A stretch of 64,000 nucleotides of DNA from Actinomycetes bacterium (lineage in GTDB: Bacteria; Actinomycetota; Thermoleophilia; RBG-16-64-13), in contig JAGXFW010000026.1 of the NCBI GenBank assembly GCA_024637035.1, forward strand, positions 181,600-245,599, given 5' to 3'. How positions within the stretch are numbered: position 1 is the first letter of the stretch; every line of letters starts with the position of its first letter. Shown piece by piece: positions 1-64,000 of the stretch. The notes under the pieces were generated by a model. That model was not told where the DNA came from. It worked only from the letters and a program-made list of their open reading frames with translations, and made no database searches. A program made the position numbers and the translations under genes.

Positions 1-11
1 GAGGAGGACCT

Positions 12-524
12 GTGCCACGCCGGGTGTTGGTTCTGAACGCCACGTACGAGCCGATCAATATCTGTTCGAGCAAGCGCGCCATCGTGCTGCTTCTGAAGAA
101 CCGCGCCGAGATCCTCGTAGCAGGGCTGGGGGAGATCAAGGCGGAGAGCCTCTCGATACCCCGACCGCTGGTGATCAAGCTGGTGGCCTACGTGATGGTC
201 CCGCGCGGGGAGAGGCGCCGGCTGTCGCGCCGGGTGGTCTTGGCCCGCGACGGGCATCGTTGCCAGTACTGCGGCAGCACGCGTCACCTCACCTTGGATC
301 ACGTGATCCCGAGAAGCCGAGGCGGTGGCACCTCGTGGGAGAACGTAGTGACCTCGTGTTTCCCCTGCAACACACGTAAGGGAGCCCACCTGCCCGCGGA
401 GATAGGCATGGTGCCGCGCGCACGTCCCCGGACCCCCAGCCTCGCAGAGTTCCTCGTCACCTCGCCCACCGAGATCCCGGACGGCTGGCGGCCCTATTTG
501 GAACCGATAGCCGCCACTCTCTGA
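12..524 (+). CDS. HNH endonuclease (McrA-like HNH nuclease family)
   Basis: Motif RCQYCGS...LTLDHVIPRSRGG...WENVVTSCFPCNTRKG matches the HNH C-x2-C...DH...N...C-x2-C signature; 170 aa; complete ORF. Confidence 0.75.
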   Translation: MPRRVLVLNATYEPINICSSKRAIVLLLKNRAEILVAGLGEIKAESLSIPRPLVIKLVAYVMVPRGERRRLSRRVVLARDGHRCQYCGSTRHLTLDHVIPRSRGGGTSWENVVTSCFPCNTRKGAHLPAEIGMVPRARPRTPSLAEFLVTSPTEIPDGWRPYLEPIAATL

Positions 525-613
525 CGAGGCTCCGGGGGGGTCTCGAGAGCACCCCTGCTCAAGCTGCGGTCCTCGGATTCCGATACTGAGTCGACCGGTA
601 GTATTAAACAGAC

Positions 614-1021
614 ATGGGAGCGGGAGACGTGGACTCAGGGGAACGGCTCGTCCTCATCGTCGATGACGAGCCCGACATTCGGACCTTCCTGCAGGACATG
701 CTTGAGATCAAAGGGTTCCGGTGCGAAACGGCCGACAGCGGCACAGCCGCGCTGGCGAAGCTGGCCTCACTCGATCCAGACCTCGTGCTGCTCGACATCA
801 TGATGCCGGGCATGAGCGGGATCGAGGCGCTTCGGCACATACGGGAGCGCAGCGGCATCAGCCCGGCCATCGTGATGATCTCGTGCCTCACGCACCCCAA
901 CACGACATTGCGAGCGTTGGATGAAGGAGCTGATCATTTCGTCGTGAAACCGTTCCGCGTGAACGAGTTGCTCGAGACCATCGAGATGGTCATGGCCCGC
1001 CGCGACGCCGAAGCCGTGTAG
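614..1021 (+). CDS. Single-domain response regulator receiver (CheY-like)
   Basis: LVLIVDDEPDIRTFL...DLVLLDIMMPGMSGIE...VMIS...GADHFVVKPF: phospho-acceptor Asp and conserved receiver Lys pattern; no output domain. Confidence 0.8.
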   Translation: MGAGDVDSGERLVLIVDDEPDIRTFLQDMLEIKGFRCETADSGTAALAKLASLDPDLVLLDIMMPGMSGIEALRHIRERSGISPAIVMISCLTHPNTTLRALDEGADHFVVKPFRVNELLETIEMVMARRDAEAV

Positions 1022-1065
1022 CGACAACAGCCTCTCGAGCATCGAGGCAGCGGTCACGACCATGC

Positions 1066-2046
1066 TCACACCGTCGTGAAACTGCCCATCTGCAGGTACT
1101 TCTGGCGTCGCTCGGCCACCCGCTGCAGGGGGTGGATGCTCTGAAGCTCACGCAGCGCCGCCTCGATCTGTCGGGCGACCACCTTGGCCGTGGCCCGGTG
1201 GCTCTTGTGAGCGCCCTTCCGTGGTTCGGGGATCACTGAGTCGACTATGCCAAGGCGAATCAGGTCGATGGCCGTGAGACAGAGGGCGTCCGCCGCCTGC
1301 GAGGCCTCGGCTGAATCCCTCCACAAGATCGCTGCGCAGCCTTCGGGAGTGATCACCGAGTAGATAGCGTTCTCCAGCATGAACACCCGATCGCACAGAG
1401 CGAGGGCGAGTGCGCCTCCCGAGCCACCCTCCCCGATCACCACGGCGATCGTCGGCACGGTGAGTTCAGCGAACACACGCAGGGACGTGGCGATCGCCCC
1501 CGCCTGACCCCCTTCCTCGGCGTCGACACCCGGGAACGCGCCCGGAGTATCGACGAGGGTGACCACCGGCATGCTGAACCTCTCGGCCAATCTGGCCAAC
1601 CGTTGGACCTTGCGATAGCCCTCGGGACGAGGCATGCCGAAGTTCCGCTGCTGGCGCTCGCGCAGGTCGTGGCCCTTCTGATGCCCGATAACCATGACCG
1701 TGCCGCCGTCCATCGTGGCCATGCCGCCAACGATGGCCGGGTCGTCGCCCCGGAGCCGATCTCCATGCAGTTCGAGAAAATCGGGGAACGTGTGCTTGAT
1801 GTAGTCGAGAGCCTGCGGTCTGTCCTTGTGCCGAGCGAGTTGTACGGTCTTCCACGCGGCGTCGGAGGGTTCACGCTCTCGGAGAGCCTCAAGGCTCTCT
1901 TGGATCTTCCGTATCTCTTCCTCGTAGCCGACGCCAGGGAACGAGGGCAAACTTCTTAACTCGTGCAAACGCTTGAGTAAGCGGGTTGCCTCCCCGTGGT
2001 ACGACTTCCTGATCCTGTCGAGCGGGTTCAACACTACAGCGAACAC
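1066..2046 (-). CDS. accA: Acetyl-CoA carboxylase carboxyltransferase subunit alpha
   Basis: ARHKDRPQALDYIKHTF...GGMATMDGG...VITPEGCAAILWRD are typical AccA motifs. The ORF-track start overlaps accD by 158 nt, so the true start is probably an internal GTG/TTG. Confidence 0.85.
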   Translation of the reverse strand: MFAVVLNPLDRIRKSYHGEATRLLKRLHELRSLPSFPGVGYEEEIRKIQESLEALREREPSDAAWKTVQLARHKDRPQALDYIKHTFPDFLELHGDRLRGDDPAIVGGMATMDGGTVMVIGHQKGHDLRERQQRNFGMPRPEGYRKVQRLARLAERFSMPVVTLVDTPGAFPGVDAEEGGQAGAIATSLRVFAELTVPTIAVVIGEGGSGGALALALCDRVFMLENAIYSVITPEGCAAILWRDSAEASQAADALCLTAIDLIRLGIVDSVIPEPRKGAHKSHRATAKVVARQIEAALRELQSIHPLQRVAERRQKYLQMGSFTTV

Positions 2047-2887
2047 CTCCTTCCAGCAAAGATAGGACCCGGTCCAGCCGCTCCTTCAGGTCGCGGCGAT
2101 GGATCACGAGGTCGAGTTGTCCGTTGGCGAAATTGGCCTCCGACCGACCGAAGCCCTCCGGCAACTTCTCCCGGGTGGTCTGCTCGATCACCCGAGGTCC
2201 GGCGAAACAGAGAAGGGCCCCGGGTTCGGCCACGACCACGTCGGCAAGAGTAGCGAAACTCGCCAGCACGCCACCGGTGGTCGGGTGGGTGAGCACGGAT
2301 ACGAAGGGCATCCTGACTGCGGTGAGCGAGTCGAGGGCAACGACCGTCTTGGCCATCTGCATCAGAGAGAGGATACCCTCCTGCATGCGCGCACCGCCCG
2401 ACGAGACCACGACGACCAACGGCACGGACGCACCTGCCGCGGCCGCGACCAGACGGACGAAGCGCTCACCCACGACCGAACCCATGGAGCCGCCTAGGAA
2501 ACGGAAGTCCATCACCCCCAAGGCCACCGGTCGCCCCGATATGCGGCAGAGACCACCGAGGAAAGCCTCGGACATCCCCGTCTCAGACTGCGCTTCCGCC
2601 AGGCGTTCCACGTACGAGCGGGTGTCGAAGAACTCCAGGGGGTCGGCGGGCCGAAGCTGATCGCCGATCGACTCCCATGACCCCTCATCCACGAGCTGAG
2701 CGACTCGCTCCGGGCCCGTCACGGGGTGATGATGGTCGCAGTGCGGGCACACGTGCAGGGCCGCCACCAGGGTGGCGCGGGGGAGGTCCTTGCCGCAGGC
2801 TTTGCACACTTCGCCGGAGGCGGGGGCCGAAGGCGGCGCCTCGCTCGGCTCCTTCGGAGTTATGTGGACTGTGACGTATTTCGTCAA
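1889..2887 (-). CDS. accD: Acetyl-CoA carboxylase carboxyltransferase subunit beta
   Basis: N-terminal Zn ribbon CKACGK...CPHCDHHH followed by the carboxyltransferase fold (GGSMGSVVGE...GGARMQEG). Confidence 0.85.
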   Translation of the reverse strand: MTKYVTVHITPKEPSEAPPSAPASGEVCKACGKDLPRATLVAALHVCPHCDHHHPVTGPERVAQLVDEGSWESIGDQLRPADPLEFFDTRSYVERLAEAQSETGMSEAFLGGLCRISGRPVALGVMDFRFLGGSMGSVVGERFVRLVAAAAGASVPLVVVVSSGGARMQEGILSLMQMAKTVVALDSLTAVRMPFVSVLTHPTTGGVLASFATLADVVVAEPGALLCFAGPRVIEQTTREKLPEGFGRSEANFANGQLDLVIHRRDLKERLDRVLSLLEGGVRCSVEPARQDQEVVPRGGNPLTQAFARVKKFALVPWRRLRGRDTEDPREP

Positions 2888-2912
2888 ATCATGAAGGCGG
2901 AGTACAAGCCGC

Positions 2913-4184
2913 CTACTCCTGGTGACGGCCGAACAGCAGGGTCACGTTATGACCGCCGAACCCGAAGCTGTTCGACGCCACATAGTCGAGCGATGCCGGC
3001 CGGGCGACGTTGGGCACGTAGTCCAAGTCGCAGCGCGAATCCGGATCATCGAGGTTGATGGTGGGCGGCACCATGCCGTGCGTCATGGCCAGCACCGTGG
3101 CCACCGCCTCGAGGGCGCCGGCCGCACCAAGACAGTGCCCGATCATGCTCTTGGTGGAACTCACGAGCACCGAATCGGCAGCGGAGCCGAGGGCCGACCG
3201 GATCGCCCTCGTCTCCATGGCGTCACCGAGCGGCGTGGACGTGCCGTGTGCGTTGACGTAGCCGAGTTGCTCGGGCTGGATGCCGGCCATCGCGATGGCG
3301 CGCCGCATGGCCGTTGCCGAAGGCTCGCCGGTCTCGTCGGGTTCGGTGAGGTGGTACGCGTCACCGGTCATGCCGTAGCCGAGGAACTCCCCGTAGATGC
3401 GAGCTCCGCGGGAGATCGCGCTCTCGCGTTCCTCGAGCACGAGGATGGCCGAGCCTTCGCCCATGACGAATCCGTCGCGCCCCGAGTCGAAGGGTCGGCT
3501 CGCGCGCTCAGGCTCCTCGTTTCGTGTGGAGAGTGCCCGCATAGCGGCGAAGGATCCGATGCCGATGTGACCTATCGGAGCCTCGGCCCCTCCGGCGAAC
3601 ACGACCTCGACGTCGCCCCGCCGGATCATCTGGAATGCGTCGCCGAGGGCGTTGGCGCTGGCCGCACATGCCGTGCATGTGGCCGTGACCGGACCCTTGA
3701 GCCCCAGGGACATCGACACGTGGGCCGCCGCCATGTTCGGGATCATCATGGGGATGAAGAGCGGGCTGATGCGGTCGGGCCCACGCTCGTGCAACACCTT
3801 GGTCTGATCGTAGAAGGTGTCGAGCCCCCCGATGCCCGAGCCGACAGACACTCCCACCGAATACGGGTCTCCGTCCATCGGCAGGCCGGAGTCCTCGCGG
3901 GCCAGCTTGGCCGCCGCCACCGCGTACTGCGAGTAGCGGTCAAGGCGACGCGCTTCTCGCTTGTCCATGAAGCCGAGAACGTCGAACGACGGTATCTCCG
4001 CCGCGATCTTGACCGCGTAGTCGGTGGTGTCGAACCTGGTGATGGTTCGCACGCCCGACCTGCCTGCCACGAGGCCCGCGAAGAACTCCTCGTGACCGAG
4101 GCCGAGGGCCGAGACCACTCCCAGACCGGTTATGACCACCCGTCTCGCGGGTTGCATTCCTGCAGTCGCACTCATCGCATCCAC
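2913..4184 (-). CDS. fabF: 3-oxoacyl-ACP synthase II (KAS II)
   Basis: RVVITGLGVVSALG..., active-site region TACAASANA, and the C-terminal ...NSFGFGGHN motif. Confidence 0.9.
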   Translation of the reverse strand: MDAMSATAGMQPARRVVITGLGVVSALGLGHEEFFAGLVAGRSGVRTITRFDTTDYAVKIAAEIPSFDVLGFMDKREARRLDRYSQYAVAAAKLAREDSGLPMDGDPYSVGVSVGSGIGGLDTFYDQTKVLHERGPDRISPLFIPMMIPNMAAAHVSMSLGLKGPVTATCTACAASANALGDAFQMIRRGDVEVVFAGGAEAPIGHIGIGSFAAMRALSTRNEEPERASRPFDSGRDGFVMGEGSAILVLEERESAISRGARIYGEFLGYGMTGDAYHLTEPDETGEPSATAMRRAIAMAGIQPEQLGYVNAHGTSTPLGDAMETRAIRSALGSAADSVLVSSTKSMIGHCLGAAGALEAVATVLAMTHGMVPPTINLDDPDSRCDLDYVPNVARPASLDYVASNSFGFGGHNVTLLFGRHQE

Positions 4185-4196
4185 TCCCCGACTCGC

Positions 4197-4967
4197 CTAG
4201 ATCCCGAGGCCGCCGTCGACGGGCAGCACGATGCCCGTTATGAACTTCGCCGTGTCGCCGGCCAGGAAGGCGACGGCCTCGGCGACGTCACTCGGGTCGC
4301 CAAGCCGGTTCAGCGGCGTGCCGCCCGCGATCGTGTTCTTCACCTCATCGGGCAGGGCGGCCGTCATCTCCGTCTGGATGTAGCCCGGGGCCACCGCGTT
4401 CACTCGGATGTTCCGCGAGGCCAACTCGCGGGCGAGGGTCTTCGTCAGGCCGATGAGACCGGCCTTCGCCGCGGAGTAGTTGGCCTGGCCCGCGTTGCCG
4501 CGACGGCCGACCACGCTGGAAAGGTTGACGATGGAGCCCGAGCGCCGCTTCATCATGCCCCTGGCCACCGCCCGCGTCATCAGGAAGGCTCCCTTCAGGT
4601 TCACGTTCAGTACGAGGTCCCAATCGGCTTCCTCCATGCGGACGAAGAGGCCGTCCCTGGTGAGACCCGCGTTGTTCACGAGGATATCGATGGGGCCGAG
4701 CGCCGCCTCGGCAGTCTCGACGATGGACTTCACATCCGACTCGTTCGAGACGTCTCCTAGGACGACCACGCCACGGCGCCCCATCGCCTCGAGTTCGGCG
4801 ACCACCGCCTCGGCGGCCTCAGGCCGAGCCACGTCGTTCACGACGACGTCGGCGCCCAACGCTCCCAGCTTCAGCGCGATCTCACGACCGATGCCTCGTC
4901 CGGCGCCGGTCACCAACGCCACCTTGCCTTCGAGAGATCCCGTCGCTGCTCCCGCCAAGAGAACCAC
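4197..4967 (-). CDS. fabG: 3-oxoacyl-ACP reductase (SDR family)
   Basis: KVALVTGAGRGIGREIA Rossmann motif, NNAG, and YSAAKAG catalytic Tyr-x3-Lys; 12-nt gap to fabF. Confidence 0.9.
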   Translation of the reverse strand: MVLLAGAATGSLEGKVALVTGAGRGIGREIALKLGALGADVVVNDVARPEAAEAVVAELEAMGRRGVVVLGDVSNESDVKSIVETAEAALGPIDILVNNAGLTRDGLFVRMEEADWDLVLNVNLKGAFLMTRAVARGMMKRRSGSIVNLSSVVGRRGNAGQANYSAAKAGLIGLTKTLARELASRNIRVNAVAPGYIQTEMTAALPDEVKNTIAGGTPLNRLGDPSDVAEAVAFLAGDTAKFITGIVLPVDGGLGI

Positions 4968-4995
4968 CAGCCTTTCTCGCCTGGATCCCGCCCGT

Positions 4996-5940
4996 CTACC
5001 GGGCGAGACCCTTCTCGATCGCCGTATTCAGATCATTCGAGTCGCCCGTGCCCACCGTAGGGAGGTCACGTCGCACTCGCTTCACCAAACCGGCGAGGAC
5101 GTTCCCTGGGCCCACCTCGATACCGAGGTCGATATCCGTCAACGCGGCCTGCACCGATTGGGTGAAACGGACAGGGGACGTGAGCTGACGCACAAGGACA
5201 TCGCGCAGATCGTCGACGGAAGGATACCGTAGCTCCGTCGTCGAGAAGAACTTCCCCTGTGAGGCTGGGAGAAGTCGCACGTCCCCAAGGACCTGACCGA
5301 GTTCCTCAGCCGCGCCGGCCACGAGGGGGCTATGGAACGCCCCCGACACCTGCAGCGGCATCACCTTTCGAGCTCCCCGTTCCACCGCCAGCTTGGCGAG
5401 GCGCTCGACGCCGGCCGGGCTCCCCGATACGACTACCTGACCGGGGGAGTTGAAGTTCGCGGGCCAAACCTCCCCGGCCTCCTCGCACGCCCGCTCGACG
5501 ACCTCGTCGTCGAGTCCGAGAACCGCGGCCATCGTGCCGGCCGCCCGCTCCCCACAGGCCCACATCGCCTTTCCGCGGCGCTCGACCACTCGCAGAGCGT
5601 CGGCGAAGGGAAGATGTCCCACGGCCACGAGGGCGGAGTATTCGCCGAGCGAATGGCCCATCGCCACGTCGAACCGAACGCCGCGTTCCTCCAGAACCCG
5701 CCAGGTGGCGACGCTGCACGTGAAGATGGCGGGTTGAGCGCGATCGGTGCGGGTCAGTTCTTCGGACGGTCCGTCCGAACAGAGAGCGCGGAGATCCCAC
5801 CCCAGTGTGTCCTCGGCCTCCTGGAAGGTCTGCAGGGCGATCGGAAACGCCTCCCACGCGTGCCGGCCCATGCCGACCGCCTGGCTGCCTTGCCCGGGGA
5901 ACAGGAGTGCCGTGCCGCTCATGTCGCGCTCACGCCCCAC
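4996..5940 (-). CDS. fabD: Malonyl-CoA:ACP transacylase
   Basis: ALLFPGQGSQAVGMG...GHSLGEYSALV (active-site GHSLG). Confidence 0.9.
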   Translation of the reverse strand: MGRERDMSGTALLFPGQGSQAVGMGRHAWEAFPIALQTFQEAEDTLGWDLRALCSDGPSEELTRTDRAQPAIFTCSVATWRVLEERGVRFDVAMGHSLGEYSALVAVGHLPFADALRVVERRGKAMWACGERAAGTMAAVLGLDDEVVERACEEAGEVWPANFNSPGQVVVSGSPAGVERLAKLAVERGARKVMPLQVSGAFHSPLVAGAAEELGQVLGDVRLLPASQGKFFSTTELRYPSVDDLRDVLVRQLTSPVRFTQSVQAALTDIDLGIEVGPGNVLAGLVKRVRRDLPTVGTGDSNDLNTAIEKGLAR

Positions 5941-5946
5941 CCCCGG

Positions 5947-7002
5947 TCACGCCCTACCCCACTCCATCAAGCAGGCCCCCCAGGTGAGCCCCGCTCCGAA
6001 CCCCATCAGCAACACCAGATCGCCCGGTTGAAGACGCCCTTCCGCCTTGGCGTCGTGCAGGCAGAGGGGGATGGAGGCACACGAGGTGTTGCCGTAGCGC
6101 TGCAGGTTGGTGTACACGCGGTCATCGCCGATGCCGAGGCGTCGCGTGGCCGCCTCGATGATGCGCAGATTGGCCTGGTGCGGCACGAACAGCCGCACCT
6201 CGTCGATGCTCCGCCCACACTTCTCGAGCACGCGGCGGGCCGAGTCGACGACGACACGGGTGGCGAAACGGTACACCTGACTCCCGCTCATCTTGAGGTA
6301 GTGAGCGCGTGCGCGAAGCGTCTCCTCGCTCGCGGGCATCCGGGATCCTCCGGCGGGTAGGCTGAGCATGTTGGCGCCGACGCCGTCGTTGCCCAGGTCG
6401 AATCCCAAGATACGGCCGCCACCGTCAGCCGTCGATACGACGGCCGCACCCGCGCCGTCCCCGAACAGCACGGCCGTCGAGCGGTCTTCCCAGTCGAGGA
6501 TGCTCGAGATGACCTCGGCTCCCACCACGACGACATTCCGATGGATGCCCGAGGCGACCATGCCGGTGGCGAGGGCGAGGGCGTACACGAAGCCGGTGCA
6601 CCCCGCCGAGAGGTCGCACGCACCGGCGTTGACGGCCCCGATCTCATAGGCGACTCTCGAAGCGGTCGCAGGAAAGATCTGATCGGGAGAGATGCTCGCC
6701 GTTATCAACAGATCGACCGAGGAGGGAGCGAGAGAAGCCGCCTCCAGCGCGCGCCGGGCGGCCACGATGCCGAGGTCGGACGCGCATACCCCCGGGTCGG
6801 CTATGCGACGCGTGCGTATGCCCGTGCGCTGCCCGATCCACTCGTCGGAGGTGTCGAGCGACTTGGAAAGATCTTCGTTCGAGACCACCCTGGCCGGCAG
6901 TTCGATGCCCAACCCGATGATAGCGGCCGCTGTTCCCCCCGATGGATCCATCCGCTCGATCAGGACGCGTCGAAGAGGGCGAAGGTCAGAGTCGCGGCGC
7001 AC
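5947..7002 (-). CDS. fabH: 3-oxoacyl-ACP synthase III (KAS III)
   Basis: Active-site Cys in ...[18 protein letters not shown]..., plus HQANLRII and [10 protein letters not shown]; 351 aa. Confidence 0.9.
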
Positions 7003-7391
7003 GCGAGTTCATCGCCCACGTATGCCCGGCCTTCGCCCTTGCCGAGGGGCGGCCTGGCGCGAGTCATCTGCACCTCGAGGCGCAAAGTGTCCCCCGGCTG
7101 CACCTGACGACGGAACCGGACCTTCTCTATGCCCGCGAACAGAGCCAGTTTGCCCTTGTTCTCGGGAAGCGACAGCGCGGCGACCGCACCGGCCTGAGCC
7201 AGCGCCTCCACCTGAAGTACTCCCGGGAACACCGGATATCCTGGAAAATGGCCCTTGAACACGTCCATGTCCGGCGAGATGTCCTTCTCGGCGATCACGC
7301 TCTCGCCAGGTACGAACTCCAGTACCCGGTCGAGGAGCAGGAACGGATCGCGATGTGGGATGATCGCCTCAATCTGTTCTCTATCGAGCAT
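6960..7391 (-). CDS. fabZ: 3-hydroxyacyl-ACP dehydratase
   Basis: [15 protein letters not shown]...[20 protein letters not shown] is the hot-dog dehydratase signature. Start moved to the internal MLDREQ (7391); the 202-aa ORF-track version is over-extended. Overlaps the fabH start. Confidence 0.8.
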
Positions 7392-7552
7392 GCCTTCACC
7401 GACCCCAATCGATGTGGAGACTTGGAAGAACGACGGACCCAGCGGGAGACAGGATGCCCATGCCCCTGGGTGATGGATGGTAGTATTCTCCGGCAAACAG
7501 GGCTCCATTTCAAGGACAGCCCCTCCCACCACTTCCGAAAGAACAGCACGCC

Positions 7553-8194
7553 ATGAGGCACCAATCATACGTCGATGAGACCCTCCGCTCGTTCCTGGTG
7601 AAGCTGGGGGCTCGCTCGCCGGAGCCCGCCGGCGGTGCCGCTCTTGCGCTCGCGGGGGCGGCCGCAGCCGCCTTGATGTCGCTCACCTGTCACGCAGGCG
7701 CGAAGGGCGACAGCGACCAGGGCGCGGGTTCGCTGGCGACGTGCCAGTTGGATTCGGAGCGGCTCGGCCGCACGATCCAACAGCTCATCGACGAAGACGT
7801 GCGCGCCTATCGCTCGGTGACGCTCGCACTGCGGCGCCCGCAGGTGACCGCGGGGGAGAAGGCGGAACGCGCCCGACTCCTGGAGGCGGCTCTCAGGGAC
7901 GCGACCGAGGTGCCGCTCGCGGTGGCGGAGGCCGGTCTGGCGGTACTGTCGCTCGCCGTGAGCGTGCAAGACGACGTGCGCGGACCCGTACTCGGAGACC
8001 TGGCCGCCGCAGTGCACCTGGCTGAGGCGGCCGTCAAGGGGTCGCTGCGGAACGCCCACATCAACGCAGGGACGATGTCCGACCGCGACTATGCCGCCGA
8101 AGCAGAGGAACGCATCGCCCAGATGCGCAGCCGCCTCGACGAGGCCGCCGAGACGATCGCCGCGTCACTCGTCGCGAAGGGCGTCGCCGGCTAG
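7553..8194 (+). CDS. Cyclodeaminase/cyclohydrolase family protein (FtcD C-domain / methenyl-THF cyclohydrolase-like)
   Basis: [32 protein letters not shown] is characteristic of the formiminotransferase-cyclodeaminase C-terminal domain family; stop lies 4 nt before the next gene. Confidence 0.6.
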
Positions 8195-8197
8195 GCC

Positions 8198-10333
8198 TTG
8201 CGGCGGCTCGGGACCGTGCAACTACAACTCTCCCTCACACTCGCCGACGACCTCTACGACCTGCTGGTCATGAGCGGCGAGCCCGTGGACTTCATGCAGG
8301 CCGCCGGCCTGCTGCTCTCTCTCACCGAGGCACCGGAGCCCTTGTGCCGCCGGGTGATGGACACGCTCGTCACCGAAGACCGACGTTTTGCCTGGAGCAG
8401 CCCCAACACCATCGGCCTCTGCGACTGGCGCTTCACCGACCCCGACCTCGCCGAGGTTTCTTTCGTGGTCATCGATCTCGAGACCACCGGAACCAGGCCG
8501 GGAGCCAGCAAGATCACAGAGATCGGGGCGGTCCGGATCGAAGGGCTGGAGCAGGTAGCCACGTTCGAGACTCTGGTAAACCCTCAGCGGCCCATCCCCC
8601 AGGTGATCATCGAGCTCACCGGTATCACGCCGCAGATGCTCTTGGGCGCACCACGCATCGAGGAAGTGATGCCTCATCTGCTCGACTTCATCGACGGCGC
8701 GGTGGTCGTGGCACACAACTCGTCGTTCGACCTGGGATTCCTCAACTACGAGCTCGCCCGGCTCAGAGGCCGCCGTCTCGGCGACGGAGCCATCGATACG
8801 GTGCCCCTATCGCGATGCGCCGCTCCGGGCCTTCCCAACCACAAGCTGGGCACCGTGGCCGAGGCCCTGGGCTCGCCGGTGGCGGCCAACCACCGTGCAC
8901 TCGCGGACGCACTGGCAACAGCCCACGTGTTCCTCACCTGCGTGGGAAGACTCCAGGAGCGTGGCGTCACTCGCTTGGACGAACTGCGTACGCATATCGA
9001 CCCCGGTCACCGGCGCGACCGTCACAAACTCGCTCTCACTCGAGACATCCCCCGCGCACCGGGGGCATACCTGTTCCTCGACGAAGACGGCAACGTGCTG
9101 TACGTCGGCAAGGCCAACCAATTGCGCGATCGGGTGCGCAGCTACTTCCTCTCGAATGTCGACCATTCGCGAAAGGTGCGCCAAGCGGTGCGGCGGCTGC
9201 GGAAGGTGGAGTGGGAGACCACTGGATCGCCGCTCCGCGCCGTGGTGAGGGAACAGGAGCTGATCCTGACCCATCGACCGACGTGCAACGTCTTCGGGCG
9301 GCGGCCCGAGAACTACTGCTACGTGAAGCTCGGGGGACGCGGGAGCGGCCTCCGACTCTACTCCAGCGATCGACCGGGGAACCCGGCGAAGACGCGGGCG
9401 CGAAAGAACCACAAGGCGAGCGCGCCCACCCGGCCCGCCGGCCAGGTGATCGGCCCCTTCAGGGGACGGTCGCGAGTGACGGCAGCGCTGGAGCTCCTCC
9501 ACCGCACCTTCCCGGTTCGCCAGTGCAGGGGCACCTCTCAGAACGGACCATGCATCTTCGGTCAGACCGAGCGTTGCCTAGCGCCTTGCTCTGAGGACGG
9601 ACTGACGCTGCCGGTTCACGATCAGCTCGCCGCAGACCTGCTCGACTGGCTCGGGGGTGGAGCCGCGCCCGCGCTCGGCGACCCGCTGGAGCGGGCGCGC
9701 CGGCACATGGAACGCCTCGCCGCGCAGCGGCGGTACGAGGAGGCGCAGGAGGTGCGCGACGCGCTCGACGGCCTGATCACCCTGCGCGGGTCGTACGCCG
9801 CGCTGCGCGAGGCGCACAAGATGCGTGTGGCCGTGCTCTGGCTCGACGGGGACGCGGGCGAGGGCCCCCGACTTCATGTGGACCTCGTGTGGCACGGACT
9901 GCCTGACTCCTCCGCGACCGTGAGCGGTTCGACCGCCGCGGTCGAGATCGGCCGCATGGTGCGGTCGCTCCCCACCGACACCACCGACCGCGACGAAAGC
10001 GACGGGGGTTCCGGTCGGGACAGCGGCGGTTTGGATCACGTCGCGGTTCCGCAGGATCGGCTCGACCTGCTGCTGGCGGTGCGGCGCTGGGTGATCGATG
10101 CGCCGACCTCTTCGTTGGTGTGGTACCCCGGAGACTCCGCTCCGGCCCCCCAGGGGGCGCCGGAGCAAGGCGCGCCCGAGTGCCACGGTCTCGACCTCCG
10201 CGACGAGACCGCGCGCCGAGAAGCCTGGCGTCAAGAGATACTGACGGCGAGCCTCACGCTGTTGCGGGAGCGACCCGTGATGCAGGAGCGCCCCTTGCCT
10301 GATACGACCAAGGGACGCTCCCCGGTATCGTGA
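8198..10333 (+). CDS. DEDD 3'-5' exonuclease (DnaQ-like) fused to a GIY-YIG UvrC/Cho-like nuclease domain
   Basis: VVIDLETTGTRPGASKITEIGAV...VAHNSSFDLGFL (exonuclease motifs Exo I/II) followed by APGAYLFLDEDGNVLYVGKANQLRDRVRSYF (GIY-YIG). Architecture resembles the mycobacterial Rv2191-type protein; the start may be a few codons downstream. Confidence 0.8.
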   Translation: MRRLGTVQLQLSLTLADDLYDLLVMSGEPVDFMQAAGLLLSLTEAPEPLCRRVMDTLVTEDRRFAWSSPNTIGLCDWRFTDPDLAEVSFVVIDLETTGTRPGASKITEIGAVRIEGLEQVATFETLVNPQRPIPQVIIELTGITPQMLLGAPRIEEVMPHLLDFIDGAVVVAHNSSFDLGFLNYELARLRGRRLGDGAIDTVPLSRCAAPGLPNHKLGTVAEALGSPVAANHRALADALATAHVFLTCVGRLQERGVTRLDELRTHIDPGHRRDRHKLALTRDIPRAPGAYLFLDEDGNVLYVGKANQLRDRVRSYFLSNVDHSRKVRQAVRRLRKVEWETTGSPLRAVVREQELILTHRPTCNVFGRRPENYCYVKLGGRGSGLRLYSSDRPGNPAKTRARKNHKASAPTRPAGQVIGPFRGRSRVTAALELLHRTFPVRQCRGTSQNGPCIFGQTERCLAPCSEDGLTLPVHDQLAADLLDWLGGGAAPALGDPLERARRHMERLAAQRRYEEAQEVRDALDGLITLRGSYAALREAHKMRVAVLWLDGDAGEGPRLHVDLVWHGLPDSSATVSGSTAAVEIGRMVRSLPTDTTDRDESDGGSGRDSGGLDHVAVPQDRLDLLLAVRRWVIDAPTSSLVWYPGDSAPAPQGAPEQGAPECHGLDLRDETARREAWRQEILTASLTLLRERPVMQERPLPDTTKGRSPVS

Positions 10334-10370
10334 GCTCGACGGGTCGTCGACGACCCACCGCGCTGATGCT

Positions 10371-10559
10371 TCAGACTGTGGCCGCCTCGCGACTCTCGAC
10401 GACGATACCCCTTGACTTCATCACCAAGGTGAGCAGGCTGCGGTCGATCTTCCCCTTGTAGATCGGGACGCTCTCTTCGACGCAGATCTGCACGACGTCT
10501 TTGGTCTCCATCCCGAACTCACGAGCCAGCTCTTGGGGAGTGAAGTGGTTCGCCATCAC
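10371..10559 (-). CDS. Small (62 aa) putative helix-turn-helix DNA-binding protein
   Basis: Internal start MANHFTPQELAREFGMETKDVVQICVEESVPIYKGKID... is preceded 5 nt upstream by AAAGGAG; the 113-aa ORF-track version is over-extended. Confidence 0.45.
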   Translation of the reverse strand: MMANHFTPQELAREFGMETKDVVQICVEESVPIYKGKIDRSLLTLVMKSRGIVVESREAATV

Positions 10560-10621
10560 CGCTCCTTTCGAAGGCAGAAGCCCCCGGGCACGAGCCCGGT
10601 CACCTACCTGCCCTTGAGGGA

Positions 10622-10660
10622 CAAAAAAAGCCTGGCAGCGCGCAGGCCACCAGGCATATC
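10622..10660 (-). terminator. Candidate rho-independent terminator downstream of moeA
   Basis: Minus strand reads GCCTGG...GC-rich loop...CCAGGC followed by TTTTTTT; A7/T7 runs are otherwise essentially absent from this GC-rich window. Confidence 0.45.
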
Positions 10661-10830
10661 GGACGATTTCGACCGGAGTTCGGGAAGAACATCTCCCCTC
10701 CGGCGGGGGCAAGCCCCCTGATTCAGACGAGGAATCATGACACGGTCATTCTACCCCCGGCAGTCCCCTCGCACAAGGCGGATGTCTTCCCGTCGCCCCC
10801 CGGGTCGAGCCTGAGAGGGCGTGCTGCGGT

Positions 10831-12051
10831 TCAGGCCTCGCGCCCCTCTGCGCGCAGCAACGTCATCTCGACCTCGTCCCCGGCCTTGATCCCGTGGGTG
10901 TCGGCCGGTACGAAAACAAGCCCATCGGCGTTCACCATCGAACGAAGGATGCCGGACCCCTGCGGCCCGGTACTCGTGGCGTACCAGCGATCGCCGACCC
11001 GCCGGGCACGCACCCGTACCACCTGCACCCGCCCATGCCGATTCGCAAGGTCTTCCTCGATGATGGCCCGGTATGTAGGGCGCAGCACCCTTCGATGACC
11101 CATCATGCTGAGCAGCGCCGGCCTGACGAACAGCTCGAACGAGACCATGGCGGCGACGGGGTTGCCAGGAACACCGAAGACCAGACACCCACCTCTAACC
11201 CCGAAGACCAGAGGCTTCCCGGGCTTCATGGCCACCTGCCACAGCTTGCGCTCGACGCCGAGTTCGTCCTGGACATCCTTCACGAAATCGAACTCCCCTA
11301 CCGACACGCCACCTGAGGTGATCAGCACATCGTAGCCAAGGCCCTGTTCGAGAAGGCGACGGGTGGCATCGCGTTCGTCGGGGGCGATTCCGAGCCGCTC
11401 GGCCTCGATGCCGATCTCACGACACTGGGCCTGCATCGAGTAGCTGTTGGAGTTGCGTATCTGGCCGGGAGCAATGGGCTGGTCGATCTCGACCAGCTCG
11501 CTGCCTGTGGAGACGATCGCCACACGGGGTAGTCGATACACGTGCAGCTTGGGACGCCCCATGCTGGCCGCCAGACCTATCTCGGCGGGCCCGACCACGT
11601 CTCCCGCGTGCAGTACCGTGGTGCCGGCGCGCACATCTTCGCCGGCGAAACGGACGCTCGTGCCCACTTCCACCTGGCGGCGGATCAGGACGTGGTCGCC
11701 ATCATCCTCCGTGGACTCGACCTCGACGACCGCATCAGCGCCTCGTGGCATCGGAGCCCCTGTCATGATCTTGACCGCCTCACCTGCCTGCAGCTCGAGG
11801 CGCGCGACATGGCCCGCAGGCACGGTCTCGGAGATGCGGAGTCGAGCGGGTGTCTCGTCCGCACCAACAGTCTCGGCGGCCTTCACCGCGAAACCGTCCA
11901 TCGCCGAGTTGTCAAAGGGAGGCACGGCGTGTGGAGCAACGACATCACGCGCGAGCACCCGTCCAAGAGCCTCGACAACCCCGACTTCTTCAGGCTCAAG
12001 GACCACGGCTTCGGCGAGAACGAGCCTCAGGGCCTCCTCGATTGTGACCAT
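10831..12051 (-). CDS. moeA: Molybdopterin molybdenumtransferase
   Basis: ...VPPFDNSAMDGFAVKA...GDVVGPAEIGLAASMG...ITSGGVSVGEFD are MoeA/gephyrin E-domain motifs; 406 aa. Confidence 0.85.
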   Translation of the reverse strand: MVTIEEALRLVLAEAVVLEPEEVGVVEALGRVLARDVVAPHAVPPFDNSAMDGFAVKAAETVGADETPARLRISETVPAGHVARLELQAGEAVKIMTGAPMPRGADAVVEVESTEDDGDHVLIRRQVEVGTSVRFAGEDVRAGTTVLHAGDVVGPAEIGLAASMGRPKLHVYRLPRVAIVSTGSELVEIDQPIAPGQIRNSNSYSMQAQCREIGIEAERLGIAPDERDATRRLLEQGLGYDVLITSGGVSVGEFDFVKDVQDELGVERKLWQVAMKPGKPLVFGVRGGCLVFGVPGNPVAAMVSFELFVRPALLSMMGHRRVLRPTYRAIIEEDLANRHGRVQVVRVRARRVGDRWYATSTGPQGSGILRSMVNADGLVFVPADTHGIKAGDEVEMTLLRAEGREA

Positions 12052-12155
12052 GCCGTTCCCTCCGATTGCACTCTGCGTATAAAGGAGTGAGGCCTACCGA
12101 CCGATATGTCAGGATAACATGGCCTCTGTCCCATAGGCCGAACTCGACGAGGTAG

Positions 12156-12458
12156 GTGCGTAGAGAAATGATCATCTCGCAGACCGAGGTCCTCAAAGTG
12201 ATAGACCTAATGGACAGCAGCGCCGTGATCGCAAGCCTTCTGCTCACCTCCCCGTCTCGCAGCCACCGGGATGACACCGAAGGGTCCCTCGTATCGCAGG
12301 CGACGACTATCGATGCCCAGAGCTACCGTAGAGGCCGGGTCGAAGACCTGCGACGCCTCTTTGCCAGCGGCGAATACAGCGTGGCGCCCCTCGACGTAGC
12401 CGACAAGATGCTCGGGCGTGCGTTCTGCGACCAGATGGCCCGTCTCTACGACCGCTGA
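12156..12458 (+). CDS. FlgM-family anti-sigma-factor-like protein (tentative)
   Basis: C-terminus RVEDLRRLFASGEYSVAPLDVADKMLG resembles the FlgM motif (K-V-x-x-L-K-x-A-I-x-x-G-x-Y-x-V-D-x-x-K-I-A). No flagellar genes nearby. Confidence 0.35.
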   Translation: MRREMIISQTEVLKVIDLMDSSAVIASLLLTSPSRSHRDDTEGSLVSQATTIDAQSYRRGRVEDLRRLFASGEYSVAPLDVADKMLGRAFCDQMARLYDR

Positions 12459-12535
12459 GCGCGTAGCGCACGCGCGTTTGTCGCCTGCCCCGCGGCGACC
12501 TACAATGCAGCCTGACCACACAGCGGGGAGAATCG

Positions 12536-14362
12536 ATGCAGTTCATCGGCCGGCGACGTATCGCGGACCGCATATGGCAGTCTAGGAAGATCACCTACGC
12601 GGCGAGTTCGACCGTCGTGGCCTTGGGCATGATCGCCGTCTTCCTCCTCATTTCGACCCCGTCTTCGGACATCACCGTGTCCACGAAGCCGACCTTCTTC
12701 GAAGCACCCCGCGCATTCCGAGCCGCGCAAGAACTATCCGAGCGGTTCTCCAACCCCGGTCTGGGAACCGAGCAGGCCGAACTCGAAGCGCAATACGTCG
12801 CCGACCGCCTCGATGAATTCGACATACCGCACGAAGATCAGCGTTTCACCGTTCCGTTCGGACACAGTGAGGTCGCTCTTAGGAACGTGTACGCGGTCTT
12901 CCCTGGGGCGAGTAGCGAGGCGATCCTCGTCACCACCTCGCGCGACCCCGACCCCGCGAGCAGACTGTCGCCCCTCGCCAATGCGACGGGCACCGCCATA
13001 CTCTTCGATCTCGCCCAGGTGTTCGCGGCACGCCCGCACGAGCGTACGATCATCCTCCTCTCCACCGAGGGTGCGGCCTACGGTGGATTGGGGCTCGCCC
13101 ACTTCCTGGAGAACGATCCCCTCGCTCAAGACGTACTAGTGATCCTGGCGATCCGAGGGCTGGGCAGGGAAGAGCGGACGGTGCTCCAGGGGAGTGTCTC
13201 CGGCCCCGACGGCTCGACGCCCGGCTGGTACCTGCGGCTGGTGTCTCGTGCCCTGCGGGAGTCCGATCTGACTCTCGAGACGACGAGTCTGGTGCGCCAG
13301 GTGGCCGATCAATCACTTCGCATAGGCTGGGGGCCTCAGGTGGCCGGACTGCGGGCCGGGATACCCTCTCTCCTCCTGCATGACCCAGACGGAGGCGCAC
13401 CATCATCCGCGGGTATGGCCACGCACGGGACGGCGATCGAGCGGATCGTGATGAGTCTGGACAGCGGCACCGAGATCCCTTCAGACCCAGGCACCGCAAT
13501 CGTGCTCCAGTCTGGACGATTCCTGACGAGGCGGGCGATCTCCTTCCTCGGCCTGCTCACGCTCCTGCCGGCGGCTCTGATGGCGGGCACCTGGCTCGGT
13601 GTGTCCCGCGTGCGACCCGAGGTGTGGGTACGGTACCTGCGCAACCTGCTGTCGTTCGCCCTGCCCTTCGCGCTCTTCGTCCTCGTCGCATATGGCGCGG
13701 CCCGGATCGGCCTCATGCCCCGCTATCCCCACCAGGCGCCCCTCGACGCCGCTCCTGCCAGAGACCCCGACTATTTCGTCTCGATCGCGCTCCTTATGAT
13801 AGGGCTGATCCTGTTCCTCCTCAGCCGCCACTACCTTGGCCACCTGCGAACCAGTGAGCCATTGATCATGACCGAGACCATGAAGCTGAGCACGGGCCTG
13901 GTCGTGCTGGTGGCAGGGCTCGCGGTACTCACGTTCAACTCGCCGTTCTCCCTGCTGACCGGGCTCACGGCCGCGTGGCTCTGGCCCCTGGTGACGTGTT
14001 TCGCTGAGCCGCGCGACGCAAGCAAGTGGCTGCGACCAGCCAGGAAGAACTCCAGACTGCTGCTGGCCGGTCTTGCGGCACCCGCGATGCTCTACGTCTA
14101 CCTGGTTCTCGCCACGGACATCCGCTGGTGGCAGGGCTGGTGGTACCTACTGGTGCAGTCGGTCTCCGGCGCCTATGGGCTGTGGGGACCCCTGGCCTCA
14201 GTGCTGATCACGGCCGGGTTCTTCACACTTCTAGGAGTGCGGCGGCTCCAGCTCATCCCTGTGGAGACCCTCGACGAAGAGGTGGACTTCGACAGAGTCG
14301 GTATGCCGACCGGGCGCGTCAAGAAGACGCGCGACCCTGGAGTCCCGGGCAACTACGAGTAG
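12536..14362 (+). CDS. Integral membrane protein with N-terminal extracytoplasmic M28-peptidase-like domain
   Basis: Signal anchor, then NVYAVFPG...GTAILFDLAQVFA...TIILLSTEGAAYGGLGLAHF resembling the M28 aminopeptidase fold, followed by about 8 predicted TM helices. Zinc ligands appear degenerate. Confidence 0.5.
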   Translation: MQFIGRRRIADRIWQSRKITYAASSTVVALGMIAVFLLISTPSSDITVSTKPTFFEAPRAFRAAQELSERFSNPGLGTEQAELEAQYVADRLDEFDIPHEDQRFTVPFGHSEVALRNVYAVFPGASSEAILVTTSRDPDPASRLSPLANATGTAILFDLAQVFAARPHERTIILLSTEGAAYGGLGLAHFLENDPLAQDVLVILAIRGLGREERTVLQGSVSGPDGSTPGWYLRLVSRALRESDLTLETTSLVRQVADQSLRIGWGPQVAGLRAGIPSLLLHDPDGGAPSSAGMATHGTAIERIVMSLDSGTEIPSDPGTAIVLQSGRFLTRRAISFLGLLTLLPAALMAGTWLGVSRVRPEVWVRYLRNLLSFALPFALFVLVAYGAARIGLMPRYPHQAPLDAAPARDPDYFVSIALLMIGLILFLLSRHYLGHLRTSEPLIMTETMKLSTGLVVLVAGLAVLTFNSPFSLLTGLTAAWLWPLVTCFAEPRDASKWLRPARKNSRLLLAGLAAPAMLYVYLVLATDIRWWQGWWYLLVQSVSGAYGLWGPLASVLITAGFFTLLGVRRLQLIPVETLDEEVDFDRVGMPTGRVKKTRDPGVPGNYE

Positions 14363-14438
14363 GGATGCGGTGGGCTCCGCCCAGGCGCGGCCGTAGGCCC
14401 GACCCGGGCGCGTCTGGCCGGCGCCCGTCAGGCGCCCG

Positions 14439-15155
14439 TCAGTCCAGGTCGAGGTACTCCAGGGCCATGTGACGGATCAACTCACCGTTCTCGGCGCACT
14501 TGTCGGCGAGGGCTTCGAGCCGCTCGATGATGGCCTTGAGTTGATGGAAGGTCTTGAAGTCAGTGTCCATGTCGAACATCGCCTTGTACATCTCGGCGAA
14601 CACGCGGTCGGCGCGGCTCTCGATCGCGTCGATCTCGATGGCGATGCCCACGCACTCCCGGAAGTCCCCACGCATGGCGAAGACGGCATCGCGGAGCTTC
14701 CGAACAGCCTCAAGATCGATCTTGGCCATCTCCACGAGCAGCTTGTTGAAGTCGGCAGGTAGCGTGAAGCGACGCATGACGATGCGGTCGACCGCGCCCA
14801 CGGCCAGGTTCGCGATGACGTCCATCGAGGCCACGAGGCGCGAGAGATCGGCGCGGCCCATGGAGAAGACGCCGGCGGACGACAGGCTATCGAGTATCTC
14901 GAGCTTGCGGTCGTCGGCCGCGCTCTCGAGCTTGTCCAGTTGGGCCGCGGTCACCGCCAGCCCCTCGTAGTCGTCGGCCACGAAGTAGCGCACCGCCGTG
15001 CCGAGTTCGTCGACGATCTCCACGACCTTGTCGGTGAACTCTCTCACCTCGGCAAGCACTTGACCTTCCTTGTGCCTGCCCATGGCGTCGATAGCGCCCT
15101 CGAGCGACGCCGGGCCGCCTAGGGAACGTCTGATCTTCTTGAAGGTGTCGCTCAT
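14439..15155 (-). CDS. DUF47 family (PhoU-like) protein, partner of PiT transporter
   Basis: 238-aa all-helical protein lying 20 nt upstream of, and co-oriented with, a PiT phosphate transporter; this pairing is common in bacterial genomes. Confidence 0.75.
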   Translation of the reverse strand: MSDTFKKIRRSLGGPASLEGAIDAMGRHKEGQVLAEVREFTDKVVEIVDELGTAVRYFVADDYEGLAVTAAQLDKLESAADDRKLEILDSLSSAGVFSMGRADLSRLVASMDVIANLAVGAVDRIVMRRFTLPADFNKLLVEMAKIDLEAVRKLRDAVFAMRGDFRECVGIAIEIDAIESRADRVFAEMYKAMFDMDTDFKTFHQLKAIIERLEALADKCAENGELIRHMALEYLDLD

Positions 15156-15174
15156 GTCCTCTCCTCCCCGGAAC

Positions 15175-16272
15175 CTACATCACCAGGTTCAAGGCGTAAT
15201 AGATGAGTGCAGCGGCAATGGCGCAGAACGGCAGAGTCACCGCCCACGCAAGCATGATCGCACGGAACACTTTCCAGCTGACCGAACCAAGTCCTCCCGC
15301 CAGGCCCGTACCCGTGACCGACGAGGTGACCACGTGCGTCGTCGAAACCGGCAACCCGAACAGCGAGGCCGCCTGGATGATGAGTGCCCCACCGGCTTCC
15401 GCGCTGAAGCCGTTCACGGGGTGCAGGTGCGTGATCTTCTCCCCCAGGGTTCGGATGAGGCGGAACGACCGCACCGACAGGTACGTGCCGACCGCCATCG
15501 CGGAGGCAGCTGAAAGGATCACCCACAGCGGGAACCCGTATTCCAGGATGTACTCATCCACATCGAGGCCTTCCCGCGCGGCGATGAAGATCAGGATGAT
15601 GCCCATGACCTTGGTGGCGTCGTTCGAACCATGGCTGAACGACACCCAACTGGAAGAGAGTATCTGCATGTGCCGGTAGAAGCCGTCGGCCCTGTCCAGG
15701 TCGAGACGCAGCCGACCGAAGACGAACTTGCTCATCTTCATGAACAGGTATCCGGTGGCGATGCCCAGGATGGGTGAGATCAGCAGTGAGCTGAAGATCA
15801 GGGCGACCTTGCCGAAGTTGATGCCCGCGGGACCGAGCGCGGCCATACCCGCTCCGAGAAGACCGCCGACGAGCGCATGAGACGAACTCACGGGGAGCGC
15901 CCATATCCAGGTGAGGATGTCCCACAACAGAGCGCCCGCGAGCGCCGCGATCACAAGGTGAGCCGTGGCGTCAGACGCCTTGATCACGCCGCCGATGGTG
16001 GAGGCGACCGCCACCCCGATCACCAGAGGCCCGATGAAGTTGAAGAACGCGGAGATCCCGATGGCGACCTTCGGTTTCAGGGCGCCGGTATAGATCACCG
16101 TGGAAACAGCGTTACAGCCGTCGTGGAATCCGTTCATCACGTCGAACGCGAGCGCAACCGTCACGACGGCGATGAGGAGGATGGTCTCGGTACTCACGAA
16201 CGCACCTCCGCACCACCAGACAGACTCACACGATCTCCCTCGGGTCGGGTTCCTCTGAGAACGGCCCGCCAA
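15175..16272 (-). CDS. Inorganic phosphate transporter, PiT family
   Basis: NGFHDGCNAVSTV and SHGSNDATKVMGII match the PiT GANDVANA-like repeats; polytopic. True start is probably the internal GTG near 16207. Confidence 0.8.
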   Translation of the reverse strand: MAGRSQRNPTRGRSCESVWWCGGAFVSTETILLIAVVTVALAFDVMNGFHDGCNAVSTVIYTGALKPKVAIGISAFFNFIGPLVIGVAVASTIGGVIKASDATAHLVIAALAGALLWDILTWIWALPVSSSHALVGGLLGAGMAALGPAGINFGKVALIFSSLLISPILGIATGYLFMKMSKFVFGRLRLDLDRADGFYRHMQILSSSWVSFSHGSNDATKVMGIILIFIAAREGLDVDEYILEYGFPLWVILSAASAMAVGTYLSVRSFRLIRTLGEKITHLHPVNGFSAEAGGALIIQAASLFGLPVSTTHVVTSSVTGTGLAGGLGSVSWKVFRAIMLAWAVTLPFCAIAAALIYYALNLVM

Positions 16273-16535
16273 TGATAGGCGGATGGGGCGCTCGCGACAA
16301 GCAGTGGCGCGAGTCGCCTCCCGTCGCGCACGGGTATCGAGCCCCGGGGCACGCCGGGGTTCGTGCCTCTTCTTGCGGGCGACGGCTCACGTATACGTTC
16401 CTCGCTCCCGATACCATCGTTAGAGAAGATGAACGTGCCACTCAAGAGGTCGTCTCGCGTGGCACTTCAGGGGGCTCCCGACCGAAGCATCAGCAAGACC
16501 AGTACCGAGGGGCGTCAACCGTGAGATCACCCACA

Positions 16536-18071
16536 ATGGACCACGAGGCACCGGCGATCAAGCCGGAGCGCCATCGTCCCGAGGAGTCTTCAACCGGCTG
16601 GCTGCGGCGACTCAAAGCGCTCGGCCGAGGTGGCCCCATCCTGAGCCGCGCCCGGGTGGCCCTCGTCTTCAAACTCATGTGCGCTGCCACGCTCACGGGC
16701 ACCTTGCTGCTTTCCCCGCTCGACGCGTACCTCGGTCTGATCCTGGCCGTCGGCTTCATCGCGGCCACCGTGCTACTCGACTACTGGGTGTATCGCGCCG
16801 TGGGTGATCTGTTCAAGCGCCTGCAGGAGCGGAACCGCAAGGAGGCGCTCCGCGAAGGGGCGGACGAGATCCATTCCGGCCTCGAACGGATGCTCGAAGG
16901 GGTGATGAGCGGAGGCCGGGCCGAGGGTCTCGAGGTGGAAGCGGTGAGAGCCGACCTCTATCGTCTGCGCGACCTCAACAACCAACTGATCCGCTTGGGC
17001 GAGATCGCCCAGGAACTGAACGCCGCGCTGCCCTACCGCGAGACACGCTCGAAGGCGCTCGACCTCTCCAGGCGCCTGCTCGGAGCAGACATCGTGGCCT
17101 TAGTGGCGGAAGAGGGTGGCGAGTTCACGCTCGAGGGTGTCGACGGCTGCGAACCGGGCGAGATCAACCCCTCCTGCTGCGGCTACTACGACCGATGCCC
17201 GGTGCGCACGTCGTTCCGGGACGTGGCACGAGGCCGCACGGCGTCACACCACTGCGGCATGTTCCCTCCGACCATGCGGGCGCAGCTCTCCCTGCCCTTC
17301 CGGCTCTCGGACACGCGCACCGTGGCGCTGATCGCATCCGGCGCCAGGCCGGGTGCCTTCGACGACCTGAGTTCCGTGGTGCTCGACACACTGGTGGGAC
17401 ATATCCACACGTCGCTCTCGACCGCCCTGAAGTATGACCGTATCCGCCGCGAGGTCGTCACCGATCCTCTCACCAACCTCTACAACCGCCGGTTCTTCGA
17501 GCAGCGGGCCCGGGAGGAGATCGAGCGCAGCCTGAGACACCAGACCCCGGTCACCCTGCTCATGGTCGACGTGGACCACTTCAAAAGGATCAACGACACA
17601 TACGGCCATCAGACCGGCGACCACGTCCTGCAGAGCGTGGCTAAGTTCCTCGGTGACAGCGTGCGTCAAACGGACATCTGCGGCCGGTACGGAGGCGAGG
17701 AGTTCGTCCTGCTCCTCCCCAACACACCGGGCGGCAACGCGGTGTTCCTGGCCGACAGGTTGCGTCGGGGCATCGCCGACCAACTGCACACCGGCCTCGG
17801 CATCCCCGGCCACGTCTCGGTGACCGTGAGCGGCGGCGTAGCCACCTGTCCACGCGACGCCACCGACGTGACCGAACTTATACGTCGCGCCGATGAGGCC
17901 CTGTACGAGGCCAAGCGCACGGGTAGGAATCGTATCGTACAGGCCGGTCTGCGGGAGACGGGGCCACCTGAGGCTTCGACGATCACCTCGCCGAACGTCA
18001 CAGAGACGACCCCGGCGCGCGCAAGCCAGAGCGGCGCGCACGCACGGGAACGCTCAGACGATCAGAGGTAG
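16536..18071 (+). CDS. Diguanylate cyclase (GGDEF) with N-terminal TM helices and a sensor region
   Basis: DPLTNLYNRRFF...LLMVDVDHFKRINDTYGHQTGD...RYGGEEFVLLLP shows an intact GGEEF active site; start placed at MDHEAP (16536). Confidence 0.85.
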   Translation: MDHEAPAIKPERHRPEESSTGWLRRLKALGRGGPILSRARVALVFKLMCAATLTGTLLLSPLDAYLGLILAVGFIAATVLLDYWVYRAVGDLFKRLQERNRKEALREGADEIHSGLERMLEGVMSGGRAEGLEVEAVRADLYRLRDLNNQLIRLGEIAQELNAALPYRETRSKALDLSRRLLGADIVALVAEEGGEFTLEGVDGCEPGEINPSCCGYYDRCPVRTSFRDVARGRTASHHCGMFPPTMRAQLSLPFRLSDTRTVALIASGARPGAFDDLSSVVLDTLVGHIHTSLSTALKYDRIRREVVTDPLTNLYNRRFFEQRAREEIERSLRHQTPVTLLMVDVDHFKRINDTYGHQTGDHVLQSVAKFLGDSVRQTDICGRYGGEEFVLLLPNTPGGNAVFLADRLRRGIADQLHTGLGIPGHVSVTVSGGVATCPRDATDVTELIRRADEALYEAKRTGRNRIVQAGLRETGPPEASTITSPNVTETTPARASQSGAHARERSDDQR

Positions 18072-18997
18072 TTCCTCCGCCAGAACAGCAGGGCCCCTAG
18101 CGAGGACAGGCCCAAAGAGATCAGCAGCACGATGGTGAAGGCGTGCCCGTTGTCCGCGAGAGGCAGGCGCACGTTCATGCCGTAGAATGCCGCGACCATG
18201 GCCGGCAACGACAAGATGATGGTGATCGAGGTGAGGAACTTCATCACCATGTTGAGGTTGTTGCTGATGATCGAGGCGAACGCGTCCATCATGCCGCTGA
18301 GGATGCCGGAGTAGACCTCGGCCATCTCGATGGCCTGCCGGGTCTCGACGATCACGTCCTCGAGCAAGTCTTCATCTTCCTCGTACTTCTTGATGGCGGG
18401 TGTGCGCATGAGCTTCTGGAGCACGGCGTCGTTCGAGCGGAGAGAGGTACTGAAGTAGACGAGGGCTTTCGCCATGGTGAGCAGGTCGAACAGCTCCTCG
18501 TTCTTCATCGATTGCCGGAGTTCGCGTTCGATCTTGTCTGTCTCGCGATCGATGCGACCTAGGTAGCGCAGGTAGAAGCTCGCCACCCGGAACAGGATCT
18601 GCAACAGGAACCGGGTCTTCTTGAAGGTGGCGAAGCTGCGCACCGTGCCCCGCTCGAACTCGCCCAAGATGGGGTTCGGCTGCAGGCAGGTGGTGATGAA
18701 GTAATCGGGATGGAGCAGCATTCCCAGCGGGATGGTGTCGTAGCCACGCTCGCCGCCGACCCGCTCGATGATGGGTATGTCCACGATCACATGCGTGAGT
18801 TCGTCTTCAACGTCGATGCGCGATTTCTCTTCCGCGTCGAGTGGGCCGCGGAGGAAGGCGAGGGGGATGTCAAGCCGGTCGGTGACGCGGTGGAGCTCTT
18901 CGTCGGTGGGACTGACGAGGTCGATCCAAGCGCCTGGCTCGAAATCCTCGAGCTCGATCAGAGCGCCCGAGGAATCTGTCTTGAAGATGTTGAGCAT
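18062..18997 (-). CDS. corA: CorA-family magnesium/cobalt transporter
   Basis: C-terminal two TM helices with the YGMNV signature loop; 311 aa. Confidence 0.8.
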   Translation of the reverse strand: MLNIFKTDSSGALIELEDFEPGAWIDLVSPTDEELHRVTDRLDIPLAFLRGPLDAEEKSRIDVEDELTHVIVDIPIIERVGGERGYDTIPLGMLLHPDYFITTCLQPNPILGEFERGTVRSFATFKKTRFLLQILFRVASFYLRYLGRIDRETDKIERELRQSMKNEELFDLLTMAKALVYFSTSLRSNDAVLQKLMRTPAIKKYEEDEDLLEDVIVETRQAIEMAEVYSGILSGMMDAFASIISNNLNMVMKFLTSITIILSLPAMVAAFYGMNVRLPLADNGHAFTIVLLISLGLSSLGALLFWRRNYL

Positions 18998-19189
18998 GAC
19001 TCACCCCCTTTGCGGACGGGCTCAGCGCGCGGTCTGGAGAGGGCTCGAGCCGGCCCCGCGTGGGATCTTTCCCGGCCGCCGACCGAGGACCGGCGCGACG
19101 CGAAAACACAACCCGTGCATTCTCTCACGAACCGAGGGTGGGTGCTACGAGGTGCGTGGACGCTCGTACCGGTCTGCCTGTGAAGACCT

Positions 19190-19402
19190 ATGCTCCGCTG
19201 TCGGGAAGTTGTAGAGGGGTGTGCAATTGTCACGTCAGCGGAGGCGCCCGTGCCCCAAGTCGTCATCGAGAACCCCATCCTGAGCTCCCCCTTCGACGAG
19301 CCACGCCGCCACTTCCGGTTCGGCGAGGACGGGATTACCGACGAGATCACCGAGGCCCGCCGGGTCAGCTCCTACTTCGTGCCCAGAAGTCGCTTAAGCT
19401 GA
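19190..19402 (+). pseudogene. N-terminal remnant of a restriction-endonuclease / helicase-like (type III Res-like) protein
   Basis: VIENPILSSPFDEPRRHFRFGEDGITDEITEARRVSSYFVP resembles the conserved N-terminus of large restriction/helicase subunits but stops after 70 aa; the opposite-strand vapC follows immediately. Confidence 0.35.
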
Positions 19403-19462
19403 TCCTTGGCATGGTTGAGCCTTCCGCCATCTTGTGGCCCCACAACTGGGTGTCGCTTCTCG

Positions 19463-19894
19463 CTATTGCTCCAGGGCCTCTCCCGGAGACAGCGCCTCGA
19501 TGTCGGGAGATAGACGGGTGCGCTGTTGCCGGTCGAGCGTGACCAGCGTGGCACCGAAACGTTGAGCCGTCGCTCCGTAGACTGCATCGCTGCCCTTCAT
19601 GCCCCTGGTCATGGCGAGACCCGCGGCGGCCTCAGCCAAGGAATCGTCCAAGGATACAAAGATAGCGCCCGAGATGTGCTCCACTCCTACCGTCACCAAG
19701 CGGGCGATATCCTGGCTCCCGCTAATCCTCCGCGAGCCGGCCGCAACTTCTGGCAGCACCAAGGTGGGTAGCACGACCGGGATCCTTTCTGCGTGCAGCC
19801 ATTCGAGGAATCTGCGGCTGGTGACGTGCCCGGCTTCGGTGGCGTTGGCAGCGTTGAGGAACACACTCGCGTCCACCGTGATCGGTCCGCGCAT
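19463..19894 (-). CDS. vapC: PIN-domain toxin (VapC-like)
   Basis: ITVDASVFLNA...LVTLD shows the PIN acidic-residue pattern; start at the internal MRGPITVD; lies 5 nt downstream of the antitoxin gene. Confidence 0.7.
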   Translation of the reverse strand: MRGPITVDASVFLNAANATEAGHVTSRRFLEWLHAERIPVVLPTLVLPEVAAGSRRISGSQDIARLVTVGVEHISGAIFVSLDDSLAEAAAGLAMTRGMKGSDAVYGATAQRFGATLVTLDRQQRTRLSPDIEALSPGEALEQ

Positions 19895-19899
19895 GAGGT

Positions 19900-20160
19900 C
19901 TACCGTCTCATCTCGTCGAGGACCTCGACGCTCGTGAGAGGTGTGTTCCAAGACTTGCCCAGGGCGTCAAGCGCAGCGAACAGTTGGGACCAGGACTCGT
20001 CTGGTGTCAGCGACTGCGCCTCTTCCTTGGGTGAGTACGGCACGATCACTCCAACCGGTTCACCCCGATGAGTCACTATGTAGCGAGCGCGATTCTCGCG
20101 GATGTCGCGCATCACCTCTGACGCGTGGGTCTTCAGATCCCGGACACCGATGCGGGGCAT
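19900..20160 (-). CDS. Phd/YefM-family antitoxin
   Basis: MPRIGVRDLKTHASEVMRDIRENRARYIVTHRGEPVGVIVPY is the classic Phd/YefM N-terminus; start at the internal M (20160). Confidence 0.65.
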   Translation of the reverse strand: MPRIGVRDLKTHASEVMRDIRENRARYIVTHRGEPVGVIVPYSPKEEAQSLTPDESWSQLFAALDALGKSWNTPLTSVEVLDEMRR

Positions 20161-20326
20161 GACGATATCCTCCGGATAATGTGGTTCTAAGAGTAACCAC
20201 ATAGTACTCCGATCCTCCCGCCGTGTCGCTACCCGTCGGCTTCTCATCGACTCGGGACATCATGGACCGCACGATATGGGAGTGGTATCGGTCTTTGGTT
20301 GTACGTTGGCCCAGCCCACACAACGC

Positions 20327-20390
20327 GTTTGGGCAGTCGGCAAAAAGGGAAGTTTCGAACGTTTGGGCAGTCGGCAAGAAGGGAAACTTC
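20327..20390. repeat. Two tandem 30-nt direct repeats (28/30 identical) separated by 4 nt
   Basis: gtttgggcagtcggcaaaaagggaagtttc / gaac / gtttgggcagtcggcaagaagggaaacttc, in the divergent intergenic region between the phd-vapC operon and the lipoprotein gene, and followed by an AT-rich stretch. Confidence 0.6.
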
Positions 20391-20449
20391 ATAATTAATA
20401 GAAATGGCGCAATGGCGAATGCCTGCAGAGCCGCGAGAAGGGTGGACCG

Positions 20450-20656
20450 ATGAAGAGCAAGCGGCGTAGGGGAGTACTGGCATTCGTAGGGTCGATATGG
20501 ATCTTGGCCGTTGCATTGGCCGGTTGCGATGTCTCGAGCACGACTCCGAGTTCAGGCTCCATGATGGGAACGACTCCGGGTTCGGGCTCCATGATGGGAA
20601 CGACTCCGTCGGGTTCGAGCGGAATGATGTACGGCACCACCCTGCCGGAACAATGA
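20450..20656 (+). CDS. Small lipoprotein with Met-rich tandem peptide repeats
   Basis: Signal peptide with lipobox LAGC; mature part contains GSMMGTTPGSGSMMGTTPSGSSGMMYGTT repeats. Confidence 0.5.
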   Translation: MKSKRRRGVLAFVGSIWILAVALAGCDVSSTTPSSGSMMGTTPGSGSMMGTTPSGSSGMMYGTTLPEQ

Positions 20657-20747
20657 TGAGAGGCCCGCCTTCCGCCTCCTCGTATCGATCGGGGTCACCG
20701 GGAGGACATGCATACGTGAACACGCGATTCGGGGAGACATCGAGATA

Positions 20748-20891
20748 ATGAACGGTTGGAACAACATGATGAACGGATGGGACGGCGGTATGGGCGGAGC
20801 GTTCGCGTGGCTGTTCATGCTTCTCTTCGTGGTCGCCGTCATAGTCGGAGTCGTGCTCGTGGTCAGGGGTACCGGCCGCGGAGGGCGATAA
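20748..20891 (+). CDS. Unlisted 47-aa membrane micropeptide (MNGWNNMMNGWDGGMGG + one TM helix)
   Basis: Hand translation gives ATG at 20748 preceded by GGGGAGA: MNGWNNMMNGWDGGMGGAFAWLFMLLFVVAVIVGVVLVVRGTGRGGR*. It sits 90 nt downstream of the Met-rich lipoprotein and is too short for the ORF track. Confidence 0.35.
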   Translation: MNGWNNMMNGWDGGMGGAFAWLFMLLFVVAVIVGVVLVVRGTGRGGR

Positions 20892-21139
20892 CGAGCAAGG
20901 CAGGGTCTGCCGGCGGGAAGGCCAAGAAGGCCACTGCCGGCGCTCCCCTAGAGCGTGAGTAATCTCGCCGCGTCGGCCGACTTCTCACCACTCTGATCGA
21001 CGAAGAAGACGTCCACCGACAGCAATGCGCTGTTGAACTGCACGACCATCTACCCGGCGAGAAGCTGCCGGCCGGGTCTCCAAGGGCTGGGATTCGACAG
21101 GAACTTGTCGGGACTGCCTCGCTCGCCGGGCGGTACCTG

Positions 21140-21370
21140 CTATCGAATCCCTGGAGCATCTCCCTCTTCCACCAGCGCCGCCAGATTGCGTGCATTCCCG
21201 TCCGGCACCGCGTGCACGCTCGTGTGATGAAGCGCCGGTACCCCGATCGCGGCTACAACCGAGATGATTGCGACAACCACGAGTACATCCATGGCGCTAA
21301 AGCCCCCGTCATGGGCGCCCCTCACGAGGGAAGAGCCAGGGATCAGAGCGGCTAGGCGAGATAGCTGCAT
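21140..21370 (-). CDS. Possible prepilin-like small protein (type IV pilin-type N-terminus)
   Basis: MQLSRLAALIPGSSLVRGAHDGG|FSAMDVLVVVAIISVVAAIGVPA resembles the class-III signal G/F-x-x-x-E plus hydrophobic helix, but Glu+5 is replaced by Asp and the protein is very short. Confidence 0.2.
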   Translation of the reverse strand: MQLSRLAALIPGSSLVRGAHDGGFSAMDVLVVVAIISVVAAIGVPALHHTSVHAVPDGNARNLAALVEEGDAPGIR

Positions 21371-21746
21371 AGAATGCCCGGGTTCGAGTAGAGCGAACGT
21401 TCCGCTGCCTGTCCCCAGCTGAAGAGGACTCCGAGGAGATAGGCCGCGCGGAGCCCGGTGGCCGCGGAGATCGTGATTCCAACCCGGAGCTTGCTCAACA
21501 GGGTGCCCCAAAGCCGCTGAGTGACCACGTACCCATCGGGCTCTTGGATCGCGGGCTTGGGCCCCCGGGCCCTACGTCGATCTCGCCGCCAGACCACGGA
21601 GGCTGGGGAACGGAGGTACGTGCCGCCGCGGGCTGAGGCCGCAGGCCCGCGGCCCGCTCCTACCGAAGGCCCAAAGCCGATGCTAGTATTGCGGCACTCG
21701 GCCGCCGGCCGGCGGCGCTGGAAACTCGGAACACGGGGCTGTACTC

Positions 21747-24700
21747 ATGAGACCCACTTTGACCGCTGTCGAACGCGACCTCCGGGGGATCCTCCACGGC
21801 GACGTCGAGTTCGACGCCATCACCCGCCACCTCTATTCCACCGATGGGGGTGTCTACCAGATCGTCCCCATGGGAGTGGTGAGTCCTCGCGATGCCGAGG
21901 ACGTCGTCAAGATCGTCGAGTACTGCACCGAGCGCGGCATCCCGATCGTGCCTCGCGGCTCCGGCTCCGGGCTAGCCGGCGCAGCAGTCGGCTCAGGCCT
22001 CATGGTCGACTTCACCCGCTACATGAACCAAGTGCTCGAGACGGCTCCCGACGGCTCGTGGGCACGCGTGCAACCAGGGTTGGTGATGGGCGCCCTGAAC
22101 GCGCACGCCAAGAAGTACGGCACCTTCTTCGCTCCAAACCCCTCGAGCGAGAACTACTGCTCGCTGGGCGGGATGATCGCGAACAACTCGTCGGGAGGGC
22201 GAAGCGTCGCCTACGGCGGCACGAAGGACCACGTGTTGGCTCTCGACGTGGTGTTGTCCGGGGGCGAGCTCTTCCATGCCGGCTCGGTGGGACGAGACTC
22301 TGAGACGCTCGGCGCACTCATGGCGGCAGGGTCGCTCAGTGGGAGGGCCTTCGCCGACATCCTGCCCCTCCTCGACCGGAAGCGGGCCGCTATCGCCGCG
22401 GCGATGCCGCGGGTGATGAAGAACTGCTCCGGCTATCGAGTGGAGAACGTGCTCGAATGGGGCGCCTCCCCAACCGGATACGGCGGCTGGGACAGCTCGG
22501 TCGCCCTCGCGGCAGCCGACGATGCTTGGGCGCGCGCCGAATTACACAAACTCTTCGTAGGCTCCGAGGGCACGCTGGGTCTGGTGACCGAAGCCACTCT
22601 CAATCTCGTTCCCGTGCCGCAGCGCCGCGCCATCGGTATGGCCTACTTCCCCACCGTCTTCACGGCGGGGGAAGCGGTGCAGTCCATCCTGGGCCTCAAA
22701 CCCACTTCGCTTGAGATCATGGACGCGAGCTTCCTGCGCTTCGTGCGCGAGGCCAACTCGAAGATCGACGCGATGCTGCCAGCTCAGGTGGACACCGCCC
22801 TTCTTGTAGAGTTCGAGGCCGCGAATGACGACGAGCTGGACGAGAAGCTCTCCCAGCTGGAAGGCCTCCTAGCCGGCGGCGACGCGATCGAAGTGAAGCG
22901 CGCCCTCGACCCCGCCGACCAAGCGCAGCTGTGGTCGGTACGCCAGGGGGCGGTGCCCCTGCTCCAGCGTCTGCCCGGCGCGAAGAAGATCGTGGAGTTC
23001 ATCGAGGACGCCACCGTGCACCCCGACGTCCTGGCCCAGTACATGAGCCGCCTCTCGACCATCCTGCAGAGTCACGGCGTCCAAGCGATCATGTACGGGC
23101 ACGCCGGCGACGGCAATATCCACACCAGGCCGATACTCGACATGCGCGACCCCGGCGACCTCAACCTCATGCACCGCATCATGGAAGAGGTCATGGAAGT
23201 GGTCATCGACCTCAAGGCCACGCCCTCGGGGGAGCACGGCGACGGCCTCGTGCGCACCCCTTACGTGCGCCGCGTCTACGGCGACGAGGTCTACGGGGTC
23301 TTCGAGAAGATCAAGAACACCCTTGACCCGGGCGGCATCATGAACCCAGGGAAGAAGGTGGCGAATCCAGCGGAAGCCGGCGGCATCGCCACCAACCTGC
23401 GCTACGGACGGGGCTACTGGACGCACGAGCAATCCACCGAACTGCACTTCCCCTCGGATGAATACGCACGTGAGATCGAGAAGTGCCACGGGTGCGCCCA
23501 GTGTAAGAGCGTGGTGGCCACCACGATGTGCCCCACATACAAGGCCACCCGCCGCGAGCACGCCTCGCCCCGCGCCAAGGCCAACCTGCTGCGCAACGTG
23601 ATCAACGGCAGGCTCGACCCCCAAGCCACTCACACGCTGGCGGCCACCAAGGAGATCACCGACTACTGCATCGAGTGCGGCATGTGCGCCCTCGAGTGTC
23701 CCTCGCGGGTGAACATCCCCAAGCTTATGCTCGAGGCCAAGGCGAAGTACCGCACCGCCCACATGGGCGGGGTCACCGACCAAGTGCTGGGCCACGCGGA
23801 GCTGGTGTCGCGCGTGAGCCGCGCCACCTCGGCGGTGTTCAACCCGCTCGTGGGCAACCCGGTGGTGCGGCGTCTTACCGAGCGGGTGGCCGGCATCGAT
23901 CGCCGCCGCGATCTGCCCTCATACGCCCGGAGGAGCTGGGAGCAGGTCCTTGCTGCGCGCGAGAAGAACGGCGGCGCGGCGGCGGCGGGCGCAACGCCCA
24001 CGTCCGGCGAGAAGAGCGGTACCCAGGGCAAGCCGGTGGCCTTCTTCTACGACGTCTACGCCAACTACAACGATCCCGCGCTCGCCCAGACTATGGAGTC
24101 GCTCCTGCTAGCCCACGGCGTTCCGGTGACCTTCCCGGCGCAGAAGGGCAGCGCGGTGCCGGAGATGCTGTACGGCTACGTGCAACGTGCCAAGGCCACG
24201 GCCGGCTACAACGTGCGGAACTTCGCCCCTCACGTGCGCGAGGGCGAGTTGCTCGTGAGTGGGGAGCCCACGGCGAGCTTCGCCTTCAAAGTGCACTACC
24301 CCGACATCACTCCAAGCGAGGAGTGCTCGCTGGTGGCGAACGCCACGCGAGACTTGGGCGAGTTCCTGGTCTCCCGCCGAGCCGAGAGGCCTGAGTGGGC
24401 GCCGCAACCCGTGAACGAGATCCCCTTGACGGTCGCCTACCATCAGCCCTGCCATCTCAAGACCCAGCAGATCGGCAGCCCGTTCCTGTCGCTCCTGCGC
24501 GAGGTTCCGGGGCTCACCATGGTGGACCTGGACGCCGGATGCTGCGGCATGGCCGGTACGTTCGGCATGAAGGCCGGCACGTACGATTTGAGCATGGAGA
24601 CAGGCAGGCCACTGTTCGAGCGGGTCGCTGCTGTGACCCCCGACTTGGTGGCCTCCGAGTGCAGCACCTGTCGCATGCAGCTGGCCCAGGCAACGGGCAA

Positions 24701-24749
24701 GGACACGATCCACCCGGCGGAGCTGTTGGCTCGCGCCTACGGCATCTAG
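21747..24749 (+). CDS. FAD-linked oxidase fused to 4Fe-4S/CCG domains (YdiJ / D-2-hydroxyacid dehydrogenase-like, GlcD-GlcF fusion)
   Basis: N-terminal FAD-binding PCMH domain (VVPRGSGSGLAGAAVG), central CxxCxxC...CP ferredoxin motifs (CHGCAQCKS...CIECGMCALECP) and C-terminal Cys-rich CCG domains; 1000 aa. Confidence 0.85.
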   Translation: MRPTLTAVERDLRGILHGDVEFDAITRHLYSTDGGVYQIVPMGVVSPRDAEDVVKIVEYCTERGIPIVPRGSGSGLAGAAVGSGLMVDFTRYMNQVLETAPDGSWARVQPGLVMGALNAHAKKYGTFFAPNPSSENYCSLGGMIANNSSGGRSVAYGGTKDHVLALDVVLSGGELFHAGSVGRDSETLGALMAAGSLSGRAFADILPLLDRKRAAIAAAMPRVMKNCSGYRVENVLEWGASPTGYGGWDSSVALAAADDAWARAELHKLFVGSEGTLGLVTEATLNLVPVPQRRAIGMAYFPTVFTAGEAVQSILGLKPTSLEIMDASFLRFVREANSKIDAMLPAQVDTALLVEFEAANDDELDEKLSQLEGLLAGGDAIEVKRALDPADQAQLWSVRQGAVPLLQRLPGAKKIVEFIEDATVHPDVLAQYMSRLSTILQSHGVQAIMYGHAGDGNIHTRPILDMRDPGDLNLMHRIMEEVMEVVIDLKATPSGEHGDGLVRTPYVRRVYGDEVYGVFEKIKNTLDPGGIMNPGKKVANPAEAGGIATNLRYGRGYWTHEQSTELHFPSDEYAREIEKCHGCAQCKSVVATTMCPTYKATRREHASPRAKANLLRNVINGRLDPQATHTLAATKEITDYCIECGMCALECPSRVNIPKLMLEAKAKYRTAHMGGVTDQVLGHAELVSRVSRATSAVFNPLVGNPVVRRLTERVAGIDRRRDLPSYARRSWEQVLAAREKNGGAAAAGATPTSGEKSGTQGKPVAFFYDVYANYNDPALAQTMESLLLAHGVPVTFPAQKGSAVPEMLYGYVQRAKATAGYNVRNFAPHVREGELLVSGEPTASFAFKVHYPDITPSEECSLVANATRDLGEFLVSRRAERPEWAPQPVNEIPLTVAYHQPCHLKTQQIGSPFLSLLREVPGLTMVDLDAGCCGMAGTFGMKAGTYDLSMETGRPLFERVAAVTPDLVASECSTCRMQLAQATGKDTIHPAELLARAYGI

Positions 24750-24750
24750 G

Positions 24751-26017
24751 AGGAGCAGCGATGTACATCGACGTGCCCTGGGATACCGGCTCGGTGCCCT
24801 TGAAGCTGGCCCGAGAACGGCTTGGTGAGGTCATCGAATCACGCACACTCACCGTGCGCGACGAGGCGGTGCACCTGAACGCGATCCTCGCGGGCGGCGA
24901 CGGGCGCTCGTCGTTCGACGAGTTCCTCGATGCAGCCGAGGGCCGCATCCTGTTCCTGGTCAACGACGCCACCCGCCCGACCCCCAGCGGCCGCGTCATC
25001 GAGATCATCGCCGACCGGCTCCGCGGCCGAAACGTCGAGTTCATGGTCGCCACGGGGGCGCACAAGATACCCGGCGAGACCGAACTCGAGCAGATCTTCG
25101 GCCGCAACATGCGCGAGCGCTTCATCGACCGCATCTCGAGTCACGACGCGCGCGACGAGGCTTCGCTCGTGTACCTCGGCGAGACCTCGCGGGGCACCCC
25201 GGTGTGGGTGAACCGCCACCTAGCTGAGGCCACCGACGTCGTGCTCATCAACTCCGTCGAACCCCACTACTTCGCGGGCTACACCGGAGGCCGCAAGTCG
25301 ATCTTCCCAGGCGTGGCGGGCTTCGCCACCATCGAGGGCAACCACAAGTTGGCGCTGGACCCCGCGGCCGACAACCTGGCCCTCGAGGGCAACCCGGTGC
25401 ACGAAGACATGATGGAGATGATGGGCATGCTCTCCGAGAAGCGCATGTACTCCATCCAGATGGTGCTCGATCACCAACATCGGATCCACTACGCCTACGC
25501 GGGTGACCTCGAGGAGAGCTGGCGCACGGCGGTGGAACACGCCGACGGACACTACGTGGTCGAGTTGAGCACCCGCTACGACATCGTGGTGGCGGCGGCT
25601 CCCTATCCCATGGACTACGACCTCTACCAGTCGCAGAAGGCGCTCGAGAACGGCTCTCTTGCCCTGAAGGACGGGGGCATCCTCATCTTGGTCTCGAAGT
25701 GTCGCCACGGCATCGGCGAAGAGACCTTCTTCACTTTGATGGCCAAGGCCGCCACCCCAGACCAGGTGCTCGCCTCGATCTTGGGCGACTACGTACTCGG
25801 TTTCCACAAGGCCGGGCGCCTGGCTCTGATCGCCAAGCGAGGGGAGATGTGGGGTGTCACCAGTCTCCCCGACGAAGACCTCGACGCCGCCTTCATCCGG
25901 CCGTTCCCCAGCGTACAGCGCGCGGTCGACGCCGCCCTCGCGAGGAAGGGGCCCAATGCCAAGGTACTCTTCTTGATGGACGCCTCGATCACCGTGCCGC
26001 GGGTGAACGGAGGGTAG
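24751..26017 (+). CDS. LarA-family (lactate racemase-like, DUF2088) protein
   Basis: FLVNDATRPTP...MVATGAHKIPGE match the LarA N-terminal domain motifs; ATG at 24751 preceded by AGGAGG; start lies 2 nt after the upstream stop. Confidence 0.7.
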
Positions 26018-26198
26018 AACGGGGGCTGGCGCCGGCTCCCCTGTCGAGCTCGCACTTCAAGACCCCCTAAACTCGACTACCGGTACTGCCGCGAGCCCCA
26101 GCCAATTCACCCAAGTGCGCAGTCTCCCGGGATCGGGCCTGGGGCCGTCCCCGTGAGGCGATTTTGAGTGCGCAGCGGACCATCCGGACATCCCTTAG

Positions 26199-26339
26199 GT
26201 GAGTATCATCGGCCAGAGGAACGTGCTGGCCCACGAGTACGGATCGATCGACCAGACGCGCATCTGGGTGCTCGTAGCAGACCGCATCCCGGATATCATC
26301 ACCCGACTCGACGATGCGATGCCGGAACCTCCCAACTGA
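26199..26339 (+). pseudogene. C-terminal remnant of a HepT/DUF86 (nucleotidyltransferase-substrate-binding) toxin gene
   Basis: Translation ...IIGQRNVLAHEYGSIDQTRIWVLVADRIPDIITRLDDAMPEPPN* carries the DUF86 R-N-x-x-x-H-x-Y motif, but only about 46 aa remain and no MntA partner is present. Confidence 0.4.
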
Positions 26340-26371
26340 GCCAACGTCCCGCGGTACGGCTCCCCCTCGCC

Positions 26372-26641
26372 TCAGGTCCCGATCAAGTCGAACAGCCACC
26401 ACGAGGCGGCGAGCGGCACGATCATCAGGAACGCGGCCGCAACATAGCGGCGGCGCCACACGAACAGCGCGGCGAACACGAGGTAGAGAGAACCGAAGAA
26501 GGTTGCGCCGGGGTCCGCGACGCCTATGCTGAGCGGCCAGGTGTAGAGGAAGAGCGCGGCCTGGAAGGACAGCGCTAGAGCCGGGCCGACGTACGGCAAC
26601 TCACTGATCCACCCGACCGGCCGGAGCAGATCACCCTCCAT
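26372..26641 (-). CDS. Small hydrophobic membrane protein (3 predicted TM segments)
   Basis: 89-aa ORF with W/F/L-rich helices and GC3-biased codons; no recognisable family. Confidence 0.35.
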   Translation of the reverse strand: MEGDLLRPVGWISELPYVGPALALSFQAALFLYTWPLSIGVADPGATFFGSLYLVFAALFVWRRRYVAAAFLMIVPLAASWWLFDLIGT

Positions 26642-26911
26642 CGGGCTGTTCGCGTACCAGAGCGCCGGTTGCTGAGACTCCCGTCATCGATCGACCTCCG
26701 GACCATGGGTGACTGCCAGACACGGCAACCATGAAGTTCCGGAGACTGCGGGTCAAGGGGCCCGCTCGTCTCCCCGCCACCGACGACTTCTCAGCGCGGT
26801 CGGTTCCTGCTGCCACACGCACGAAACGGCTCCCGACGACGGATGTCGACGGGAGCCGGGGGGATCGCGGTCAGCGGGGGTGCCGCAGCCCGTGTCGGAT
26901 CTCGTTACAGG

Positions 26912-27445
26912 TTAGGCGGCGGGAGGAGCGACGATGCACGTGCCCAGGCTGCCGGCTGCGCCCCGACCCATACCTTGACCCTGGCCGCGGCCGCCGAACG
27001 TTCCGGCTTCCCCATCCGCGCCTTGGCTTCCGCGAGGGCCGACTGCAGGATCAACGACTCTCTCGGAGACGCGCTCGGTCATGCGCTCCATCATAGCGTC
27101 GGCTCGCTCCTGGGTCAGCGTACCCGCCTCGACTGCTTCGTCGATCGATCCCTGGCGCGCCTGCAGGATGGTGCCGATAAGCGTCTGAGTATCCACGCCT
27201 TTCTCTGTGGCGATCTCGGCCAGGCTTTGCCCGCCGTGACGAGCGGTCTCTAGATCGTCCACGGACATGCCGAGCAGTCCGGCCACCGCGGTGTGGATGA
27301 CTCCGACGCCGGGGTGCGGAGAACCGGCCCATGCAGCCTGAGGTGTAGATCCGTCGATGGACTCGGCGGCAAGCGCCGGTGAAGCGGCGGTGACCATCAG
27401 GGCCAGCGCGGCTACGAGGGTTGGTATGGTCCGCTTGAGTCTCAT
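26912..27445 (-). CDS. Secreted hypothetical protein (signal peptide, Gly-rich C-terminus)
   Basis: N-terminal signal MRLKRTIPTLVAALALMVTAASPALA|AE; the mature part is helical then Gly-rich. Confidence 0.45.
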   Translation of the reverse strand: MRLKRTIPTLVAALALMVTAASPALAAESIDGSTPQAAWAGSPHPGVGVIHTAVAGLLGMSVDDLETARHGGQSLAEIATEKGVDTQTLIGTILQARQGSIDEAVEAGTLTQERADAMMERMTERVSERVVDPAVGPRGSQGADGEAGTFGGRGQGQGMGRGAAGSLGTCIVAPPAA

Positions 27446-27654
27446 TCTCAGCTCCTTCGTTTATCCGCACCGGATGATACCGGAGCGGACTCTGAACGGG
27501 ATAGTGATACTCACGATAGCGGCGAGTCGTAAGCGAACTATGAAAGGATGGTGAGAATTCAACGTCGGACTGGAGGTTGGATATCAAGTTCGTCGGGCCA
27601 GATCCGATCGTTCCGTCTTTGGGCGTTTCGCCCCCTGGTGTGTAGGATGACGAG

Positions 27655-28452
27655 GTGACTGCTGAGATGCCAGCGTACGATTCGAGTAGCCCGACGAAAC
27701 GGGCGACGCTCACCACCGTGATCGCTCTATGGCTTCTCTGGGCCCTGTTGCTGTTCGGCGGTTTCGCGCTCGGCTCCGCGGCGGACGATCCCACCCACCG
27801 CATGCCCACTTGGACCCGCATGGCGTCGTCGCTGGCTTTGGTCGCCGCAGGGTGGGCGTGGTTCGCGCTATCGCGTTCGGGGGGCGGTCGGGGCGATCAG
27901 GGCAGCCCGCGCTTCCCACTGTTCTTGGCGCTCGGCATGACCGCCGGCCTCGCAGGAGACCTCATCCTGGCCGGGCTTCTCCCTGGAGGGGAGAACGTGC
28001 TCGCCGGGATCGCGGCCTTCGGCATCGGGCACGTGCTGTACATCGCCGCGATCCTCCACTGGGCGGGAGCCCACGGTCTCAACCGAGCCGGCCCGCGCTG
28101 GGCCTCGTTCGCGGCGTGGTGGGTGATCGGCGCGCTGGCCTGGTACCTGGTCGTATTCAGAGGGCAGGAGGCAACCGTGCTCCACTGGGCGGCGCTCCCC
28201 TACGCGCTTCTGCTGGCCGGCACCTGCGGCGCCGCCACCGGGGTGGCGGCGCAGACCCGCACCTTCGTACCGATGGCTGTGGGCGCAGCCCTGTTCCTGG
28301 CCAGCGACCTCATCCTGGCCGCGCAGCTCTTCAACGACCTCGACTTCGCACTGATCGGCGACGTGATCTGGCTCACGTATGGGCCGGGCCAGATGCTGAT
28401 CGTGTACACGAACGCGGTAACGCGAGAACCACGCCGCGGGGCCATCACCTGA
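27655..28452 (+). CDS. YhhN/lysoplasmalogenase-family membrane protein
   Basis: Eight hydrophobic segments with conserved GD...LA and FxxGHxxY-like motifs (GIGHVLYIAA) typical of the YhhN family. Confidence 0.5.
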   Translation: MTAEMPAYDSSSPTKRATLTTVIALWLLWALLLFGGFALGSAADDPTHRMPTWTRMASSLALVAAGWAWFALSRSGGGRGDQGSPRFPLFLALGMTAGLAGDLILAGLLPGGENVLAGIAAFGIGHVLYIAAILHWAGAHGLNRAGPRWASFAAWWVIGALAWYLVVFRGQEATVLHWAALPYALLLAGTCGAATGVAAQTRTFVPMAVGAALFLASDLILAAQLFNDLDFALIGDVIWLTYGPGQMLIVYTNAVTREPRRGAIT

Positions 28453-29443
28453 ACCGAGGCAGCACCTCATCGCCCAGTAGCTCGATAGCTCGGCGCGGGT
28501 CGGGGCCGAGCGGCCCGCCGAGCGACACGTGGGTCACGCCAGCCTCGAGCAGGCCTTCGATCTGCTCGACGACCTCACCGGACGTGCCCACCAGAGCCAG
28601 CCCGAGCATGCGGTCGGTGACTCGGGAAGCCGCGCCCCGATAGTCGCCGGCGACGATACACTCCCTGATCGGCGCCACGTCGGCAGGAGTCACACCGATC
28701 GTGTCCAGCGCCTCTTGCTCCAGGTAGGGGACGAAGTAAGCCACGATCTCCCGGATGGAATCGCGGGCGGCGTCCCCACTCTCGGAGATCGATACCCAGG
28801 CGCAGCCGGCGATCTCGAAGTCGGCCGGGTCGCGCCCGGCGCGACGGAGACCGTCGAAGATAGGCGCCAGCATCAGCGAAGCAGAGGCGGGCGGGGTCAC
28901 CATGGGAAGGCTGCCGTCGCACACCTCTCCGGTCATGCGAAGAAACTCAGAACCCCAACCCCCACCGTAGATCGGCAGGTCGCGGCGGCGTGGCTCGAAG
29001 CGTAGGTAGGCCTGCTCGGTCCAGGGGAAGGCATCGCCCCCGGCGACCACGCCGCCCTTTAGGAGGGCTCGCACCTTCTCCACCGCCTCCCGGGTACGGG
29101 CGATCATGTCTTCCGCGGGGATGCCCAGCCACCCGATCATCTCGTCGGTGTGCGGCCCGAGACCCAGGATGGCCCGCCCTCCGGAGAGCTCGTCGAGTGT
29201 GGCGAAGTATGACGCTATCTCCGAAGGTTCGGTGGTGTAGGGATTGGTGCCCACCGTCGCGACCTTGATCGTCGACGTGGCCGCCGCCACCGCCGAGCAG
29301 AAAGCCCAGCTGTTCTTGCGAAAGGTGTCATGGGGGAACCAGCAGGCGTCGAAGCCCTTTGCCTCAGCGAGTACGGCCCATTCGACCAGAGTGCGCGCCG
29401 GCGCCAAATGGTCCAGGAAGCGGATGCCGAAGGTGGAGCTCAT
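28445..29443 (-). CDS. LLM-class (luciferase-like) flavin/F420-dependent oxidoreductase
   Basis: TIM-barrel LLM motifs (FDACWFPHD...; GTNPYTTEP; GRAILGLGPH). It is the last gene of the long minus-strand cluster; the 4-nt overlap at 29440-29443 is with the upstream gene. Confidence 0.75.
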   Translation of the reverse strand: MSSTFGIRFLDHLAPARTLVEWAVLAEAKGFDACWFPHDTFRKNSWAFCSAVAAATSTIKVATVGTNPYTTEPSEIASYFATLDELSGGRAILGLGPHTDEMIGWLGIPAEDMIARTREAVEKVRALLKGGVVAGGDAFPWTEQAYLRFEPRRRDLPIYGGGWGSEFLRMTGEVCDGSLPMVTPPASASLMLAPIFDGLRRAGRDPADFEIAGCAWVSISESGDAARDSIREIVAYFVPYLEQEALDTIGVTPADVAPIRECIVAGDYRGAASRVTDRMLGLALVGTSGEVVEQIEGLLEAGVTHVSLGGPLGPDPRRAIELLGDEVLPRFR

Positions 29444-30507
29444 CGCCTTCGAGTCGGCGATTCTCCCCGCGGCTTGGGCCGGTTGCCTTCAGGCACAGCC
29501 AGCGCTGCCACCTCGGTCATGTGTATGCTGCCACCCGAAACCACACACACCACCTTGCCGTAGCCGGCGCCGCCGGCAAGCGCGCAGGCCACCGGGCACG
29601 CGCCGGCGCCTTCCGCGATCACATGATTGCGCTCCGCCATTAGCAAGAGCGCCGCCGCAACCGCGGATACCTCGGCCACCAGGCTCCCCGCGATCACGGG
29701 TCGTGCTCGTTCGAACATCTGGGGGAAGACCGTGGGGCTCCCGATCCCATCGACGAACGAAGATGTGTAGTCGATCTCGACGGGCTTCCCCGCATCGAGT
29801 GCCGCGGCGAGGGGGGCGGCTCCCGCCACCTCGGCCGCGTAGACCTTGATCTCGGGGCGCAGAGCGTGGGCGGCGGCGGCCACGCCGCAGGTGAGGCCGC
29901 CGCCGCCCCAGGGGGTGATGATGGCATCGGCGTCGGGTAGGTCTTCCAGTATCTCGAGTGCGATGGTGCCGTTGCCCGCCATGACCCAGGGGTCGTCGAA
30001 GGCGTGGATGAAGGTGCCTTCCACCCCGGGATAGGCGTGCTCCTCGAAGGCGCGCCACCACTCCTCGAACGGCACCCGGATCACACGGCCGCCCATACGC
30101 TCAACGGCGTCGGTCTTCACTTTGGGGGCCGATTCGGGGGCGACGACCGTGCAGGGGATGCCACGCTCACGTGCCAGCCAGGCGACTCCCTGGGCCATGT
30201 TGCCCGCGGAGGCGGTGACCACGCCGCGGGCGAGTGCCTCGGGCGGTGTCGCGGCCATGACGGCGGCGGCTCCGCGGATCTTGAACGAACCGATGGGCTG
30301 CAGGTTCTCGAGCTTGAGGTAGATCTCGGGGCCGTCGCCGGCCGGTCTGGTGGCGTCCAGGCGCACCAGCGGCGTGCGGATGGCCGACGCGCCGCCGGGC
30401 GGGCCGATGATGGCCAGGCGGGCGGTCTCGATCTCGGCGAGGGTAGGCATGACGGTCGCCGGACCGATCGCCGGGCCGAGGCCACCTGGAGCGGCCGCCC
30501 GACTCAT
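29440..30507 (-). CDS. PLP-dependent threonine/serine dehydratase-family enzyme (fold type II)
   Basis: PLP lysine in SFKIRGAA, plus TASAGNMAQGVA and the glycine-rich GGGGL loop; no C-terminal ACT domain. Confidence 0.75.
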   Translation of the reverse strand: MSRAAAPGGLGPAIGPATVMPTLAEIETARLAIIGPPGGASAIRTPLVRLDATRPAGDGPEIYLKLENLQPIGSFKIRGAAAVMAATPPEALARGVVTASAGNMAQGVAWLARERGIPCTVVAPESAPKVKTDAVERMGGRVIRVPFEEWWRAFEEHAYPGVEGTFIHAFDDPWVMAGNGTIALEILEDLPDADAIITPWGGGGLTCGVAAAAHALRPEIKVYAAEVAGAAPLAAALDAGKPVEIDYTSSFVDGIGSPTVFPQMFERARPVIAGSLVAEVSAVAAALLLMAERNHVIAEGAGACPVACALAGGAGYGKVVCVVSGGSIHMTEVAALAVPEGNRPKPRGESPTRRR

Positions 30508-31484
30508 CGCTTCACCAGCGTGCCGACGCCCCGATCACGCGCCAAGGCATAGACGTGTGCGGCCGCGGCCACGTCCTCCACCGCGATGCCCAAGGACTTG
30601 AACAGGGTGATCTGGTCAGACGAGGTCCTTCCCGGCCGCAGACCGGCCACCACCTCACCGATGGTCCCCCGGACATGCTCCGGCCCTATCGCCCCGGAGG
30701 CCACGGCCGAGCGGTACTCGGCCGACTCGTTCTCGGCGGCGGTGCGATCGTCGAGGAAGAGCGCGGAACGGGCCATGGCATCGTCGTCGACCTCGCAGGC
30801 GCCGGGCCCTCCGATCACGTTCACATGGGCGCCGGGTGCAAGCCAAGCGCCCTCGACGACCGGGGAGGTAGCCGTGGTCGCCACCACCACGAGATCGGCG
30901 TGCCGCACCGCCTGCTCCACACTGTCGACCGCGGTGATGGGAAAGGAGAAACGCGGACCATGCTCCTCGGCGAAGCGGCGGGCGGTCTCGCCGGTGCGCG
31001 AGGCCACACGCACGCTGCGCAGGTCGCGCACGGCGGCCATCGCATCCAGATGGTAGGCGGCCTGCACGCCCGCACCCACCAGGGCCAGGTCACCGGCGTC
31101 CTCACGCGCCAGCAGCCGGGTGGCCAGGGCCGAGACGGCCGCCGTACGGATGCCGGTGAGAGCCGATGCGTTGACCAGGGCCAGATTCTCGCCCGTCTCG
31201 GGGCTCATGAGCAAGACAGCGCCCTGGTGCGAGTCGATACCGAGTTCCCGGTTTCCTGGGAACACGCTGATCACCTTGATCCCGTAGGCGGGAGCGCGGC
31301 CGCCCAGAAAAGCGGGCATGAGACCCATGAGGCCGGCGGCCTTCTCCGGAGCCACCACCGACCGGAGCGGCATGTGGCAGTCGCCGCGGGCCAGGGCGAT
31401 GAAGGCCTCCTCCATCACGGGGATGCAGTCCTCGATCGAGAGCAATCCCTCAACATCTGCGTCGCCGAGCACGAGCAACTCCAC
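30504..31484 (-). CDS. Ornithine cyclodeaminase / mu-crystallin family protein
   Basis: N-terminal dimerisation region, Rossmann GAGVQAAYHLDAMAAV; family contains OCD, pyrroline-2-carboxylate reductases and SbnB-like enzymes. Confidence 0.8.
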   Translation of the reverse strand: MELLVLGDADVEGLLSIEDCIPVMEEAFIALARGDCHMPLRSVVAPEKAAGLMGLMPAFLGGRAPAYGIKVISVFPGNRELGIDSHQGAVLLMSPETGENLALVNASALTGIRTAAVSALATRLLAREDAGDLALVGAGVQAAYHLDAMAAVRDLRSVRVASRTGETARRFAEEHGPRFSFPITAVDSVEQAVRHADLVVVATTATSPVVEGAWLAPGAHVNVIGGPGACEVDDDAMARSALFLDDRTAAENESAEYRSAVASGAIGPEHVRGTIGEVVAGLRPGRTSSDQITLFKSLGIAVEDVAAAAHVYALARDRGVGTLVKR

Positions 31485-31496
31485 GGGAGCCTCCTT

Positions 31497-32489
31497 TCAG
31501 CGCACCTCAGAGGGGCCGAAGTATCCGCCGATCCGGCGCCATTCGTCGTCGGTCAGATCGAGTTCGAGCGCACGCAGGGCCGGCTCGAGCTGATCCGGGC
31601 GCCGCGGACCCACGATCGGCGCGGTGACACGCGGGTGTCGCACGACCCAAGCCAACGTCAGCGTCGCCATATCGACGCCCCGCTCCGCCGCGTGGGCGCG
31701 GAGCGCGTCGAGGGCATCGTGCACCCGCTCATTCAGATAGCCTCCGTAAGGCTCGGGGCGCAGGGTCATTCGCGAGCCCTCGGGGAACGGCTCGCCCCGG
31801 CCGTACTTGCCGGTGAGCCATCCTCCGGCCAGGGGACTGAACGGCGTGTAGCCCAATCCTTGGTCGGCCAGGAGGGGGAACAGCTCGGCCTCGTCGTTCC
31901 GCTCGAGCAGGCTGAACGAGTTCTGCACCCACTCGAAGCGAGCCCAGCCGTGCTTGTCGCTGAGCCAGAGCGCTTTCGCGGTGAGCCAGGCGGGCATGTT
32001 GGAAGCCCCGATGTAGCGCACTTTGCCCTGTCGCACCAGGTCGTCCAGCGCCCAGAGGGTCTCATCCAACGGCGTCGTGGGGTCGGGTTCGTGGATCAGA
32101 TAGAGATCGAAGTGTTCGGCGCCCAGGCGCCGCAGGCTGGCCTCCACCTGCCGCATGATGTGCCGCCGGGAGAGCCCCCAGTCGTTGGGACCTTCGCCCA
32201 CCGGATTGAACACCTTGGAGCTCAGGAGCAGCTGATCGCGTGCAGCCGGGCCCTTCCGCGCGAGCCAGCGACCGATCATCTCCTCGCTGCGCCCACCGCC
32301 GTAGGCGTCGGCCGTATCGAACACGTTGACACCGGCCTCGAAGGCGGCGTCCATGAGCGCGCCCGCCTGCTCCTCAGTCTCACCCTGTCCGAAGAAGGCC
32401 GGGGAACTGCCGATGCCTCCGAAGTTGCCACAGCCCAGTATCACCGAGGAGACCTTGACCCCCGTGCGTCCCAATCTCACGTACCGCAT
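31497..32489 (-). CDS. Aldo/keto reductase
   Basis: MRYVRLGRTGVKVSSVILGCGNFGG...DTADAYGGGRSEE; start set at the internal M (32489); the ORF-track N-terminal extension is Arg-rich junk. Confidence 0.8.
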   Translation of the reverse strand: MRYVRLGRTGVKVSSVILGCGNFGGIGSSPAFFGQGETEEQAGALMDAAFEAGVNVFDTADAYGGGRSEEMIGRWLARKGPAARDQLLLSSKVFNPVGEGPNDWGLSRRHIMRQVEASLRRLGAEHFDLYLIHEPDPTTPLDETLWALDDLVRQGKVRYIGASNMPAWLTAKALWLSDKHGWARFEWVQNSFSLLERNDEAELFPLLADQGLGYTPFSPLAGGWLTGKYGRGEPFPEGSRMTLRPEPYGGYLNERVHDALDALRAHAAERGVDMATLTLAWVVRHPRVTAPIVGPRRPDQLEPALRALELDLTDDEWRRIGGYFGPSEVR

Positions 32490-32496
32490 GTCCACT

Positions 32497-33300
32497 CTAC
32501 GTTCGCCCCGCTTTCTCGGCGGACGTCGGCGGACACGGCTTGAACGCGACGAGTCCTGTGCCCAACAGCTCCTCCTTGGAGCGCCGAACATGATCCAGCG
32601 CCGTCCGATTGGCTGCCTCCGGGTCGCGCGCCTCGATGGCGTCGAAGATAGCCTGGTGATCCACCACCACGCGCGCGACGCGCGAGGGGAGCGCCATGAT
32701 GGCTCGACGCGCGTCGAGCACGTGATCTTCAAGGTCGTTCAGGATCTGGGCGATGATCTGGTTGCCACCGACCTCGCGAATGATCCTGTGGAACTCGGAA
32801 TCCGCTGCCACCAGGGCTTCGTGATCCTGAGCCTCCACTGCCGCCTTCATCGCGGTGAGAGCGGACTCGAGCCGGCCCACGCCCCGGTCGGTGACGTGTG
32901 TCGCCGCAAGTTCGGCCACCTTCACCTCCAGCGCCTCATGCACTTCGAGCACCCGCACCACTTCCTGACGATGACCGAGGAGCCAGTGGAACCAATCGTC
33001 GGAGAGGGTGGTCACCGGCCGCTCGGCGACGTATGTGCCGCGCCCGGGTGCTACGCGCAGCACTCCCATGGTCTCCAAGGTGCGGATGGCTTCGCGCAGC
33101 GACGTGCGACTGACCGACAGCAACTCCATCAACTCGCGTTCGGGCGGCAATCTGACCCCCGGGGCCAGACTGCCATCGGAAACGAGTTTCTGGATCTGTT
33201 CCATGGCCCCGTCCGAGAGCCGGCGAGGCTTGACCGGCTTGAAGATCTTGTTCACAAGCACTGCTCCCGATCGGCGGCTTCTAGACCAGCGCTGCGTCAA
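32497..33300 (-). CDS. GntR-family transcriptional regulator (FadR/FCD subfamily)
   Basis: Winged HTH LPPERELMELLSVSRTSLREAIRTLETMGVL followed by a helical FCD domain. Confidence 0.8.
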   Translation of the reverse strand: MTQRWSRSRRSGAVLVNKIFKPVKPRRLSDGAMEQIQKLVSDGSLAPGVRLPPERELMELLSVSRTSLREAIRTLETMGVLRVAPGRGTYVAERPVTTLSDDWFHWLLGHRQEVVRVLEVHEALEVKVAELAATHVTDRGVGRLESALTAMKAAVEAQDHEALVAADSEFHRIIREVGGNQIIAQILNDLEDHVLDARRAIMALPSRVARVVVDHQAIFDAIEARDPEAANRTALDHVRRSKEELLGTGLVAFKPCPPTSAEKAGRT

Positions 33301-35954
33301 CCCCCCAAGTAGGCTTCCCTGATCGCAGCGTCGCCCGCTAGATTGCAGGCTTCATCGGCAGCGACGATCCGGCCCGTTTGGAGCACATAACCTCTGTGCG
33401 CGATGTTCAGAGCCATACTGGCGTTCTGCTCCACCATGAAGATGGTGGTGCCCAAGTCCTGGTTGATCTTCTGGATGATCTGGAACACCTGCTGCACGAG
33501 GATGGGCGAGAGTCCCATAGAAGGCTCGTCCAGGCAGAGTAGACGCGGCTCTGTCATGAGCGCCCGCCCGATGGCCAGCATCTGCTGCTCGCCACCTGAT
33601 AGCGTAGCCGCCTTCTGGTCCCGGCGTTCGTGCAGGATGGGGAACTGCTCGAACGCCCGCTCGATGCCCCGCTTGATCATGGCCTGATCGTTGGTGGTGT
33701 AGCCGCCGATCTTCAGATTGTCCAGCACGGAGAGCAGCGGGAACACCCGCCTGCCCTCAGGCACCAACGCGACGCCACTCGAGACGATGCGCCCTGTGGG
33801 CCACGCTTCGATGCGCTGACCATCGAACTCGATGGTGCCGGCGCTGGCGCGGACGTTGCCCATGATGGTCTTGATCGTCGTGCTCTTCCCGGCTGCGTTG
33901 GCTCCCAATAGCGTGACTATCTCGCCCGAGTAGACGTCGAGGTCCAAACCCTTCAGCACACTGATGGGACCGTAGCCTGCCTCGACGCCTTTGAGGCTGA
34001 GCAGGGGCGAGCCTGAGACGAGCGAAGGCTTGGAGGCCACCTCGCAATCCTCCTGCTCGCCCAGATAGGCGGCGATGACTTTGGGATGTTCCTGCATCTC
34101 CTTCGGAGTGCCTTCCGCCAGCACCTGCCCCTTGTTCACCACCACGATGCGGTCGGAAACGTTCATGACCACCGGCATCTGGTGCTCGACCAGTATCACG
34201 GTGTAGCCGCTGTCGCGGAGCTCCCTGATCTGGCGCGTGATCTCGCCCACTTCCGAGGGATTCATCCCGGCTGCGGGCTCGTCGAGCAACAGCAGGTTGG
34301 GTCGGAGGGTCATGGCGCGCGCGATCTCTACCCGCCGGCGGTCGGCGTAGCTGAGGGCTGTCACATAGTCGTCCTTGCGTTCGGCGACCGCGCGGTTGAA
34401 AAACGTCAGATTGCGGATGCCTTCCGCCTCGGCGACACCCTCCTCCCGATTGACGGCGCGAGTTCGAGCAATCGACCGAAAGATGCCGGCCTTGAGCCAG
34501 GGGTGAGCCCCCGCCATGACGTTGTCCAGGACGGAGAGCTGCGGAAATATGCGGATGTTCTGAAAGGTCCGCGCCAGACCGCGCGAAGCGATGCGATCGG
34601 GCGAGTTGCCCGTCAGGTCGTCGTCGCGGTAGGTGACCGTGCCGCTGTCGGGCTTGTAGATGCCGGTGATCAGGTTGAAGAGCGTGGTCTTGCCCGCGCC
34701 GTTCGGCCCGATGACTCCGAGGATCTCGCCTTCGCGGACCTCGAGTGTCACGTCGTCGACGGCAACGACCCCACCGAAGCTCTTGCTGAGACCCTTCACC
34801 GAAAGGAGCACGTCGCCGATCTTTGGCGCGTGGCTCTGGTTCGTGTCCTCACGCGCCGGGGTGATCGAAGGCGCGCCCCCACCTTCCGATGTGGACGAGA
34901 TACCCGGCGGCGGCGCACCCATGGCCTCGTCGATCGAGGTCCTACTCTTCCGCGCCCTGGCGCGCAACAAGCCCTGGGGCAACAGGACGATGACCACGAG
35001 GAGGATCAGACTCAGGATGGCCATGCGCCACTGGACCAGACTGGGGAAGTATCGCAAGAACTCCCCGAGGAACGTGTAGACCACGGCGCCCACAACGACA
35101 CCCACTGGGTTGCCCGAACCGCCCAGGATGATGATCAGGTAGACCGATACGAGCTCGTCGAGGCTGAAGTTCTTGTCGAAGACGCCCGCCTGGAACGCGG
35201 CGAGCAGCGCACCGGCAAGACCGATGATCGCCGCGGTCGTCAGAAACGAGAACACCCGGTAGCGGGGCAGGTTCACGCCCATGCTCGAAGCCGTGATCTC
35301 GTCGTCGCGGATGCCGGCCCAAGCTCGGCCGGTGCGGGAGTACAGCAGGCGCACCGAGATGAAGAGGACCGCCGCTGCGAAGATCCAATAGAAGTAGTAG
35401 TACTGTATCGGGCTCTTGATGGTGAGCCCGAACAACGCCGGCCGGGCTACGCCGGAGATGCCGTCCGGCCCGTTGGTGAGACCGTCCAGATTGAGTATCA
35501 GGCGCTGCACGATGTAGAAGAAGCCCAGGGTCACGATGGCAAGGTAGTCTCCGCGCACCCGCAGACTGGGGATCCCGATGACGGCGCCGAAGATGACGGC
35601 GACAAGCACGCAGATGGGCAGCGAAGGCCAGAATCCCAGGTGGATGCCGAGTTGGGCCGAGTTCAGAACCGCATAGGTGTAGGCCCCGATAGCGTAGAAG
35701 GCGATGAACCCCATATCGAGCAGGCCCGTGATGCCCGCGAGGATGTTGAGGCCGTTGCCCAGGATGACGTAGATGGCCACGGTCACCCCGACCCGGGTCC
35801 AGTAACTATTCTGGACCAGGAGGGGGAAGACGACGACAGCGAGAGCGAAGATGGCAAAGCGGAACTGGATCGGGATCCGGGAGGTCACCCGGGTGACCGG
35901 AGCGAGGCCGTGGGCCAGGAAGCCGCCGGCGCGCGTCTTGAACGATTCGGCCAT
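33297..35954 (-). CDS. Fused branched-chain-amino-acid-type ABC transporter: permease (LivM-like) + ATPase (LivG-like) + ATPase (LivF-like)
   Basis: N-terminal 8-9 TM permease, then two complete nucleotide-binding domains (Walker [13 protein letters not shown] and [12 protein letters not shown]; signature LSGGEQQML; Walker [11 protein letters not shown] and LLCLDEP). Confidence 0.8.
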
Positions 35955-35964
35955 GACTGCTCCC

Positions 35965-36873
35965 TCAGACCTTCACTGGGATCTGCTTACCCAGCAGTCC
36001 GGCGGGTCGGAACAGGAGCAGGACGATGAGTAACCCGAATGCGATGACGTCTCTGTAGGCATACGAGATATACGTGGCCCCTAGAGTCTCGGCGCTGGCC
36101 AGGATCAGCGCGCCCAGCACTGCGCCCCGCAAGTTACCGATGCCGCCCAAGACTGCTGCCGTGAATGCCTTCATGCCGAGGCCGAAGCCCATGGCGAAGT
36201 CCACCTGAGTGTAGTACAGACCTGTCAGCACACCCCCGATGCCGGCCAACATGGCGCCAACCAGGAATGTGGCCGAGATGATGCGGTTGACCGAGATACC
36301 CATGTAGGAAGCGGCTTCGCGGTCCTGGGCAGTGGCCCGCATGGCCTTGCCCATCTTGCTGCGCCCCATGAAGATCTCGAGGCCGATGAGGGTGATGATC
36401 GTCACCACCACGACCACGACCCGGCTCGCCGAGACGGTCACGTCGCCGATGTGCAGGGCCCAGGAATCCGGAAGCAGCAGATCGGTGCGAACGGGGCGGG
36501 CGCGGAACTTGGTGAGCACCCCCACGACGTTCCGCAGAAGGATGGACATGGCAAGCGCGCTGATGAGCGGAGCCAGACGCGCCGCGTTGCGCAAGGGCCG
36601 ATAGGCGAAGAACTCGATGCTCACGGCGAGCGCGCCACATACGGCCATCGCAATAACCAGCATCATGGCGATGATGAGGATGGGGTTCGCCGTGAGCTGA
36701 TCGCCCTGCAGGAACTGTTGCTGGACGAGGTATCCCACGAAACCCCCGATCATGAAGACCTCGCCATGGGCGAAGTTCAGCATGGTCAGGATGCCGTACA
36801 CCATGGAATAACCCAGGGCGAACAGTGCGTACACAGAGCCGAGTGTAAGCGCATTGACGACTTGTTGAGTCAT
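35965..36873 (-). CDS. livH: Branched-chain amino acid ABC transporter permease (LivH-like)
   Basis: 302-aa polytopic protein with LivH-type motifs (FAHGEVFMIGGF...; GIGNLRGAVLGALIL). Confidence 0.85.
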   Translation of the reverse strand: MTQQVVNALTLGSVYALFALGYSMVYGILTMLNFAHGEVFMIGGFVGYLVQQQFLQGDQLTANPILIIAMMLVIAMAVCGALAVSIEFFAYRPLRNAARLAPLISALAMSILLRNVVGVLTKFRARPVRTDLLLPDSWALHIGDVTVSASRVVVVVVTIITLIGLEIFMGRSKMGKAMRATAQDREAASYMGISVNRIISATFLVGAMLAGIGGVLTGLYYTQVDFAMGFGLGMKAFTAAVLGGIGNLRGAVLGALILASAETLGATYISYAYRDVIAFGLLIVLLLFRPAGLLGKQIPVKV

Positions 36874-37020
36874 GTGTGAACTGTCCTCCCCCAGATCGAG
36901 ATGGTTGGTTCCGCCAGCTCGGCGGCCGCGACCTGCGTGGGAAGCACGCCGCGTTCCCCCGCCGATCCCAGCCGGGGCGGCGGCGCCGCCCCGGCTGGGA
37001 CTACTACAAGTTGACCCGCC

Positions 37021-38304
37021 TTACGGCAGGGTCACCATCTTCACCGGAACGAAATCGCTGCCCTTCACCTGAAGGACGGTGATCCCACCGCCCACCAAGT
37101 CACCCTCAGGGGTGAACGCGATGGGGAATCCGAGGATGCCGGTGTAGTTCGAAGCGCTGAGGGCAGCGTTGACGGCCGCGCGGTCGATCTTGCCGTCCAC
37201 GACGCCTACGGACTTGATGGCCTCGAGCAGCACGTTGGTCGCCTCATACGACTGGGCGGTGAACGCGCTCGTCACTTGGTACTTGGCGATGTACTTGTCG
37301 AGGAACGGCTTGGCCGAATCCAAGGTCTCGGGCAGAGGGCCGAGAACGGTGGAGTACATCCCTTCGGTCGCGCCGCCGGCTGCCGTCATGAGTTCGCCGT
37401 CGTGGGTGCCGTCGGCTCCCATCATCTGGACCTGGAAGCCCATGCTCTTCATCTGCTTCGCGATGGCCGCGGCCTGAGGCGGATTGGGAAGGGGGACGAA
37501 CAGGACGGTGGGATTCATCTCCTTGACCTGCGTCAACACGGTCGCGAAGTCTTTGTCGGAGCCCGCGATCTGGGCACGCTTGACTGTCACGCCGCCGGCC
37601 GTCAAAGCTTCCTCGGCTTGATCGGCCAGGCCCTTGGCGTAGGCCTCACCGTCATCGATGATGAACACGCTCTCGGCCTTGAGGTCGTCGATCATGAACT
37701 TGGCGATCGAGGGACCCTGCACGCCGTCGCTCGGGCAGATGCGGTGGAACGACGAGAAGCCGAGCGTGGAGAGATTGACGTTGGTGGCCGACTGGGTGAT
37801 CAGGGCCACGTTCGCGTCGCTGAGGATCGGCAGCGCCGCCTGGACCGCGCCGCTGGTCATCGGGCCTACGACTCCCACGACCGATTCGTCAGAGGCGAAC
37901 TTCTCGGCGATCGTCGCGGCTTTGGCCGGATCGGCACCGTCGTCGCCTACTTCGACCGTGAACGTCACGCCCGGCATCGCGCCGGAAGCATTGAAGTCAT
38001 CAACAGCCATTTGGACGGCCTGGAGTGCGTCTGTGCCGATCTTGGCAAGGTCGCCCGTGAACGGGCCTGCCCCACCGATTTTGAAAGTGTATTCCTCCGT
38101 CGGCGCCGCGGTCGTGTCCGTCGAAGCTGCTGTGGTGCCGGTCGCGTCTGCTGTGGTGGTGGTCGTGTCGCCGCAGGCCGTGAGCGCGAGCCCAACGACC
38201 ATCAGGAGCGCCAGTACTGCCACCAGGTTCTTTGATACTTTCACTGCGTGTACCCCCTCGTCCGTGAACACATCAGGTGTTAGGAATTGTCGATATTCAA
38301 CCAT
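37021..38304 (-). CDS. ABC transporter substrate-binding lipoprotein (LivJ/LivK-like, branched-chain amino acid type)
   Basis: Lipobox LTACG, Thr-rich linker, then type-I periplasmic binding fold (KIGGAGPFTGDLAKIG...); start may be the GTG near 38238. Confidence 0.8.
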   Translation of the reverse strand: MVEYRQFLTPDVFTDEGVHAVKVSKNLVAVLALLMVVGLALTACGDTTTTTADATGTTAASTDTTAAPTEEYTFKIGGAGPFTGDLAKIGTDALQAVQMAVDDFNASGAMPGVTFTVEVGDDGADPAKAATIAEKFASDESVVGVVGPMTSGAVQAALPILSDANVALITQSATNVNLSTLGFSSFHRICPSDGVQGPSIAKFMIDDLKAESVFIIDDGEAYAKGLADQAEEALTAGGVTVKRAQIAGSDKDFATVLTQVKEMNPTVLFVPLPNPPQAAAIAKQMKSMGFQVQMMGADGTHDGELMTAAGGATEGMYSTVLGPLPETLDSAKPFLDKYIAKYQVTSAFTAQSYEATNVLLEAIKSVGVVDGKIDRAAVNAALSASNYTGILGFPIAFTPEGDLVGGGITVLQVKGSDFVPVKMVTLP

Positions 38305-38402
38305 CCCCGGCGTCCCTAGATGCTCGGCCCTCCCTTCCTCGCGAAGCCCGAATCGCCGCCCTGACTCTCACGCTGCGCCTTTCTGGAGTCGTGCATCGTG
38401 CA

Positions 38403-38789
38403 CTACCCGGCCAAGCGACAGACAGCGGAGATCTCCACCAGGGCGTCCTTGGGCAGACGAGCCACCTGCACGGTCTCCCGCGCCGGGGGTTCCCCGGGGA
38501 AGAAGCGGCCGTACACTTCGTTGAAGATCGGAAAATCGTTCATGTCGGCCAGGAAACAGGAGGTCTTGACCACGTGGGCCAAAGTACCTCCGGCCGCCTC
38601 GACCACCGCCGCCAGGTTGTGGAGCACGCGGTCGGTCTGCTCCATGATGCCACCCGCCACCAGTGAACCCGTCGCCGGATCGAGCGGTATCTGTCCGCTC
38701 ACGAACAGAAGACTGCCCGAGCGAACAGCCTGCGAGTACGGTCCGATCGCGGCCGGCGCACGATCCGTATGGATGATCTCTTTGCTCAA
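38403..38789 (-). CDS. ridA: RidA (YjgF/TdcF) reactive enamine/imine deaminase
   Basis: APAAIGPYSQAV...PARETVQVARLP; 128 aa; typical chorismate-mutase-like RidA motifs. Confidence 0.85.
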   Translation of the reverse strand: MSKEIIHTDRAPAAIGPYSQAVRSGSLLFVSGQIPLDPATGSLVAGGIMEQTDRVLHNLAAVVEAAGGTLAHVVKTSCFLADMNDFPIFNEVYGRFFPGEPPARETVQVARLPKDALVEISAVCRLAG

Positions 38790-40039
38790 GCTGACAGATC
38801 CTCCTCGAAGACGGCCTTCAAAGCATCCAGAGCCAGGTCCACGTCGTCAAGCGTGTTGTAGAAATGCGGAGCCAGGCGGATCACCGGGCCCCTCGCGGCC
38901 GCCAGGATCCCGCGCTTGAGCAGGAGGGCCTCCACGCGGTGAGATTCGCCCTCAGGGCACACGAAGGCGGTGCTCGGAGTCTTGCGCCCCGGGTCATCGA
39001 TGCCGTGGAGTCGGAAACCCCGGGCCCGACCACCTTCGATGAGGCGTCGAGTGAGGTGCTCGGTCCAGGCGGCGATCGCGTCCACGCCGATCTCGTTGAT
39101 CACGGCCATGCCGGCCCGAGAGATATAGGCGTTGATCACGGGGGGTGTTCCCGTGTCGAAGCGGGCAGCCGTGGGCGCCCAGTCCAGCCCCCGCACGTCG
39201 AACGCGAACGGGTTTGCTCGTCCGAACCAGCCGGTCACGGCCGGTTTCAGATGTTCAACCAGGCCGGGGCGCACGTAGAGGAAGGCGATGCCAGGCACAC
39301 CCAGCAAGAACTTCAAGTTGCCCGAGGCCAGGATGTCGATGTCCATAGCCTGCACATCGACCTTGGTGACGCCCAGACTCTGATAGGCGTCGACATACAG
39401 CAGGGCTCCTTTTTCATGAGCCTTGCGGGCGATCGCGGCGACATCCTGTACGTAGCCATTCTGGTAGTACGCATGACAGGCGGACACCAGGAGCGTCCGC
39501 TCGTCGATGACTCCGTCGTAGTCTTCCGTGTAGACGATGTCGTCGCGGACGGGCACCCAGTCGAGCTCGAGTCCGTATTTGGCGTGCGCCTGCCACACGT
39601 GAGCCACGGAGGGGAACTCCGCTTCGGTCGTGACCACCCTTCGCCGCTCACCGCTGAGGTCGAGCGCGCTCGCAAGGCTGGCGGTGGCCTCACTCACCGA
39701 GCTGGAGACGGCGATGTCGTCGGGCGAGGCGTTGATGAGCCGGGCGAACTCGACTTTGGCCTTGTAGGTCTCAGCCATCCACGCGTCCCAATCCATGCCG
39801 GCCTTGTTCCACGAGTCCAGATAAGCTTCGGCTGCCTCTCGCGTCACGTCGAGCTGGGGAGCCTGGGAACAGTTGTTCATCAGCACCAGGGACTTGAGAA
39901 GAGGGATGCGGCGACGCCAGGCGGCGATGTCGTACGCGGGCTGGGCGTTCGGAGAGCTTTCCACGACGTCCGTGCGATCGGCGACCATGGGGTCGGCGTC
40001 CACGCGCTCGGCGTGGGTGTGACCGGTGACCGCGCTCAC
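38786..40039 (-). CDS. Aminotransferase class V-fold PLP-dependent enzyme
   Basis: IPLLKSLVLMNNCSQAP N-terminal region and SGNLKFLLGVPGIAFL (SGHK-like PLP-Lys region); exact subfamily unclear. Confidence 0.6.
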   Translation of the reverse strand: MSAVTGHTHAERVDADPMVADRTDVVESSPNAQPAYDIAAWRRRIPLLKSLVLMNNCSQAPQLDVTREAAEAYLDSWNKAGMDWDAWMAETYKAKVEFARLINASPDDIAVSSSVSEATASLASALDLSGERRRVVTTEAEFPSVAHVWQAHAKYGLELDWVPVRDDIVYTEDYDGVIDERTLLVSACHAYYQNGYVQDVAAIARKAHEKGALLYVDAYQSLGVTKVDVQAMDIDILASGNLKFLLGVPGIAFLYVRPGLVEHLKPAVTGWFGRANPFAFDVRGLDWAPTAARFDTGTPPVINAYISRAGMAVINEIGVDAIAAWTEHLTRRLIEGGRARGFRLHGIDDPGRKTPSTAFVCPEGESHRVEALLLKRGILAAARGPVIRLAPHFYNTLDDVDLALDALKAVFEEDLSA

Positions 40040-40248
40040 CCGCTGATCCGCCCTATCCCCACGACGTGCCCCCCCTGACTGGATTCAATGATGAGATCTT
40101 CTCGCCGCCGAACCCACCCTGCGATTCTCTTCCGGCAGAGCAACGAACACCGCCGCTCGTGGTAGACAGATTGGACCGCAGCATACGACAGCGACGAAAC
40201 CCTGTCAACGCGCTCCTGTACGGGGTCCAGTGAGTTCCGACCGCCCGT

Positions 40249-41283
40249 CTACCCCAGAGCTGCCCGAGCCGCCCGCAGGGCGGCGTCAACTCCGGATGCT
40301 CCCACACCATGGTGCGTGACGAGGCGCACGCGAGTCGACCCCACTGCGCCCGCACGCACCCCAGCCGCCGCCAGGCCGGCCACGAACGAGGCCGCGTCCA
40401 GGCCATGCGCGACGACTTCCGCGAACACCATGTTCGTCTGCACGCACTCCAGATCCACATCCAGACCAGGAATGCCGGCCAACCCCTCGGCTAGGCGCCG
40501 TGCGTTCTCGTGATCCTCCGCAAGACGCTCCACCATGGTCTCGAGGGCCACGATGCCGGCCGCCGCCAGCACGCCCACCTGCCGCAGGCCTCCGCCCAGC
40601 ATCTTGCGGGCGCGACGGGCCTCGGCGATCCAATCGGCCGGCCCGGCCAGCATCGACCCCACCGGGGCGCAGAGACCCTTGGAGAGACAGAACATCACGG
40701 AATCCGCATGGGCCGCGATCTCAGCCGCGGGCACTCCCAGCGCCACGGAAGCGTTGAAGAGCCGGGCGCCGTCGAGGTGCACCGCCAGACCGCCGCGATG
40801 CGCCGTCGCGCAGAGGTCGGCCATCAGGTCGAGGGGAGCCACGATGCCACCCCCGGAATTGTGCGGGTTCTCCAGACACAGCAGGCGGCTGCGGGGAAAG
40901 TGCACGTCGTCGGGACGGATCGCGGTCTCCACCTGCTCCGGCCGCAGCAGACCCTTGACGCTCTCGAGTGGGCGGGCCTGGACACCGGAAAGGACGGCTA
41001 GGCCGCCCACCTCCGCGTCGTACACGTGGGAGGTGAGGTCGCAGATCACTTCGTCGCCGCGACGCGTGTGAACGAGCACGGCGATGCCGTTGCCCATGGT
41101 GCCGCTGGGCACGAAGAGGGCCGCTTCCTTGTCCACGCGCGCGGCGGCAAGATCCTCCAGACGGCGCACGGTGGGATCCTCCCCGTACACGTCGTCGCCG
41201 AGTTCGGCCGTAGCCATGGCCCGCAACATCTCTGGCGTGGGGAGAGTGACCGTGTCGCTGCGCAGGTCGACGACGGAGCTCAC
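40249..41283 (-). CDS. ltaE: Low-specificity L-threonine aldolase
   Basis: [20 protein letters not shown]...[11 protein letters not shown]...PSGTMGNG...; 4-nt overlap with the upstream AOR gene. Confidence 0.85.
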
Positions 41284-43160
41284 CCCTCGGCGCCTCTATC
41301 TACCCGCAGGCCCAGCTCGGCCAGCTTGGCCGGCGTGGGCAGGCCGGTGGCCACATCCCAGCCGCGCGCTTCGTAGTATTCGTCGAGCATCTGGTCGAGA
41401 TCGACCGTCGCCCCGGACGAGGGGGTGCCGGTCGGACCCAGGGGCTCCTCAAGGAAGCGGCGCGGCAGGGTGTCGTCCTTACGGGTGACTCCCTCGCGGG
41501 CGATGAACAGCCGCTCCAGGTTGACGATGCGCTCACCCGCCTGCCGCACCTCCTCGCCGGTCATGTCCCAGCCGGTCGAGGCGTTCAGGAGGTCGGCGGT
41601 CTCCTGCCAGTCGAGCACCTCCATGTTGTTGTAGGTGTTCTTGCAGACTCCGAGCGAGTCGCAAACGGCGGCCATCTCCTCGAAGTGCTTGACCACGCGG
41701 CCCTTGCCCTTGTGTTCCAAGCGGAAGGCCGACTCCGCGACTCCGTACCGGCGGATGCCCTCCTCGGCATCGCCGGAGAACTCGAACCAAGGCTCGGAGC
41801 GCAGGTGGTCGGCCCCCCTGCTGGAGACCGCGTTGCCGAGAGCGTAGGCCTTGACGGTTCGCGGGTCGGCCTGGAACACCTCGAGTCCCTTGGAGTGCAT
41901 GGCGATCTCCTCGGAGCCGCCGCCCACCCGCTCGGCCGCCGCGCGTACCCCGTCGGCCAGCACGTCACCGAACCCCTCCCGTCGCATGATCTTCTCGATC
42001 AGCGTCAATACCGCTTCCATGTTCCCCCAGGCGAGATCGAGACCGTCGGTATCGGCAGGCGTCAGGATGCCCCGCTCCTGGCACTCCATCGTCCAGGAGA
42101 TCACCTCGCTGAGGGCGATCGCGTCCATGCCGTAGCGATTGGCCAGGTCGACGCAGCGCAGGGCGAAGGCAAGGTCACCGTTGCCGATGCGCGAGGTGAA
42201 CCCGGCGAGGGGCTCGTACTCCGGCCCCTCGAGCTTGAGCCCGGGGAAGCGGGGATCGTCCACCACCAGGAAGCGGCTGCAGGGGATGGTGCACGAAAAG
42301 CACGCCTTGCTCTTCACCTTGAACCGCGCTTCGATCGTCTCGCCACTCACCTGGTCGGCGTATTCGAAGCGGCCCTCCTTGAAATGCCGGGTGACGATGC
42401 CACCGATGCCGTTCATCGCCTTCACCAGCTTGGTCGTGCCGAGGCGCACCCTGATCTCGTACTCCTCGTGAGAGTAGATACGCTCGTCGACCATGTCGAT
42501 GAGCCGTTGGAACCCTTGCATGTCGGCCACCGGCACCGTCCCGGTGCCCCGCACAGCCACGGCCTTCAAGTTCTTGGAGGCCATGAGCGACCCCATGCCC
42601 GTGCGGGCGGCGGCCCGCACCAGGTTGGTGAAGATCCCGGCGAAACGCACGCCGTTCTCCGCCGCGGGACCGATCACCGCGGTCTGCACGTCGCGATCGC
42701 CAAGCTCCGCCCGGATGGCCTCGGTGGCCTCGGTGACGTCCAGTCCCCAGAGGCCGGAGGCGTCGCGCAGTTCCACCCAATGATCCCAGATCACTAGATA
42801 GACCGGGCTTTCGGCACGGCCTTCCACAATGAGTTGATCCACCCCAGAGAACTTGAGCTCGGGGCCGAAGAACCCGCCGGCGTTGGAGTCGCCCAGGATG
42901 CCTGTTTGCGGCGACATGCCGCTCACGTTGAAACGGGAGCCGCCGGGGAAGAGCGACCCCGCGAGCGGTCCCACCCCAAAGATCAACTTGTTCTCAGGGG
43001 CCAGGCCGTCGGTGTGGGCCGGCACCTCGTCCCAGAGGCGCTTGACGTTGAGGCCTCGTCCGCCCAGGAAGGCGCGGGCTTCGGCCGGGTCGGTGGGCTG
43101 CCTGGTGATGCTCCCGCTCGTCAGATCCACGCGCAGGATGGAGCCGCCGTAGCCGTTCAC
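41280..43160 (-). CDS. Aldehyde:ferredoxin oxidoreductase (AOR family, tungsto-/molybdopterin-dependent)
   Basis: AOR N-terminal domain [13 protein letters not shown]...GGRGLNVK...[20 protein letters not shown] and the large C-terminal pterin/4Fe-4S domain. Start set at GTG 43160, preceded by GGAAAGGGGGA; the ORF-track 764-aa version has an Arg-rich false extension. Confidence 0.85.
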
Positions 43161-43849
43161 TCGGTCCCCCTTTCCTTCTGCGTGGGTCTCTCGCCGCGCG
43201 GCGCCCCTGCGGGCGGGCGGTTCGCCCGGAAGCGGGCGGGCGCTAGACCTGAGGCGCCCGTAGGTTCGGGGTGGGCGCCGGAAGCGGCATCGGCGCCCTG
43301 AGCACCGACGGGACCGCCGCCCGATTCGCCGCCGCCGGATGTGTCGTTTCGGGTATCGCCCGTGCGCCCACCGAGCTGCCGCAGGGCCAGAGTCTCGCGC
43401 CGGTCCCGAGCTTGTTCGTCGACACCGCCCCAGCGTATGGCCCCCGGAGCGCAGCGTTTCACGCAGGCGGGGTCGCCGTCGCAGAGATCGCAGATGAGAG
43501 GTAGGCCGGTGGTTGGATGCATGATCACCATGCCGAAGGGACACCCGTCGGCACAAGCGCCGCAGGCGATGCATTCCTCCTCGTTCAGCCGCACCACGCC
43601 CAGAGAGGCGTCGCGACTCAAAGCACCGGCTGGGCAGGCTTTCACGCAGCCCGGCCGCCGGCAGAGCCTGCAGACCGAAGGCACGTCGAGGCCCTCGGTC
43701 TCGATCTTGGTGACCTTGATGCGGGCTGCACCCGTGCCGAAGCCACCCTCGTGCGCGGCCACGCAGGCCAGCATGCAGGCTTTGCAGCCGCTACATATGT
43801 CGCTCCGCACCAGAATGCGTCCCGCGCGCCCCATGTGCTCCACCGTCAC
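43157..43849 (-). CDS. 4Fe-4S ferredoxin-type electron-transfer protein (AOR partner)
   Basis: Four Cys clusters (CSGCKACMLAC; CRLCRRPGCVKACP; CIACGACADGCP; CDLCDGDPACVKRCAP); GTGA overlap with the AOR start; Gly/Ser-rich C-terminal tail. Confidence 0.75.
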   Translation of the reverse strand: MTVEHMGRAGRILVRSDICSGCKACMLACVAAHEGGFGTGAARIKVTKIETEGLDVPSVCRLCRRPGCVKACPAGALSRDASLGVVRLNEEECIACGACADGCPFGMVIMHPTTGLPLICDLCDGDPACVKRCAPGAIRWGGVDEQARDRRETLALRQLGGRTGDTRNDTSGGGESGGGPVGAQGADAASGAHPEPTGASGLAPARFRANRPPAGAPRGERPTQKERGTE

Positions 43850-44086
43850 CTTTCAATCGTCCGCAGCGGCCGAGCAGCCGGCTCCACGATCACGCCTCCA
43901 GACGCACACGTGCCGATGGCCGCCACACCCGCTGGTGCGGTCCGAACATCAGACCACAGGATAAGGAACGCCCGGAATGCTGTCAATGGGCATGCCCCCG
44001 GTACACCCGCCGTGGCCTTCCCCGGGCTGCCTGCCGGCATGGTCGCCACAATCACCGCTTTGTTGCGATAGGCTTGCTATTGAGAG

Positions 44087-46153
44087 GTGCTTCGACCTAG
44101 TTCGCCGAGAGAGGGGATGCCGATCATGGGAGGGGCAGAACGGCCTGGTCTGAGGATGCCGAGTGCGGTCGTCGTCGCGTTTGCGGTCGCGCTGTCGGCG
44201 CTTCTAGCGTTCACGGGGTCGGCAGCCGCCGCCCTGGAGGTGAGCACCTACGCGGGCAGGACTCAGGTGGCGGGCGCCACCAACGGCGCAAGGATCACCG
44301 CGACCTTCAACGTCCCCGTGGGCATCGCCATCGACGCTCAGGGCACTCAGTACGTCGCTGATCTCGAGAACCGCGTGATACGCAAGATCTCTCCCACCGG
44401 GATCGTCAGCACCTTCGCGGGCAAGGTCGGAGTGGAGGGCTCAGCCGATGGGATCGGTGGGGCGGCACGTTTCCGCGCCCCCGCCGACGTGGCCGTTGAT
44501 TCCTCGGGAAACGTCTACGTAGCCGACGCCGGTAACAGCACTATCCGCAAGATCACCAAGTCCGGGGTGGTGACCACCATCGCCGGGTGGCCGCAAGCGG
44601 TGGGTCACAAAGACGCCAACGGGTCCTTTGCTCGATTCGGCATGCCCTATGGGATCGCGGTGGGCGAGGTCGGCGGCCAGGTCACGCTCTACGTGGCCGA
44701 CACGTTCAATAGCGTGATCCGAAGGATCAGCCAGGCGGGCGACGTGACCACGATCGCGGGCACGCCGGGATCGTCCGGTTCTGCCGATGGCACAGGCGCT
44801 AGCGCCCGGTTCGACTTCCCCACGGGACTCGCCGTGGACTCATCCGGCCTCACCCCGGTGGTCTACGTAGCCGATGCCAACAACCACACCATCCGACGGA
44901 TCGGATATGACTTCCTGCTCAAGGTGTGGAAGACCGGCACCATCGCCGGGGAGGCCGGCGTCTCGGGCAGCGACGACGGGACCATAGCGCACTTCGCCAA
45001 GCCTTGGCACCTCGCGCTCGACGGTCCTCGAAGGCTATACGTGGTGGACTTCGAGAACCACACGGTGCGTGAGATCGCGAAGTTCCGGCTGGGCTCTATC
45101 GATATCTTCTCCGTCTCGACCGTCGCGGGAAAGGCCGGCGTGATGGGCAGCACAGACGGCCCCGCGGCTGACGCCCGTTTTGCGCAACCGATGGGAGTCG
45201 CCGTGCACCCCGCCGGCACCGTCTACGTGGCCGAGTACGCATTCCAGACTATCCGCCGCATCGCCGAGGCTCCCACCTTCTCCCAGTTCGTCGGACCCGA
45301 CCGCTACGAGACCGCCATCTTGATCTCCAAGAAGGCCTATCCCGGCGGGGCGACCAACGTGTTCCTGGTGAAGGGGGACAACTTCCCCGACGCCCTGGCG
45401 GCCGCACCCCTCGCCAAGGCCTATGACGGCCCGGTGATCCTCACGCCGTCCGGCGGTCTGACGCCGGCGGTCAAGGCCGAACTCACGCGTCTCAACCCCG
45501 GCAAGGTGTTCTTCATCGGGCTGCAAGACTCACTGAAACCCGCCATCCTCCAAGCCGTGTCGGGCGTCAAGATCGAGACCATCCGCGGGGTCGACCGCTA
45601 CGACACGGCAGCGCGTCTCGCCGATGCTCTGGTCGCGAAGATCGGAACCCCCTCCCGTATCGTCCTGGTGGCCGGGGACAAGTTCCCCGACGCCCTTTCG
45701 GTGGCGCCCCTGGCGGGGAACAAAGGCTGGCCCATCCTGCTCACGCCTCAGGCGGGGCCGCTGCCGAACTACACCCGGGACAAGATCGTGTCTTTGGGCG
45801 TCACGCAAGCCCTGAGGGTGGGCACGTACGTCGGCCTGCCTGCCGGTGTGGCGGTGGTCTCCAAAGTAGGCACCGACCGCTACGACACGAGCGCCCAGGT
45901 CGCCCAGTATGGTGACATGCAGGGACTCTCCTACGCGCACCTGGCGGTAGCCACGGGAGAGAACTACCCCGACGCCCTGGTGGTGGGACCGTATCTCGCC
46001 AAGGACGGGGGCATCCTCCTGCTCACCCATCCCACCGCGCTGCCGAGCCCCATCCGGACTCAGCTCGTACTGAACCGGGACTGGATCGGACAGGTGGACT
46101 TCCCGGGGCTGCCGGCGGGGATGATCTCCATCGTCAAAGGGGTGGTGGAGTAG
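44087..46153 (+). CDS. Secreted NHL-repeat beta-propeller protein with three C-terminal CWB2 (cell-wall-binding repeat 2) domains
   Basis: Signal peptide; repeated (Y)VAD..N..IRKI/RRI NHL blades; three GxDRYxTA...PDALAAAPLA...GPVILTP...IGL CWB2 repeats. Confidence 0.7.
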   Translation: MLRPSSPREGMPIMGGAERPGLRMPSAVVVAFAVALSALLAFTGSAAAALEVSTYAGRTQVAGATNGARITATFNVPVGIAIDAQGTQYVADLENRVIRKISPTGIVSTFAGKVGVEGSADGIGGAARFRAPADVAVDSSGNVYVADAGNSTIRKITKSGVVTTIAGWPQAVGHKDANGSFARFGMPYGIAVGEVGGQVTLYVADTFNSVIRRISQAGDVTTIAGTPGSSGSADGTGASARFDFPTGLAVDSSGLTPVVYVADANNHTIRRIGYDFLLKVWKTGTIAGEAGVSGSDDGTIAHFAKPWHLALDGPRRLYVVDFENHTVREIAKFRLGSIDIFSVSTVAGKAGVMGSTDGPAADARFAQPMGVAVHPAGTVYVAEYAFQTIRRIAEAPTFSQFVGPDRYETAILISKKAYPGGATNVFLVKGDNFPDALAAAPLAKAYDGPVILTPSGGLTPAVKAELTRLNPGKVFFIGLQDSLKPAILQAVSGVKIETIRGVDRYDTAARLADALVAKIGTPSRIVLVAGDKFPDALSVAPLAGNKGWPILLTPQAGPLPNYTRDKIVSLGVTQALRVGTYVGLPAGVAVVSKVGTDRYDTSAQVAQYGDMQGLSYAHLAVATGENYPDALVVGPYLAKDGGILLLTHPTALPSPIRTQLVLNRDWIGQVDFPGLPAGMISIVKGVVE

Positions 46154-46214
46154 GATCGGCCACAGGGCCCGCGAACCGCGCTGGGCGCCCAGATACCGTG
46201 AGATCGGAGGAGAC

Positions 46215-48203
46215 ATGATCGCCACAGAGACCACCGACTCCAGGACGCATCTCAACTCCGCCCTGATCATCGCAGCCCTGCTCTCGATCGTCGCGTTCAC
46301 GTTGGGGGTGGCCGCAAAGCCTGCCGCCGCCTCCTCCTACCATGTCACGACATTCGCCGGGAAGGCGGCGGTCTCGGGTGTCGCCAACGGCACCTTGGCC
46401 GCGGCACGATTCGACAACCCTGCGGGGATCGCCTTCGGATACGACGGCACCATGTACGTCGCGGACACCGACAACCACACCATCCGCAAGATCACGCCGG
46501 CGGGAGTGGTGACCACGCTCGCCGGCAAGCCGGGTGTGGAGGGCAGCGCCGACGGCACCGGGGCGGCGGCGCGGTTCAGCTACCCCGAGGGCATCGCGGT
46601 CACCCCCGGTGGTGTGCTCTATATCGCCGACAGCGGGAACCAGACCATCCGCAAGATCACGCCGGCAGGAGTGGTGACCACGCTTGCAGGCACACCCGGT
46701 GTCCAGGGTAGCGCCGACGGCACCGGGGCGGCGGCGCGGTTCCGGTACCCCGGAGACATCGCCCTAGACGTTGCCTTCAACCTGTATGTCACCGACGTCA
46801 ACAACCACACCATCCGCAGGGTCACGCCCGCGGGCGTGGTCTCCACGTGGGCAGGCACAGCCGGGGCGTCCGGCGGGGTCAACGGTACCGGCGCGGCGGC
46901 GCGGTTCAATTCCCCCCAGGGCATCGCCGTCGACGCCGGGGGCACCCTCTACGTGACCGAGAAGTTCGGGCGACGCGTTCGGACGATCTCCTTTGCGCGG
47001 GTCGTTTCCACCCTTGCCGGTAGCGGGGCGAGCGGCAGCATCGACGGCACCGGCACCGCGGCGCGGTTCGTCATGCCCTATGGAATCGCCGTCGACAGCA
47101 CTGGCACCGTGTTCGTCACCGACAACCAGACCATACGCACGATCACGCCGGCAGGTCAGGTCACCACTGTGGCGGGCAAGCCGGGGGTCTACGGAAGCGC
47201 CGACGGAACCGGTACAGCGGCTCGTTTCTTCATCCCCTACGCGGTCGACGTTGACTCCTCGGGCGATCTCTTCGTGGCCGACATCAACAACCACACCGTC
47301 CGTCGCGTGTCCACGTCGCCGCAGTATCTGACCCTCGTCGGGTCTGATCGCTACGAGACCGCCATCCTCGTCTCAAAGCAGGCGTACCCGGGCGGAGCGC
47401 CCGCGGTCGTGCTCGCCAAGGGCGACGACTTCCCCGACGCGCTTGCGGCCGCGCCACTGGCCGTCGCCTACGGGGGGCCGGTCATCCTCACCCCCTCCTG
47501 GGGTCTCACCAGCGCCGTCGAGAACGAGCTGAAACGACTCGATCCCACCACCGTGATCTTCATCGGACTTCCGGCCAACGTCAAAACCGAGCTCGTGGCG
47601 GTGCTCCCCACCGCCACGGTGAAATCCTTCGTAGGCACGGACCGCTACCACACCGCCGCCCTGCTCGCCGCGGAACTCAAGACCAAGCGCGGGTCGGTGG
47701 TCAGAGTGGTGCTCACCGCCGGCGACAAGTTCCCCGACGCGCTCTCCGTGGCGCCGCTGGCCGCGAAGAAGGGTTGGGCTATCATCCTCACCCCGCAGGC
47801 GGGCCCCTTGCCCGACGTGAGCCGCGACGCCATCCAGGACCTCGGCGTGACCCGAGCCCTGATAGTGGGCACCTACGTGCAACCCCCGGCTGTGGTGACC
47901 CAGAAGGTCTCGAAGGTCGGAGCCGACCGCTACCACACCAGTGCACTCGTGGGCGAGTACGCGAAGCTCGTGGGACTCTCATACGCGCACCTCGCCGTAG
48001 CTACGGGAGAGAACTATCCCGACGCCTTGGTCGTGGGGCCATACCTTGCCAAGGACGGTGGGATACTCCTGCTCACCATGCCCAACGGAGTTCCGGCGAC
48101 CATCCAGGCGGCCCTCATCATCAACCGCGACGAGGTGGAGCACGTGGTCTTCCCCGGGCTGCCGCCCGCCGTGATAACCACCGTGAGGGTGATGCTGAAA
48201 TAG
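46215..48203 (+). CDS. Paralogous secreted NHL-repeat protein with three CWB2 domains
   Basis: Same architecture as the upstream gene (YVADTDNHTIRKITPAGVVTTLAG... x6; GSDRYETA/GTDRYHTA/GADRYHTS CWB2 repeats). Confidence 0.7.
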   Translation: MIATETTDSRTHLNSALIIAALLSIVAFTLGVAAKPAAASSYHVTTFAGKAAVSGVANGTLAAARFDNPAGIAFGYDGTMYVADTDNHTIRKITPAGVVTTLAGKPGVEGSADGTGAAARFSYPEGIAVTPGGVLYIADSGNQTIRKITPAGVVTTLAGTPGVQGSADGTGAAARFRYPGDIALDVAFNLYVTDVNNHTIRRVTPAGVVSTWAGTAGASGGVNGTGAAARFNSPQGIAVDAGGTLYVTEKFGRRVRTISFARVVSTLAGSGASGSIDGTGTAARFVMPYGIAVDSTGTVFVTDNQTIRTITPAGQVTTVAGKPGVYGSADGTGTAARFFIPYAVDVDSSGDLFVADINNHTVRRVSTSPQYLTLVGSDRYETAILVSKQAYPGGAPAVVLAKGDDFPDALAAAPLAVAYGGPVILTPSWGLTSAVENELKRLDPTTVIFIGLPANVKTELVAVLPTATVKSFVGTDRYHTAALLAAELKTKRGSVVRVVLTAGDKFPDALSVAPLAAKKGWAIILTPQAGPLPDVSRDAIQDLGVTRALIVGTYVQPPAVVTQKVSKVGADRYHTSALVGEYAKLVGLSYAHLAVATGENYPDALVVGPYLAKDGGILLLTMPNGVPATIQAALIINRDEVEHVVFPGLPPAVITTVRVMLK

Positions 48204-48235
48204 ACCACCACCCACCATCCGACGGGACACCCACG

Positions 48236-48808
48236 GGTCTTCGCTGCCCGTGGGTAGACCTGTCGAAGCCCGACTACGTCGCCTACCACGACCAGGAGTG
48301 GGGCGTGCCCGTACACGACGACCGGCTGCAGTTCGAGTTCCTGATCCTCGAGGGCGCGCAAGCCGGTCTCAGCTGGTACACGGTACTGCGCAGGCGCGAG
48401 AGCTACCGGGCGGCCTTCGACGGCTTCGACCCCGAGAAGGTCGCCCGCTACGATGAAGCCAAGGTCGCTGAATTGCTCTCAGACCCCGGCATCATACGCA
48501 ACCGCGCCAAGGTGGCGGCGGCGGTGAACAACGCCCGGCGTTTCCTCGAGGTCACCGAGGAACGCGGCAGCTTCGCCGCCTACCTGTGGGATTTCGTCGA
48601 CGGCCGACCGATCGTCAACGAACTGCGGACCCTCGCCGACTACGTGGCGACCTCACCCGAGTCCGAGGCGCTCAGCCGCGACCTCAAGCGCCGCGGCTTC
48701 TCCTTCGTGGGACCCACCATCGTCTACGCACACATGCAGGCGACCGGCATGGTCAACGACCACACCGTCGACTGCTTCCGTCGCGCGGAGATCATCGCGC
48801 GCTCCTGA
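48236..48808 (+). CDS. tag: DNA-3-methyladenine glycosylase I
   Basis: RCPWVDLSKPDYVAYHDQEWGVP...LILEGAQAGLSW...VGPTIVYAHMQATGMVNDH matches Tag including the Zn ligands; the start codon is uncertain, as no ATG/GTG/TTG precedes the conserved Cys. Confidence 0.7.
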   Translation, partial: GLRCPWVDLSKPDYVAYHDQEWGVPVHDDRLQFEFLILEGAQAGLSWYTVLRRRESYRAAFDGFDPEKVARYDEAKVAELLSDPGIIRNRAKVAAAVNNARRFLEVTEERGSFAAYLWDFVDGRPIVNELRTLADYVATSPESEALSRDLKRRGFSFVGPTIVYAHMQATGMVNDHTVDCFRRAEIIARS

Positions 48809-48860
48809 GGCCTGTGCAGCACCGCCCGGCCGGCCCGAGCGGCGTCGCCTGCGGAGACGC

Positions 48861-50723
48861 CTAGGGCGCCACCACCGTCACCGTCCCTTTTCGAGCCCAC
48901 GGCGCGATGAGCCCACTGTCATCCAGGGCACGCAACCACACCTTCTTCGTCCCCAGGAAGGAGCTCGTGAAGGTGAGGGGGACGGTGGTGGTCAAAGTAT
49001 CCCCGACCTTGACGACGCTCGTGCCTGCGAGGTCGAGCACGACCCGTCCGTTCGACAGGGTCGGAGCGGCGGTGGGGGTCGTTGCGCCGGGCACGCCCGA
49101 GATCCACCCGGTGCTGGCAGCGTTGCGCAGGTATATCTTGTTCTGGTTCTCGGAGTAGTAGAGGAAGACACCGCCAACAGCGGTGATGCTCGTGGAGTTG
49201 AGGAGCATGTAGACGTTGCGAAAATCGGAGGACCCATCGCCGTCGGAGTACGTAGCTTCGAATGTCTGGACCTGACCGACCAGGAGACTTGCGAGTGTTG
49301 CGGGGACTAGACTGTCGACGGTGGGAGCGACGGGCGCCACCAGGGTCACTCTGCTCACAACAGCCCACGGAGCCACGAGTCCTCCATCGTCCAGGGCCCG
49401 CAGCCACACCTTCTTCGTCCCGAGGAAGGCGTCGGTGAACGTGAGGGAGGTCACCAGGGTTAGGGTCTTCCTTATTTTCCCTACCGCGGTCTTCGAAAGG
49501 TCGAGGCTGACCCGCTCGTTCTCGAGCTTGGCGGCCGCACCGGGGGTGCCTGAAAGCCACGCAGTGTTCGCTCCGTTCCTGAGATAGACCCTGTTCGAGT
49601 TCTCGGAGTAGAAGAGGAAGACACCGTCGGCGGCGGTGATGCTCGTGGAGTTGAGGAGCATGTAGACATTCCTCAGGTCGTCGGCGCCGTCCGGATCGGA
49701 ATACTTGGCGATGAAGGTCTGGGCGCGGCCCGTGTGCAGGCTTGCGACGGGCCCGGGGGTGAGGCTCTCGATGGTGGGAGCGGTCGTGCGCAGCCCGATC
49801 TCGAGATCAGACGGCGCCACCCATGGATCGATCGTGACGAGGGTGGCCAGTGGTTTGGCGGGCATATCCGCGTACCACTCCGTGATATATCCCGGAGCAG
49901 TTATCCGCACAGCGTAGTCGCCCCAATCGTCGGGACCGAAGCCCGTCACGGCGAACGACCCGTCGGCCGCCGTGATCCCAGAACGTGCGATCAGGCCCAC
50001 GACTCTCACCGTGGCGCCGGCGATCGGAGCACCCGTCGCCTCGTCGACCACCGTGCCGTACACGCCGAGCGGAAGCAGTGACACGTCGGGCACCACCACC
50101 GTACCCGTGCCGAGCGCCACCGATGTGGCTCCCGCCGCCGAATAGGAGTCGTCGTACCACTCGACGAAGTGGAAGTCACTGAAGAAAGAGATCGTGTAGT
50201 CACCAGGAGTCAGATTCCGGAACTGATAGCGGCCATCGGCGAAGGTGCCCTCACCGTCGGGCGTCGGGCCGTCGGCGGAGACCGACACGCTGGATATGGG
50301 GAACCCGGTCAACTGGTCGAACACACGGCCGACGATGCGGGGCCCGTTATACTCGAGAGCGGCGTTGATGCCACTGACAGTGCCGTCGGCGGTCACCGTG
50401 ATCGAGGTGGCGGCCGAGGAGTCGAGAACATCGTCGTACCACTCGATGATGTAGTCGTCGGCGAAGAAGCTGATTGTGTACTCACCCGGCGTGAGGCCGC
50501 TGAACCTGAAGCGGCCGTTGGCGTCGACGCCCTCGCCGTCTGGACTCGGCCCGTCCGCACTCACCGAGACAGAGGTCAGCGGAAGGCCGGTGGCCGCATC
50601 GGTGACGACACCCTCGATCTGGATGACCGGGGCGGCCGACGCGATACCCGCGACCCCCAAGACCAGCACGACGGCAAGAACCACAGCCCCGATGGTGAAC
50701 CTGCGTGCGCACATCGACCACAC
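48861..50723 (-). CDS. Secreted repeat protein with carboxypeptidase-regulatory-like (CarbopepD_reg) domains
   Basis: Signal peptide; two copies of VSVSADGP.PDGEG...GRF.F..LTPG.YTISFF.D...EWYDD, one further ...ITAPGYITEWY, and two roughly 140-aa internal duplications (YSDPDGADDLRNVYMLLNSTSITA...). Confidence 0.5.
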   Translation of the reverse strand: MWSMCARRFTIGAVVLAVVLVLGVAGIASAAPVIQIEGVVTDAATGLPLTSVSVSADGPSPDGEGVDANGRFRFSGLTPGEYTISFFADDYIIEWYDDVLDSSAATSITVTADGTVSGINAALEYNGPRIVGRVFDQLTGFPISSVSVSADGPTPDGEGTFADGRYQFRNLTPGDYTISFFSDFHFVEWYDDSYSAAGATSVALGTGTVVVPDVSLLPLGVYGTVVDEATGAPIAGATVRVVGLIARSGITAADGSFAVTGFGPDDWGDYAVRITAPGYITEWYADMPAKPLATLVTIDPWVAPSDLEIGLRTTAPTIESLTPGPVASLHTGRAQTFIAKYSDPDGADDLRNVYMLLNSTSITAADGVFLFYSENSNRVYLRNGANTAWLSGTPGAAAKLENERVSLDLSKTAVGKIRKTLTLVTSLTFTDAFLGTKKVWLRALDDGGLVAPWAVVSRVTLVAPVAPTVDSLVPATLASLLVGQVQTFEATYSDGDGSSDFRNVYMLLNSTSITAVGGVFLYYSENQNKIYLRNAASTGWISGVPGATTPTAAPTLSNGRVVLDLAGTSVVKVGDTLTTTVPLTFTSSFLGTKKVWLRALDDSGLIAPWARKGTVTVVAP

Positions 50724-51227
50724 ACCCCTTTCCGGCTGTCCAATTGGTAAGGGACGAGGCGTCCGACCATGTCGCGCTCATCCCCGGGACCACGCAGCGA
50801 CAGCGGTAACCAATGTCCCCAGCCGCCCGACACTACCACGCGGCCGGGCCATTCGGTAGTAGCCCTAGCGATGGTCTGGAGAGCACTAAGGGGCTCCTTC
50901 GCCGGGGGTAGCGCCCAGGGCAGCTCAGCCCTTACCCGAGGAGGCAGGAGGTGCCGCATCGTGCGGATGCTCGGATACCCAGCGCTAGAATCCGCGTCCC
51001 GCCGGTCCCCGGAACGAACACAGCGCGAGGTGCAGGTCGTTCGGCGTCGCTTGAGGTCGGATCTCCACGGGTGCGACCCGGTGCCGGGTGTCGTCCTGGT
51101 GGGTCGGTGCGCTCGTCCACCACGTGCCCATACCCGCCGTGCCTGCCGAATCACCCGCCTCGCCCGCGGGTAGACTGGTGGAGACATACCGCACACCGCA
51201 GCCACAGCGATCTGGAGGAGTCCCCGC

Positions 51228-52160
51228 ATGAGCATGCCGCGTCGTCAGCGCCACCCCATGCCGGTCGACATCGAGGAAGCTCTGAGCGAGCGGGGACTAG
51301 CCGACGCCTACGCAGCCCGCCCGCCCTACCAGCGCAACGACTACCTCGGCTGGATCGGCCAAGCCAAGAGGGACGACACCCGCCGGCGACGTATCGCCCA
51401 GATGCTCGACGAACTCGCCTCCGGCGACGTCTACATGAAGATGGACTGGCGCCCCAGGCGCGCCGGCACCCCGGGCGGCACGGGCACCCCGGGCGGGACC
51501 GACTCCCGTACTGCCGCGCGCACCGCGCGCGCCGACGCCGACGCCGGCGCGCCGCCGAGCCCCGCCCGCCGACCTACGGCGCGGAAAAAGACGCGCCTCG
51601 CCGACCTCGAACTGGTCGCGCCCGCCGACCGCGCCGAGTGGCGAACGTGGCTCGAGGCCAACCACACCACGTCTCCGGGCATCTGGCTCGCGGTCGGCAA
51701 GAAAGACAACACAGTCACCACACTCACCTACGACGACGCCGTCGAGGAGGCTCTGTGCTTCGGCTGGATCGACAGCACGGTGCGCGCACTGGACGACGCG
51801 AGGTTCCACCAACTCTTTACCCCCCGCAAACCGGGCGGCACGTGGGCGCGCACGAACAAGGCCCGCGTGGAACGCCTGCTGGCGGCCGGTCTGATGCGAC
51901 CCGCCGGGGTGGCCGCCGTGGAGGCGGCCAAGGCGGATGGCTCGTGGACACTCCTCGACGAGGTGGAGGCGCTACTGGTGCCGGAGGACCTTGCGGCCGC
52001 GCTTGCCGCCCACTCGGCGGCGGAGGCCGGGTTCGACGCCTGGCCCGACTCCCAGAAGAAGCAGGCCCTGTACTGGATCCAGTCGGCCAAACGTCCGGAG
52101 ACTCGGGCGACGCGCATATCCGAGACAGTGGTGGCGGCGGAGGGACGACCGCCACGATGA
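51228..52160 (+). CDS. YdeI/OmpD-associated family protein (DUF1905-like core plus duplicated YdeI motifs)
   Basis: N-terminal DYLGWIGQAKRDDTRRRRIAQMLDEL and C-terminal ALYWIQSAKRPETRATRISETV copies of the YdeI motif; low-complexity PGGTGTPGGT linker. Confidence 0.55.
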   Translation: MSMPRRQRHPMPVDIEEALSERGLADAYAARPPYQRNDYLGWIGQAKRDDTRRRRIAQMLDELASGDVYMKMDWRPRRAGTPGGTGTPGGTDSRTAARTARADADAGAPPSPARRPTARKKTRLADLELVAPADRAEWRTWLEANHTTSPGIWLAVGKKDNTVTTLTYDDAVEEALCFGWIDSTVRALDDARFHQLFTPRKPGGTWARTNKARVERLLAAGLMRPAGVAAVEAAKADGSWTLLDEVEALLVPEDLAAALAAHSAAEAGFDAWPDSQKKQALYWIQSAKRPETRATRISETVVAAEGRPPR

Positions 52161-52408
52161 ACGGAGGCCGCCGGCGGCCGGAACCGGGCCCTCAGACGCG
52201 GGCGGCGACCATCTCCTCGTAAAGGCGATCGAGTGCCAGGTAGGCTCTGCGCCACTTGCGATCCGGGCAGTCGGGACAGCCCGGCAGGCGACAGATGAAG
52301 TAGTCGGCGCAGCGACTGCACGAATGCCCACAGCCCGTCACGGCGCCCCCCTCGTATGTGCCCGTCTCACTCACGCCGGGCACGTTACCATACACTCCGC
52401 GCCCTCGG

Positions 52409-53689
52409 CTACCCGTCCGCCGTACCGCCCGCGAAAGGCCCCGTGCGCGGGCAGCATCCCCGCCATTCCACCTCCATCTCCGAGTAGCCAACAGACTGCG
52501 ACCACGCGAAACGGCCCAGGTCTTCTCGCCAGCGACTGAAGATGGCGACGACCTCGGTTCCTAGGCCCGGGGCCGCGGTGTCGACCGCTTCGACCATGGC
52601 TCCAAGGCCCAGCGACAGGCGTCTCACCAGGGCCTGCCGCAAGGGTCGGGGCAGATCGTAGCCACGACGTGCGCCCAGGGCATCCACAAACCGCCGCGCT
52701 CCAGCTTCCGACCCCGTGATCATGTCGTAGAGCAGCCCGGCGGCCCGATCGAGCCACTCGGCATCGACCTCCACCATCGCGGACAGGAACTCGAACAGCT
52801 CGTCGCCCCCGAAGAGCCGCTCCTCCAGTCGCTCGGTGACCCCCGGGAGCCGGCGCTTGAACATGGTGCAGAGCAGCCGGCCGGCTGCGAACCAATCGGT
52901 GTGATCGCAGGTCAACACGCTCTCGGGAAGGCAACCGAGGTCGACCGACAGGAACCTCCTCGCGACGAGGTCGAGGAAGCGCTCCTTCTCTTCGGCCGAA
53001 AGTGGGCGCCGAACGGCGGCAAGACGGGCGGCACTCGGCCGAGCCTCGCTGAACGGCAAGTCGGCGGCGCGCTCGACGAGATTCCCCCGACCGAGCTTCA
53101 CACCCTCCATGTAGGGCTCGAGCCACCAGTCGGGTTCGACGCAGTCGAAGACGCGACCGAGCAGTTCGGCGGCGTGGGCGAACCCATACTCGAGGTCGTT
53201 CCAAACCGTGGCTACGAGATCGACGGTGAGGGCGCACAGGTCGTCCGGCCACCGGCGAAGGGCGAGCGCCAGGAACTCCGGCGCCCACTCCCGACGTGGG
53301 GGCCGCAGCCGCACGGAATGGAAGTCGGAGGACAGCACGACGTCGTCGTCGAGGCCGAACAACTCGTGCAGGTCCACATGCTCCATGCCCACCCAAAGGT
53401 CTTCGTCGTCGTCGAACAACCCGTGCCGCGCGAGCACCTCCCAGACCAGATCCCAAGGAAGACCGAGCAGTTCCGCCACCTGACTCAACCACACCGGCGT
53501 GCGTGGGTGCATGTTGAATTCGGCTGCACAGGCCAGCAACACCTGGCGATCGATCGGCGCGATGTCCAAGCGTTTGCAGGCACCTATGCCCAGCCGCATG
53601 CGTTCGCTGGATGAGCCGACCCGCGCGGAGATCTCGCGGGCGCGCGCCGGCCGAGGGTCACGAGCGGGTCGGGGGTCGTGAGAACTCAT
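52409..53689 (-). CDS. Hypothetical protein (about 426 aa), acidic, no recognised family
   Basis: Long ORF with GC3-biased codons; start at MSSHDP; the overlapping alternative frames (52371..53492 minus, 52901..53614 plus) are Arg-rich or antisense-like. Confidence 0.4.
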   Translation of the reverse strand: MSSHDPRPARDPRPARAREISARVGSSSERMRLGIGACKRLDIAPIDRQVLLACAAEFNMHPRTPVWLSQVAELLGLPWDLVWEVLARHGLFDDDEDLWVGMEHVDLHELFGLDDDVVLSSDFHSVRLRPPRREWAPEFLALALRRWPDDLCALTVDLVATVWNDLEYGFAHAAELLGRVFDCVEPDWWLEPYMEGVKLGRGNLVERAADLPFSEARPSAARLAAVRRPLSAEEKERFLDLVARRFLSVDLGCLPESVLTCDHTDWFAAGRLLCTMFKRRLPGVTERLEERLFGGDELFEFLSAMVEVDAEWLDRAAGLLYDMITGSEAGARRFVDALGARRGYDLPRPLRQALVRRLSLGLGAMVEAVDTAAPGLGTEVVAIFSRWREDLGRFAWSQSVGYSEMEVEWRGCCPRTGPFAGGTADG

Positions 53690-53987
53690 GGCTGGCCTTC
53701 TCCTGCGTGACGACAGTCGGATGACCGCCGGGGCGATAGCGGAGATTCCAGCATAGAGAACGGGTCGGACGGAAAGACGGGGAGGTCGGGCGGGCTTTCC
53801 CTCCAGACTGCGGCATCGACCGCGAGGAGTTCCTGCAGCGTAGGAACGACCTCCTGTCGCAGCCGGGCGCCGCCAGCGAATAGAGCGCCCAACGCGACTC
53901 ACCCGCCCACTGAAGCTCCCCCATGGCGCCTCGGTCCGCTCCCGCGGGCTGGGGCGCTTCCTTGTCTAGACCCGAACCTCGCGCCAC

Positions 53988-54395
53988 CTACGGAAAGATC
54001 AGCCGCAACCCCGGGAAATAGGTGCGGTGGCGGGCGGGATCTCGCGTCACCAGGGTCATCCGTTCCACGACGGCATGTGCGCCGATGAAGAAGTCGGGAA
54101 GGGGAGAGAGCTTCTCCCCTCCTGCGCGCCGGTAGCGAAGGAAGGACGTGCCGGCCAAGAAAGCGGCCTCCCAGGGAATCGGTAGACGAGCGAACGCTCC
54201 AGCCGGCAAAGCCTGCTCGACGTCTTCGATGCGCTCGAACCCGGCCGAGACTTCCGCGTAGATGACCGGGTTGATGGCCAGCATCGAGCGCTCGGCGCAC
54301 GCGGCCAGAGTGGCGGCGGACCACTCGTACCACGTGGGGTCCTCGGTGAGCACGTCCAGCAGGACGCTGGAATCCACCAGGACCGGCGTGCTCAC
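53988..54395 (-). CDS. vapC: PIN-domain toxin VapC
   Basis: VLVDSSVLLDVL...INPVIYAEV...LVTRD PIN signature; 4-nt overlap with the upstream antitoxin gene. Confidence 0.75.
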   Translation of the reverse strand: MSTPVLVDSSVLLDVLTEDPTWYEWSAATLAACAERSMLAINPVIYAEVSAGFERIEDVEQALPAGAFARLPIPWEAAFLAGTSFLRYRRAGGEKLSPLPDFFIGAHAVVERMTLVTRDPARHRTYFPGLRLIFP

Positions 54396-54661
54396 CCCTC
54401 ACCCCGCGTCAGCGCCAAGATCTCGTCTGTGGTCATCTTCACCGTGGCGCGCCCGGTCAGGTGACGCACCAGATCGTCGCCGCGAGCGGACCGCCCGGGT
54501 TCCCTCTCCAAGTACACCCGGTCGCCGTCTACCTGGAACCGGACCTCGGTATGGGGGAGCAGCCCGAACAACTCGCGTATCTCCTGAGGGATGGTCACCT
54601 GACCCTTCGTGGTTATGCGCATGCCGGCCTCGCCAGGAGTAGGAGTAATACTGGTATGCAT
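54392..54661 (-). CDS. vapB: AbrB/MazE/SpoVT-type antitoxin (VapB)
   Basis: MRITTKGQVTIPQEIRELFGL swapped-hairpin motif; start at an internal M. Confidence 0.65.
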   Translation of the reverse strand: MHTSITPTPGEAGMRITTKGQVTIPQEIRELFGLLPHTEVRFQVDGDRVYLEREPGRSARGDDLVRHLTGRATVKMTTDEILALTRGEG

Positions 54662-55007
54662 CTTACCGCCCTTCCCTACCTGTGTCGACACCTGCGTAGC
54701 GACCGCGCCACGCCCTCTTCCCGGGGGTATGCCCCGTCAGAGGTCCAACGATACGCCGGGGTCAAGAGCGTCGATGCTAGCCGACAGATAGGGCGCAGGG
54801 CATACGCAGAAGGTCACAGGATGGCGCCGGGGGGTTCGGCGCCATCCTGTGTGAGGGCGGGTGCACGGGCGGGTCGGGGCGAAGTAGGCCGCGGTGCGCC
54901 GGCGCGGCTCGGACTCGTCGCCCGACGCGGACCCGCCCGGCTCCTCGCGGAGACGCGCGTCGGGCGGCAGTGCGCCGCACCGCGACGCACTGCGCGGCGC
55001 CCGCGCC

Positions 55008-56120
55008 CTACCTCATCGCCGCGAGCACGTCCTTGAGCGCCTCCACGAACACCACGTTCTCCTCGGGCGTGCCCACCGTCACGCGTAGGTGAGTGGGGAG
55101 GCCGCACGAAGTCTGGGGTCGCACGATCACCCCGCGCTGAAGCAACTCGTCGAACGCCTTGGCCGCGTCGATGCCGATGTCCACCAAAACGAAGTTGGTC
55201 CATGAGGGAGCGTAGGCCAAGCCCATGGCGGTGAAGGCTTCGTAGAGCTGGGCCCGTCCCTTGTCGGCGAACTGTACTGAGGCACGCAGATGTTCCTGGT
55301 CGGCGAGGGCCGCCACCGCGCCGGCCTGGGCGATGGAGCTCACGTTGAACGGTTGGCGCACCTTGTTCACCGCTTCGGTGAGGGCGGGCCTGGCTACCGA
55401 GTAGCCGATGCGTGCCCCCGCCAGTCCGTACGCCTTCGAGAAAGTGCGCAGCGAGATGACGTTGCGACCCTCCAGGATCAGCTTGCGGCTGTCGGGGTAG
55501 TCGAAGTCGTGCACGTACTCGGCGTAGGCTTCGTCGAGCACGACCAGCAGCTCCTCGGGCATCCGGTCGAGGAAGCGTTCCACCGACGTCGCGTCCACCA
55601 CGGTGCCCGTGGGGTTGTTCGGATTGCAGATGATCACCATCTTGGTCTTCGACGTGACGGCCTCGGCCATGGCGTCGAGGTCGAAGGCGAAGTCCATCAG
55701 CGGCACCTGCACCGACCGCGCCTTCATCAGGTTGGCCATGAACTCGTACGTCGAGAACGAGGGCCACCCGTAGAGCAACTCGTCACCCGGCTCAAGGACG
55801 GTCTCGGCGAGCATGTTGAGGATCTCGGCGCAGCCGCAGCCGATGAGGAAGTGGTCGGCGCTCAGGTCCATGTGGCTAGCCAGCGCGTGCCGGAGCACGT
55901 AGCTGCCGCCGTCCGGATACATGTGGCACTCGGCCACCATGGCCACCATGGCCGCTTTCGCGGCGGGTGAGGCGCCGAACGGATTCTCGTTCGACGCCAA
56001 CTTGACGAAGTGCTCGATGCCGAGCTCGCGCTTGCACTCGTCGATGGGCTTGCCCGGCACGTAAGGCTGGATGGCCAACACGTTCTCGCGACAGGTGCGA
56101 TCCACGCCGCATTCGTTCAT
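55008..56120 (-). CDS. Class I/II aminotransferase (histidinol-phosphate aminotransferase family)
   Basis: LASNENPFG...NPNNPTG...SKAYGLAGARIGY motifs; start ATG overlaps the upstream stop (ATGA); the 674-aa ORF-track version is over-extended. Confidence 0.8.
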   Translation of the reverse strand: MNECGVDRTCRENVLAIQPYVPGKPIDECKRELGIEHFVKLASNENPFGASPAAKAAMVAMVAECHMYPDGGSYVLRHALASHMDLSADHFLIGCGCAEILNMLAETVLEPGDELLYGWPSFSTYEFMANLMKARSVQVPLMDFAFDLDAMAEAVTSKTKMVIICNPNNPTGTVVDATSVERFLDRMPEELLVVLDEAYAEYVHDFDYPDSRKLILEGRNVISLRTFSKAYGLAGARIGYSVARPALTEAVNKVRQPFNVSSIAQAGAVAALADQEHLRASVQFADKGRAQLYEAFTAMGLAYAPSWTNFVLVDIGIDAAKAFDELLQRGVIVRPQTSCGLPTHLRVTVGTPEENVVFVEALKDVLAAMR

Positions 56121-57580
56121 CGGACCGCGCCCTCTTCCAACCGGTGGAACCCCGCGACGAGCGCATCCATCTTCGCGCCGAACTGCGCATCGAGCGGTTC
56201 CGGCGTGTGGGTAGCCAGCAGGTGGGTCACCCGGCGCCGCGCCTTCTCGGCCATATCGACGGAGCCGTCGGCCTCCCACTTGTCGCGTCCCTTGCGGTTG
56301 AGCAGGGTGGGACGCCACTGCACGTCGCGCACGTGTTGGTAGGTGTGCTCCTGGGTCATGAAGTGACCGCCCGCGCCGACCTCGGCGATGGTGTCGAGGG
56401 CGAGGGTCTCGGGCGAGATCTCGATGCCCTTGAGGAACCGCCGGTTCATGGCGACGAACTCGTCGGTGATCACGATCTGCTCGAGGGATCCGGTGAGCCC
56501 GAAATCGAGGTAGCCCACGTCGTGGTTCAGGTTGGACCCGGCCTGCATCACCAGGAAGGTGAGTTCGGCCACTTCCATGCCCATCTGTACGTCCACGGCC
56601 TGAGAATCGGTGGTGCCGCCGAAGCCGAAGTTGGGCAGGTCGAGCCAGCGGGACATCTCCACCTGGATCATGTGGGCCATCAGGCCTTCGATGGAGTTGT
56701 ACGAGCACTGGGCGGTCACCATGTCGAGCGTGGCGAGGCCGCTCCCGAACACGAATGGCGCGCCCGGACGCCGAAGTTGGTGCACGACGAGGCCGAACAG
56801 CGACTCCGCCATGCCTTGAGCGATCTGCCCGGCGGTGGTGATGGGTGCGCTGGCGCCCGCCATCGGCGCCGAGACGTAGATGGCCGGCACGCCGGTGTCG
56901 GCGCAGAGCATCAATTTGTCGAGGCTCTCCCAGGGGTGCTCCAAGGGGGAGATCGGCTCGAGGTACGCGATGAAGTACGGGGTCTCGCGCAACGCCTCGG
57001 CCCCGCCGCGGAGCTCGCCGGCGATGTCGCACATCACCTTGAGGTCGCCGGCGTTCTCGGCCGTCACCACGAGCGGCTTGGTAGTGTTCTCGACCATGGT
57101 CTTGAAGCTCACCAGGTACGAGTCGTGCGCCTCGATGTCCGAGGGGTACGCCGACGACATGACGAAGTCCATGTTCGGCAGCGCGTCGACCAGGCGGGCG
57201 GCCCGGACGATGTCCTCGAGGACGCTCTTGCGCCTGATGCCGGTCTCCAGGTCGAGGGTGTGCATGAGGTCGGAGCCCGTGCCGAAGTACGAGTTGTACC
57301 CGCCGAGGTCCATGGCCGGATCACCGACGCGGTCGTGCATCTTGATCACGCTGGGCGCGCTCTCGATGGCCTTCGCGACGAGGTCCCGGGGGATGGTCAC
57401 CAGACGGTCGTCCTTGACGGTGCAGCCCGCATCGACGAGCATGGCGAGGGCTTCGTCGTTGTGCACGCGCATACCGATGGTCTCGAGGATGGTGAGGGTC
57501 CCCTCGTGCAGGTCGATCTTCTCCTGCTCGGTCATGAAGCTCAGGCGCCCCACCCGCGATCCGTTGAGCAGCTCCTTCAT
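56117..57580 (-). CDS. MttB-superfamily (trimethylamine / glycine-betaine-type) corrinoid methyltransferase homologue, non-pyrrolysine
   Basis: 487 aa; TIM-barrel MttB-family features (MKELLNGSRVGRLSFMTEQEKIDLHEGTLTILETIGMRVHNDEAL...); no in-frame amber codon, so it belongs with the non-Pyl quaternary-amine methyltransferases. Confidence 0.7.
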   Translation of the reverse strand: MKELLNGSRVGRLSFMTEQEKIDLHEGTLTILETIGMRVHNDEALAMLVDAGCTVKDDRLVTIPRDLVAKAIESAPSVIKMHDRVGDPAMDLGGYNSYFGTGSDLMHTLDLETGIRRKSVLEDIVRAARLVDALPNMDFVMSSAYPSDIEAHDSYLVSFKTMVENTTKPLVVTAENAGDLKVMCDIAGELRGGAEALRETPYFIAYLEPISPLEHPWESLDKLMLCADTGVPAIYVSAPMAGASAPITTAGQIAQGMAESLFGLVVHQLRRPGAPFVFGSGLATLDMVTAQCSYNSIEGLMAHMIQVEMSRWLDLPNFGFGGTTDSQAVDVQMGMEVAELTFLVMQAGSNLNHDVGYLDFGLTGSLEQIVITDEFVAMNRRFLKGIEISPETLALDTIAEVGAGGHFMTQEHTYQHVRDVQWRPTLLNRKGRDKWEADGSVDMAEKARRRVTHLLATHTPEPLDAQFGAKMDALVAGFHRLEEGAVR

Positions 57581-57700
57581 CGTGATGCCCCCGCGTTCTC
57601 AGCCATGCCTACTCCTTGTAGTTTGATCCAGGCGGATCTATATGATCCAGTCCCGGCCCGCGAAGGGCCCGGGATAACCGTTCGTATCGGCCGCGTCTCC

Positions 57701-58462
57701 CTACGGAGAGACTCCGGCCAGACGGGCGCTGACGGCCCGCCCACTTTCCTCGAGTGCTTCGATCAGACCCTCGAGGTCTTCGTTCTCCCGACGGCTTGTG
57801 GGCCAGGCGAGACTGAGCGCCGCCACAGCCGTGCCGCGGCCGTCGAAGACCGGGACCCCTATGCCGGTGGCGTCGGGATCGACCGCCCCCGACGTGACGA
57901 CGTGACCTTCCGCACGGACGCGCTCGAGAGACTCCAGGATGCGCTCCCGGGTGACGACCTCGCCGTTCGCGTAGCGCTTTCCTGCGTTGGCGGAGACGAC
58001 CCTCTCGATGAGCCTCGCGTCCAGATGTGCCAGGAGCGCGGTGGCCGAGCCGGCATAGAGCGGAGCGATCTGCCACTTGCCGAAGGCCACCCGCACGCCG
58101 CGGGGGCTCTCCACAGCCTCGATGCACACCACTTCGAGCCCGGAACGCACGGTCAGATAGGAGGTCTCGCCCGTAGTCCGGACGAGGTCTTCCATCAGCG
58201 GCAGAGCGAGTTTCGGCAGGTCGCCGCCGATCTGCTGGTTGGCGGCGCGGGCCAGCTCGAAGAGAGCCGGCCCCAGCGTGATCTGGCTGCGCCCTTCGCG
58301 GAGTAGCAGCCCGCGGTCCCGCAGAGCCTGGACGAGCCGGTACGCCGTGCTGTCCTTGAGGCCAGTGCGCTCCGCGATCTCGCTCACCGAGAGCGGCCCG
58401 GCCGACTCAGCCACGAGGAACAAGATGTCGAGGCTGCGGTCGAGTGTCTGCGTGCCCGCCAT
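57701..58462 (-). CDS. IclR-family transcriptional regulator
   Basis: LDRSLDILFLVAESAGPLSVSEIAERTGLKDSTAYRLVQALRDRGLL HTH plus C-terminal effector domain. Confidence 0.85.
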   Translation of the reverse strand: MAGTQTLDRSLDILFLVAESAGPLSVSEIAERTGLKDSTAYRLVQALRDRGLLLREGRSQITLGPALFELARAANQQIGGDLPKLALPLMEDLVRTTGETSYLTVRSGLEVVCIEAVESPRGVRVAFGKWQIAPLYAGSATALLAHLDARLIERVVSANAGKRYANGEVVTRERILESLERVRAEGHVVTSGAVDPDATGIGVPVFDGRGTAVAALSLAWPTSRRENEDLEGLIEALEESGRAVSARLAGVSP

Positions 58463-58533
58463 CGGACGTCGCTACCGTCGGACCCTGAAGCCGACGCCCG
58501 TCTTCACTTCGCCGATGCTCACGTCGCCCGCGC

Positions 58534-59352
58534 TCAGACCCAGCTGTGTAGGACTTCGCCGCCGGTGACCGTCGAGCCGTTGCTGTAGTACTGCGCGCCG
58601 AGCACTTCGATCGGGGCGAGAGCGGCCATGTGCTCCTCGACCTCGGACGGGAAGAACTTCAACGTGGCGTCGCCCAGCCACACATCGCCGGTGCGGAGGT
58701 CGCACCCGTTGAGCTTCACCAGTTCGAGGACGGAAGGAGCCGCACCCGGCACCAAACTCGGGAAATGGCGGAGGTTGATCACCGGACGGCTGAAGATCGT
58801 GGGCAGATCGGCCTCGGTGCCCTTGCCGGTGATGGTCATCATGCCCTCAGCCAGCCGCTCTCCATGAGCGGACACGAAACCCTTGAGCTTCGACCCGGGG
58901 CCGATGGGATCCATGCGCGGGTTCAGGGGATTGGGGTCGCTCATGATGGTGACACCGAGTTTCTTCGGAAAGCCCATGAACCAGCCGCGGGCCAGGGTGA
59001 AGTCGTTGTCCACCCAGGTGAGGACGCAGGTGCGGCCTTGCTCACCCTTGTAGGAGCAGCCGACCCAGGCGATGGTCTCGCGATAGAAGGTGCGCTCGGG
59101 GTTGACCTCGACCATGTCCGTCTGGTTGTCCCAGACCGACCACCACTTGCTGAAGGCGATGTTGACCACGTCGGGCTCGTCGCCGGGCTCAAGTGGATCG
59201 GGCAGGTAGGCCGCGATGGCATCGGGATCGGCCCGGTACGTGATGTTGATGTACTGCGAGGCGAAGTGCCACGGCAGGTCACCCACCACCGAGGACTTGC
59301 CGTTGGGAGTGAGCGGATACGAGAAACCCTTCAAATCACCGATGTTCGTCAT
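58534..59352 (-). CDS. Acetoacetate decarboxylase (ADC)-family protein
   Basis: 272-aa beta-cone-like protein with YP...Y...ITY and conserved Lys/Glu positions resembling the ADC/MppR family; family assignment made by eye only. Confidence 0.5.
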   Translation of the reverse strand: MTNIGDLKGFSYPLTPNGKSSVVGDLPWHFASQYINITYRADPDAIAAYLPDPLEPGDEPDVVNIAFSKWWSVWDNQTDMVEVNPERTFYRETIAWVGCSYKGEQGRTCVLTWVDNDFTLARGWFMGFPKKLGVTIMSDPNPLNPRMDPIGPGSKLKGFVSAHGERLAEGMMTITGKGTEADLPTIFSRPVINLRHFPSLVPGAAPSVLELVKLNGCDLRTGDVWLGDATLKFFPSEVEEHMAALAPIEVLGAQYYSNGSTVTGGEVLHSWV

Positions 59353-59504
59353 GAACCAACAACCTCCGCGATCAAGAAGACACTGACACCCCGATACTGT
59401 GACCAGACACGAGGCCCCGGCGGAGCCCCGGTTGCGGGCGGGCCGAGTGGCGGGGTCTGGCTACTTCGGTCGACGTTACGCCGCTATCCCGACCACGTCA
59501 AGCG

Positions 59505-59535
59505 GATTCTCATATATAGATATTGATTCTCATAT
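59505..59535. promoter_or_regulatory. AT-rich direct repeats GATTCTCATAT (x2, 20-nt spacing) upstream of the ADC/IclR/MttB operon
   Basis: ggattctcatatatagatattgattctcatattgtgg lies in the 355-nt divergent intergenic region, is strongly AT-rich against a roughly 70 % GC background, and is a candidate operator/promoter. Confidence 0.4.
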
Positions 59536-59706
59536 TGTGGTGGCTATTGAGTTGCTGCCGGGAGTACGGCGGGCCGCTCGATTGCCGGCTGCTAGAATGG
59601 CCTCCACACGAACGGTAGCCGAAGACCTTCCTGGAGGAGCGGTGGCGTTGTCGATCCTGGTGCCGAACTTCCTAGCCTGCCACGCTTCGCGATCTGAGCT
59701 CCCCGC

Positions 59707-60915
59707 ATGACTCGGGGTGGTCCGCCCAGTCGGCCGCGTCGGATCGCGCTCTTCCTCCCTAATCTCGAAGGCGGCGGCGCCGAACGAGTGACGCTGAACC
59801 TCGCCGCGGGACTTCGCGCCGAAGGCGTCGAGGTGGAGCTCGTGGTGGGCTCGGCGACCGGCGTGTTCGCCGACAGCGCGCGAGAACAAGGCCGCGTGGT
59901 CGATCTCAACGTGGAGAGCCTTCGGTGGAGCATCGGGCCGTTGGCCCGCTACCTGCGCCGGTCGAAGCCGGACGGCATCATCGCGGCCATCTACCACGCC
60001 AATGTAGCCGCCGTCGCCGCGAAACTGATCGCGCGGACAGGTGTCCCAGTGGTCGCGACCGTCCACACGCCGCTGCGCCTTGCCCTACAGAACGAGCCGG
60101 CGATGCTCCGCTGGGTCAAACTCCGAGCAGACTACTCAGCCTACCGCCACGCGGACGCCGTGGTCGCCGTGTCACAGTCGGTCGCCGACGTGGTTGCGAA
60201 CGAGGTGCCGGCCATCGCGGGCAAGCTGTTCGTGATCCACAACCCGGTGGTCACCGACGAACTCCTGTCGGTCGCGGCTCAGTCCGCGGGGGAGTCGCAT
60301 GCCGCCGACGCGACCTCTGACGCCGCCCCTGGCGCGACGGCCGTTTCCGCCCCTGGCGCGACGGCCGCTCCCGCCCCCGCGGTGCCCGTGATCATGGGGG
60401 CGGGCAGGCTGGCCCCCGAAAAGGACTTCGCGACGCTGATACGAGCCTTTGCCATCCTTCGCCGAACGAGAAGCGCGCGCCTCGTCATTCTCGGCGAAGG
60501 CGACGAGAGATCGTCGCTGGAGCTGCTCTCGAGACAAGCGGGCGTACAAGACGATGTCGATCTTCCGGGTTTCAAGGCGGACGCCCTGGCGCGCATCGCC
60601 GCCGCCGACGTGTTCGCGCTGAGCTCGGTGCGGGAGGCGCTTCCCACGGTGCTGATCGAGGCGTTGGCGCTCGGCACGCCGATCGTGTCGACCGATTGCC
60701 CGGTCGGCCCCCGGGAGATCCTGGCCGACGGGCGGTACGGGCTTCTTGTCCCCGTCGGAGACCCGGAGGCTATGGCGACAGCCCTCCGGCAGGCGCTCGA
60801 TGAGACCAGGCCCACCGGCGACCGACCCGACCTGACCCGCTACACCCCAAGGGCGGCGGCTCACGCATACCTGAGGGTGATCGAGGGGTGTCGAGAGTGG
60901 GCGTTCAGGGCGTGA
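59707..60915 (+). CDS. Glycosyltransferase family 4 (GT-B, group 1)
   Basis: RIALFLPNLEGGGAERVTLNLA N-terminal motif and C-terminal E-x7-E region (EALPTVLIEALALGTPIVSTD). Confidence 0.8.
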   Translation: MTRGGPPSRPRRIALFLPNLEGGGAERVTLNLAAGLRAEGVEVELVVGSATGVFADSAREQGRVVDLNVESLRWSIGPLARYLRRSKPDGIIAAIYHANVAAVAAKLIARTGVPVVATVHTPLRLALQNEPAMLRWVKLRADYSAYRHADAVVAVSQSVADVVANEVPAIAGKLFVIHNPVVTDELLSVAAQSAGESHAADATSDAAPGATAVSAPGATAAPAPAVPVIMGAGRLAPEKDFATLIRAFAILRRTRSARLVILGEGDERSSLELLSRQAGVQDDVDLPGFKADALARIAAADVFALSSVREALPTVLIEALALGTPIVSTDCPVGPREILADGRYGLLVPVGDPEAMATALRQALDETRPTGDRPDLTRYTPRAAAHAYLRVIEGCREWAFRA

Positions 60916-60947
60916 GACCCCGACAAGCCTCGAGCGCGAGGACCGGA

Positions 60948-61682
60948 TCAGGCGCTCGATGATGTCCGAACATCCGTCCTTTGTGCAGTGACAACTGACG
61001 TCCAAGTTGTCCTTCCGGCAAGGCCATATCTCACCACTGCGGCCCGCCCACGCCACGTGTTCGCGCAATCCAGGAAGGATCGCAGCCCATTGACCCTGTC
61101 CATCAGCGTGTTCTCCGGCACGAACAGACTTGCCGGCATCTCTTTGGCATCGATCTCTGGGTAGGAGTTCCATTCGTGCTCGTGAGACAGAGCTTGCTCG
61201 TAGTCGAGCAGATCGCCGTACGGCGGAGGACCGTTCTTTCGCAACGAGGCGACGACCTCGGTGTTGCCGGTCGAGTCTGCCCACGCCAGGGTGTCCTCGT
61301 AGAACATGATGTCCGTCTCACGCGGGCTGACCATCTGCCCGGCGCCCACGAACGCATGGAACGACTCGGGGTGCTGCTGAGCGGCCAACACGCTGGGAAT
61401 CGTGCCCCAAGAGTTGCCTGCCAGGTAGACCTTCTCCTCGTCAAAGCGGTCGCGCAGGTAATCGGTCAATTCGAGCGTGTCGGCCACTGTCTGGGCGAGC
61501 GTCAGGGTTTCCACCGGGTCGAGGGCCGAGTACGACTTCCCGGCGCCGCGCTGTTCCCAGGTGACCACCACGAAGTCCTGCTCGAGTCCGACGTCGCCGC
61601 GCATGGCGCCGAGGTCGGTGCCGCCCGGCCCGCCCGCAAGGTACAAGAGCACGGGGTTGTCCACGCTCCGTCCCCGGATCAT
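60948..61682 (-). pseudogene. Alpha/beta hydrolase (proline-iminopeptidase-like), apparently C-terminally degenerate
   Basis: PVLLYLAGGPGG and nucleophile elbow GNSWG are present, but no recognisable His motif and only 244 aa; an overlapping alternative-frame ORF (61103..61444) suggests a frameshift. Confidence 0.45.
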
Positions 61683-61684
61683 GA

Positions 61685-61903
61685 GGGTCTGTTCGTGACC
61701 GCGGCAACCTAGACTCGACGAGTTCCTCCGAAGTCATCGACTTGATGCGCCAGATCAATCGTCAGACCGGCACGACGTTCGTGCTCGTGACCCACGACGA
61801 AGAAGTCGCGTCACGCTGCGACAGGATCATCCGGATGCGTGATGGGGTGGTCCTCGACCGGGAGTCCGAGGACGCCGGCCGCGCGGTGGAGCGGGCGGCC
61901 TAG
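61685..61903 (+). pseudogene. C-terminal fragment of an ABC transporter ATP-binding protein (LolD/MacB type)
   Basis: Frame opens directly after a TGA: [50 protein letters not shown] aligns with the D-loop/H-loop end of ABC ATPases; Walker A/B and the signature motif are missing. Confidence 0.5.
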
Positions 61904-62050
61904 GATTCGGTGGAGGCATTGCGGGTCCCCGAGTGGTCGGGGACCCGCGTCTCTGCATCACCTTCGAGCAGTCGTGGGCATGCGCCCCTCGATCACCCTC
62001 GAGCAGTCATAGCCGCGTACGCCGCCGCAACGATCCGCCCACTCCCCCCA

Positions 62051-63985
62051 CTACCCCGTGGGCACGCTCGGCGGGAAGCGCGTCTCCATCTCCGTGCTGA
62101 TGGCGGCGGGCAGCCCCACGATGTCGCAGATCCGCACGGTGGAGATGTTGCCCTCGAGCAGCGTCACTATCCGACTGGGGAGCGCAGTCTGTGCCGTCAG
62201 CAGGACGGTCCCGGACACACCCTCCAGGTAGGGCCCCACCACCAGCGCATCGGGATAGTTGTCGCCCTTCACGAGGGCGATGTGCTCGAAGGTGACCCCG
62301 AAGGCCTTGCCGTATTCGGCCACGAGGGCGCTCGTGTGGTAGCGGTCCACGCCCACAAGATCGGTGGGGGTGACCCGCGCGGGCAGACCGACCCAGTTCC
62401 CTACTCGGAGCGCCTTGGTCACCTTCAGGTCCAGTATCTTCTGCCGGGTGACGGCAGGCAGGGGGCCCTTCTGAGGTGTAAGCAGCACGGCCCAACCCTG
62501 CTTGGCCGCCAGCGGCCCGACAGAGAGAGCGTCGGGGAAGTTGTCGCCCGCCACCAAGACGACTCGGGCGACGGAGCCCCTCTTGGCCAGGAGTTCGTCG
62601 GCAATGAGCGTGGCCGTGTGATAGCGATCCGTTCCGCGGATCTCGTGGAGATCGCTATCGGTGAGGCCGGGCAGCGCCGCCTTCACCTGGGCGTTCAGCG
62701 CGACCGGCAGTCCGATGACGAACACCGTGCCCGGGGCGAGACGTTTCAGTTCCTGCCGCACCGTGTCGTTCAGCCCGGTGGAGGGCGTGATCATGATGGG
62801 GCCCCCGTAGGCGGCGGCCAGGGGACCGGCGGCCAGGGCGTCGGGATAGTTGTCGCCCTTCACCAAGAAGACGACCGGTGCACCGGAGGGATAGGCCGCC
62901 TTGGAGATCTGGACGGCGGTCTGGTAGCGGTCGGCCCCACGGATGGTGCTGTACAACGGCTGAGCCGGTCGCGCCACGACCGTGATGGTGACTGTGGCGG
63001 GAATCGACGCGGACTCCCCATCGAACACCGCATAGGTGAATGTGTCCTCACCGACGAAGCCCGGGCTGGGTTGGTAGGTGAAGGAGCCGTCGTCCCCGAG
63101 GCTCAGAGCTCCGTGACCGGGCCAGGCGACCACCTCGGGCCACAGGGTATCGCCGTCGGCATCGTAATCGTTGGCGAGAACACCCTCCGATGCGGGCACC
63201 GAAAGGAGGGTGCCCTGCGTTGCTTCGTAGGAGTCGTCGTAGGCGATGGGCGGAGTGTTCGGCAATTCTGTGACCGAAAGCACGTAGGGTCCCCACGATG
63301 CGCCGTCGTTCGCGTTCCTCACCATCAAGAAGACGGTCTGATCGGCTGTGCAAGACCAGACGATGCGGGAGAACGAAGAGGCGCCCCCGTTATCGTCCTC
63401 CAAGGCCGTGCCTTCGGCATAGAGATACAGATAGGTGTCTGTAATGGAGTTGGCGCTGGGCTGCGTCTCAATCACGTACGTGGTGCCGGCCAGGGCCTGG
63501 AACGTCACCCAATCGTGGTCGCCCAGAGGGTAGATCGAACGCTCCTGGCTAGGGCCTCCGACAACGATCGATTTGCTCTGCTCGAACGTGTCGTCAGGTT
63601 CGTAGGCGTCCGGACCCACGGCAACGACTACGAATCCCACGCTGAGGACTGCGGCGCCGTCCCAGTTAGTGTCCACCGACTGGAGCCAGTGGCCGGGGAC
63701 GTTGACACTGAACCGGTATTCGCCCGGTCCACGTGCCTCGGTCTCGTACAAGACGTACCATCCGTCAGCTCGCGAGTAGGCCTCCCCTACCCATTCGTAC
63801 GAACTCCCGTTGGACCAGTAGGCCTGAACGTGTGCACCCGTGACGTTTGCGCCGGTGCCGGCGTAGGTCACCGTGCCCTGCGCGATGAGCTTGGCGGAGG
63901 CCAGGGCCACATCGTGGGTCAGGGGAGCGCCGCCGTTCCAGGTGACGTCATATGTCTGAGAGACTCGGCCCCCGGCCGCGTACAC
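62051..63985 (-). CDS. Cell-surface protein with three C-terminal CWB2 domains and an N-terminal Ig-like/Asp-rich repeat region (5' end probably beyond the window)
   Basis: GADRYQTA/GTDRYHTA/GVDRYHTS CWB2 repeats; upstream DYDADGDTLWPEVV...FTYQPSPGFVGEDTFTY cadherin/Big-like segment; no signal peptide at the called M, so the ORF likely continues past coordinate 63999. Confidence 0.65.
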   Translation of the reverse strand: MYAAGGRVSQTYDVTWNGGAPLTHDVALASAKLIAQGTVTYAGTGANVTGAHVQAYWSNGSSYEWVGEAYSRADGWYVLYETEARGPGEYRFSVNVPGHWLQSVDTNWDGAAVLSVGFVVVAVGPDAYEPDDTFEQSKSIVVGGPSQERSIYPLGDHDWVTFQALAGTTYVIETQPSANSITDTYLYLYAEGTALEDDNGGASSFSRIVWSCTADQTVFLMVRNANDGASWGPYVLSVTELPNTPPIAYDDSYEATQGTLLSVPASEGVLANDYDADGDTLWPEVVAWPGHGALSLGDDGSFTYQPSPGFVGEDTFTYAVFDGESASIPATVTITVVARPAQPLYSTIRGADRYQTAVQISKAAYPSGAPVVFLVKGDNYPDALAAGPLAAAYGGPIMITPSTGLNDTVRQELKRLAPGTVFVIGLPVALNAQVKAALPGLTDSDLHEIRGTDRYHTATLIADELLAKRGSVARVVLVAGDNFPDALSVGPLAAKQGWAVLLTPQKGPLPAVTRQKILDLKVTKALRVGNWVGLPARVTPTDLVGVDRYHTSALVAEYGKAFGVTFEHIALVKGDNYPDALVVGPYLEGVSGTVLLTAQTALPSRIVTLLEGNISTVRICDIVGLPAAISTEMETRFPPSVPTG

Positions 63986-64000
63986 GAATCGGTAGTCTCC

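What the first reader, a model, noticed from the sequence alone, without database searches (positions are those of the whole stretch)
33297..35954. Triple fusion of LivM-type permease with both LivG- and LivF-type ATPases in one 885-aa polypeptide
Branched-chain-type ABC importers normally encode LivH, LivM, LivG and LivF separately. Here one reading frame carries a polytopic permease followed by two complete nucleotide-binding domains (two Walker A, two signature and two Walker B motifs) with no internal stops. A separate livH permease and a lipoprotein binding protein flank it.
Basis: seen in the sequence. Interest (0 to 1): 0.5.

Follow-up and report, generated by a model that had tools for sequence, protein, structure and literature searches.

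The report
Fused LivM-LivG-LivF ABC importer subunit
One gene really does encode a membrane permease plus both ATPase subunits of a Liv-type (branched-chain amino-acid family) nutrient importer, but the same fusion is found in many bacteria and is already in public databases, so it is a tidy but ordinary variation.

Summary
Window 33297..35954 (-) is one uninterrupted 885-codon ORF. It encodes a LivM-type permease (aa ~29-330), a disordered ~50-aa linker, a LivG-type ATPase (382-634), a ~16-aa linker and a LivF-type ATPase (651-885).

It is not a sequencing artefact:
- 119 of the 120 best database homologues, down to 40% identity, have the same M-G-F order.
- All ten ATPase motifs are essentially invariant in 116 full-length homologues.
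- Relatives at 81% and 64% identity, from independent NCBI, ENA and JGI assemblies, carry the intact fusion in the same gene neighbourhood.

It is not rare either. Among the top 150 clusters at 50% identity, 65 are M-G-F, 35 M-G, 37 G-F, and a few are four-domain H-M-F-G or H-M-G-F single chains. A rough tree suggests at least three independent triple fusions. NCBI already names close relatives [quoted passage not shown].

E. coli has the same livH-M-G-F gene order, so loss of two stop codons is enough to make the fusion. The protein most likely pairs 1:1 with the adjacent LivH and a lipoprotein binding protein as a type II-fold importer in an amino-acid catabolic operon. The substrate is unknown. 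Interest is low.

The parts
33297..35954 (-). Fused livM-livG-livF gene, 885 aa plus stop codon
   Evidence: Single ORF. Domains. A 100% identical protein is in public databases (P0001; cluster member MBU2603840.1).
34965..35870 (-). LivM-type transmembrane domain, aa ~29-330. Ten predicted TM helices, with a cytoplasmic coupling segment at aa 207-224.
34812..34964 (-). Linker 1, aa ~331-381. Basic stretch followed by a Pro/Gly/Ser/Thr-rich disordered tether.
   Evidence: pLDDT below 50 at aa 351-377. The M-to-G gap ranges from 17 to 103 aa in homologues and is always in frame.
34053..34811 (-). LivG-type nucleotide-binding domain (NBD1), aa 382-634, including the BCA_ABC_TP_C tail
   Evidence: NCBIfam LivG 268.5 bits, the best model for this domain. 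Matches PDB 1g6h (MJ1267) at 8e-39. Motifs: Walker A 416-424, Q465, LSYAD 534-538, D558-E559, H591.
34005..34052 (-). Linker 2, aa ~635-650 ([16 protein letters not shown])
   Evidence: pLDDT below 50 at aa 633-637. The G-to-F gap ranges from 8 to 112 aa in homologues. The AGGAGG-N8-GTG motif here is not conserved in relatives.
33300..34004 (-). LivF-type nucleotide-binding domain (NBD2), aa 651-885
   Evidence: NCBIfam LivF 273.2 bits, the best model for this domain. PDB 1ji0 at 3.6e-73 and Foldseek TM 0.93. Motifs: Walker A 684-692, E733, LSGGE 785-789, D809-E810, Q843.
35965..36873 (-). livH-type permease, 302 aa. Separate partner TMD, ending 10 nt before the fused gene's start.
   Evidence: Pfam BPD_transp_2 at 2e-46. 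NCBIfam LivH 251.6 bits, the best model. Adjacent in relatives.
37021..38304 (-). Substrate-binding protein (Peripla_BP_6) with lipobox LTAC (Cys44). The true start is probably an internal GTG near aa 21-23.
   Evidence: Pfam at 4.1e-52. Sequence. Conserved position in relatives.
32497..33300 (-). GntR/FCD-family transcription regulator, immediately downstream of the fused gene (the listed TTG start overlaps its stop)
   Evidence: Pfam GntR plus FCD. Same position in relatives.
28445..32732 (-). Co-directional downstream enzymes: aldo-keto reductase (31497-~32489), OCD/mu-crystallin family (30504-31484), Ser/Thr-dehydratase-like PLP enzyme (29440-30507) and F420 LLM-class oxidoreductase (28445-29443)
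   Evidence: The same set occurs in relatives L082 and L084.
38403..43574 (-). Co-directional upstream enzymes: RidA (38403-38789), class-V aminotransferase (38786-40039), beta-eliminating lyase (40249-41283) and aldehyde:ferredoxin oxidoreductase (41280-43574)
   Evidence: The same families occur around the fusion in L084/L085.

Best explanation
This is a genuine, evolutionarily conserved gene fusion. The ancestral, adjacent and co-oriented genes livM, livG and livF (the same order as in E. coli livHMGF) have lost the two intervening stop codons. One 885-aa polypeptide now carries one of the two transmembrane domains and both ATPase domains of a HAAT-family (LIV-type) binding-protein-dependent ABC importer.

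It most likely assembles 1:1 with the separately encoded LivH permease. LivH and the LivM domain would form the heterodimeric type II-fold translocation pathway. The tethered LivG and LivF domains would form the intramolecular head-to-tail ATPase dimer. The lipid-anchored binding protein would deliver substrate from outside.

The fusion fixes subunit stoichiometry and co-assembly. It need not change the transport mechanism. The operon context (GntR/FCD regulator, Ser/Thr-dehydratase-like enzyme, RidA, aminotransferase, beta-eliminating lyase, OCD-family reductase, aldehyde oxidoreductase) suggests uptake of an amino acid or amino-acid derivative for catabolism.

Shown here: the ORF, its domains, motif conservation, recurrence of the fusion, synteny and the predicted fold class. 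Inferred: complex stoichiometry, import direction, substrate class and the selective benefit of the fusion.
For: - The ORF is intact and all three domains are assigned.
- 119 of the 120 best homologues have the M-G-F order; linkers vary in length but are always in frame.
- Walker A/B, Q/H-loop and signature positions are invariant or nearly so in 116 homologues down to ~40% identity.
- The fusion is intact, with the same neighbours and no separate livG or livF, in relatives from independent NCBI, ENA and JGI assemblies.
- No other Liv-type NBD or TMD is in the window, so LivH and the binding protein depend on this gene.
- E. coli has the gene order livH-livM-livG-livF with abutting or overlapping genes.
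- Every intermediate fusion state occurs in reference genomes and in the exhaustive search.
- AF2 models all three domains confidently and leaves only the linkers disordered.
- The tandem NBD portion best matches the naturally fused NBD subunits of M. tuberculosis DppABCD and OppABCD importers.
Against: - No raw reads were available, so this particular assembly's junctions were not verified directly.
- There are no expression, transport or ATPase data for any member, and I found no paper describing the fusion.
- Each domain scores below NCBIfam's equivalog cutoffs for E. coli LivM/G/F (224 vs 366, 268.5 vs 362, 273.2 vs 441), so branched-chain amino acids are not established as the substrate.
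- Model coordinates could not be inspected, so the NBD-NBD and NBD-TMD packing is untested.
- The NBD1 signature motif is non-canonical (LSYAD), so one ATP site may not be catalytic.
Confidence: 0.9

Rival explanations
1. The fusion is an assembly or sequencing artefact. Indels or a miscalled base removed the stops between three separate genes (livM, livG, livF) in this contig.
For: The canonical arrangement is three abutting genes in the same order, so a single error per junction could mimic a fusion. At least one near relative (P0032, 86% identity) is called as a 504-aa G-F protein with a garbled stretch after Walker A, which shows that some assemblies of this clade do carry frame errors.
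Against: The same single-ORF architecture is found in more than 100 non-identical homologues from different sources, in 65 clusters at 50% identity, and in independent NCBI, ENA and JGI assemblies of relatives. The linkers are 16-50 aa of in-frame sequence, partly conserved among close relatives (EQE.CEVA.KPSLV), not a simple stop read-through. In P0032 it is the split form that looks error-derived.
Confidence: 0.02
2. The fused gene is a decaying or non-functional remnant, or the polypeptide is made but processed or internally initiated into separate LivM, LivG and LivF proteins, so the fusion has no functional meaning.
For: An AGGAGG motif lies 8 nt upstream of an in-frame GTG in the G-F linker of the window. 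Both linkers are disordered and could be protease-accessible.
Against: The catalytic motifs in both NBDs and about 40 permease positions are invariant across the family, which argues against decay. The SD-GTG motif is absent from the 81% and 64% relatives, so it is not a conserved internal start. No other NBD genes are available to LivH and the binding protein in the window.
Confidence: 0.04
3. It is a genuine fusion, but the system is not an amino-acid importer. It could be a urea/amide (Urt-type) transporter, an aromatic-acid importer, or an exporter, as TMD-NBD fusions usually are.
For: On the whole protein the UrtE model exceeds its cutoff (343.5 vs 285.8). Peripla_BP_6 binding proteins bind diverse ligands (my own knowledge). 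TMD/NBD fusions are conventionally read as exporters (for example PMC8144104). Every Liv equivalog cutoff is missed.
Against: The UrtE score was inflated by summing two NBDs. Per domain, the Urt models are below cutoff and below the Liv models (UrtE 211.6 vs 285.8, UrtD 191.1 vs 304.1, UrtC 85.4 vs 296.2). The binding protein scores 37 vs 492.75 for UrtA, and LivH scores 150 vs 250 for UrtB. A dedicated lipoprotein binding protein in the operon and a type II importer permease fold argue for import. The neighbouring genes are amino-acid-metabolising enzymes.
Confidence: 0.12

Closest known systems
E. coli LIV-I system LivJ/K-LivH-LivM-LivG-LivF (HAAT family, TCDB 3.A.1.4 from my own knowledge)
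   Same: The same five functional parts in the same gene order: binding protein, H, M, G, F. Each domain's best NCBIfam model is the corresponding Liv subunit. LivF-specific features are shared: Glu at the Q-loop position (VPEGRR), Gln at the H-loop position (VEQNA) and the SGGEQQM signature.
   Different: M, G and F are one polypeptide here. All domains score below the equivalog cutoffs. The LivM part lacks the ~90-aa N-terminal extension of E. coli LivM (425 aa; the match starts at profile position 94). The LivG signature is LSYAD here and LAYGD in E. coli. The binding protein is a lipoprotein.
Database family annotated by NCBI as 'branched-chain amino acid ABC transporter ATP-binding protein/permease' (fused M-G and M-G-F proteins)
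   Same: This is the family the window protein belongs to. Relatives at 69-90% identity carry exactly that name (P0003, P0020, MHB0980640.1). A 100% identical protein is deposited, and a member of its 90% cluster (MBU2603840.1) is named 'ATP-binding cassette domain-containing protein'.
   Different: Nothing structural. The name is an automatic annotation. I found no experimental or descriptive paper on the fused forms.
M. tuberculosis DppABCD and OppABCD importers, with fused tandem-NBD subunits DppD and OppD
   Same: Two NBDs of a binding-protein-dependent importer are covalently joined in one chain. These are the best Foldseek matches to the NBD1-NBD2 portion (E 3e-28 to 2e-25, TMt 0.51-0.58).
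   Different: Those are type I peptide importers whose permeases are separate proteins. Here a type II-fold permease is also fused, N-terminal to the tandem NBDs.
Type II ABC importer permeases (HmuU, HI1471/MolB, FhuB) and the related metal importer permease PsaC
   Different: Sequence identity is only 9-13%, and no PDB chain is detectable by sequence even at E<=10. Those systems have separate NBD subunits and mostly homodimeric TMDs (FhuB is a TMD-TMD fusion).

Membership tests
ABC transporter ATPase (two NBDs) | Walker A, Q-loop, signature, Walker B plus catalytic Glu, and H-loop in each NBD | tested here: met
   NBD1 has [10 protein letters not shown]465, LSYAD (non-canonical), D558-E559 and H591. 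NBD2 has [10 protein letters not shown]733 (in place of Gln), LSGGE, D809-E810 and Q843 (in place of His). All are conserved in 116 homologues. The NBD2 deviations are shared with E. coli LivF.
HAAT / LIV-type ABC importer family | Two BPD_transp_2 permeases (LivH-type and LivM-type) | tested here: met
   Pfam PF02653 matches the fused protein (1.6e-41) and the adjacent 302-aa protein (2e-46). Best NCBIfam models are LivM and LivH.
HAAT / LIV-type ABC importer family | Two different NBDs, LivG-type (with BCA_ABC_TP_C tail) and LivF-type | tested here: met
   Scored per domain, the best models are LivG (268.5 bits) and LivF (273.2 bits). PF12399 matches aa 610-635.
HAAT / LIV-type ABC importer family | Cognate Peripla_BP_6-type extracytoplasmic binding protein in the operon | tested here: met
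   The protein at 37021..38304 matches PF13458 at 4.1e-52 and has the lipobox LTAC.
E. coli LivHMGF orthologue (high-affinity branched-chain amino-acid transporter, NCBIfam equivalogs) | Score at or above the curated equivalog cutoff for each subunit | tested here: not met
   LivM 224 vs 366, LivG 268.5 vs 362, LivF 273.2 vs 441. LivH 251.6 vs 379 and binding protein 151.5 vs 477. The apparent LivG pass (375.3) came from summing two NBDs.
E. coli LivHMGF orthologue | Transports Leu, Ile, Val or Phe | not testable with these tools
   Needs ligand-binding or uptake assays. Gene context suggests an amino acid or derivative but not which one.
Urea ABC transporter UrtABCDE | Scores above the Urt equivalog cutoffs for all subunits | tested here: not met
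   Per domain: UrtC 85.4 vs 296.2, UrtD 191.1 vs 304.1, UrtE 211.6 vs 285.8. UrtB 150.4 vs 250.3 and UrtA 37 vs 492.75.
Type II ABC importer fold (BtuCD/HmuUV-like) | Ten-helix permease fold superposable on BtuC/HmuU-type TMDs | tested here: met
Conserved M-G-F fused clade | A single ORF with M, then G, then F order in homologues from independent sources | tested here: met
   119 of the 120 top homologues, 65 of the top 150 clusters at 50% identity, and intact copies in NCBI, ENA and JGI contigs with conserved synteny.

The most novel reading that the evidence does not exclude
In this fused clade, covalent tethering of LivG to LivF may have co-evolved with a fully degenerate second ATP site. 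The last glycine of the LivG signature motif is always replaced (Pro in 77 and Ala in 39 of 116 fused homologues, and Ala in 6 of 7 G-F fusions, against Gly in 55 of 59 stand-alone LivG). That motif faces the LivF Walker A site, which already lacks the canonical Q-loop Gln and H-loop His. The fused transporters would then run on a single catalytic site (LivG Walker A/B with the LivF LSGGE signature), with the LivF site acting as a structural or regulatory nucleotide site, as in asymmetric heterodimeric ABC exporters.
Probability: 0.2. Interest if true: 0.35.

Novelty: new member of a known kind. Interest (0 to 1): 0.15.

Why it matters
The practical significance is modest.

- **Annotation pipelines.** Tools that identify Liv subunits by KEGG orthologue plus a length window (as in PMC13552627) will discard or mis-assign these fused proteins. 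They would then under-count complete HAAT transporters in Actinomycetota, Bacillota and others.
- **Structural biology.** No HAAT-family permease is detectable in the PDB by sequence. A two-polypeptide version (LivH plus LivMGF), or the four-domain single-chain versions seen in passing, could be convenient targets for the first structure of this family, because stoichiometry is enforced.
- **This window.** The fusion changes nothing fundamental about how ABC importers are thought to work.

Tried and rejected
1. **Sequencing-error fusion.** Rejected on comparative grounds. Raw reads could not be checked.
2. **P0032 as a natural split form.** This 504-aa G-F protein is 86% identical. Rejected: it has a scrambled 13-residue stretch after Walker A, typical of compensating frameshifts.
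3. **Short hits as M-G forms.** P0022, P0041 and P0086 are N-terminally truncated M-G-F proteins.
4. **Internal translation start for LivF.** The AGGAGG-N8-GTG in linker 2 is not conserved in the 81% and 64% relatives, so I rejected it as a conserved feature.
5. **Urea transporter.** The whole-protein UrtE pass came from summing two NBDs. Per-domain scores fail.
6. **LivG equivalog pass.** Same problem; it fails per domain.
7. **Locating the window's own contig.** The look-up of encoding contigs had no record for P0001.
8. **Literature.** Four searches and four papers read for any description of Liv-subunit fusions found nothing relevant.
9. **Promoter and terminator scan of the operon.** Counts were at or below chance; one promoter-like site at 40208-40180 (-) lies upstream of the aminotransferase gene.
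10. **Taking tblastn spans in reference genomes as fusions.** Rejected as a method, because split livMGF genes abut. Each locus was re-tested for a single ORF.
11. **Specific pathway assignment.** Ectoine (EutBC), beta-hydroxyaspartate (BhcBD), SbnAB and Pyr2C reductase models all score far below cutoff.
Full report

Yes. The ORF listing returns a single ORF at 33297..35954 on the minus strand: 885 aa, ATG start, no internal stop. The DNA shows a GGGAG motif 6 nt upstream of the ATG, which lies 10 nt after the stop of the preceding permease gene. Codon-position GC (0.62/0.44/0.85) matches that of the other real genes in this 64-70% GC window. That check matters because long spurious ORFs are common at this GC content.

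Pfam finds BPD_transp_2 at aa 57-321, two ABC_tran stretches, and the LivG-specific C-terminal motif BCA_ABC_TP_C at 610-635. NCBIfam's best models are LivM (from aa 34), LivG (382-634) and LivF (651-885). The whole-protein scores sum two NBDs, so I rescored each domain alone. The best models were still LivM (224 bits), LivG (268.5) and LivF (273.2), all below the equivalog cutoffs of 366, 362 and 441. The domains are therefore LivM/G/F-type, but orthology to the E. coli LIV-I system is not shown.

Two details of the finding need adjusting:
- The livH-type permease (35965..36873) and the binding-protein gene (37021..38304) both lie upstream. The downstream neighbour is a GntR/FCD regulator.
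- The first "signature" motif is non-canonical: LSYAD.

The binding protein carries a lipobox (LTAC, Cys44; sequence), so "lipoprotein" is reasonable.

**2. Artefact or real gene?**

The comparative evidence is nevertheless strong.
- A search of 5.8 billion proteins returned more than 100 hits covering 94-100% of the query, 825-1045 aa long, down to 40% identity. Their source names include Thermoleophilia, Actinomycetota, Clostridia/Bacillota and Chitinophagales.
- Probing those 120 sequences with the three domains separately gave M-G-F order in 119. The inter-domain gaps range from 17 to 103 aa (M-G) and 8 to 112 aa (G-F), always in frame.
- Three shorter hits are N-terminally truncated copies. 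The one G-F-only hit (P0032, 86% identity) has a scrambled stretch after Walker A that looks like an assembly frameshift.
- In an alignment of 116 full-length homologues, every Walker A, Walker B/catalytic Glu, Q-loop, H-loop and signature position is invariant or nearly so. About 40 permease positions are invariant too.
- Relatives at 81% identity (P0005; an NCBI MAG and an ENA assembly) and 64% identity (P0025; JGI and ENA, several contigs up to 338 kb) have the intact fused ORF. It sits in the same neighbourhood: class-V aminotransferase, RidA, binding protein, LivH, LivMGF, GntR/FCD, aldo-keto reductase, OCD family, PALP, luciferase-like oxidoreductase. Neither has a separate livG or livF.
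- tblastn finds no other Liv-type domain in the window, so LivH and the binding protein have no alternative ATPases nearby.

**3. How unusual is it?**

Not very. E. coli K-12 has livK-livH-livM-livG-livF in the same order, with abutting or overlapping genes. Losing two stop codons is enough to generate this protein.

For the same reason, a tblastn span across M-G-F does not prove a fusion. I therefore re-tested 80 reference-genome loci for single ORFs. Most are split M|G|F, but every other state occurs:
- M-G|F: for example L002, L005, L006, L013, L046, L055, L064, L077, L079.
- M|G-F: L058, L065, L068, L075.
- M-G-F: L007, L008, L039, L040, L052, all Proteobacteria.

An exhaustive phmmer search of 1.84 billion representatives at 50% identity, classified with four probes, gave these counts among the best 150:

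| Architecture | Clusters |
|---|---|
| M-G-F | 65 |
| G-F | 37 |
| M-G | 35 |
| H-M-F-G | 5 |
| M-F-G | 5 (three are over 1,220 aa) |
| H-M-G-F | 1 |
| G-F-F | 1 |
| F-G | 1 |

That ranking favours fused proteins, so it is not a frequency estimate. It does show that the architecture is diverse and widespread.

A neighbour-joining tree of LivF domains, rough and without support values, puts the window protein in one large all-fused clade. The two proteobacterial M-G-F groups fall elsewhere, and one of them is next to an M-G|F group. That suggests at least three independent triple fusions.

NCBI names relatives at 69-90% identity [quoted passage not shown]. A 100% identical protein (P0001) is already deposited, and a member of its 90% cluster is MBU2603840.1. 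I found no paper describing or testing Liv-subunit fusions. General inventories still treat TMD/NBD fusions as exporters (PMC8144104). One study filters Liv proteins by length, which would drop fused forms (PMC13552627).

**4. How it most likely works**

AlphaFold2 with an 83-sequence alignment models all three domains confidently (mean pLDDT 81.7, pTM 0.67). Only aa 1-11, 351-377 and 633-637 fall below pLDDT 50, so the two linkers are flexible tethers.

Foldseek matches the NBD1-NBD2 portion best to the naturally fused tandem-NBD subunits of M. tuberculosis DppABCD and OppABCD. It matches NBD2 to the LivF-like 1ji0 with a TM-score of 0.93.

The inferred assembly is LivH plus LivMGF at 1:1, served by the lipid-anchored binding protein. 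I could not inspect coordinates, so which NBD docks under which permease is unknown.

The neighbouring enzymes point to catabolism of an amino acid or derivative, perhaps a hydroxy-amino acid. They are a Ser/Thr-dehydratase-like PLP enzyme, RidA, a class-V aminotransferase, a beta-eliminating lyase, an OCD/ketimine-reductase family protein, an aldehyde:ferredoxin oxidoreductase, an aldo-keto reductase and an F420 LLM oxidoreductase. Only the Rid family model passes its cutoff.

**5. A side observation: ATP-site asymmetry**

NBD2 (LivF-type) has Glu at the Q-loop position and Gln at the H-loop position. E. coli LivF has the same, so this is family-wide.

The NBD1 signature differs. At its fourth position:
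- stand-alone LivG has Gly in 55 of 59 cases, and E. coli has LAYGD;
- the window's fused clade never has Gly (Pro 77, Ala 39);
- G-F fusions have Ala in 6 of 7;
- the other M-G-F groups have Val in 2 and Gly in 3.

The NBD1 signature completes the ATP site built on the NBD2 Walker A. That site therefore looks more degenerate in tethered forms. The correlation is not absolute and rests on few independent lineages, so I report it as a lead only.

**6. Verdict**

The feature is a common, already auto-annotated architectural variant of a well-known transporter family. I file it as a new member of a known kind, with low interest.

Noticed in passing
window 34343-34357 (-), aa 534-538 of the fused protein; homologues P0002-P0120; loci L001-L080: The LivG-domain signature motif lacks its last glycine. 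It is LSYAD here and Pro (77) or Ala (39) in 116 fused homologues, but Gly in 55 of 59 stand-alone LivG. G-F fusions mostly have Ala, and the other M-G-F clades have Val or Gly. This suggests a more degenerate second ATP site where LivG and LivF are tethered. The comparison is confounded by phylogeny.
   Followed up: partly
proteins P0186, P0189, P0192, P0233, P0264 (H-M-F-G, 1229-1362 aa); P0227 (H-M-G-F, 1149 aa); probably P0252, P0229, P0250, P0255: Some homologues carry the whole HAAT translocator (both permeases and both ATPases) in one polypeptide, with two different NBD orders. M-F-G triple fusions (P0222, P0266) also exist. Their organisms of origin were not examined.
   Followed up: partly
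window 28445-43574 (-); L082, L084/L085: A conserved co-directional cluster surrounds the transporter: aldehyde:ferredoxin oxidoreductase, beta-eliminating lyase, class-V aminotransferase, RidA, the transporter, GntR/FCD, aldo-keto reductase, OCD-family protein, Ser/Thr-dehydratase-like PLP enzyme and F420 LLM oxidoreductase. It is retained, with small rearrangements, in relatives at 64-81% identity. It looks like an uncharacterised amino-acid (possibly hydroxy-amino-acid) catabolic pathway. No enzyme except RidA reaches an equivalog cutoff.
   Followed up: partly
window 34020-34042 (-), G-F linker: An AGGAGG motif lies 8 nt upstream of an in-frame GTG (the Val of 'CEVAS'). It could act as an internal start for a free LivF-like protein. 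It is not conserved in relatives L082 and L084, so it is probably a by-product of Glu codons.
   Followed up: yes
L007 and L008, G-F junction: In the proteobacterial M-G-F fusions the LivG end (AYLGGG) is followed within a residue or two by an in-frame Met (…AYLGGGEMRARP / …AYLGGGMRKPAA). This may be a relic of the former livF start codon and is consistent with a separate, perhaps younger, fusion event.
   Followed up: no
PDB-wide (query: window aa 1-339): No solved structure is detectable by sequence for a LivM-type (BPD_transp_2) permease, even at E<=10. Only fold comparison links the model to type II importer permeases.
   Followed up: yes
window 44087-46153 (+) and 46215-48203 (+): Two adjacent paralogous ~660-690-aa proteins combine NHL-repeat beta-propeller regions with three CWB2 cell-wall-binding domains. 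They are presumably surface-anchored proteins of a Gram-positive-type envelope.
   Followed up: no
window 21747-24749 (+) and 24395-26017 (+): A 1000-aa FAD-linked oxidase fused to 4Fe-4S and CCG domains (a D-lactate/glycolate-oxidase-like fusion) lies next to a LarA-type lactate racemase homologue. A LarA homologue also lies near the transporter cluster in relatives L082 and L083.
   Followed up: no
window 30555-32543 (+) and 34086-36029 (+): Long antisense ORFs (662 and 647 aa) overlap real minus-strand genes. They are typical spurious ORFs of high-GC DNA and a reminder that ORF length alone is weak evidence in this window.
   Followed up: yes

Follow-up and report, generated by a model that had tools for sequence, protein, structure and literature searches.

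The window, that is the whole 64-kb stretch of DNA analysed here, carries on its minus strand a pair of genes predicted to encode a full-length enzyme of the aldehyde oxidoreductase (AOR)/WOR family and a dedicated subunit with four [4Fe-4S] clusters. The pair is followed by a gene for a threonine aldolase and by a co-directional amino-acid cluster. The features of the locus are collected in Table 1.

Table 1. Location of the features discussed in the text, with the evidence on which each assignment rests.
Feature	Coordinates	Strand	Evidence
Catalytic subunit, AOR/WOR family, 626 aa, GTG start	41280..43160	-	Pfam, PDB matches
Small subunit, WorS/AorA-like polyferredoxin, 225 aa	43157..43834	-	Pfam Fer4 families, PDB matches
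Predicted helix, small-subunit residues 140-155	43370..43417	-	AlphaFold model, pLDDT about 70-76
Low-complexity G/A/R/P-rich tail, about 70 aa, motif EPTGASGLAPARFRANRPP	43160..43369	-	Ends in GTGA overlap
Low-specificity L-threonine / L-allo-threonine aldolase (PLP), GTG start in GTGA overlap	40249..41283	-	Pfam, NCBIfam, PDB
Promoter-like site TTGACA-17-TATCCT	43958..43986	-	Divergent intergenic region upstream of ferredoxin gene; consensus match
Second promoter-like site TTGACA-17-TATGCT	40180..40208	-	209-nt gap before class V PLP enzyme gene
Whole co-directional amino-acid uptake/catabolism cluster	28445..40039	-	Gene order kept in L002, L007, L008, L035
Class V PLP enzyme	38786-40039	-	Pfam, NCBIfam
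RidA	38403-38789	-	Pfam, NCBIfam
Liv-type binding protein	37021-38304	-	Pfam, NCBIfam
LivH	35965-36873	-	Pfam, NCBIfam
Fused LivM-LivG-LivF	33297-35954	-	Pfam, NCBIfam
GntR/FCD regulator	32497-33300	-	Pfam, NCBIfam
Aldo-keto reductase	31497-32732	-	Pfam, NCBIfam
OCD/mu-crystallin family	30504-31484	-	Pfam, NCBIfam
Threonine/serine dehydratase-like PALP	29440-30507	-	Pfam, NCBIfam
F420-type LLM	28445-29443	-	Pfam, NCBIfam
MoeA (metal insertion into molybdopterin)	10831..12051	-	MoeA_N 3.7e-49, MoCF_biosynth 2.8e-31, MoeA_C 2.4e-19

The AOR gene is contained in a longer ORF (41280-43574, minus strand, 764 aa). Its internal GTG at 43160 is preceded by the ribosome-binding site GGAAAGGGGGA-ccga, and the Pfam matches, the PDB matches and the 120 homologues all start at this codon. 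The GTG start with a strong ribosome-binding site described in an earlier note on this DNA was thus confirmed. A start at ATG 43574 was rejected: the 138-aa extension contains 43 arginines (31%), overlaps the ferredoxin gene in a different frame and is missing in all homologues. The earlier note was right to call this extension false, but wrong to present it as typical mis-annotation, since public records use the GTG start (the 626-aa form is already in the public protein collection as P0001/P0002). The ferredoxin ORF (43157-43849) is open back to GTG 43849; a better start is ATG 43834, with GGTGGAG 4 nt upstream, giving a 225-aa form for which an identical protein exists in public records. 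Its TGA stop overlaps the AOR start codon as GTGA, again as previously noted, and a second GTGA overlap joins the AOR stop to the GTG start of the threonine aldolase. Both overlaps are visible in the nucleotide sequence itself.

Two promoter-like sites were detected in 12.3 kb, against 1.2 expected, and these are consensus matches, not proof. The position of the first one, upstream of the ferredoxin gene, fits an operon start. The second suggests that the Fd-AOR-aldolase trio and the genes downstream may be separate transcription units. No convincing intrinsic terminator was detected between the genes (2 found, 5.4 expected). Rfam gave no match to a Moco/Wco or other riboswitch at gathering thresholds over the whole window, and a permissive scan of 39900-44200 returned a single chance-level snoRNA match.

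In the catalytic subunit, AFOR_N (1.3e-73) and AFOR_C (1.2e-129) cover residues 7-206 and 222-618, in agreement with the full-length AOR that had been claimed. PDB matches were 1aor (5.6e-123), 9mqx_D (1.5e-121), 9g7j (6.7e-106) and 8c0z_A (2.8e-100). The earlier note had proposed checking the Fe-S and pterin ligands by alignment to characterised AORs, and all of them are present. Indeed, the [4Fe-4S] ligands Cys288/291/295/494 (P. furiosus numbering, used throughout) are found in the window protein and in 120 of 120 close homologues, and the pterin/Mg-binding sets of the P. furiosus enzyme (Arg76, Asn93, Arg182/Ala183, Asp343 and Asp489) and of the A. aromaticum enzyme are conserved in the alignments. 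Thr243, Glu311/313 and His448 are conserved as well, and Tyr312 is present. Asp338 is replaced by Asn, as it is in 8c0z, 9mqx and 9g7j.

The second-shell Tyr427 is an alanine in the window protein, and the nearest 120 homologues have Ala (110), Ser (9) or Gly (1) at this position. Reviews treat this tyrosine, to which they attribute a part in positioning the aldehyde, as universal in known AORs, and in WOR4 and WOR5/ASOR a change at this position goes along with loss or alteration of activity (PMC12096430). The Tyr452 column contains Glu in the window protein and in all 120 homologues, although a clade-specific insertion begins right after it and makes this column less secure; Tyr241 is Leu in the clade. 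Because Tyr427 is Ala, the subunit was not filed as an AOR sensu stricto, although the Thr, Glu and His residues are present.

The small subunit displays four Cys motifs with 16 cysteines, all invariant in 48 homologues, which bears out the 4x[4Fe-4S] ferredoxin partner proposed before. Its best PDB matches, AorA (8c0z_C, 5.5e-26), the WOR5 small subunit (6x6u_B, 5.3e-25) and 9mqx_E (8.3e-22), are partner subunits of tungsten enzymes. The AlphaFold model of this subunit is of low confidence (mean pLDDT 58.7) and was used for the helix/disorder pattern only. It predicts a helix in the region where the clade shares a conserved AR.KRE.LA-like stretch; the equivalent helix sets the oligomeric state in AorA and in A. 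mobile WorS (PMC10413684, PMC12318220). The tail beyond the helix appears disordered in the same low-confidence model. Only in the Thermoleophilia-like subclade is the AIRW motif followed by tails of 85-120 aa, which vary in length and sequence, and the motif EPTGASGLAPARFRANRPP is kept in four of five loci and in P0121/123/126/129/131. Codon-position GC in the tail region (0.79/0.72/0.76) gave no signal and is uninformative on coding status. The tail, the lost second-shell tyrosine and the co-translated aldolase had all three been missed in the earlier note.

A total of 7416 homologues were scored, the closest belonging to MAGs of uncultured Actinomycetota/Thermoleophilia and Anaerolineae. 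The clade spans Thermoleophilia, Anaerolineae, Bipolaricaulota, Acidobacteria and others, and is about 40% identical to characterised AORs. In 46 of the 52 related loci (identity at least 63%), the small-subunit gene immediately precedes the AOR gene. WorL+WorS enzymes make up about 16% of the family (PMC13328260), and a WOR from an obligate aerobe has been published (PMC9424855). The number of homologues, the known Class II WORs and the aerobe enzyme do not agree with the previous view of AORs as rare outside archaea and strict anaerobes.

Class II WORs are ferredoxin-linked WorL + WorS heterodimers, characterised examples being P. furiosus WOR5/ASOR and C. bescii GOR (Putumbaka et al. 2026, PMC13328260). 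As judged from its genes, the window pair is Class II in this 2026 classification: a 16-Cys small subunit is adjacent, no third subunit gene adjoins the pair and no third partner was detected among the ORFs scanned, the carrier being presumably ferredoxin. It differs from these enzymes by the predicted disordered tail and by co-translation with an aldolase. While the small subunit matches that of WOR5, the catalytic subunit scores 415 bits to 1aor and 192 bits to WOR5. Moreover, position 427 is Ala here and His in ASOR, and Thr243, lost in ASOR, is kept.

The comparison with Aromatoleum aromaticum AorABC (Class III; 8c0z; PMC10413684, PMC6365974) shows the same gene order, small subunit before large subunit. 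AorA is the best small-subunit match, with 16 aligned cysteines. AorB aligns end to end with the window protein at 38% identity, and the FS0 cysteines and the equivalents of Arg75, Asn92, Gly94, Arg181, Asp361, Asp504, Glu331 and His464 are kept, whereas AorB Tyr443 (Tyr427) is Ala here. AorC (FAD/NAD) is not encoded nearby, and MoaD-like aorD/E genes were found neither near the pair nor among the window ORFs scanned. The C-terminal helix is predicted at low confidence only and precedes a long tail, unlike in AorA. Thus, the window pair has neither AorC nor a well-predicted counterpart of the filament-driving C-terminal AorA helix that define Class III.

The best overall match is P. furiosus AOR (1aor, 40% identity). 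This enzyme and C. autoethanogenum AOR (9g7j) share the domain architecture and the cofactor ligands of the window protein, but both are single-subunit enzymes without a small subunit and keep Tyr427, Tyr452 and Tyr241. The dimer-bridging Glu332/His383 of P. furiosus AOR are Arg/Lys and Leu here. We take PDB entry 9mqx to be Acetomicrobium mobile WorABCSL. The code 9MQX occurs once in the text of PMC12318220. WorL of this complex (PNAS 2025) is 41.5% identical to the window subunit, and WorS matches the small subunit as indicated above. Tyr423 (Tyr427) is conserved in this WorL and absent here, and the BfuABC-type bifurcating module is not present in the window.

The gene co-translated with the AOR is, from matches above curated cut-offs, a low-specificity L-threonine aldolase with a predicted substrate range. 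It scores 454.9 bits for the GntG-family aldolase (cut-off 230) and, as a borderline case, 312.4 bits for LtaE (cut-off 312). Beta_elim_lyase matches at 2.9e-107, and L-allo-threonine aldolase 1jg8 at 1.5e-117 over residues 4-337. The AOR-aldolase arrangement is also found in L002, L007, L008 and L035, and the order Fd-AOR-aldolase-PLP enzyme-RidA-Liv transporter recurs in four genomes besides that of the window, with AOR identities of 86-96%. Conservation of the 4-nt overlap in these four genomes argues for stoichiometric co-expression and not chance adjacency; adjacency in itself is circumstantial evidence for a functional link. The aldolase link is confined to a small Thermoleophilia-like subclade and therefore cannot define the ancestral function of the clade. 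Most clade members have a tandem TIGR04076 protein there instead, which was not found in the window by tblastn (best E-value 0.036). In Anaerolineae relatives, genes for a Liv-type ABC transporter and a GntR regulator immediately precede the pair, a neighbourhood that would count as an independent link to amino-acid uptake. The literature search returned nothing relevant on an AOR-threonine aldolase link, on AOR in Thermoleophilia or on TIGR04076.

Given the observed gene structure, family membership, ligand conservation, operon arrangement and conservation in relatives, the best explanation, held with slightly better than even confidence, is a heterodimeric pterin-dependent AOR/WOR that oxidises an aldolase-derived aldehyde and passes the electrons to ferredoxin. 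The substrate would be oxidised at a bis-pyranopterin centre, the metal being most likely tungsten, and two electrons would flow via the large-subunit [4Fe-4S] cluster to the four small-subunit clusters, and from there to a soluble low-potential carrier. Ferredoxin is the probable carrier, since the neighbourhood encodes no partner of the NAD-binding, bifurcating or membrane type: the Pfam-scanned ORFs of the window included no FAD/NAD subunit (AorC/WorN), BfuABC or quinone- or membrane-linked partner, and the loci of close relatives no NAD-binding, BfuABC or membrane-linked partner. In the Thermoleophilia-like lineage, the two GTGA overlaps couple small subunit, large subunit and L-threonine aldolase in translation, and this trio heads an amino-acid transporter and catabolism cluster. 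Coupling and cluster position together make oxidation of the aldehyde released by the aldolase the most likely job of the enzyme. L-Thr or L-allo-Thr would be cleaved to glycine and acetaldehyde, and acetaldehyde oxidised to acetate, which would remove a toxic intermediate and capture electrons as reduced ferredoxin. In both P. furiosus and A. aromaticum, AORs have been connected with aldehydes that arise when amino acids are degraded (PMC6365974, PMC13328260).

The enzyme might instead be a generic broad-spectrum aldehyde scavenger in peptide/amino-acid fermentation, the role suggested for the P. furiosus AOR, with the aldolase as one aldehyde source among many or an incidental neighbour. Characterised AORs do have broad substrate ranges (PMC6365974, PMC12096430), clade members differ in their gene neighbourhoods (Liv transporters, isochorismatase, saccharopine dehydrogenase), and only the one subclade has the aldolase. 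We nevertheless consider this rather unlikely, as the conserved aldolase overlap argues for stoichiometric co-expression and the remodelled second shell against an unaltered generic AOR active site.

That aldehyde oxidoreduction is not the main activity of the clade, and that loss of Tyr427/Tyr452 marks another substrate or chemistry, seems improbable. There are precedents: in WOR5/ASOR, which acts on aliphatic sulfonates, this Tyr is His, and in WOR4, which has no aldehyde activity, it is Trp (PMC12096430). The replacement of Tyr427 in all 120 nearest homologues, the Glu at 452, the Leu at 241, the insertion particular to the clade and the TIGR04076 protein following the AOR in most members would all be consistent with such a change. 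However, Thr243, Glu311/313, Tyr312, His448 and all cofactor ligands are kept, bona fide AORs are by far the best matches, and a predicted aldehyde-producing enzyme is co-translated here. The insertion adjoining the uncertain 452 column could, moreover, supply a substitute aromatic residue.

Use of molybdenum instead of tungsten, or a mainly reductive direction (acid to aldehyde) feeding the aldolase synthetically, is very improbable. In its favour, the Pfam scan of ORFs across the window found no tungstate/molybdate ABC transporter, MoeA, which is present as the earlier note stated (29 kb from the AOR, in a separate operon), is not assignable to one metal, and AORs can reduce acids in vitro (PMC6365974, PMC9295118). 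Against it, YdhV, the only clade that prefers Mo, and BamB are devoid of the second-shell residues and possess an additional Cys ligand (PMC12096430); the window protein keeps Thr/Glu/His and scores 243 bits to BamB against 415 to AORs. In addition, acid reduction proceeds very slowly and is disfavoured thermodynamically, and the surrounding genes encode transporters and catabolic enzymes.

A wider reading, which we regard as doubtful, combines a remodelled clade of distinct substrate or mechanism with an aldolase-wired threonine route and a functional tail. Tyr427 to Ala, Tyr452 to Glu, Tyr241 to Leu and the loop would then confer a preference or mechanism unlike all studied AORs. The hard-wired aldolase would make a previously undescribed ferredoxin-reducing route from threonine to glycine and acetate, and the tail with its GASG[LV]xPxxFRANRPP motif would be a docking element or a modulator of oligomerisation.

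Returning to the aldolase-fed AOR/WOR, the gene pair is genuine and of an ordinary type, a probable two-subunit tungsten-pterin aldehyde oxidoreductase of an uncultured actinobacterium, notable only for the supposedly universal active-site tyrosine lost in its clade and for the translational coupling to the aldolase here. What is new is the clade-wide replacement of Tyr427, the aldolase coupling in the Thermoleophilia-like subclade and the small-subunit tail restricted to that subclade. The general picture is unchanged, as tungsten/pterin oxidoreductases with polyferredoxin subunits were already known to be widespread in bacteria. A physiological role has been defined in only 5 of 92 WOR clades (PMC13328260). 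The present clade, which abounds in uncultured Chloroflexota and Actinomycetota and is devoid of a residue of the consensus mechanism, is a useful test of AOR mechanism. The coupling suggests conversion of threonine to glycine and acetaldehyde, and of acetaldehyde to acetate with reduction of ferredoxin; acetaldehyde from threonine is thus a concrete, assayable guess at the substrate. If true, this would add a low-potential, ferredoxin-yielding branch to threonine catabolism.

High GC is uninformative about oxygen use. The window had been described as part of an aerobic-type chromosome; this description finds no support, as no oxygen-respiration marker was found in the window and its fatty-acid genes are biosynthetic (FAS II: FabH/D/G/F, AccA/D). 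The 'luciferase-like' gene resembles F420-dependent Mer by NCBIfam, and further neighbours in the window are LarA, a GlcD-FeS-CCG fusion and MttB.

Two overlapping genes lie on the minus strand at 41280-43849, as the earlier note had read: the TGA stop of the ferredoxin gene and the GTG start of the aldehyde:ferredoxin oxidoreductase (AOR) gene share GTGA. The GTG at 43160 is the real AOR start, because GGAAAGGGGGA-ccga sits just before it and because Pfam, solved AORs and homologues all begin there. Counting from this codon, AFOR_N begins at residue 7, the alignments of four solved AORs start at residues 1-3, and the 120 nearest homologues (619-649 aa) cover 97-100% of the 626-aa form. The 138-aa extension from the mechanical ATG, with its 43 Arg, is a mere alternative reading frame of the ferredoxin gene, and was rightly called false. 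For the ferredoxin, ATG 43834 is the likelier start; GGTGGAG lies four nt upstream, and public records carry the resulting 225-aa form. Records derived from NCBI and JGI already include the identical 626-aa AOR protein, on a 271-kb contig. Therefore the gene is not mis-annotated there, contrary to the earlier suggestion.

Features of the window and of related loci (positions are those of the window unless a locus of a related genome, L003 to L053, is named)
Feature	Position	Strand	Remarks
FAS II genes	1066-7002		AccA/D, FabF, FabG, FabD, FabH
MoeA	10831-12051
Low-GC region	18000-22000		GC 0.62 vs about 0.66
PIN-domain toxin	19463-19951
GlcD-FeS-CCG fusion, then LarA	21747-26017	+	fusion 1000 aa
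Aldo-keto reductase ORF	31497-32732	-	411 aa, TTG start, overlaps GntR gene
LivM-LivG-LivF fusion	33297-35954	-	885 aa, single ORF
Threonine aldolase	40249-41283	-	344 aa, GTG start
AOR, large subunit	41280-43160	-	626 aa, GTG start
AOR, mechanical ORF	41280-43574	-	764 aa, ATG start
Polyferredoxin, small subunit	43157-43834	-	225 aa
Polyferredoxin tail	43160-43369	-
CWB2 protein	44087-46153	+
CWB2 protein	46215-48203	+
CWB2 protein	62051-63985	-
PIN/MazE-like pair	53988-54736
MttB-superfamily methyltransferase	56117-58462	-	487 aa, GC3 0.93 (window maximum), no in-frame stop
Acetoacetate-decarboxylase-family gene	58534-59352
Tandem TIGR04076	L046:11891-12547		downstream of AOR
Tandem TIGR04076	L036:11858-12439		downstream of AOR
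Tandem TIGR04076	L053:11852-12553		downstream of AOR
Tandem TIGR04076	L003:11873-12187		downstream of AOR

The large subunit matched Pfam AFOR_N (1.3e-73) and AFOR_C (1.2e-129). It aligned end to end with Pyrococcus furiosus AOR (5.6e-123), 9mqx_D, taken as Acetomicrobium mobile WorL (1.5e-121), Clostridium autoethanogenum AOR 9g7j (6.7e-106) and Aromatoleum aromaticum AorB (2.8e-100); scores to FOR, WOR83, BamB and WOR5 were far lower. In a MAFFT alignment that added 120 database homologues and 20 more distant loci to these four references, the [4Fe-4S] ligands Cys288/291/295/494 (P. furiosus numbering), the pterin/Mg contacts Arg76, Asn93, Gly95, Arg182, Asp343 and Asp489, and second-shell Thr243, Glu311, Tyr312, Glu313 and His448 were conserved. 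Thus all the ligands whose absence, according to the earlier note, would speak against an AOR were found. The presence of moeA in the window was also confirmed.

Reviews give Thr243, Glu313, Tyr427 and His448 as the second shell conserved in aldehyde-oxidising members and call Tyr427 universal among known AORs; on record as exceptions are His in its place in AOR_Cf and in ASOR, and Trp in the inactive WOR4 (PMC12096430, PMC13328260). The window AOR has Ala at this position (Tyr443 in AorB, Tyr423 in A. mobile WorL). Of the 120 nearest homologues, 110 share the Ala, 9 carry Ser and 1 carries Gly, and Ala was also found in the eight loci nearest to this clade (bacterial, Bathyarchaeia and other). 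The local alignment (LEVFQADPR vs LELPAYDPR) is gapless, and phmmer and MAFFT agree. Tyr241 aligned with Leu in 119 of the 120, and Tyr452 with Glu in all 120, the latter column being less secure because a clade-specific insertion follows His448. Since identity to every characterised AOR is about 40% and Tyr427 is replaced, the protein is, judged by its sequence, a member of the AOR/WOR family not assigned to AOR sensu stricto. That a whole clade has lost a catalytic-pocket tyrosine supposed to be universal is the first point of residual interest.

In the PDB, the small subunit was most similar to partner subunits from tungsten enzymes, namely AorA (5.5e-26), the small subunit of WOR5 (5.3e-25) and 9mqx_E (8.3e-22). 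All 16 Cys of its four motifs were invariant among 48 homologues. Behind the ferredoxin core, a low-confidence model (mean pLDDT 58.7) predicted a helix at aa 140-155, followed by about 70 G/A/R/P-rich disordered residues with a short helix over ARFRAN. Tails of 85 to 120 aa beyond the AIRW motif occurred only in the Thermoleophilia-like subclade; they vary in length and sequence but retain EPxGASG[LV]xPxx[FY]RA[ND]RP, and the tail ORF ended in overlap with the AOR start in the five loci examined (5/5). The window tail holds EPTGASGLAPARFRANRPP, which is conserved in related Thermoleophilia-like MAGs whose tails diverge in other respects, and which looks like a short linear motif. The helix at the C terminus of AorA and A. 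mobile WorS decides WorSL polymerisation into a nanowire (PMC10413684, PMC12318220). A tail directly behind this helix could plausibly, if speculatively, influence assembly, and this odd tail is another point of residual interest (the third).

Of 8000 candidates scored, 7416 proteins matched the AOR. The nearest came from uncultured Actinomycetota/Thermoleophilia MAGs (96, 95, 87 and 84% identity), followed by many Anaerolineae and Chloroflexota MAGs (about 70-80%), Bipolaricaulota, Acidobacteria and Thermotogae-labelled MAGs (63-68%), and Bathyarchaeia and Asgard archaea (41-52%). The small-subunit gene lay directly upstream in 46 of 52 loci with at least 63% identity. This WorL+WorS arrangement is Class II in a 2026 classification, where it makes up 16% of some 4000 WORs and is found in 40 of 92 clades (PMC13328260). 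The gene pair is real, its limits were drawn correctly, and it belongs to a class already described; it is widespread among uncultured bacteria and already carries its annotation in public records.

Most relatives (Anaerolineae, Bipolaricaulota, Acidobacteria) encode just downstream of AOR a protein of about 200 aa made of two TIGR04076 domains. It was found in 38 of 52 related clade loci and one Bathyarchaeia locus, and reads MYELKVxVxKVLGxCTADPPMKPGDYF... with conserved Cys. No Pfam family covers it, no literature deals with its function, and it looks like a so far overlooked partner of this WOR clade. No homologue was found in the window, where an aldolase occupies its place.

This PLP aldolase overlaps the AOR stop by GTGA. 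It matched Thermotoga maritima L-allo-threonine aldolase (1.5e-117) and passed the NCBIfam GntG-family model (454.9 bits, cut-off 230) and the LtaE model just barely (312.4 bits, cut-off 312). Behind it, past a 209-nt gap with a promoter-like site, the same strand encodes a divergent class V PLP enzyme, RidA, a Liv-type ABC transporter, a GntR/FCD regulator, an aldo-keto reductase, an OCD/mu-crystallin protein, a threonine/serine-dehydratase-like enzyme and an F420-type LLM protein. The entire gene order is repeated in four related genomes (L002, L007, L008 and L035). In Anaerolineae relatives the pair stands instead after a GntR regulator and a Liv-type transporter; therefore the link to amino-acid uptake recurs independently. 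Within the cluster, a LivM-type permease is fused to two ABC ATPase domains (LivG- and LivF-like), and the L002 gene caller extends this fusion into the GntR/FCD regulator (1155 aa). The family match of the aldo-keto reductase starts only at about aa 77-116 and relatives have 330 aa; the gene probably begins about 80 codons further downstream.

The WorL/WorS pair thus has every cofactor ligand and is translationally coupled to a threonine aldolase inside an amino-acid catabolic cluster; on a link between AOR and threonine aldolase, nothing was found in the searchable literature. From L-Thr, L-allo-Thr or another beta-hydroxy amino acid the aldolase would release glycine and an aldehyde, the aldehyde would become the acid at the pterin centre, and ferredoxin would receive the electrons by way of FS0 and the four clusters of WorS. 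Among rival explanations, a generic aldehyde scavenger ranks first, a different substrate owing to the altered second shell second, and Mo in place of W, or reductive operation, last. No third-subunit gene was found near the pair, and the window contained no AorC, WorN or BfuABC, no tungstate or molybdate transporter and no match to Rfam families, including the Moco riboswitch. The aldolase coupling, the second point of residual interest, suggests a physiological substrate that can be tested.

Published work already covers a WOR from an obligate aerobe as well as clade 83, which is largely aerobic (PMC9424855). The "aerobic-type chromosome" proposed for this DNA found no support within the window and is unsupported rather than refuted: the supposedly aerobic-style fatty-acid genes are actually those of FAS II biosynthesis, and the "luciferase-like" gene is similar to F420-dependent Mer. 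The neighbourhood also includes LarA, a GlcD-FeS-CCG fusion, an MttB-family methyltransferase, PIN toxins and CWB2/NHL surface proteins. The GlcD-like FAD-linked dehydrogenase/Fe-S/CCG (heterodisulfide-reductase-like) fusion and the lactate racemase homologue LarA look like a lactate-utilisation pair; LarA probably starts further downstream than its mechanical ORF, since the two ORFs overlap by about 350 nt. The MttB-superfamily gene adjoins an IclR regulator and the acetoacetate-decarboxylase-family gene. The region of lowest GC in the window has few convincing ORFs except a PIN-domain toxin, and a second PIN/MazE-like pair lies further on. The CWB2 domain is best known from the surface layers of clostridia; in this high-GC actinobacterial MAG, three large secreted proteins have three CWB2 cell-wall-binding domains alongside NHL or cadherin/Ig-like repeats.

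Follow-up and report, generated by a model that had tools for sequence, protein, structure and literature searches.

A four-gene operon combining an MttB-superfamily methyltransferase, an aminotransferase and an MppR-like protein is the Thermoleophilia-like actinobacterial copy of an undescribed gene module of wide distribution

Within the MttB superfamily, the non-pyrrolysine methyltransferases MtgB (glycine betaine), MtpB (proline betaine), MtcB (carnitine), MtyB (gamma-butyrobetaine) and MthB (phosphocholine) each work with a corrinoid protein, a corrinoid:tetrahydrofolate (THF) methyltransferase and a RamQ activase, and we know of no biochemical precedent for removal of a last methyl group by a non-pyrrolysine MttB. 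Those characterised biochemically all act on quaternary amines (PMC13080624, PMC12155760), and Arg312, which binds the acidic group, is conserved in all five enzymes named above (PMC13080624); for stepwise demethylation of glycine betaine the evidence is physiological only (PMC9768040). MppR, of the acetoacetate decarboxylase (ADC) superfamily, has an aminotransferase as its partner in the enduracididine pathway, and MppR-like enzymes act on 2-oxo acids with a substituent at C4 (PMC10367076); RohR has been described as a retro-aldolase (PMC10724926). The literature that we searched makes no mention of an MttB homologue combined with an aminotransferase and an ADC-superfamily protein.

In this paper we describe such a combination in a window of 64 kb, the whole stretch of DNA that was analysed, and compare it with related loci, designated by L numbers. 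The cluster is a four-gene operon of a Thermoleophilia-like actinobacterium and part of a widespread, undescribed gene module (Table 1). The four open reading frames listed in a preliminary description of this DNA are all intact and on the minus strand, and the identities given there hold at family level, each having a Pfam match. That description had placed the IclR regulator ahead of the cluster, but the genes are transcribed in the order ADC, IclR, MttB, aminotransferase (AT), with the regulator inside. It had also proposed translational coupling of MttB and AT, and the MttB stop and AT start do overlap (cgATGAac, 56120-56117). Third-position GC is 0.83-0.93 in the ADC, IclR and MttB frames, the three that passed the scan; the AT frame lies outside this count because its open frame runs upstream across the MttB gene.

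Table 1. Genes and candidate regulatory features of the cluster (positions in the 64-kb window)
Feature	Position	Strand	Evidence
ADC-superfamily protein, MppR-like family, 272 aa, first cluster gene	58534..59352	-	PF06314 E 1.3e-49
IclR-family transcription regulator, 253 aa	57701..58462	-	HTH_IclR 3.8e-14 + IclR_C 1.4e-23
Non-pyrrolysine MttB-superfamily methyltransferase, 487 aa, S-F-T-H-G pocket signature	56117..57580	-	PF06253 E 3.7e-87
Subfamily I-beta aminotransferase (AT), ArAT-like, 370 aa	55008..56120	-	PF00155 E 2.4e-62
Two exact 11-nt direct repeats ATATGAGAATC (coding strand), 20-nt spacing, candidate operator	59505..59535	-	repeat family D1
9-bp inverted repeat (stem-loop) in 120-nt IclR-MttB spacer	57651..57674	-	inverted repeat I1
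GC-rich hairpins 3' of AT stop: 12-nt arms 54967-54993; perfect 15-nt arms 54815-54851	54815..54993	-	inverted repeats I1, I5

Two other organisms have the same four genes in the same order, found in L028 and L038, where identity to the window proteins is 83% for MttB, 87% for ADC, 82% for AT and 74% for IclR and the intergenic gaps are 8, 23 and -4 bp, and again in L029 (MttB 73% identical). The closest relative, L038, reads corrinoid-AFOR-ADC-IclR-MttB-AT-SBP_bac_5, with genes for a corrinoid protein and an aldehyde:ferredoxin oxidoreductase (AFOR) just upstream. In orthologous modules whose MttB is 57-61% identical, the last gene encodes a corrinoid protein, as in L120 (SBP_bac_5-OppC-OppDF-OppB-MttB(SFTHG)-MttB(ARLHF)-ADC-AT-corrinoid) and L122 (MttB-ADC-AT, then a corrinoid N-terminus), and many more distant loci also carry MttB-ADC-AT modules. 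In L118 an AT gene and an MttB gene overlap by 4 bp. In fuller modules the MttB paralogues number two or three and fall into two pocket types. Three modules have BCCT transporters within them, and Opp-type (SBP_bac_5) transporters are present in many. When 83 loci of the ADC clade were surveyed, MttB was found within 4 kb in 20 and an aminotransferase within 4 kb in 25; some ADC-MttB pairs have no adjacent AT (L035, L043, L064, L072), and the clade occurs also in many contexts with no methylamine link. Gene order is conserved in at least five lineages, the genes overlapping or tightly spaced, and on this comparative evidence the four-gene arrangement, which recurs elsewhere in the same order, exceeds chance.

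If the neighbourhood were fortuitous, the AT would be a housekeeping HisC and the ADC protein an ordinary acetoacetate decarboxylase, neither tied to MttB. ADC-clade homologues are indeed named acetoacetate decarboxylase in the sources, and the AT passes the hisC equivalog model TIGR01141 (341, cutoff 276.55), which is as far as its preliminary label of HisC-like aminotransferase holds; against NF002878 it scores 346.5 (cutoff 374). Its best solved relative is not HisC but the Mycobacterium tuberculosis ArAT, Rv3772 (4r2n, 4.5e-74), from which it keeps the PLP- and carboxylate/phosphate-binding residues (Lys, Asn157, Arg322 and Arg330 in ArAT numbering). Its four pocket residues are A/F/T/F, where ArAT has V/F/L/F and HspAT N/Y/M/Y (PMC4703992). 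Both aromatic specificity positions thus carry the Phe of ArAT, the other two residues being Ala and Thr in place of Val and Leu, and the Tyr residues with which HspAT binds histidinol phosphate are missing although the protein passes the hisC model. The gene also stands apart from any operon for making histidine or aromatic amino acids. A true HisC was rejected on the ArAT-like pocket and the best solved match.

The ADC protein scores 45.7 against the true-ADC model (cutoff 150), the carboxylate-binding Arg29 of true ADCs is absent, its position falling in a gap, and the best solved relatives are MppR (2e-42), Sbi00515 (5e-39) and Swit_4259 (4.5e-35), closer than true ADCs (6.6e-10); an acetoacetate decarboxylase was rejected on these grounds. 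Together with the conserved gene order and the link between MttB pocket and gene context described below, these results lead us to disfavour a chance neighbourhood as extremely improbable. To our knowledge, the MppR-like enzymes tested so far all bind alpha-keto acids. With this family (MppR, Sbi00515, Swit_4259, RohR) the window protein shares an RGW-x3-FPK motif, Lys130, the counterpart of the Schiff-base lysine (MppR K156), and the catalytic Glu92, which aligns with ADC Glu76 and Sbi00515 Glu84; both residues are invariant in 40 homologues. Of two other MppR residues, Glu283 is Ser and Gln152 is Met in the window protein.

The preliminary description had likened the locus to MppR/MppQ, and a biosynthetic cluster, in which such a pair would make a non-proteinogenic amino acid while the MttB homologue worked backwards or had some other tailoring role, would explain why the MppR model is the best NCBIfam match of the ADC protein and why that protein has an aminotransferase beside it, like MppR with MppQ. 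The likeness holds at superfamily level only: the match reaches 158 bits where 380 are required, so that the protein is no MppR equivalog, and the substitution at Glu283 tells in the same direction. Pfam scans of cluster and flanking genes turned up nothing that could be an MppP-type PLP oxidase, and there is no NRPS or other biosynthetic gene close by. The module contexts, with solute uptake systems, catabolic-type regulators, AFOR and corrinoid proteins or methyltransferases, point to catabolism rather than biosynthesis, and we regard the biosynthetic alternative as very unlikely. The same uptake genes (BCCT or SBP_bac_5), regulators and AFOR are in keeping with a function in methylated-amine or modified-amino-acid metabolism, which had been suggested from the start.

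The MttB protein resembles the quaternary-amine MttBs in being non-pyrrolysine and in matching PF06253 over its full length (profile positions 30-493 of 500). Among solved relatives it matches MtgB at 7.6e-62, with about 30% identity, and the pyrrolysine MttB of Methanosarcina barkeri (PDB 7xcl), of the same superfamily, at 9e-55. From the latter it differs in having no in-frame UAG, in carrying Thr323 at the pyrrolysine position and in its score against TIGR02369 (381 bits, cutoff 525); the two are alike in having an aromatic residue, Tyr in M. barkeri and Phe here, instead of Arg at the MtgB-R312 position. The MtgB residues Y97/R312/H348/F356 correspond to S103/F318/H353/G361, so that only the His is conserved: the Arg312 of MtgB, MtcB, MtpB, MthB and MtyB is Phe, and both cation-pi residues, Y97 and F356, are replaced by Ser and Gly. 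The preliminary description would have counted a lack of the substrate-binding residues against its reading, and one in four of those of MtgB is kept. Since the variant signature is conserved across the module, however, we take the replacements to indicate a different substrate and not loss of function. The signature S/L-F-x-H-G/A is found in 20 of 26 MttBs of ADC-linked loci, the other six having Arg at the R312 position, and it is kept although MttBs outside the window subclade share only 34-43% identity. Phe318 correlates with the ADC-AT context: Phe occupies this position in only 5 of the 120 closest MttB homologues, all five in ADC-AT modules, and no ADC gene was found in the five Trp-type MttB loci examined.

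The window MttB gene differs from those of quaternary-amine systems in being coupled to aminotransferase and ADC-superfamily genes. A tblastn search with two different corrinoid-protein seeds found no corrinoid protein in the 64-kb window, a Pfam scan of about 35 window ORFs, all but a few small ones, found no B12-binding, Pterin_bind or RACo domain, and neither a methyl-THF methyltransferase nor a RamA-type activase was found within the window; the source contig (271 kb) extends past it, and these negatives cover the window only. The claim that the locus has no corrinoid partner is thus right for the window and wrong as a property of the system, since orthologous modules carry a corrinoid gene in the cluster, downstream of AT in L120 and L122, upstream in L038, and also in L077. 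Outside the module, the nearest relatives of the MttB gene (L001-L003, L030) each have a corrinoid protein gene directly after them. As in quaternary-amine systems, the corrinoid proteins of orthologous modules and near relatives have B12-binding_2 and B12-binding domains, and a methyl-THF methyltransferase is present in L119, where an MttB gene is followed after 8 bp by a histidine ammonia-lyase gene (MIO Ala-Ser-Gly triad) in a cluster that also holds hutU, hutI, FTCD and a corrinoid protein.

The absence of a partner might nevertheless be real, the MttB protein being cofactor-independent or using free cobalamin or another acceptor. Some MttB enzymes do methylate free cob(I)alamin in vitro (PMC13080624), and besides the empty 64 kb the window has hairpins and a toxin-antitoxin pair after AT where L120 and L122 have the corrinoid gene. 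A remotely encoded partner, however, has characterised precedent in Eubacterium limosum, whose MttB enzymes are encoded apart from corrinoid protein and activase (PMC8604678); the likeness would be that a substrate-specific enzyme can be encoded away from its corrinoid protein. The pocket signature is, moreover, the same whether or not a module copy has a corrinoid gene next to it, and such a neighbouring gene is present in three orthologous modules and in all closest relatives examined. Corrinoid independence of the window MttB appears unlikely from these comparisons, and a true absence of the partner seems to us highly improbable.

The 11-nt direct repeats, a candidate operator, sit just upstream of a weak promoter-like TTGACG(17)TAACGT (59501-59473), whose hexamers were picked by eye and fall below the threshold of the consensus scan. 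A similar pair, ATAGTGAGAAT ... ATATGTGAGAAG, followed by TTGAC, precedes the ADC gene in L038; the exact ATATGAGAATC motif has no other occurrence across the 123 loci searched. Since the IclR-MttB spacer of L028 is only about 23 nt, the stem-loop in that spacer is not conserved. The hairpins downstream of AT probably mark the end of the transcription unit; both are without a T tract and neither was called by the terminator scan. At this position L038 carries an SBP_bac_5 gene. Control by the IclR protein, from which the cluster took its first name, is something we infer. The protein reached no NCBIfam equivalog in a profile search, and its gene is kept at about 74% identity in the same position in L028/L038 and L029; it is conserved only in this closest subclade, other modules using GntR, AsnC, sigma-54 or LysR regulators.

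On balance we think it probable, though far from assured, that this operon serves the catabolism of an N-methylated amino compound and is a cut-down version of the widespread MttB-AT-ADC-like module. From family membership and the orthologous clusters, the MttB-family enzyme would demethylate the nitrogen of the substrate and load the methyl group onto a Co(I) corrinoid protein, encoded outside the 64-kb window in the source genome, whence it would pass to THF. Translational coupling and the pocket residues suggest that the ArAT-like enzyme would then take the primary amino group off the demethylated product to give a carbonyl compound. The conserved catalytic residues suggest that the MppR-like enzyme would hold this compound as a Schiff base on Lys130 while a C-C or C-X bond is broken by decarboxylation, retro-aldol cleavage or elimination, yielding an aldehyde, which in L038 the neighbouring AFOR would oxidise. 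In favour of this reading we count the conserved gene order, the corrinoid genes of orthologous modules and near relatives, the ADC-clade survey, the shared MttB pocket signature, the conserved catalytic residues, and the neighbourhood of MttB genes and genes for deaminating enzymes (AT, by overlap, in the window and in L118; histidine ammonia-lyase in L119). Against it we count the missing Arg29, the alpha-keto acid binding of MppR-like enzymes, the lack of biochemical precedent for removing last methyl groups, the AT-less ADC-MttB pairs, the change of regulator between modules, the ADC-clade contexts unconnected with methylamines, and the window's lack of a corrinoid protein, methyl-THF methyltransferase and RamA-type activase.

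Two refinements of the catabolic reading are more speculative. The F-type MttB, with Phe at the R312 position, may act on later methylation states to give the free amine, while the Arg-bearing paralogue of fuller modules attacks the betaine, a division of labour that we consider possible but doubtful. Somewhat more doubtful is a beta-alanine skeleton, in which N-methylated beta-alanine or beta-alanine betaine would be converted to beta-alanine, malonate semialdehyde and finally acetaldehyde and CO2. This idea comes from the company of the same ADC clade: L037 reads AT (42% identical)-ADC (58%)-carbamoylase (TIGR01879, 407 vs 204)-dihydropyrimidinase (TIGR02033, 520 vs 393)-OYE, flavin amine oxidase genes adjoin the ADC gene in some loci, and genes for nucleoside uptake, a Bmp-type ABC transporter and nucleoside phosphorylases do so in others. 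We know of no class I-beta aminotransferase that uses beta-alanine, and Sbi00515 was reportedly without decarboxylase activity in a 2015 study, which weighs against malonate semialdehyde.

The substrate might instead be a quaternary amine whose far end is a free alpha-amino acid, for instance an amino acid trimethylated on its side chain or of onium type such as trimethyllysine, from whose quaternary nitrogen MttB would remove one methyl; the AT would independently make the 2-oxo acid, and the MppR-like enzyme would release pyruvate and an aldehyde by gamma-elimination or retro-aldol cleavage, after the model of MppR and RohR on 4-hydroxy-2-ketoarginine. MttB would then stay within the known chemistry of its family (PMC13080624), the missing Arg312 would suit a carboxylate far from the onium centre, and MppR-like enzymes act on C4-substituted 2-oxo acids (PMC10367076), RohR having been described as a retro-aldolase (PMC10724926); the AFOR gene beside ADC in L038 and the BCCT and Opp-type transporters would also fit. 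Left unexplained are the multiple MttB paralogues, with their two pocket types, in fuller modules, the pairing of a sister Trp-type MttB with histidine ammonia-lyase, which needs a free alpha-amine, and the link of the ADC clade to dihydropyrimidinase with carbamoylase, and we identified no natural substrate of this type that bears a C4 leaving group. We judge this alternative unlikely.

Under the catabolic reading that we favour, the IclR protein encoded within the cluster is probably a sensor of the substrate or of a pathway intermediate. The module itself is new, and its substrate and pathway are likely to be so.

The four genes of the cluster, which encode an acetoacetate decarboxylase (ADC)-family protein, an IclR regulator, an MttB-family methyltransferase and an aminotransferase (AT), follow one another in the same orientation on the minus strand, at the very coordinates that the preliminary description had given (table). 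The translational coupling that it claimed was also confirmed: the stop codon of the MttB gene and the start codon of the AT gene overlap as ATGA. The ADC, IclR and MttB frames have a third-position GC of 0.83-0.93; the AT frame failed the same scan, as it stays open upstream through the MttB gene. Spacers of 71 nt and 120 nt separate ADC from IclR and IclR from MttB, respectively.

Features of the MttB-ADC-AT cluster and of the adjoining toxin-antitoxin pair
Feature	Coordinates	Strand	Remarks
ADC-family protein	59352-58534	minus	272 aa; full-length strong Pfam match
IclR regulator	58462-57701	minus	253 aa; full-length strong Pfam match
MttB-family protein	57580-56117	minus	487 aa; full-length strong Pfam match
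Class I/II aminotransferase	56120-55008	minus	370 aa; full-length strong Pfam match
MazE-like antitoxin	54622-54392	minus	pair spans 53988-54622
PIN-domain toxin	54395-53988	minus	overlaps end of MazE-like antitoxin

Both the N-terminal HTH_IclR domain (52.6 bits) and the C-terminal IclR effector domain (83.8 bits) of the regulator score above cutoff, and the protein reaches no specific equivalog model. Two exact 11-nt direct repeats, ATATGAGAATC, with a spacing of 20 nt, are found 5' of the ADC gene at 59505-59535, directly upstream of a weak promoter-like site, and a similar repeat pair followed by TTGAC precedes the ADC gene of L038, the comparison locus (same organism as L028) that carries the closest relative of the window cluster. 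These repeats are a candidate operator, and their link to the IclR protein is putative. A scan of the cluster for consensus promoters found none, and a terminator scan returned two terminator-like matches, both inside genes. Between IclR and MttB (57577-57617, minus strand) there is a mini-ORF of 9 codons, MAENAGASR, with a strong AAGGAG ribosome-binding site at 57617-57612, a 5-nt spacing and a terminal TGA that forms an ATGA overlap with the MttB start codon. It could be a leader for translational coupling or have arisen by chance, and it is not kept in L028/L038, where the IclR-MttB spacer is approximately 23 nt.

GC-rich hairpins follow the AT gene and are succeeded by the MazE/PIN pair. 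The flanks of the cluster are unrelated to it and contain a divergently transcribed GT4 glycosyltransferase, a hydrolase and CWB2 wall proteins. Three large secreted proteins with CWB2 cell-wall-binding repeats are encoded at 44084-48203 and 62051-63985, two of them with NHL repeats and one with cadherin/Big_9 domains; they may be surface-layer or wall-anchored. A long minus-strand ORF at 52409-53902 (497 aa in the ORF listing; two calls of 426 and 67 aa on Logan contig L025, which is identical) matches no Pfam family.

The MttB protein is a full-length member of its family (PF06253; 292.9 bits, cutoff 25; aligned from 30 to 493 of the 500 profile positions). It is not of the pyrrolysine type, as it scores 380.7 bits with TIGR02369 against a cutoff of 525, its reading frame has no internal stop, and the pyrrolysine of Methanosarcina barkeri MttB (7xcl) is matched by Thr323. 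In MtgB, glycine betaine is bound by Y97, R312, H348 and F356, and R312, which binds the acidic group, is conserved also in MtcB, MtpB, MthB and MtyB (PMC13080624). We placed the diagnostic residues of the cluster proteins by sequence alignment to the solved structures of MtgB, MttB, MppR and an aromatic aminotransferase (ArAT). The preliminary description had made its reading depend on the conserved substrate-binding residues of the MttB homologue; the four MtgB residues correspond to S103, F318, H353 and G361 in the window protein, so that only the histidine is kept.

The altered pocket recurs with the gene neighbourhood. A S/L-F-x-H-G/A signature is present in 20 of 26 MttBs from ADC-linked loci, the remaining six having Arg at the R312 position, and ADC-linked MttBs outside the subclade of the window protein are only 34-43% identical to it. 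Among the closest 120 homologues the R312 position is Trp in 115 and Phe in five, and all five Phe-type proteins are encoded in MttB-ADC-AT modules; for two of these, P0014 and P0109, the ADC-AT context was predicted before the neighbourhoods were inspected and was borne out. No ADC gene was found in the five Trp-type loci examined (L001, L027, L030, L118 and L119). Neighbour-joining placed the Phe-type proteins in two lineages, and the descendants of their common ancestor include the whole Trp-type set. In fuller modules a Phe-type MttB is accompanied by an MtgB-like paralogue with Arg (ARLHF in L120; GRLPW in L077 and L102). A scan of a genome collection for close relatives gave a best match of only 56% identity, so that the collection has no genome of this species. 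To judge by how the nearest MttB relatives are labelled, the host most likely belongs to the Thermoleophilia (Actinomycetota).

MttB-superfamily enzymes are expected to work with a corrinoid protein, and the preliminary description had reported none for this operon. Within the 64-kb window that statement is correct: tblastn with two different seeds (from L030 and L120) found no corrinoid protein, no B12-binding, Pterin_bind or RACo domain came up when most of the ORFs were scanned against Pfam, and the two methods together, again over most ORFs, found no MtmB gene or second MttB gene. As a trait of the system, however, the absence is unlikely to hold. The MttBs most closely related to the window protein outside such clusters have a gene for a B12-binding_2 plus B12-binding protein directly 3' (L030-L032, 65% identity; L001/L002, 56%; L003, 53%). 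The gene order in L038 is corrinoid protein (a C-terminal fragment at the contig end), aldehyde:ferredoxin oxidoreductase (AFOR), ADC, IclR, MttB, AT and SBP_bac_5. L120 has the order SBP_bac_5, OppC, OppDF, OppB, MttB, MttB, ADC, AT, corrinoid protein, and L122 has MttB, ADC and AT followed by the N-terminus of a corrinoid protein. Since the L120 and L122 proteins are 57-61% (MttB), 62-64% (ADC) and 54% (AT) identical to those of the window, these are orthologous modules. The adjoining corrinoid genes in the near relatives, L038, L120 and L122 show, at the level of gene content, that the family of the window cluster uses a corrinoid protein. In Eubacterium limosum, MtpB, MtcB and MtyB are encoded apart from their corrinoid protein and activase (PMC8604678), and so the missing partner appears to be a local feature with precedent; a corrinoid-independent cluster is unlikely. 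The MazE/PIN pair stands where the orthologous modules have a corrinoid protein or SBP_bac_5 gene, which suggests that the 3' end of the window cluster has been rearranged.

Other gene associations were seen at the comparison loci. At L030:10001-13541 (also L031 and L032) the Trp-type MttB (65%), the corrinoid protein and an MtmB-family protein form one operon, and the MtmB-family gene is uninterrupted, with no in-frame stop at the place of the pyrrolysine codon. A recent report ties a non-pyrrolysine MtmB homologue to tetramethylammonium and choline use in a methanogen (PMC13044021). In two deltaproteobacterial MAGs (L017:10001-15245 and L021:10001-13241) an MttB 38% identical to the window protein adjoins an AFOR that is 47% identical to that of L038; the MttB-AFOR pairing thus recurs outside Actinomycetota. 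A probable second amino-acid catabolic operon of the window, at 33297-43790 on the minus strand, has an AFOR of its own (836 aa, with an N-terminal extension of approximately 200 aa) that is only 40% identical to the one beside the ADC gene in L038. The operon further contains an ORF at 40249-41295, genes for a class V aminotransferase and a Peripla_BP_6 binding protein, and Liv-type permease/ATPase genes.

The AT had been described as HisC-like, and it does pass the HisC model TIGR01141 (341.4 bits against a cutoff of 276.55). Its best solved relative, however, is the Mycobacterium tuberculosis ArAT (4r2n, E 4.5e-74), and actinobacterial HisC structures match more weakly (5e-44 and 6e-38, the latter M. 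tuberculosis 4r8d). The hydrophilic tetrad N103/Y127/M129/Y261, which binds histidinol phosphate in M. tuberculosis HspAT, is replaced by Ala/Phe/Thr/Phe in the window protein, whereas the corresponding ArAT residues are V86/F110/L112/F246. The carboxylate/phosphate-binding arginines are kept. Given the best structural match and the ArAT-like pocket residues, HisC is the wrong name for this aminotransferase.

By sequence, the ADC-like protein is a member of the MppR-like family of the ADC superfamily, matching MppR (2e-42), Sbi00515 (5e-39) and Swit_4259 (4.5e-35) far better than true ADCs (6.6e-10 only). In the alignment Lys130, part of an FPK motif, falls at the position of the Schiff-base lysine, and Glu92 at that of the superfamily's catalytic Glu; both are invariant in 40 homologues. 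The protein is not an acetoacetate decarboxylase proper (NF002614, 45.7 bits against a cutoff of 150); compared with Arg29, Lys115 and Glu76 of the Clostridium acetobutylicum enzyme, it keeps the Lys and the Glu, and the Arg29 position falls in an alignment gap. Nor is it an MppR equivalog (TIGR04460, 157.9 bits against a cutoff of 380). With residue roles in MppR taken from the alignment, the Schiff-base Lys of the MppR Lys/Glu pair is kept as K130, but Glu283 is replaced by Ser. Pfam-level identities of the genes in the cluster and its flanks gave no MppP-type candidate. The low MppR score, the Glu283 replacement and the lack of an MppP-type candidate nearby argue against the proposed likeness to the MppR/MppQ biosynthetic pair. 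Known MppR-like proteins act on 4-hydroxy-2-oxo acids by cyclisation or cleavage, or catalyse the condensation of pyruvate with aldehydes. An aldehyde product agrees with the presence of the AFOR beside the ADC gene of L038.

We surveyed the contexts of this ADC clade by scanning metagenome contigs with an alignment of ADC homologues, which gave 80 loci in which ORFs were called and neighbours clustered. Within 4 kb of an ADC-clade gene there was a class I/II aminotransferase in 25/83 loci and an MttB in 20/83, both lower bounds because many contigs are short. Modules also carry BCCT betaine/carnitine/choline transporters (L077, L090 and L100) or Opp-type ABC systems with SBP_bac_5 proteins, and their regulators vary (IclR, GntR, AsnC, sigma-54 activator, LysR). 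The source contigs and genome bins are labelled subsurface, sediment, lake, bioreactor and activated sludge. CysS, PRTase, POR, FtsQ/FtsZ, ArgRS and other genes that recur near the ADC clade look like lineage-specific housekeeping synteny and offered no clue to function. Our literature search for MttB together with acetoacetate decarboxylase found nothing.

A sister clade of the window MttB is linked to histidine utilisation. In Thermoleophilia bacterium FR_37 (L119:2645-20605; GCA_027493445.1), whose Trp-type MttB is 61% identical to the window protein, a complete histidine-utilisation set is interleaved with three MttB paralogues, one Trp-type and two Arg-type. The cluster comprises a divergent IclR gene, urocanase (hutU confirmed), a corrinoid protein, the Trp-type MttB, a histidine ammonia-lyase (hutH) gene with the MIO Ala-Ser-Gly triad 8 bp downstream of it, the two Arg-type MttBs, imidazolonepropionase (hutI confirmed), glutamate formiminotransferase, cyclodeaminase and a methyl-THF:corrinoid methyltransferase. 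L027 has a similar cluster, and in L118 an aminotransferase overlaps the start of the Trp-type MttB by 4 bp. The three paralogues beside a complete histidine-to-glutamate route suggest that a methylated histidine such as hercynine is demethylated stepwise to histidine, the Trp-type enzyme acting at a late step, and L119 is thus a candidate for the corrinoid-dependent conversion of hercynine or other methylated histidines into glutamate. An ergothionase-type lyase that would instead supply trimethylamine to the MttBs was rejected for L119 because the lyase has the MIO Ala-Ser-Gly triad of true histidine ammonia-lyases; ergothionase is not known to carry MIO. The triad of the L118 lyase is Ala-Cys-Gly. 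Literature searches gave nothing relevant joining hercynine with corrinoid. FTCD_C domains occur within the MttB/hut clusters of L118 and L119, and the window has a stand-alone FTCD_C (formiminotetrahydrofolate cyclodeaminase-like) gene at 7484-8194, adjoining an exonuclease/GIY-YIG protein.

Very probably, the window cluster serves the catabolism of a methylated amine or amino acid. Of the preliminary interpretation, methylated-amine or amino-acid metabolism is retained, and corrinoid independence, HisC identity and MppR/MppQ-type biosynthesis are given up. By analogy with the lyase arrangement of L119, the Phe-type MttB, coupled to the aminotransferase, may deliver the free amine. For glycine betaine, corrinoid-linked demethylation in steps down to sarcosine is documented physiologically (PMC9768040). 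A wider scheme, which we put forward tentatively and consider rather unlikely as a whole, is that the Phe/Trp-type MttBs, without Arg312, form a large branch that removes, without pyrrolysine, the later methyls of N-methylated amino acids, passing the free amine directly to an aminotransferase (window operon) or a histidine ammonia-lyase (L119). In anaerobic Actinomycetota and other anaerobes, these proteins and Arg-bearing paralogues would between them convert amino-acid betaines all the way to free amino acids by corrinoid-dependent routes, with hercynine (hut-linked) and beta-alanine betaine or a relative (ADC-linked) as candidate betaines, and the MppR-like enzyme would be a new Schiff-base decarboxylase/lyase of malonate semialdehyde type.

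The ADC clade is 53-67% identical across contexts, and on that conservation it probably acts on one small common intermediate. In a LysR-regulated operon of a Clostridiaceae MAG (L037:5865-11762; similar in L116, L117 and L067) the clade occurs with a HisC-type AT, a hydantoinase/carbamoylase-family amidase, a dihydropyrimidinase and an OYE reductase, the L037 amidase and dihydropyrimidinase both scoring above curated cutoffs; the operon looks like a reductive pyrimidine or hydantoin route feeding the same AT and ADC-like pair. Elsewhere the clade adjoins flavin amine oxidases, or a Bmp-type ABC transporter near nucleoside phosphorylases. Transamination of beta-alanine to malonate semialdehyde, followed by Schiff-base decarboxylation to acetaldehyde, would unify these contexts, the beta-alanine being supplied by the reductive breakdown of pyrimidines, by polyamine breakdown or by N-methylated beta-alanine. 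We think this doubtful: the active site is MppR-like, Sbi00515 reportedly has no decarboxylase activity, and we know of no I-beta aminotransferase that uses beta-alanine, all of which count against it. The literature searched held nothing relevant on a malonic or malonate semialdehyde decarboxylase with ADC. Homoserine betaine, trimethyllysine, S-methylmethionine, phosphocholine-derived amines, aspartate/oxaloacetate and glycine betaine/glyoxylate were also considered as substrates, and none explains all contexts.

What is new here is an uncharacterised MttB branch with its own pocket signature, within a conserved three-enzyme module that is widespread and undescribed. The MttB superfamily is very large and few of its specificities are known, the assigned substrates being glycine betaine, proline betaine, carnitine, gamma-butyrobetaine and phosphocholine; each new substrate has altered the picture of how methylated amines are turned over anaerobically and of trimethylamine and methane precursors. 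If the module performs merely another quaternary-amine demethylation, it would be a useful but incremental new specificity. In the module a distinct MttB pocket is hard-wired to deaminating and carbonyl-cleaving enzymes, and its three soluble enzymes, with the corrinoid protein of L120 or L038, offer an experimental handle on whether corrinoid methyltransferases demethylate through to the free amino compound and on the physiological role of the MppR-like ADC family outside antibiotic biosynthesis.
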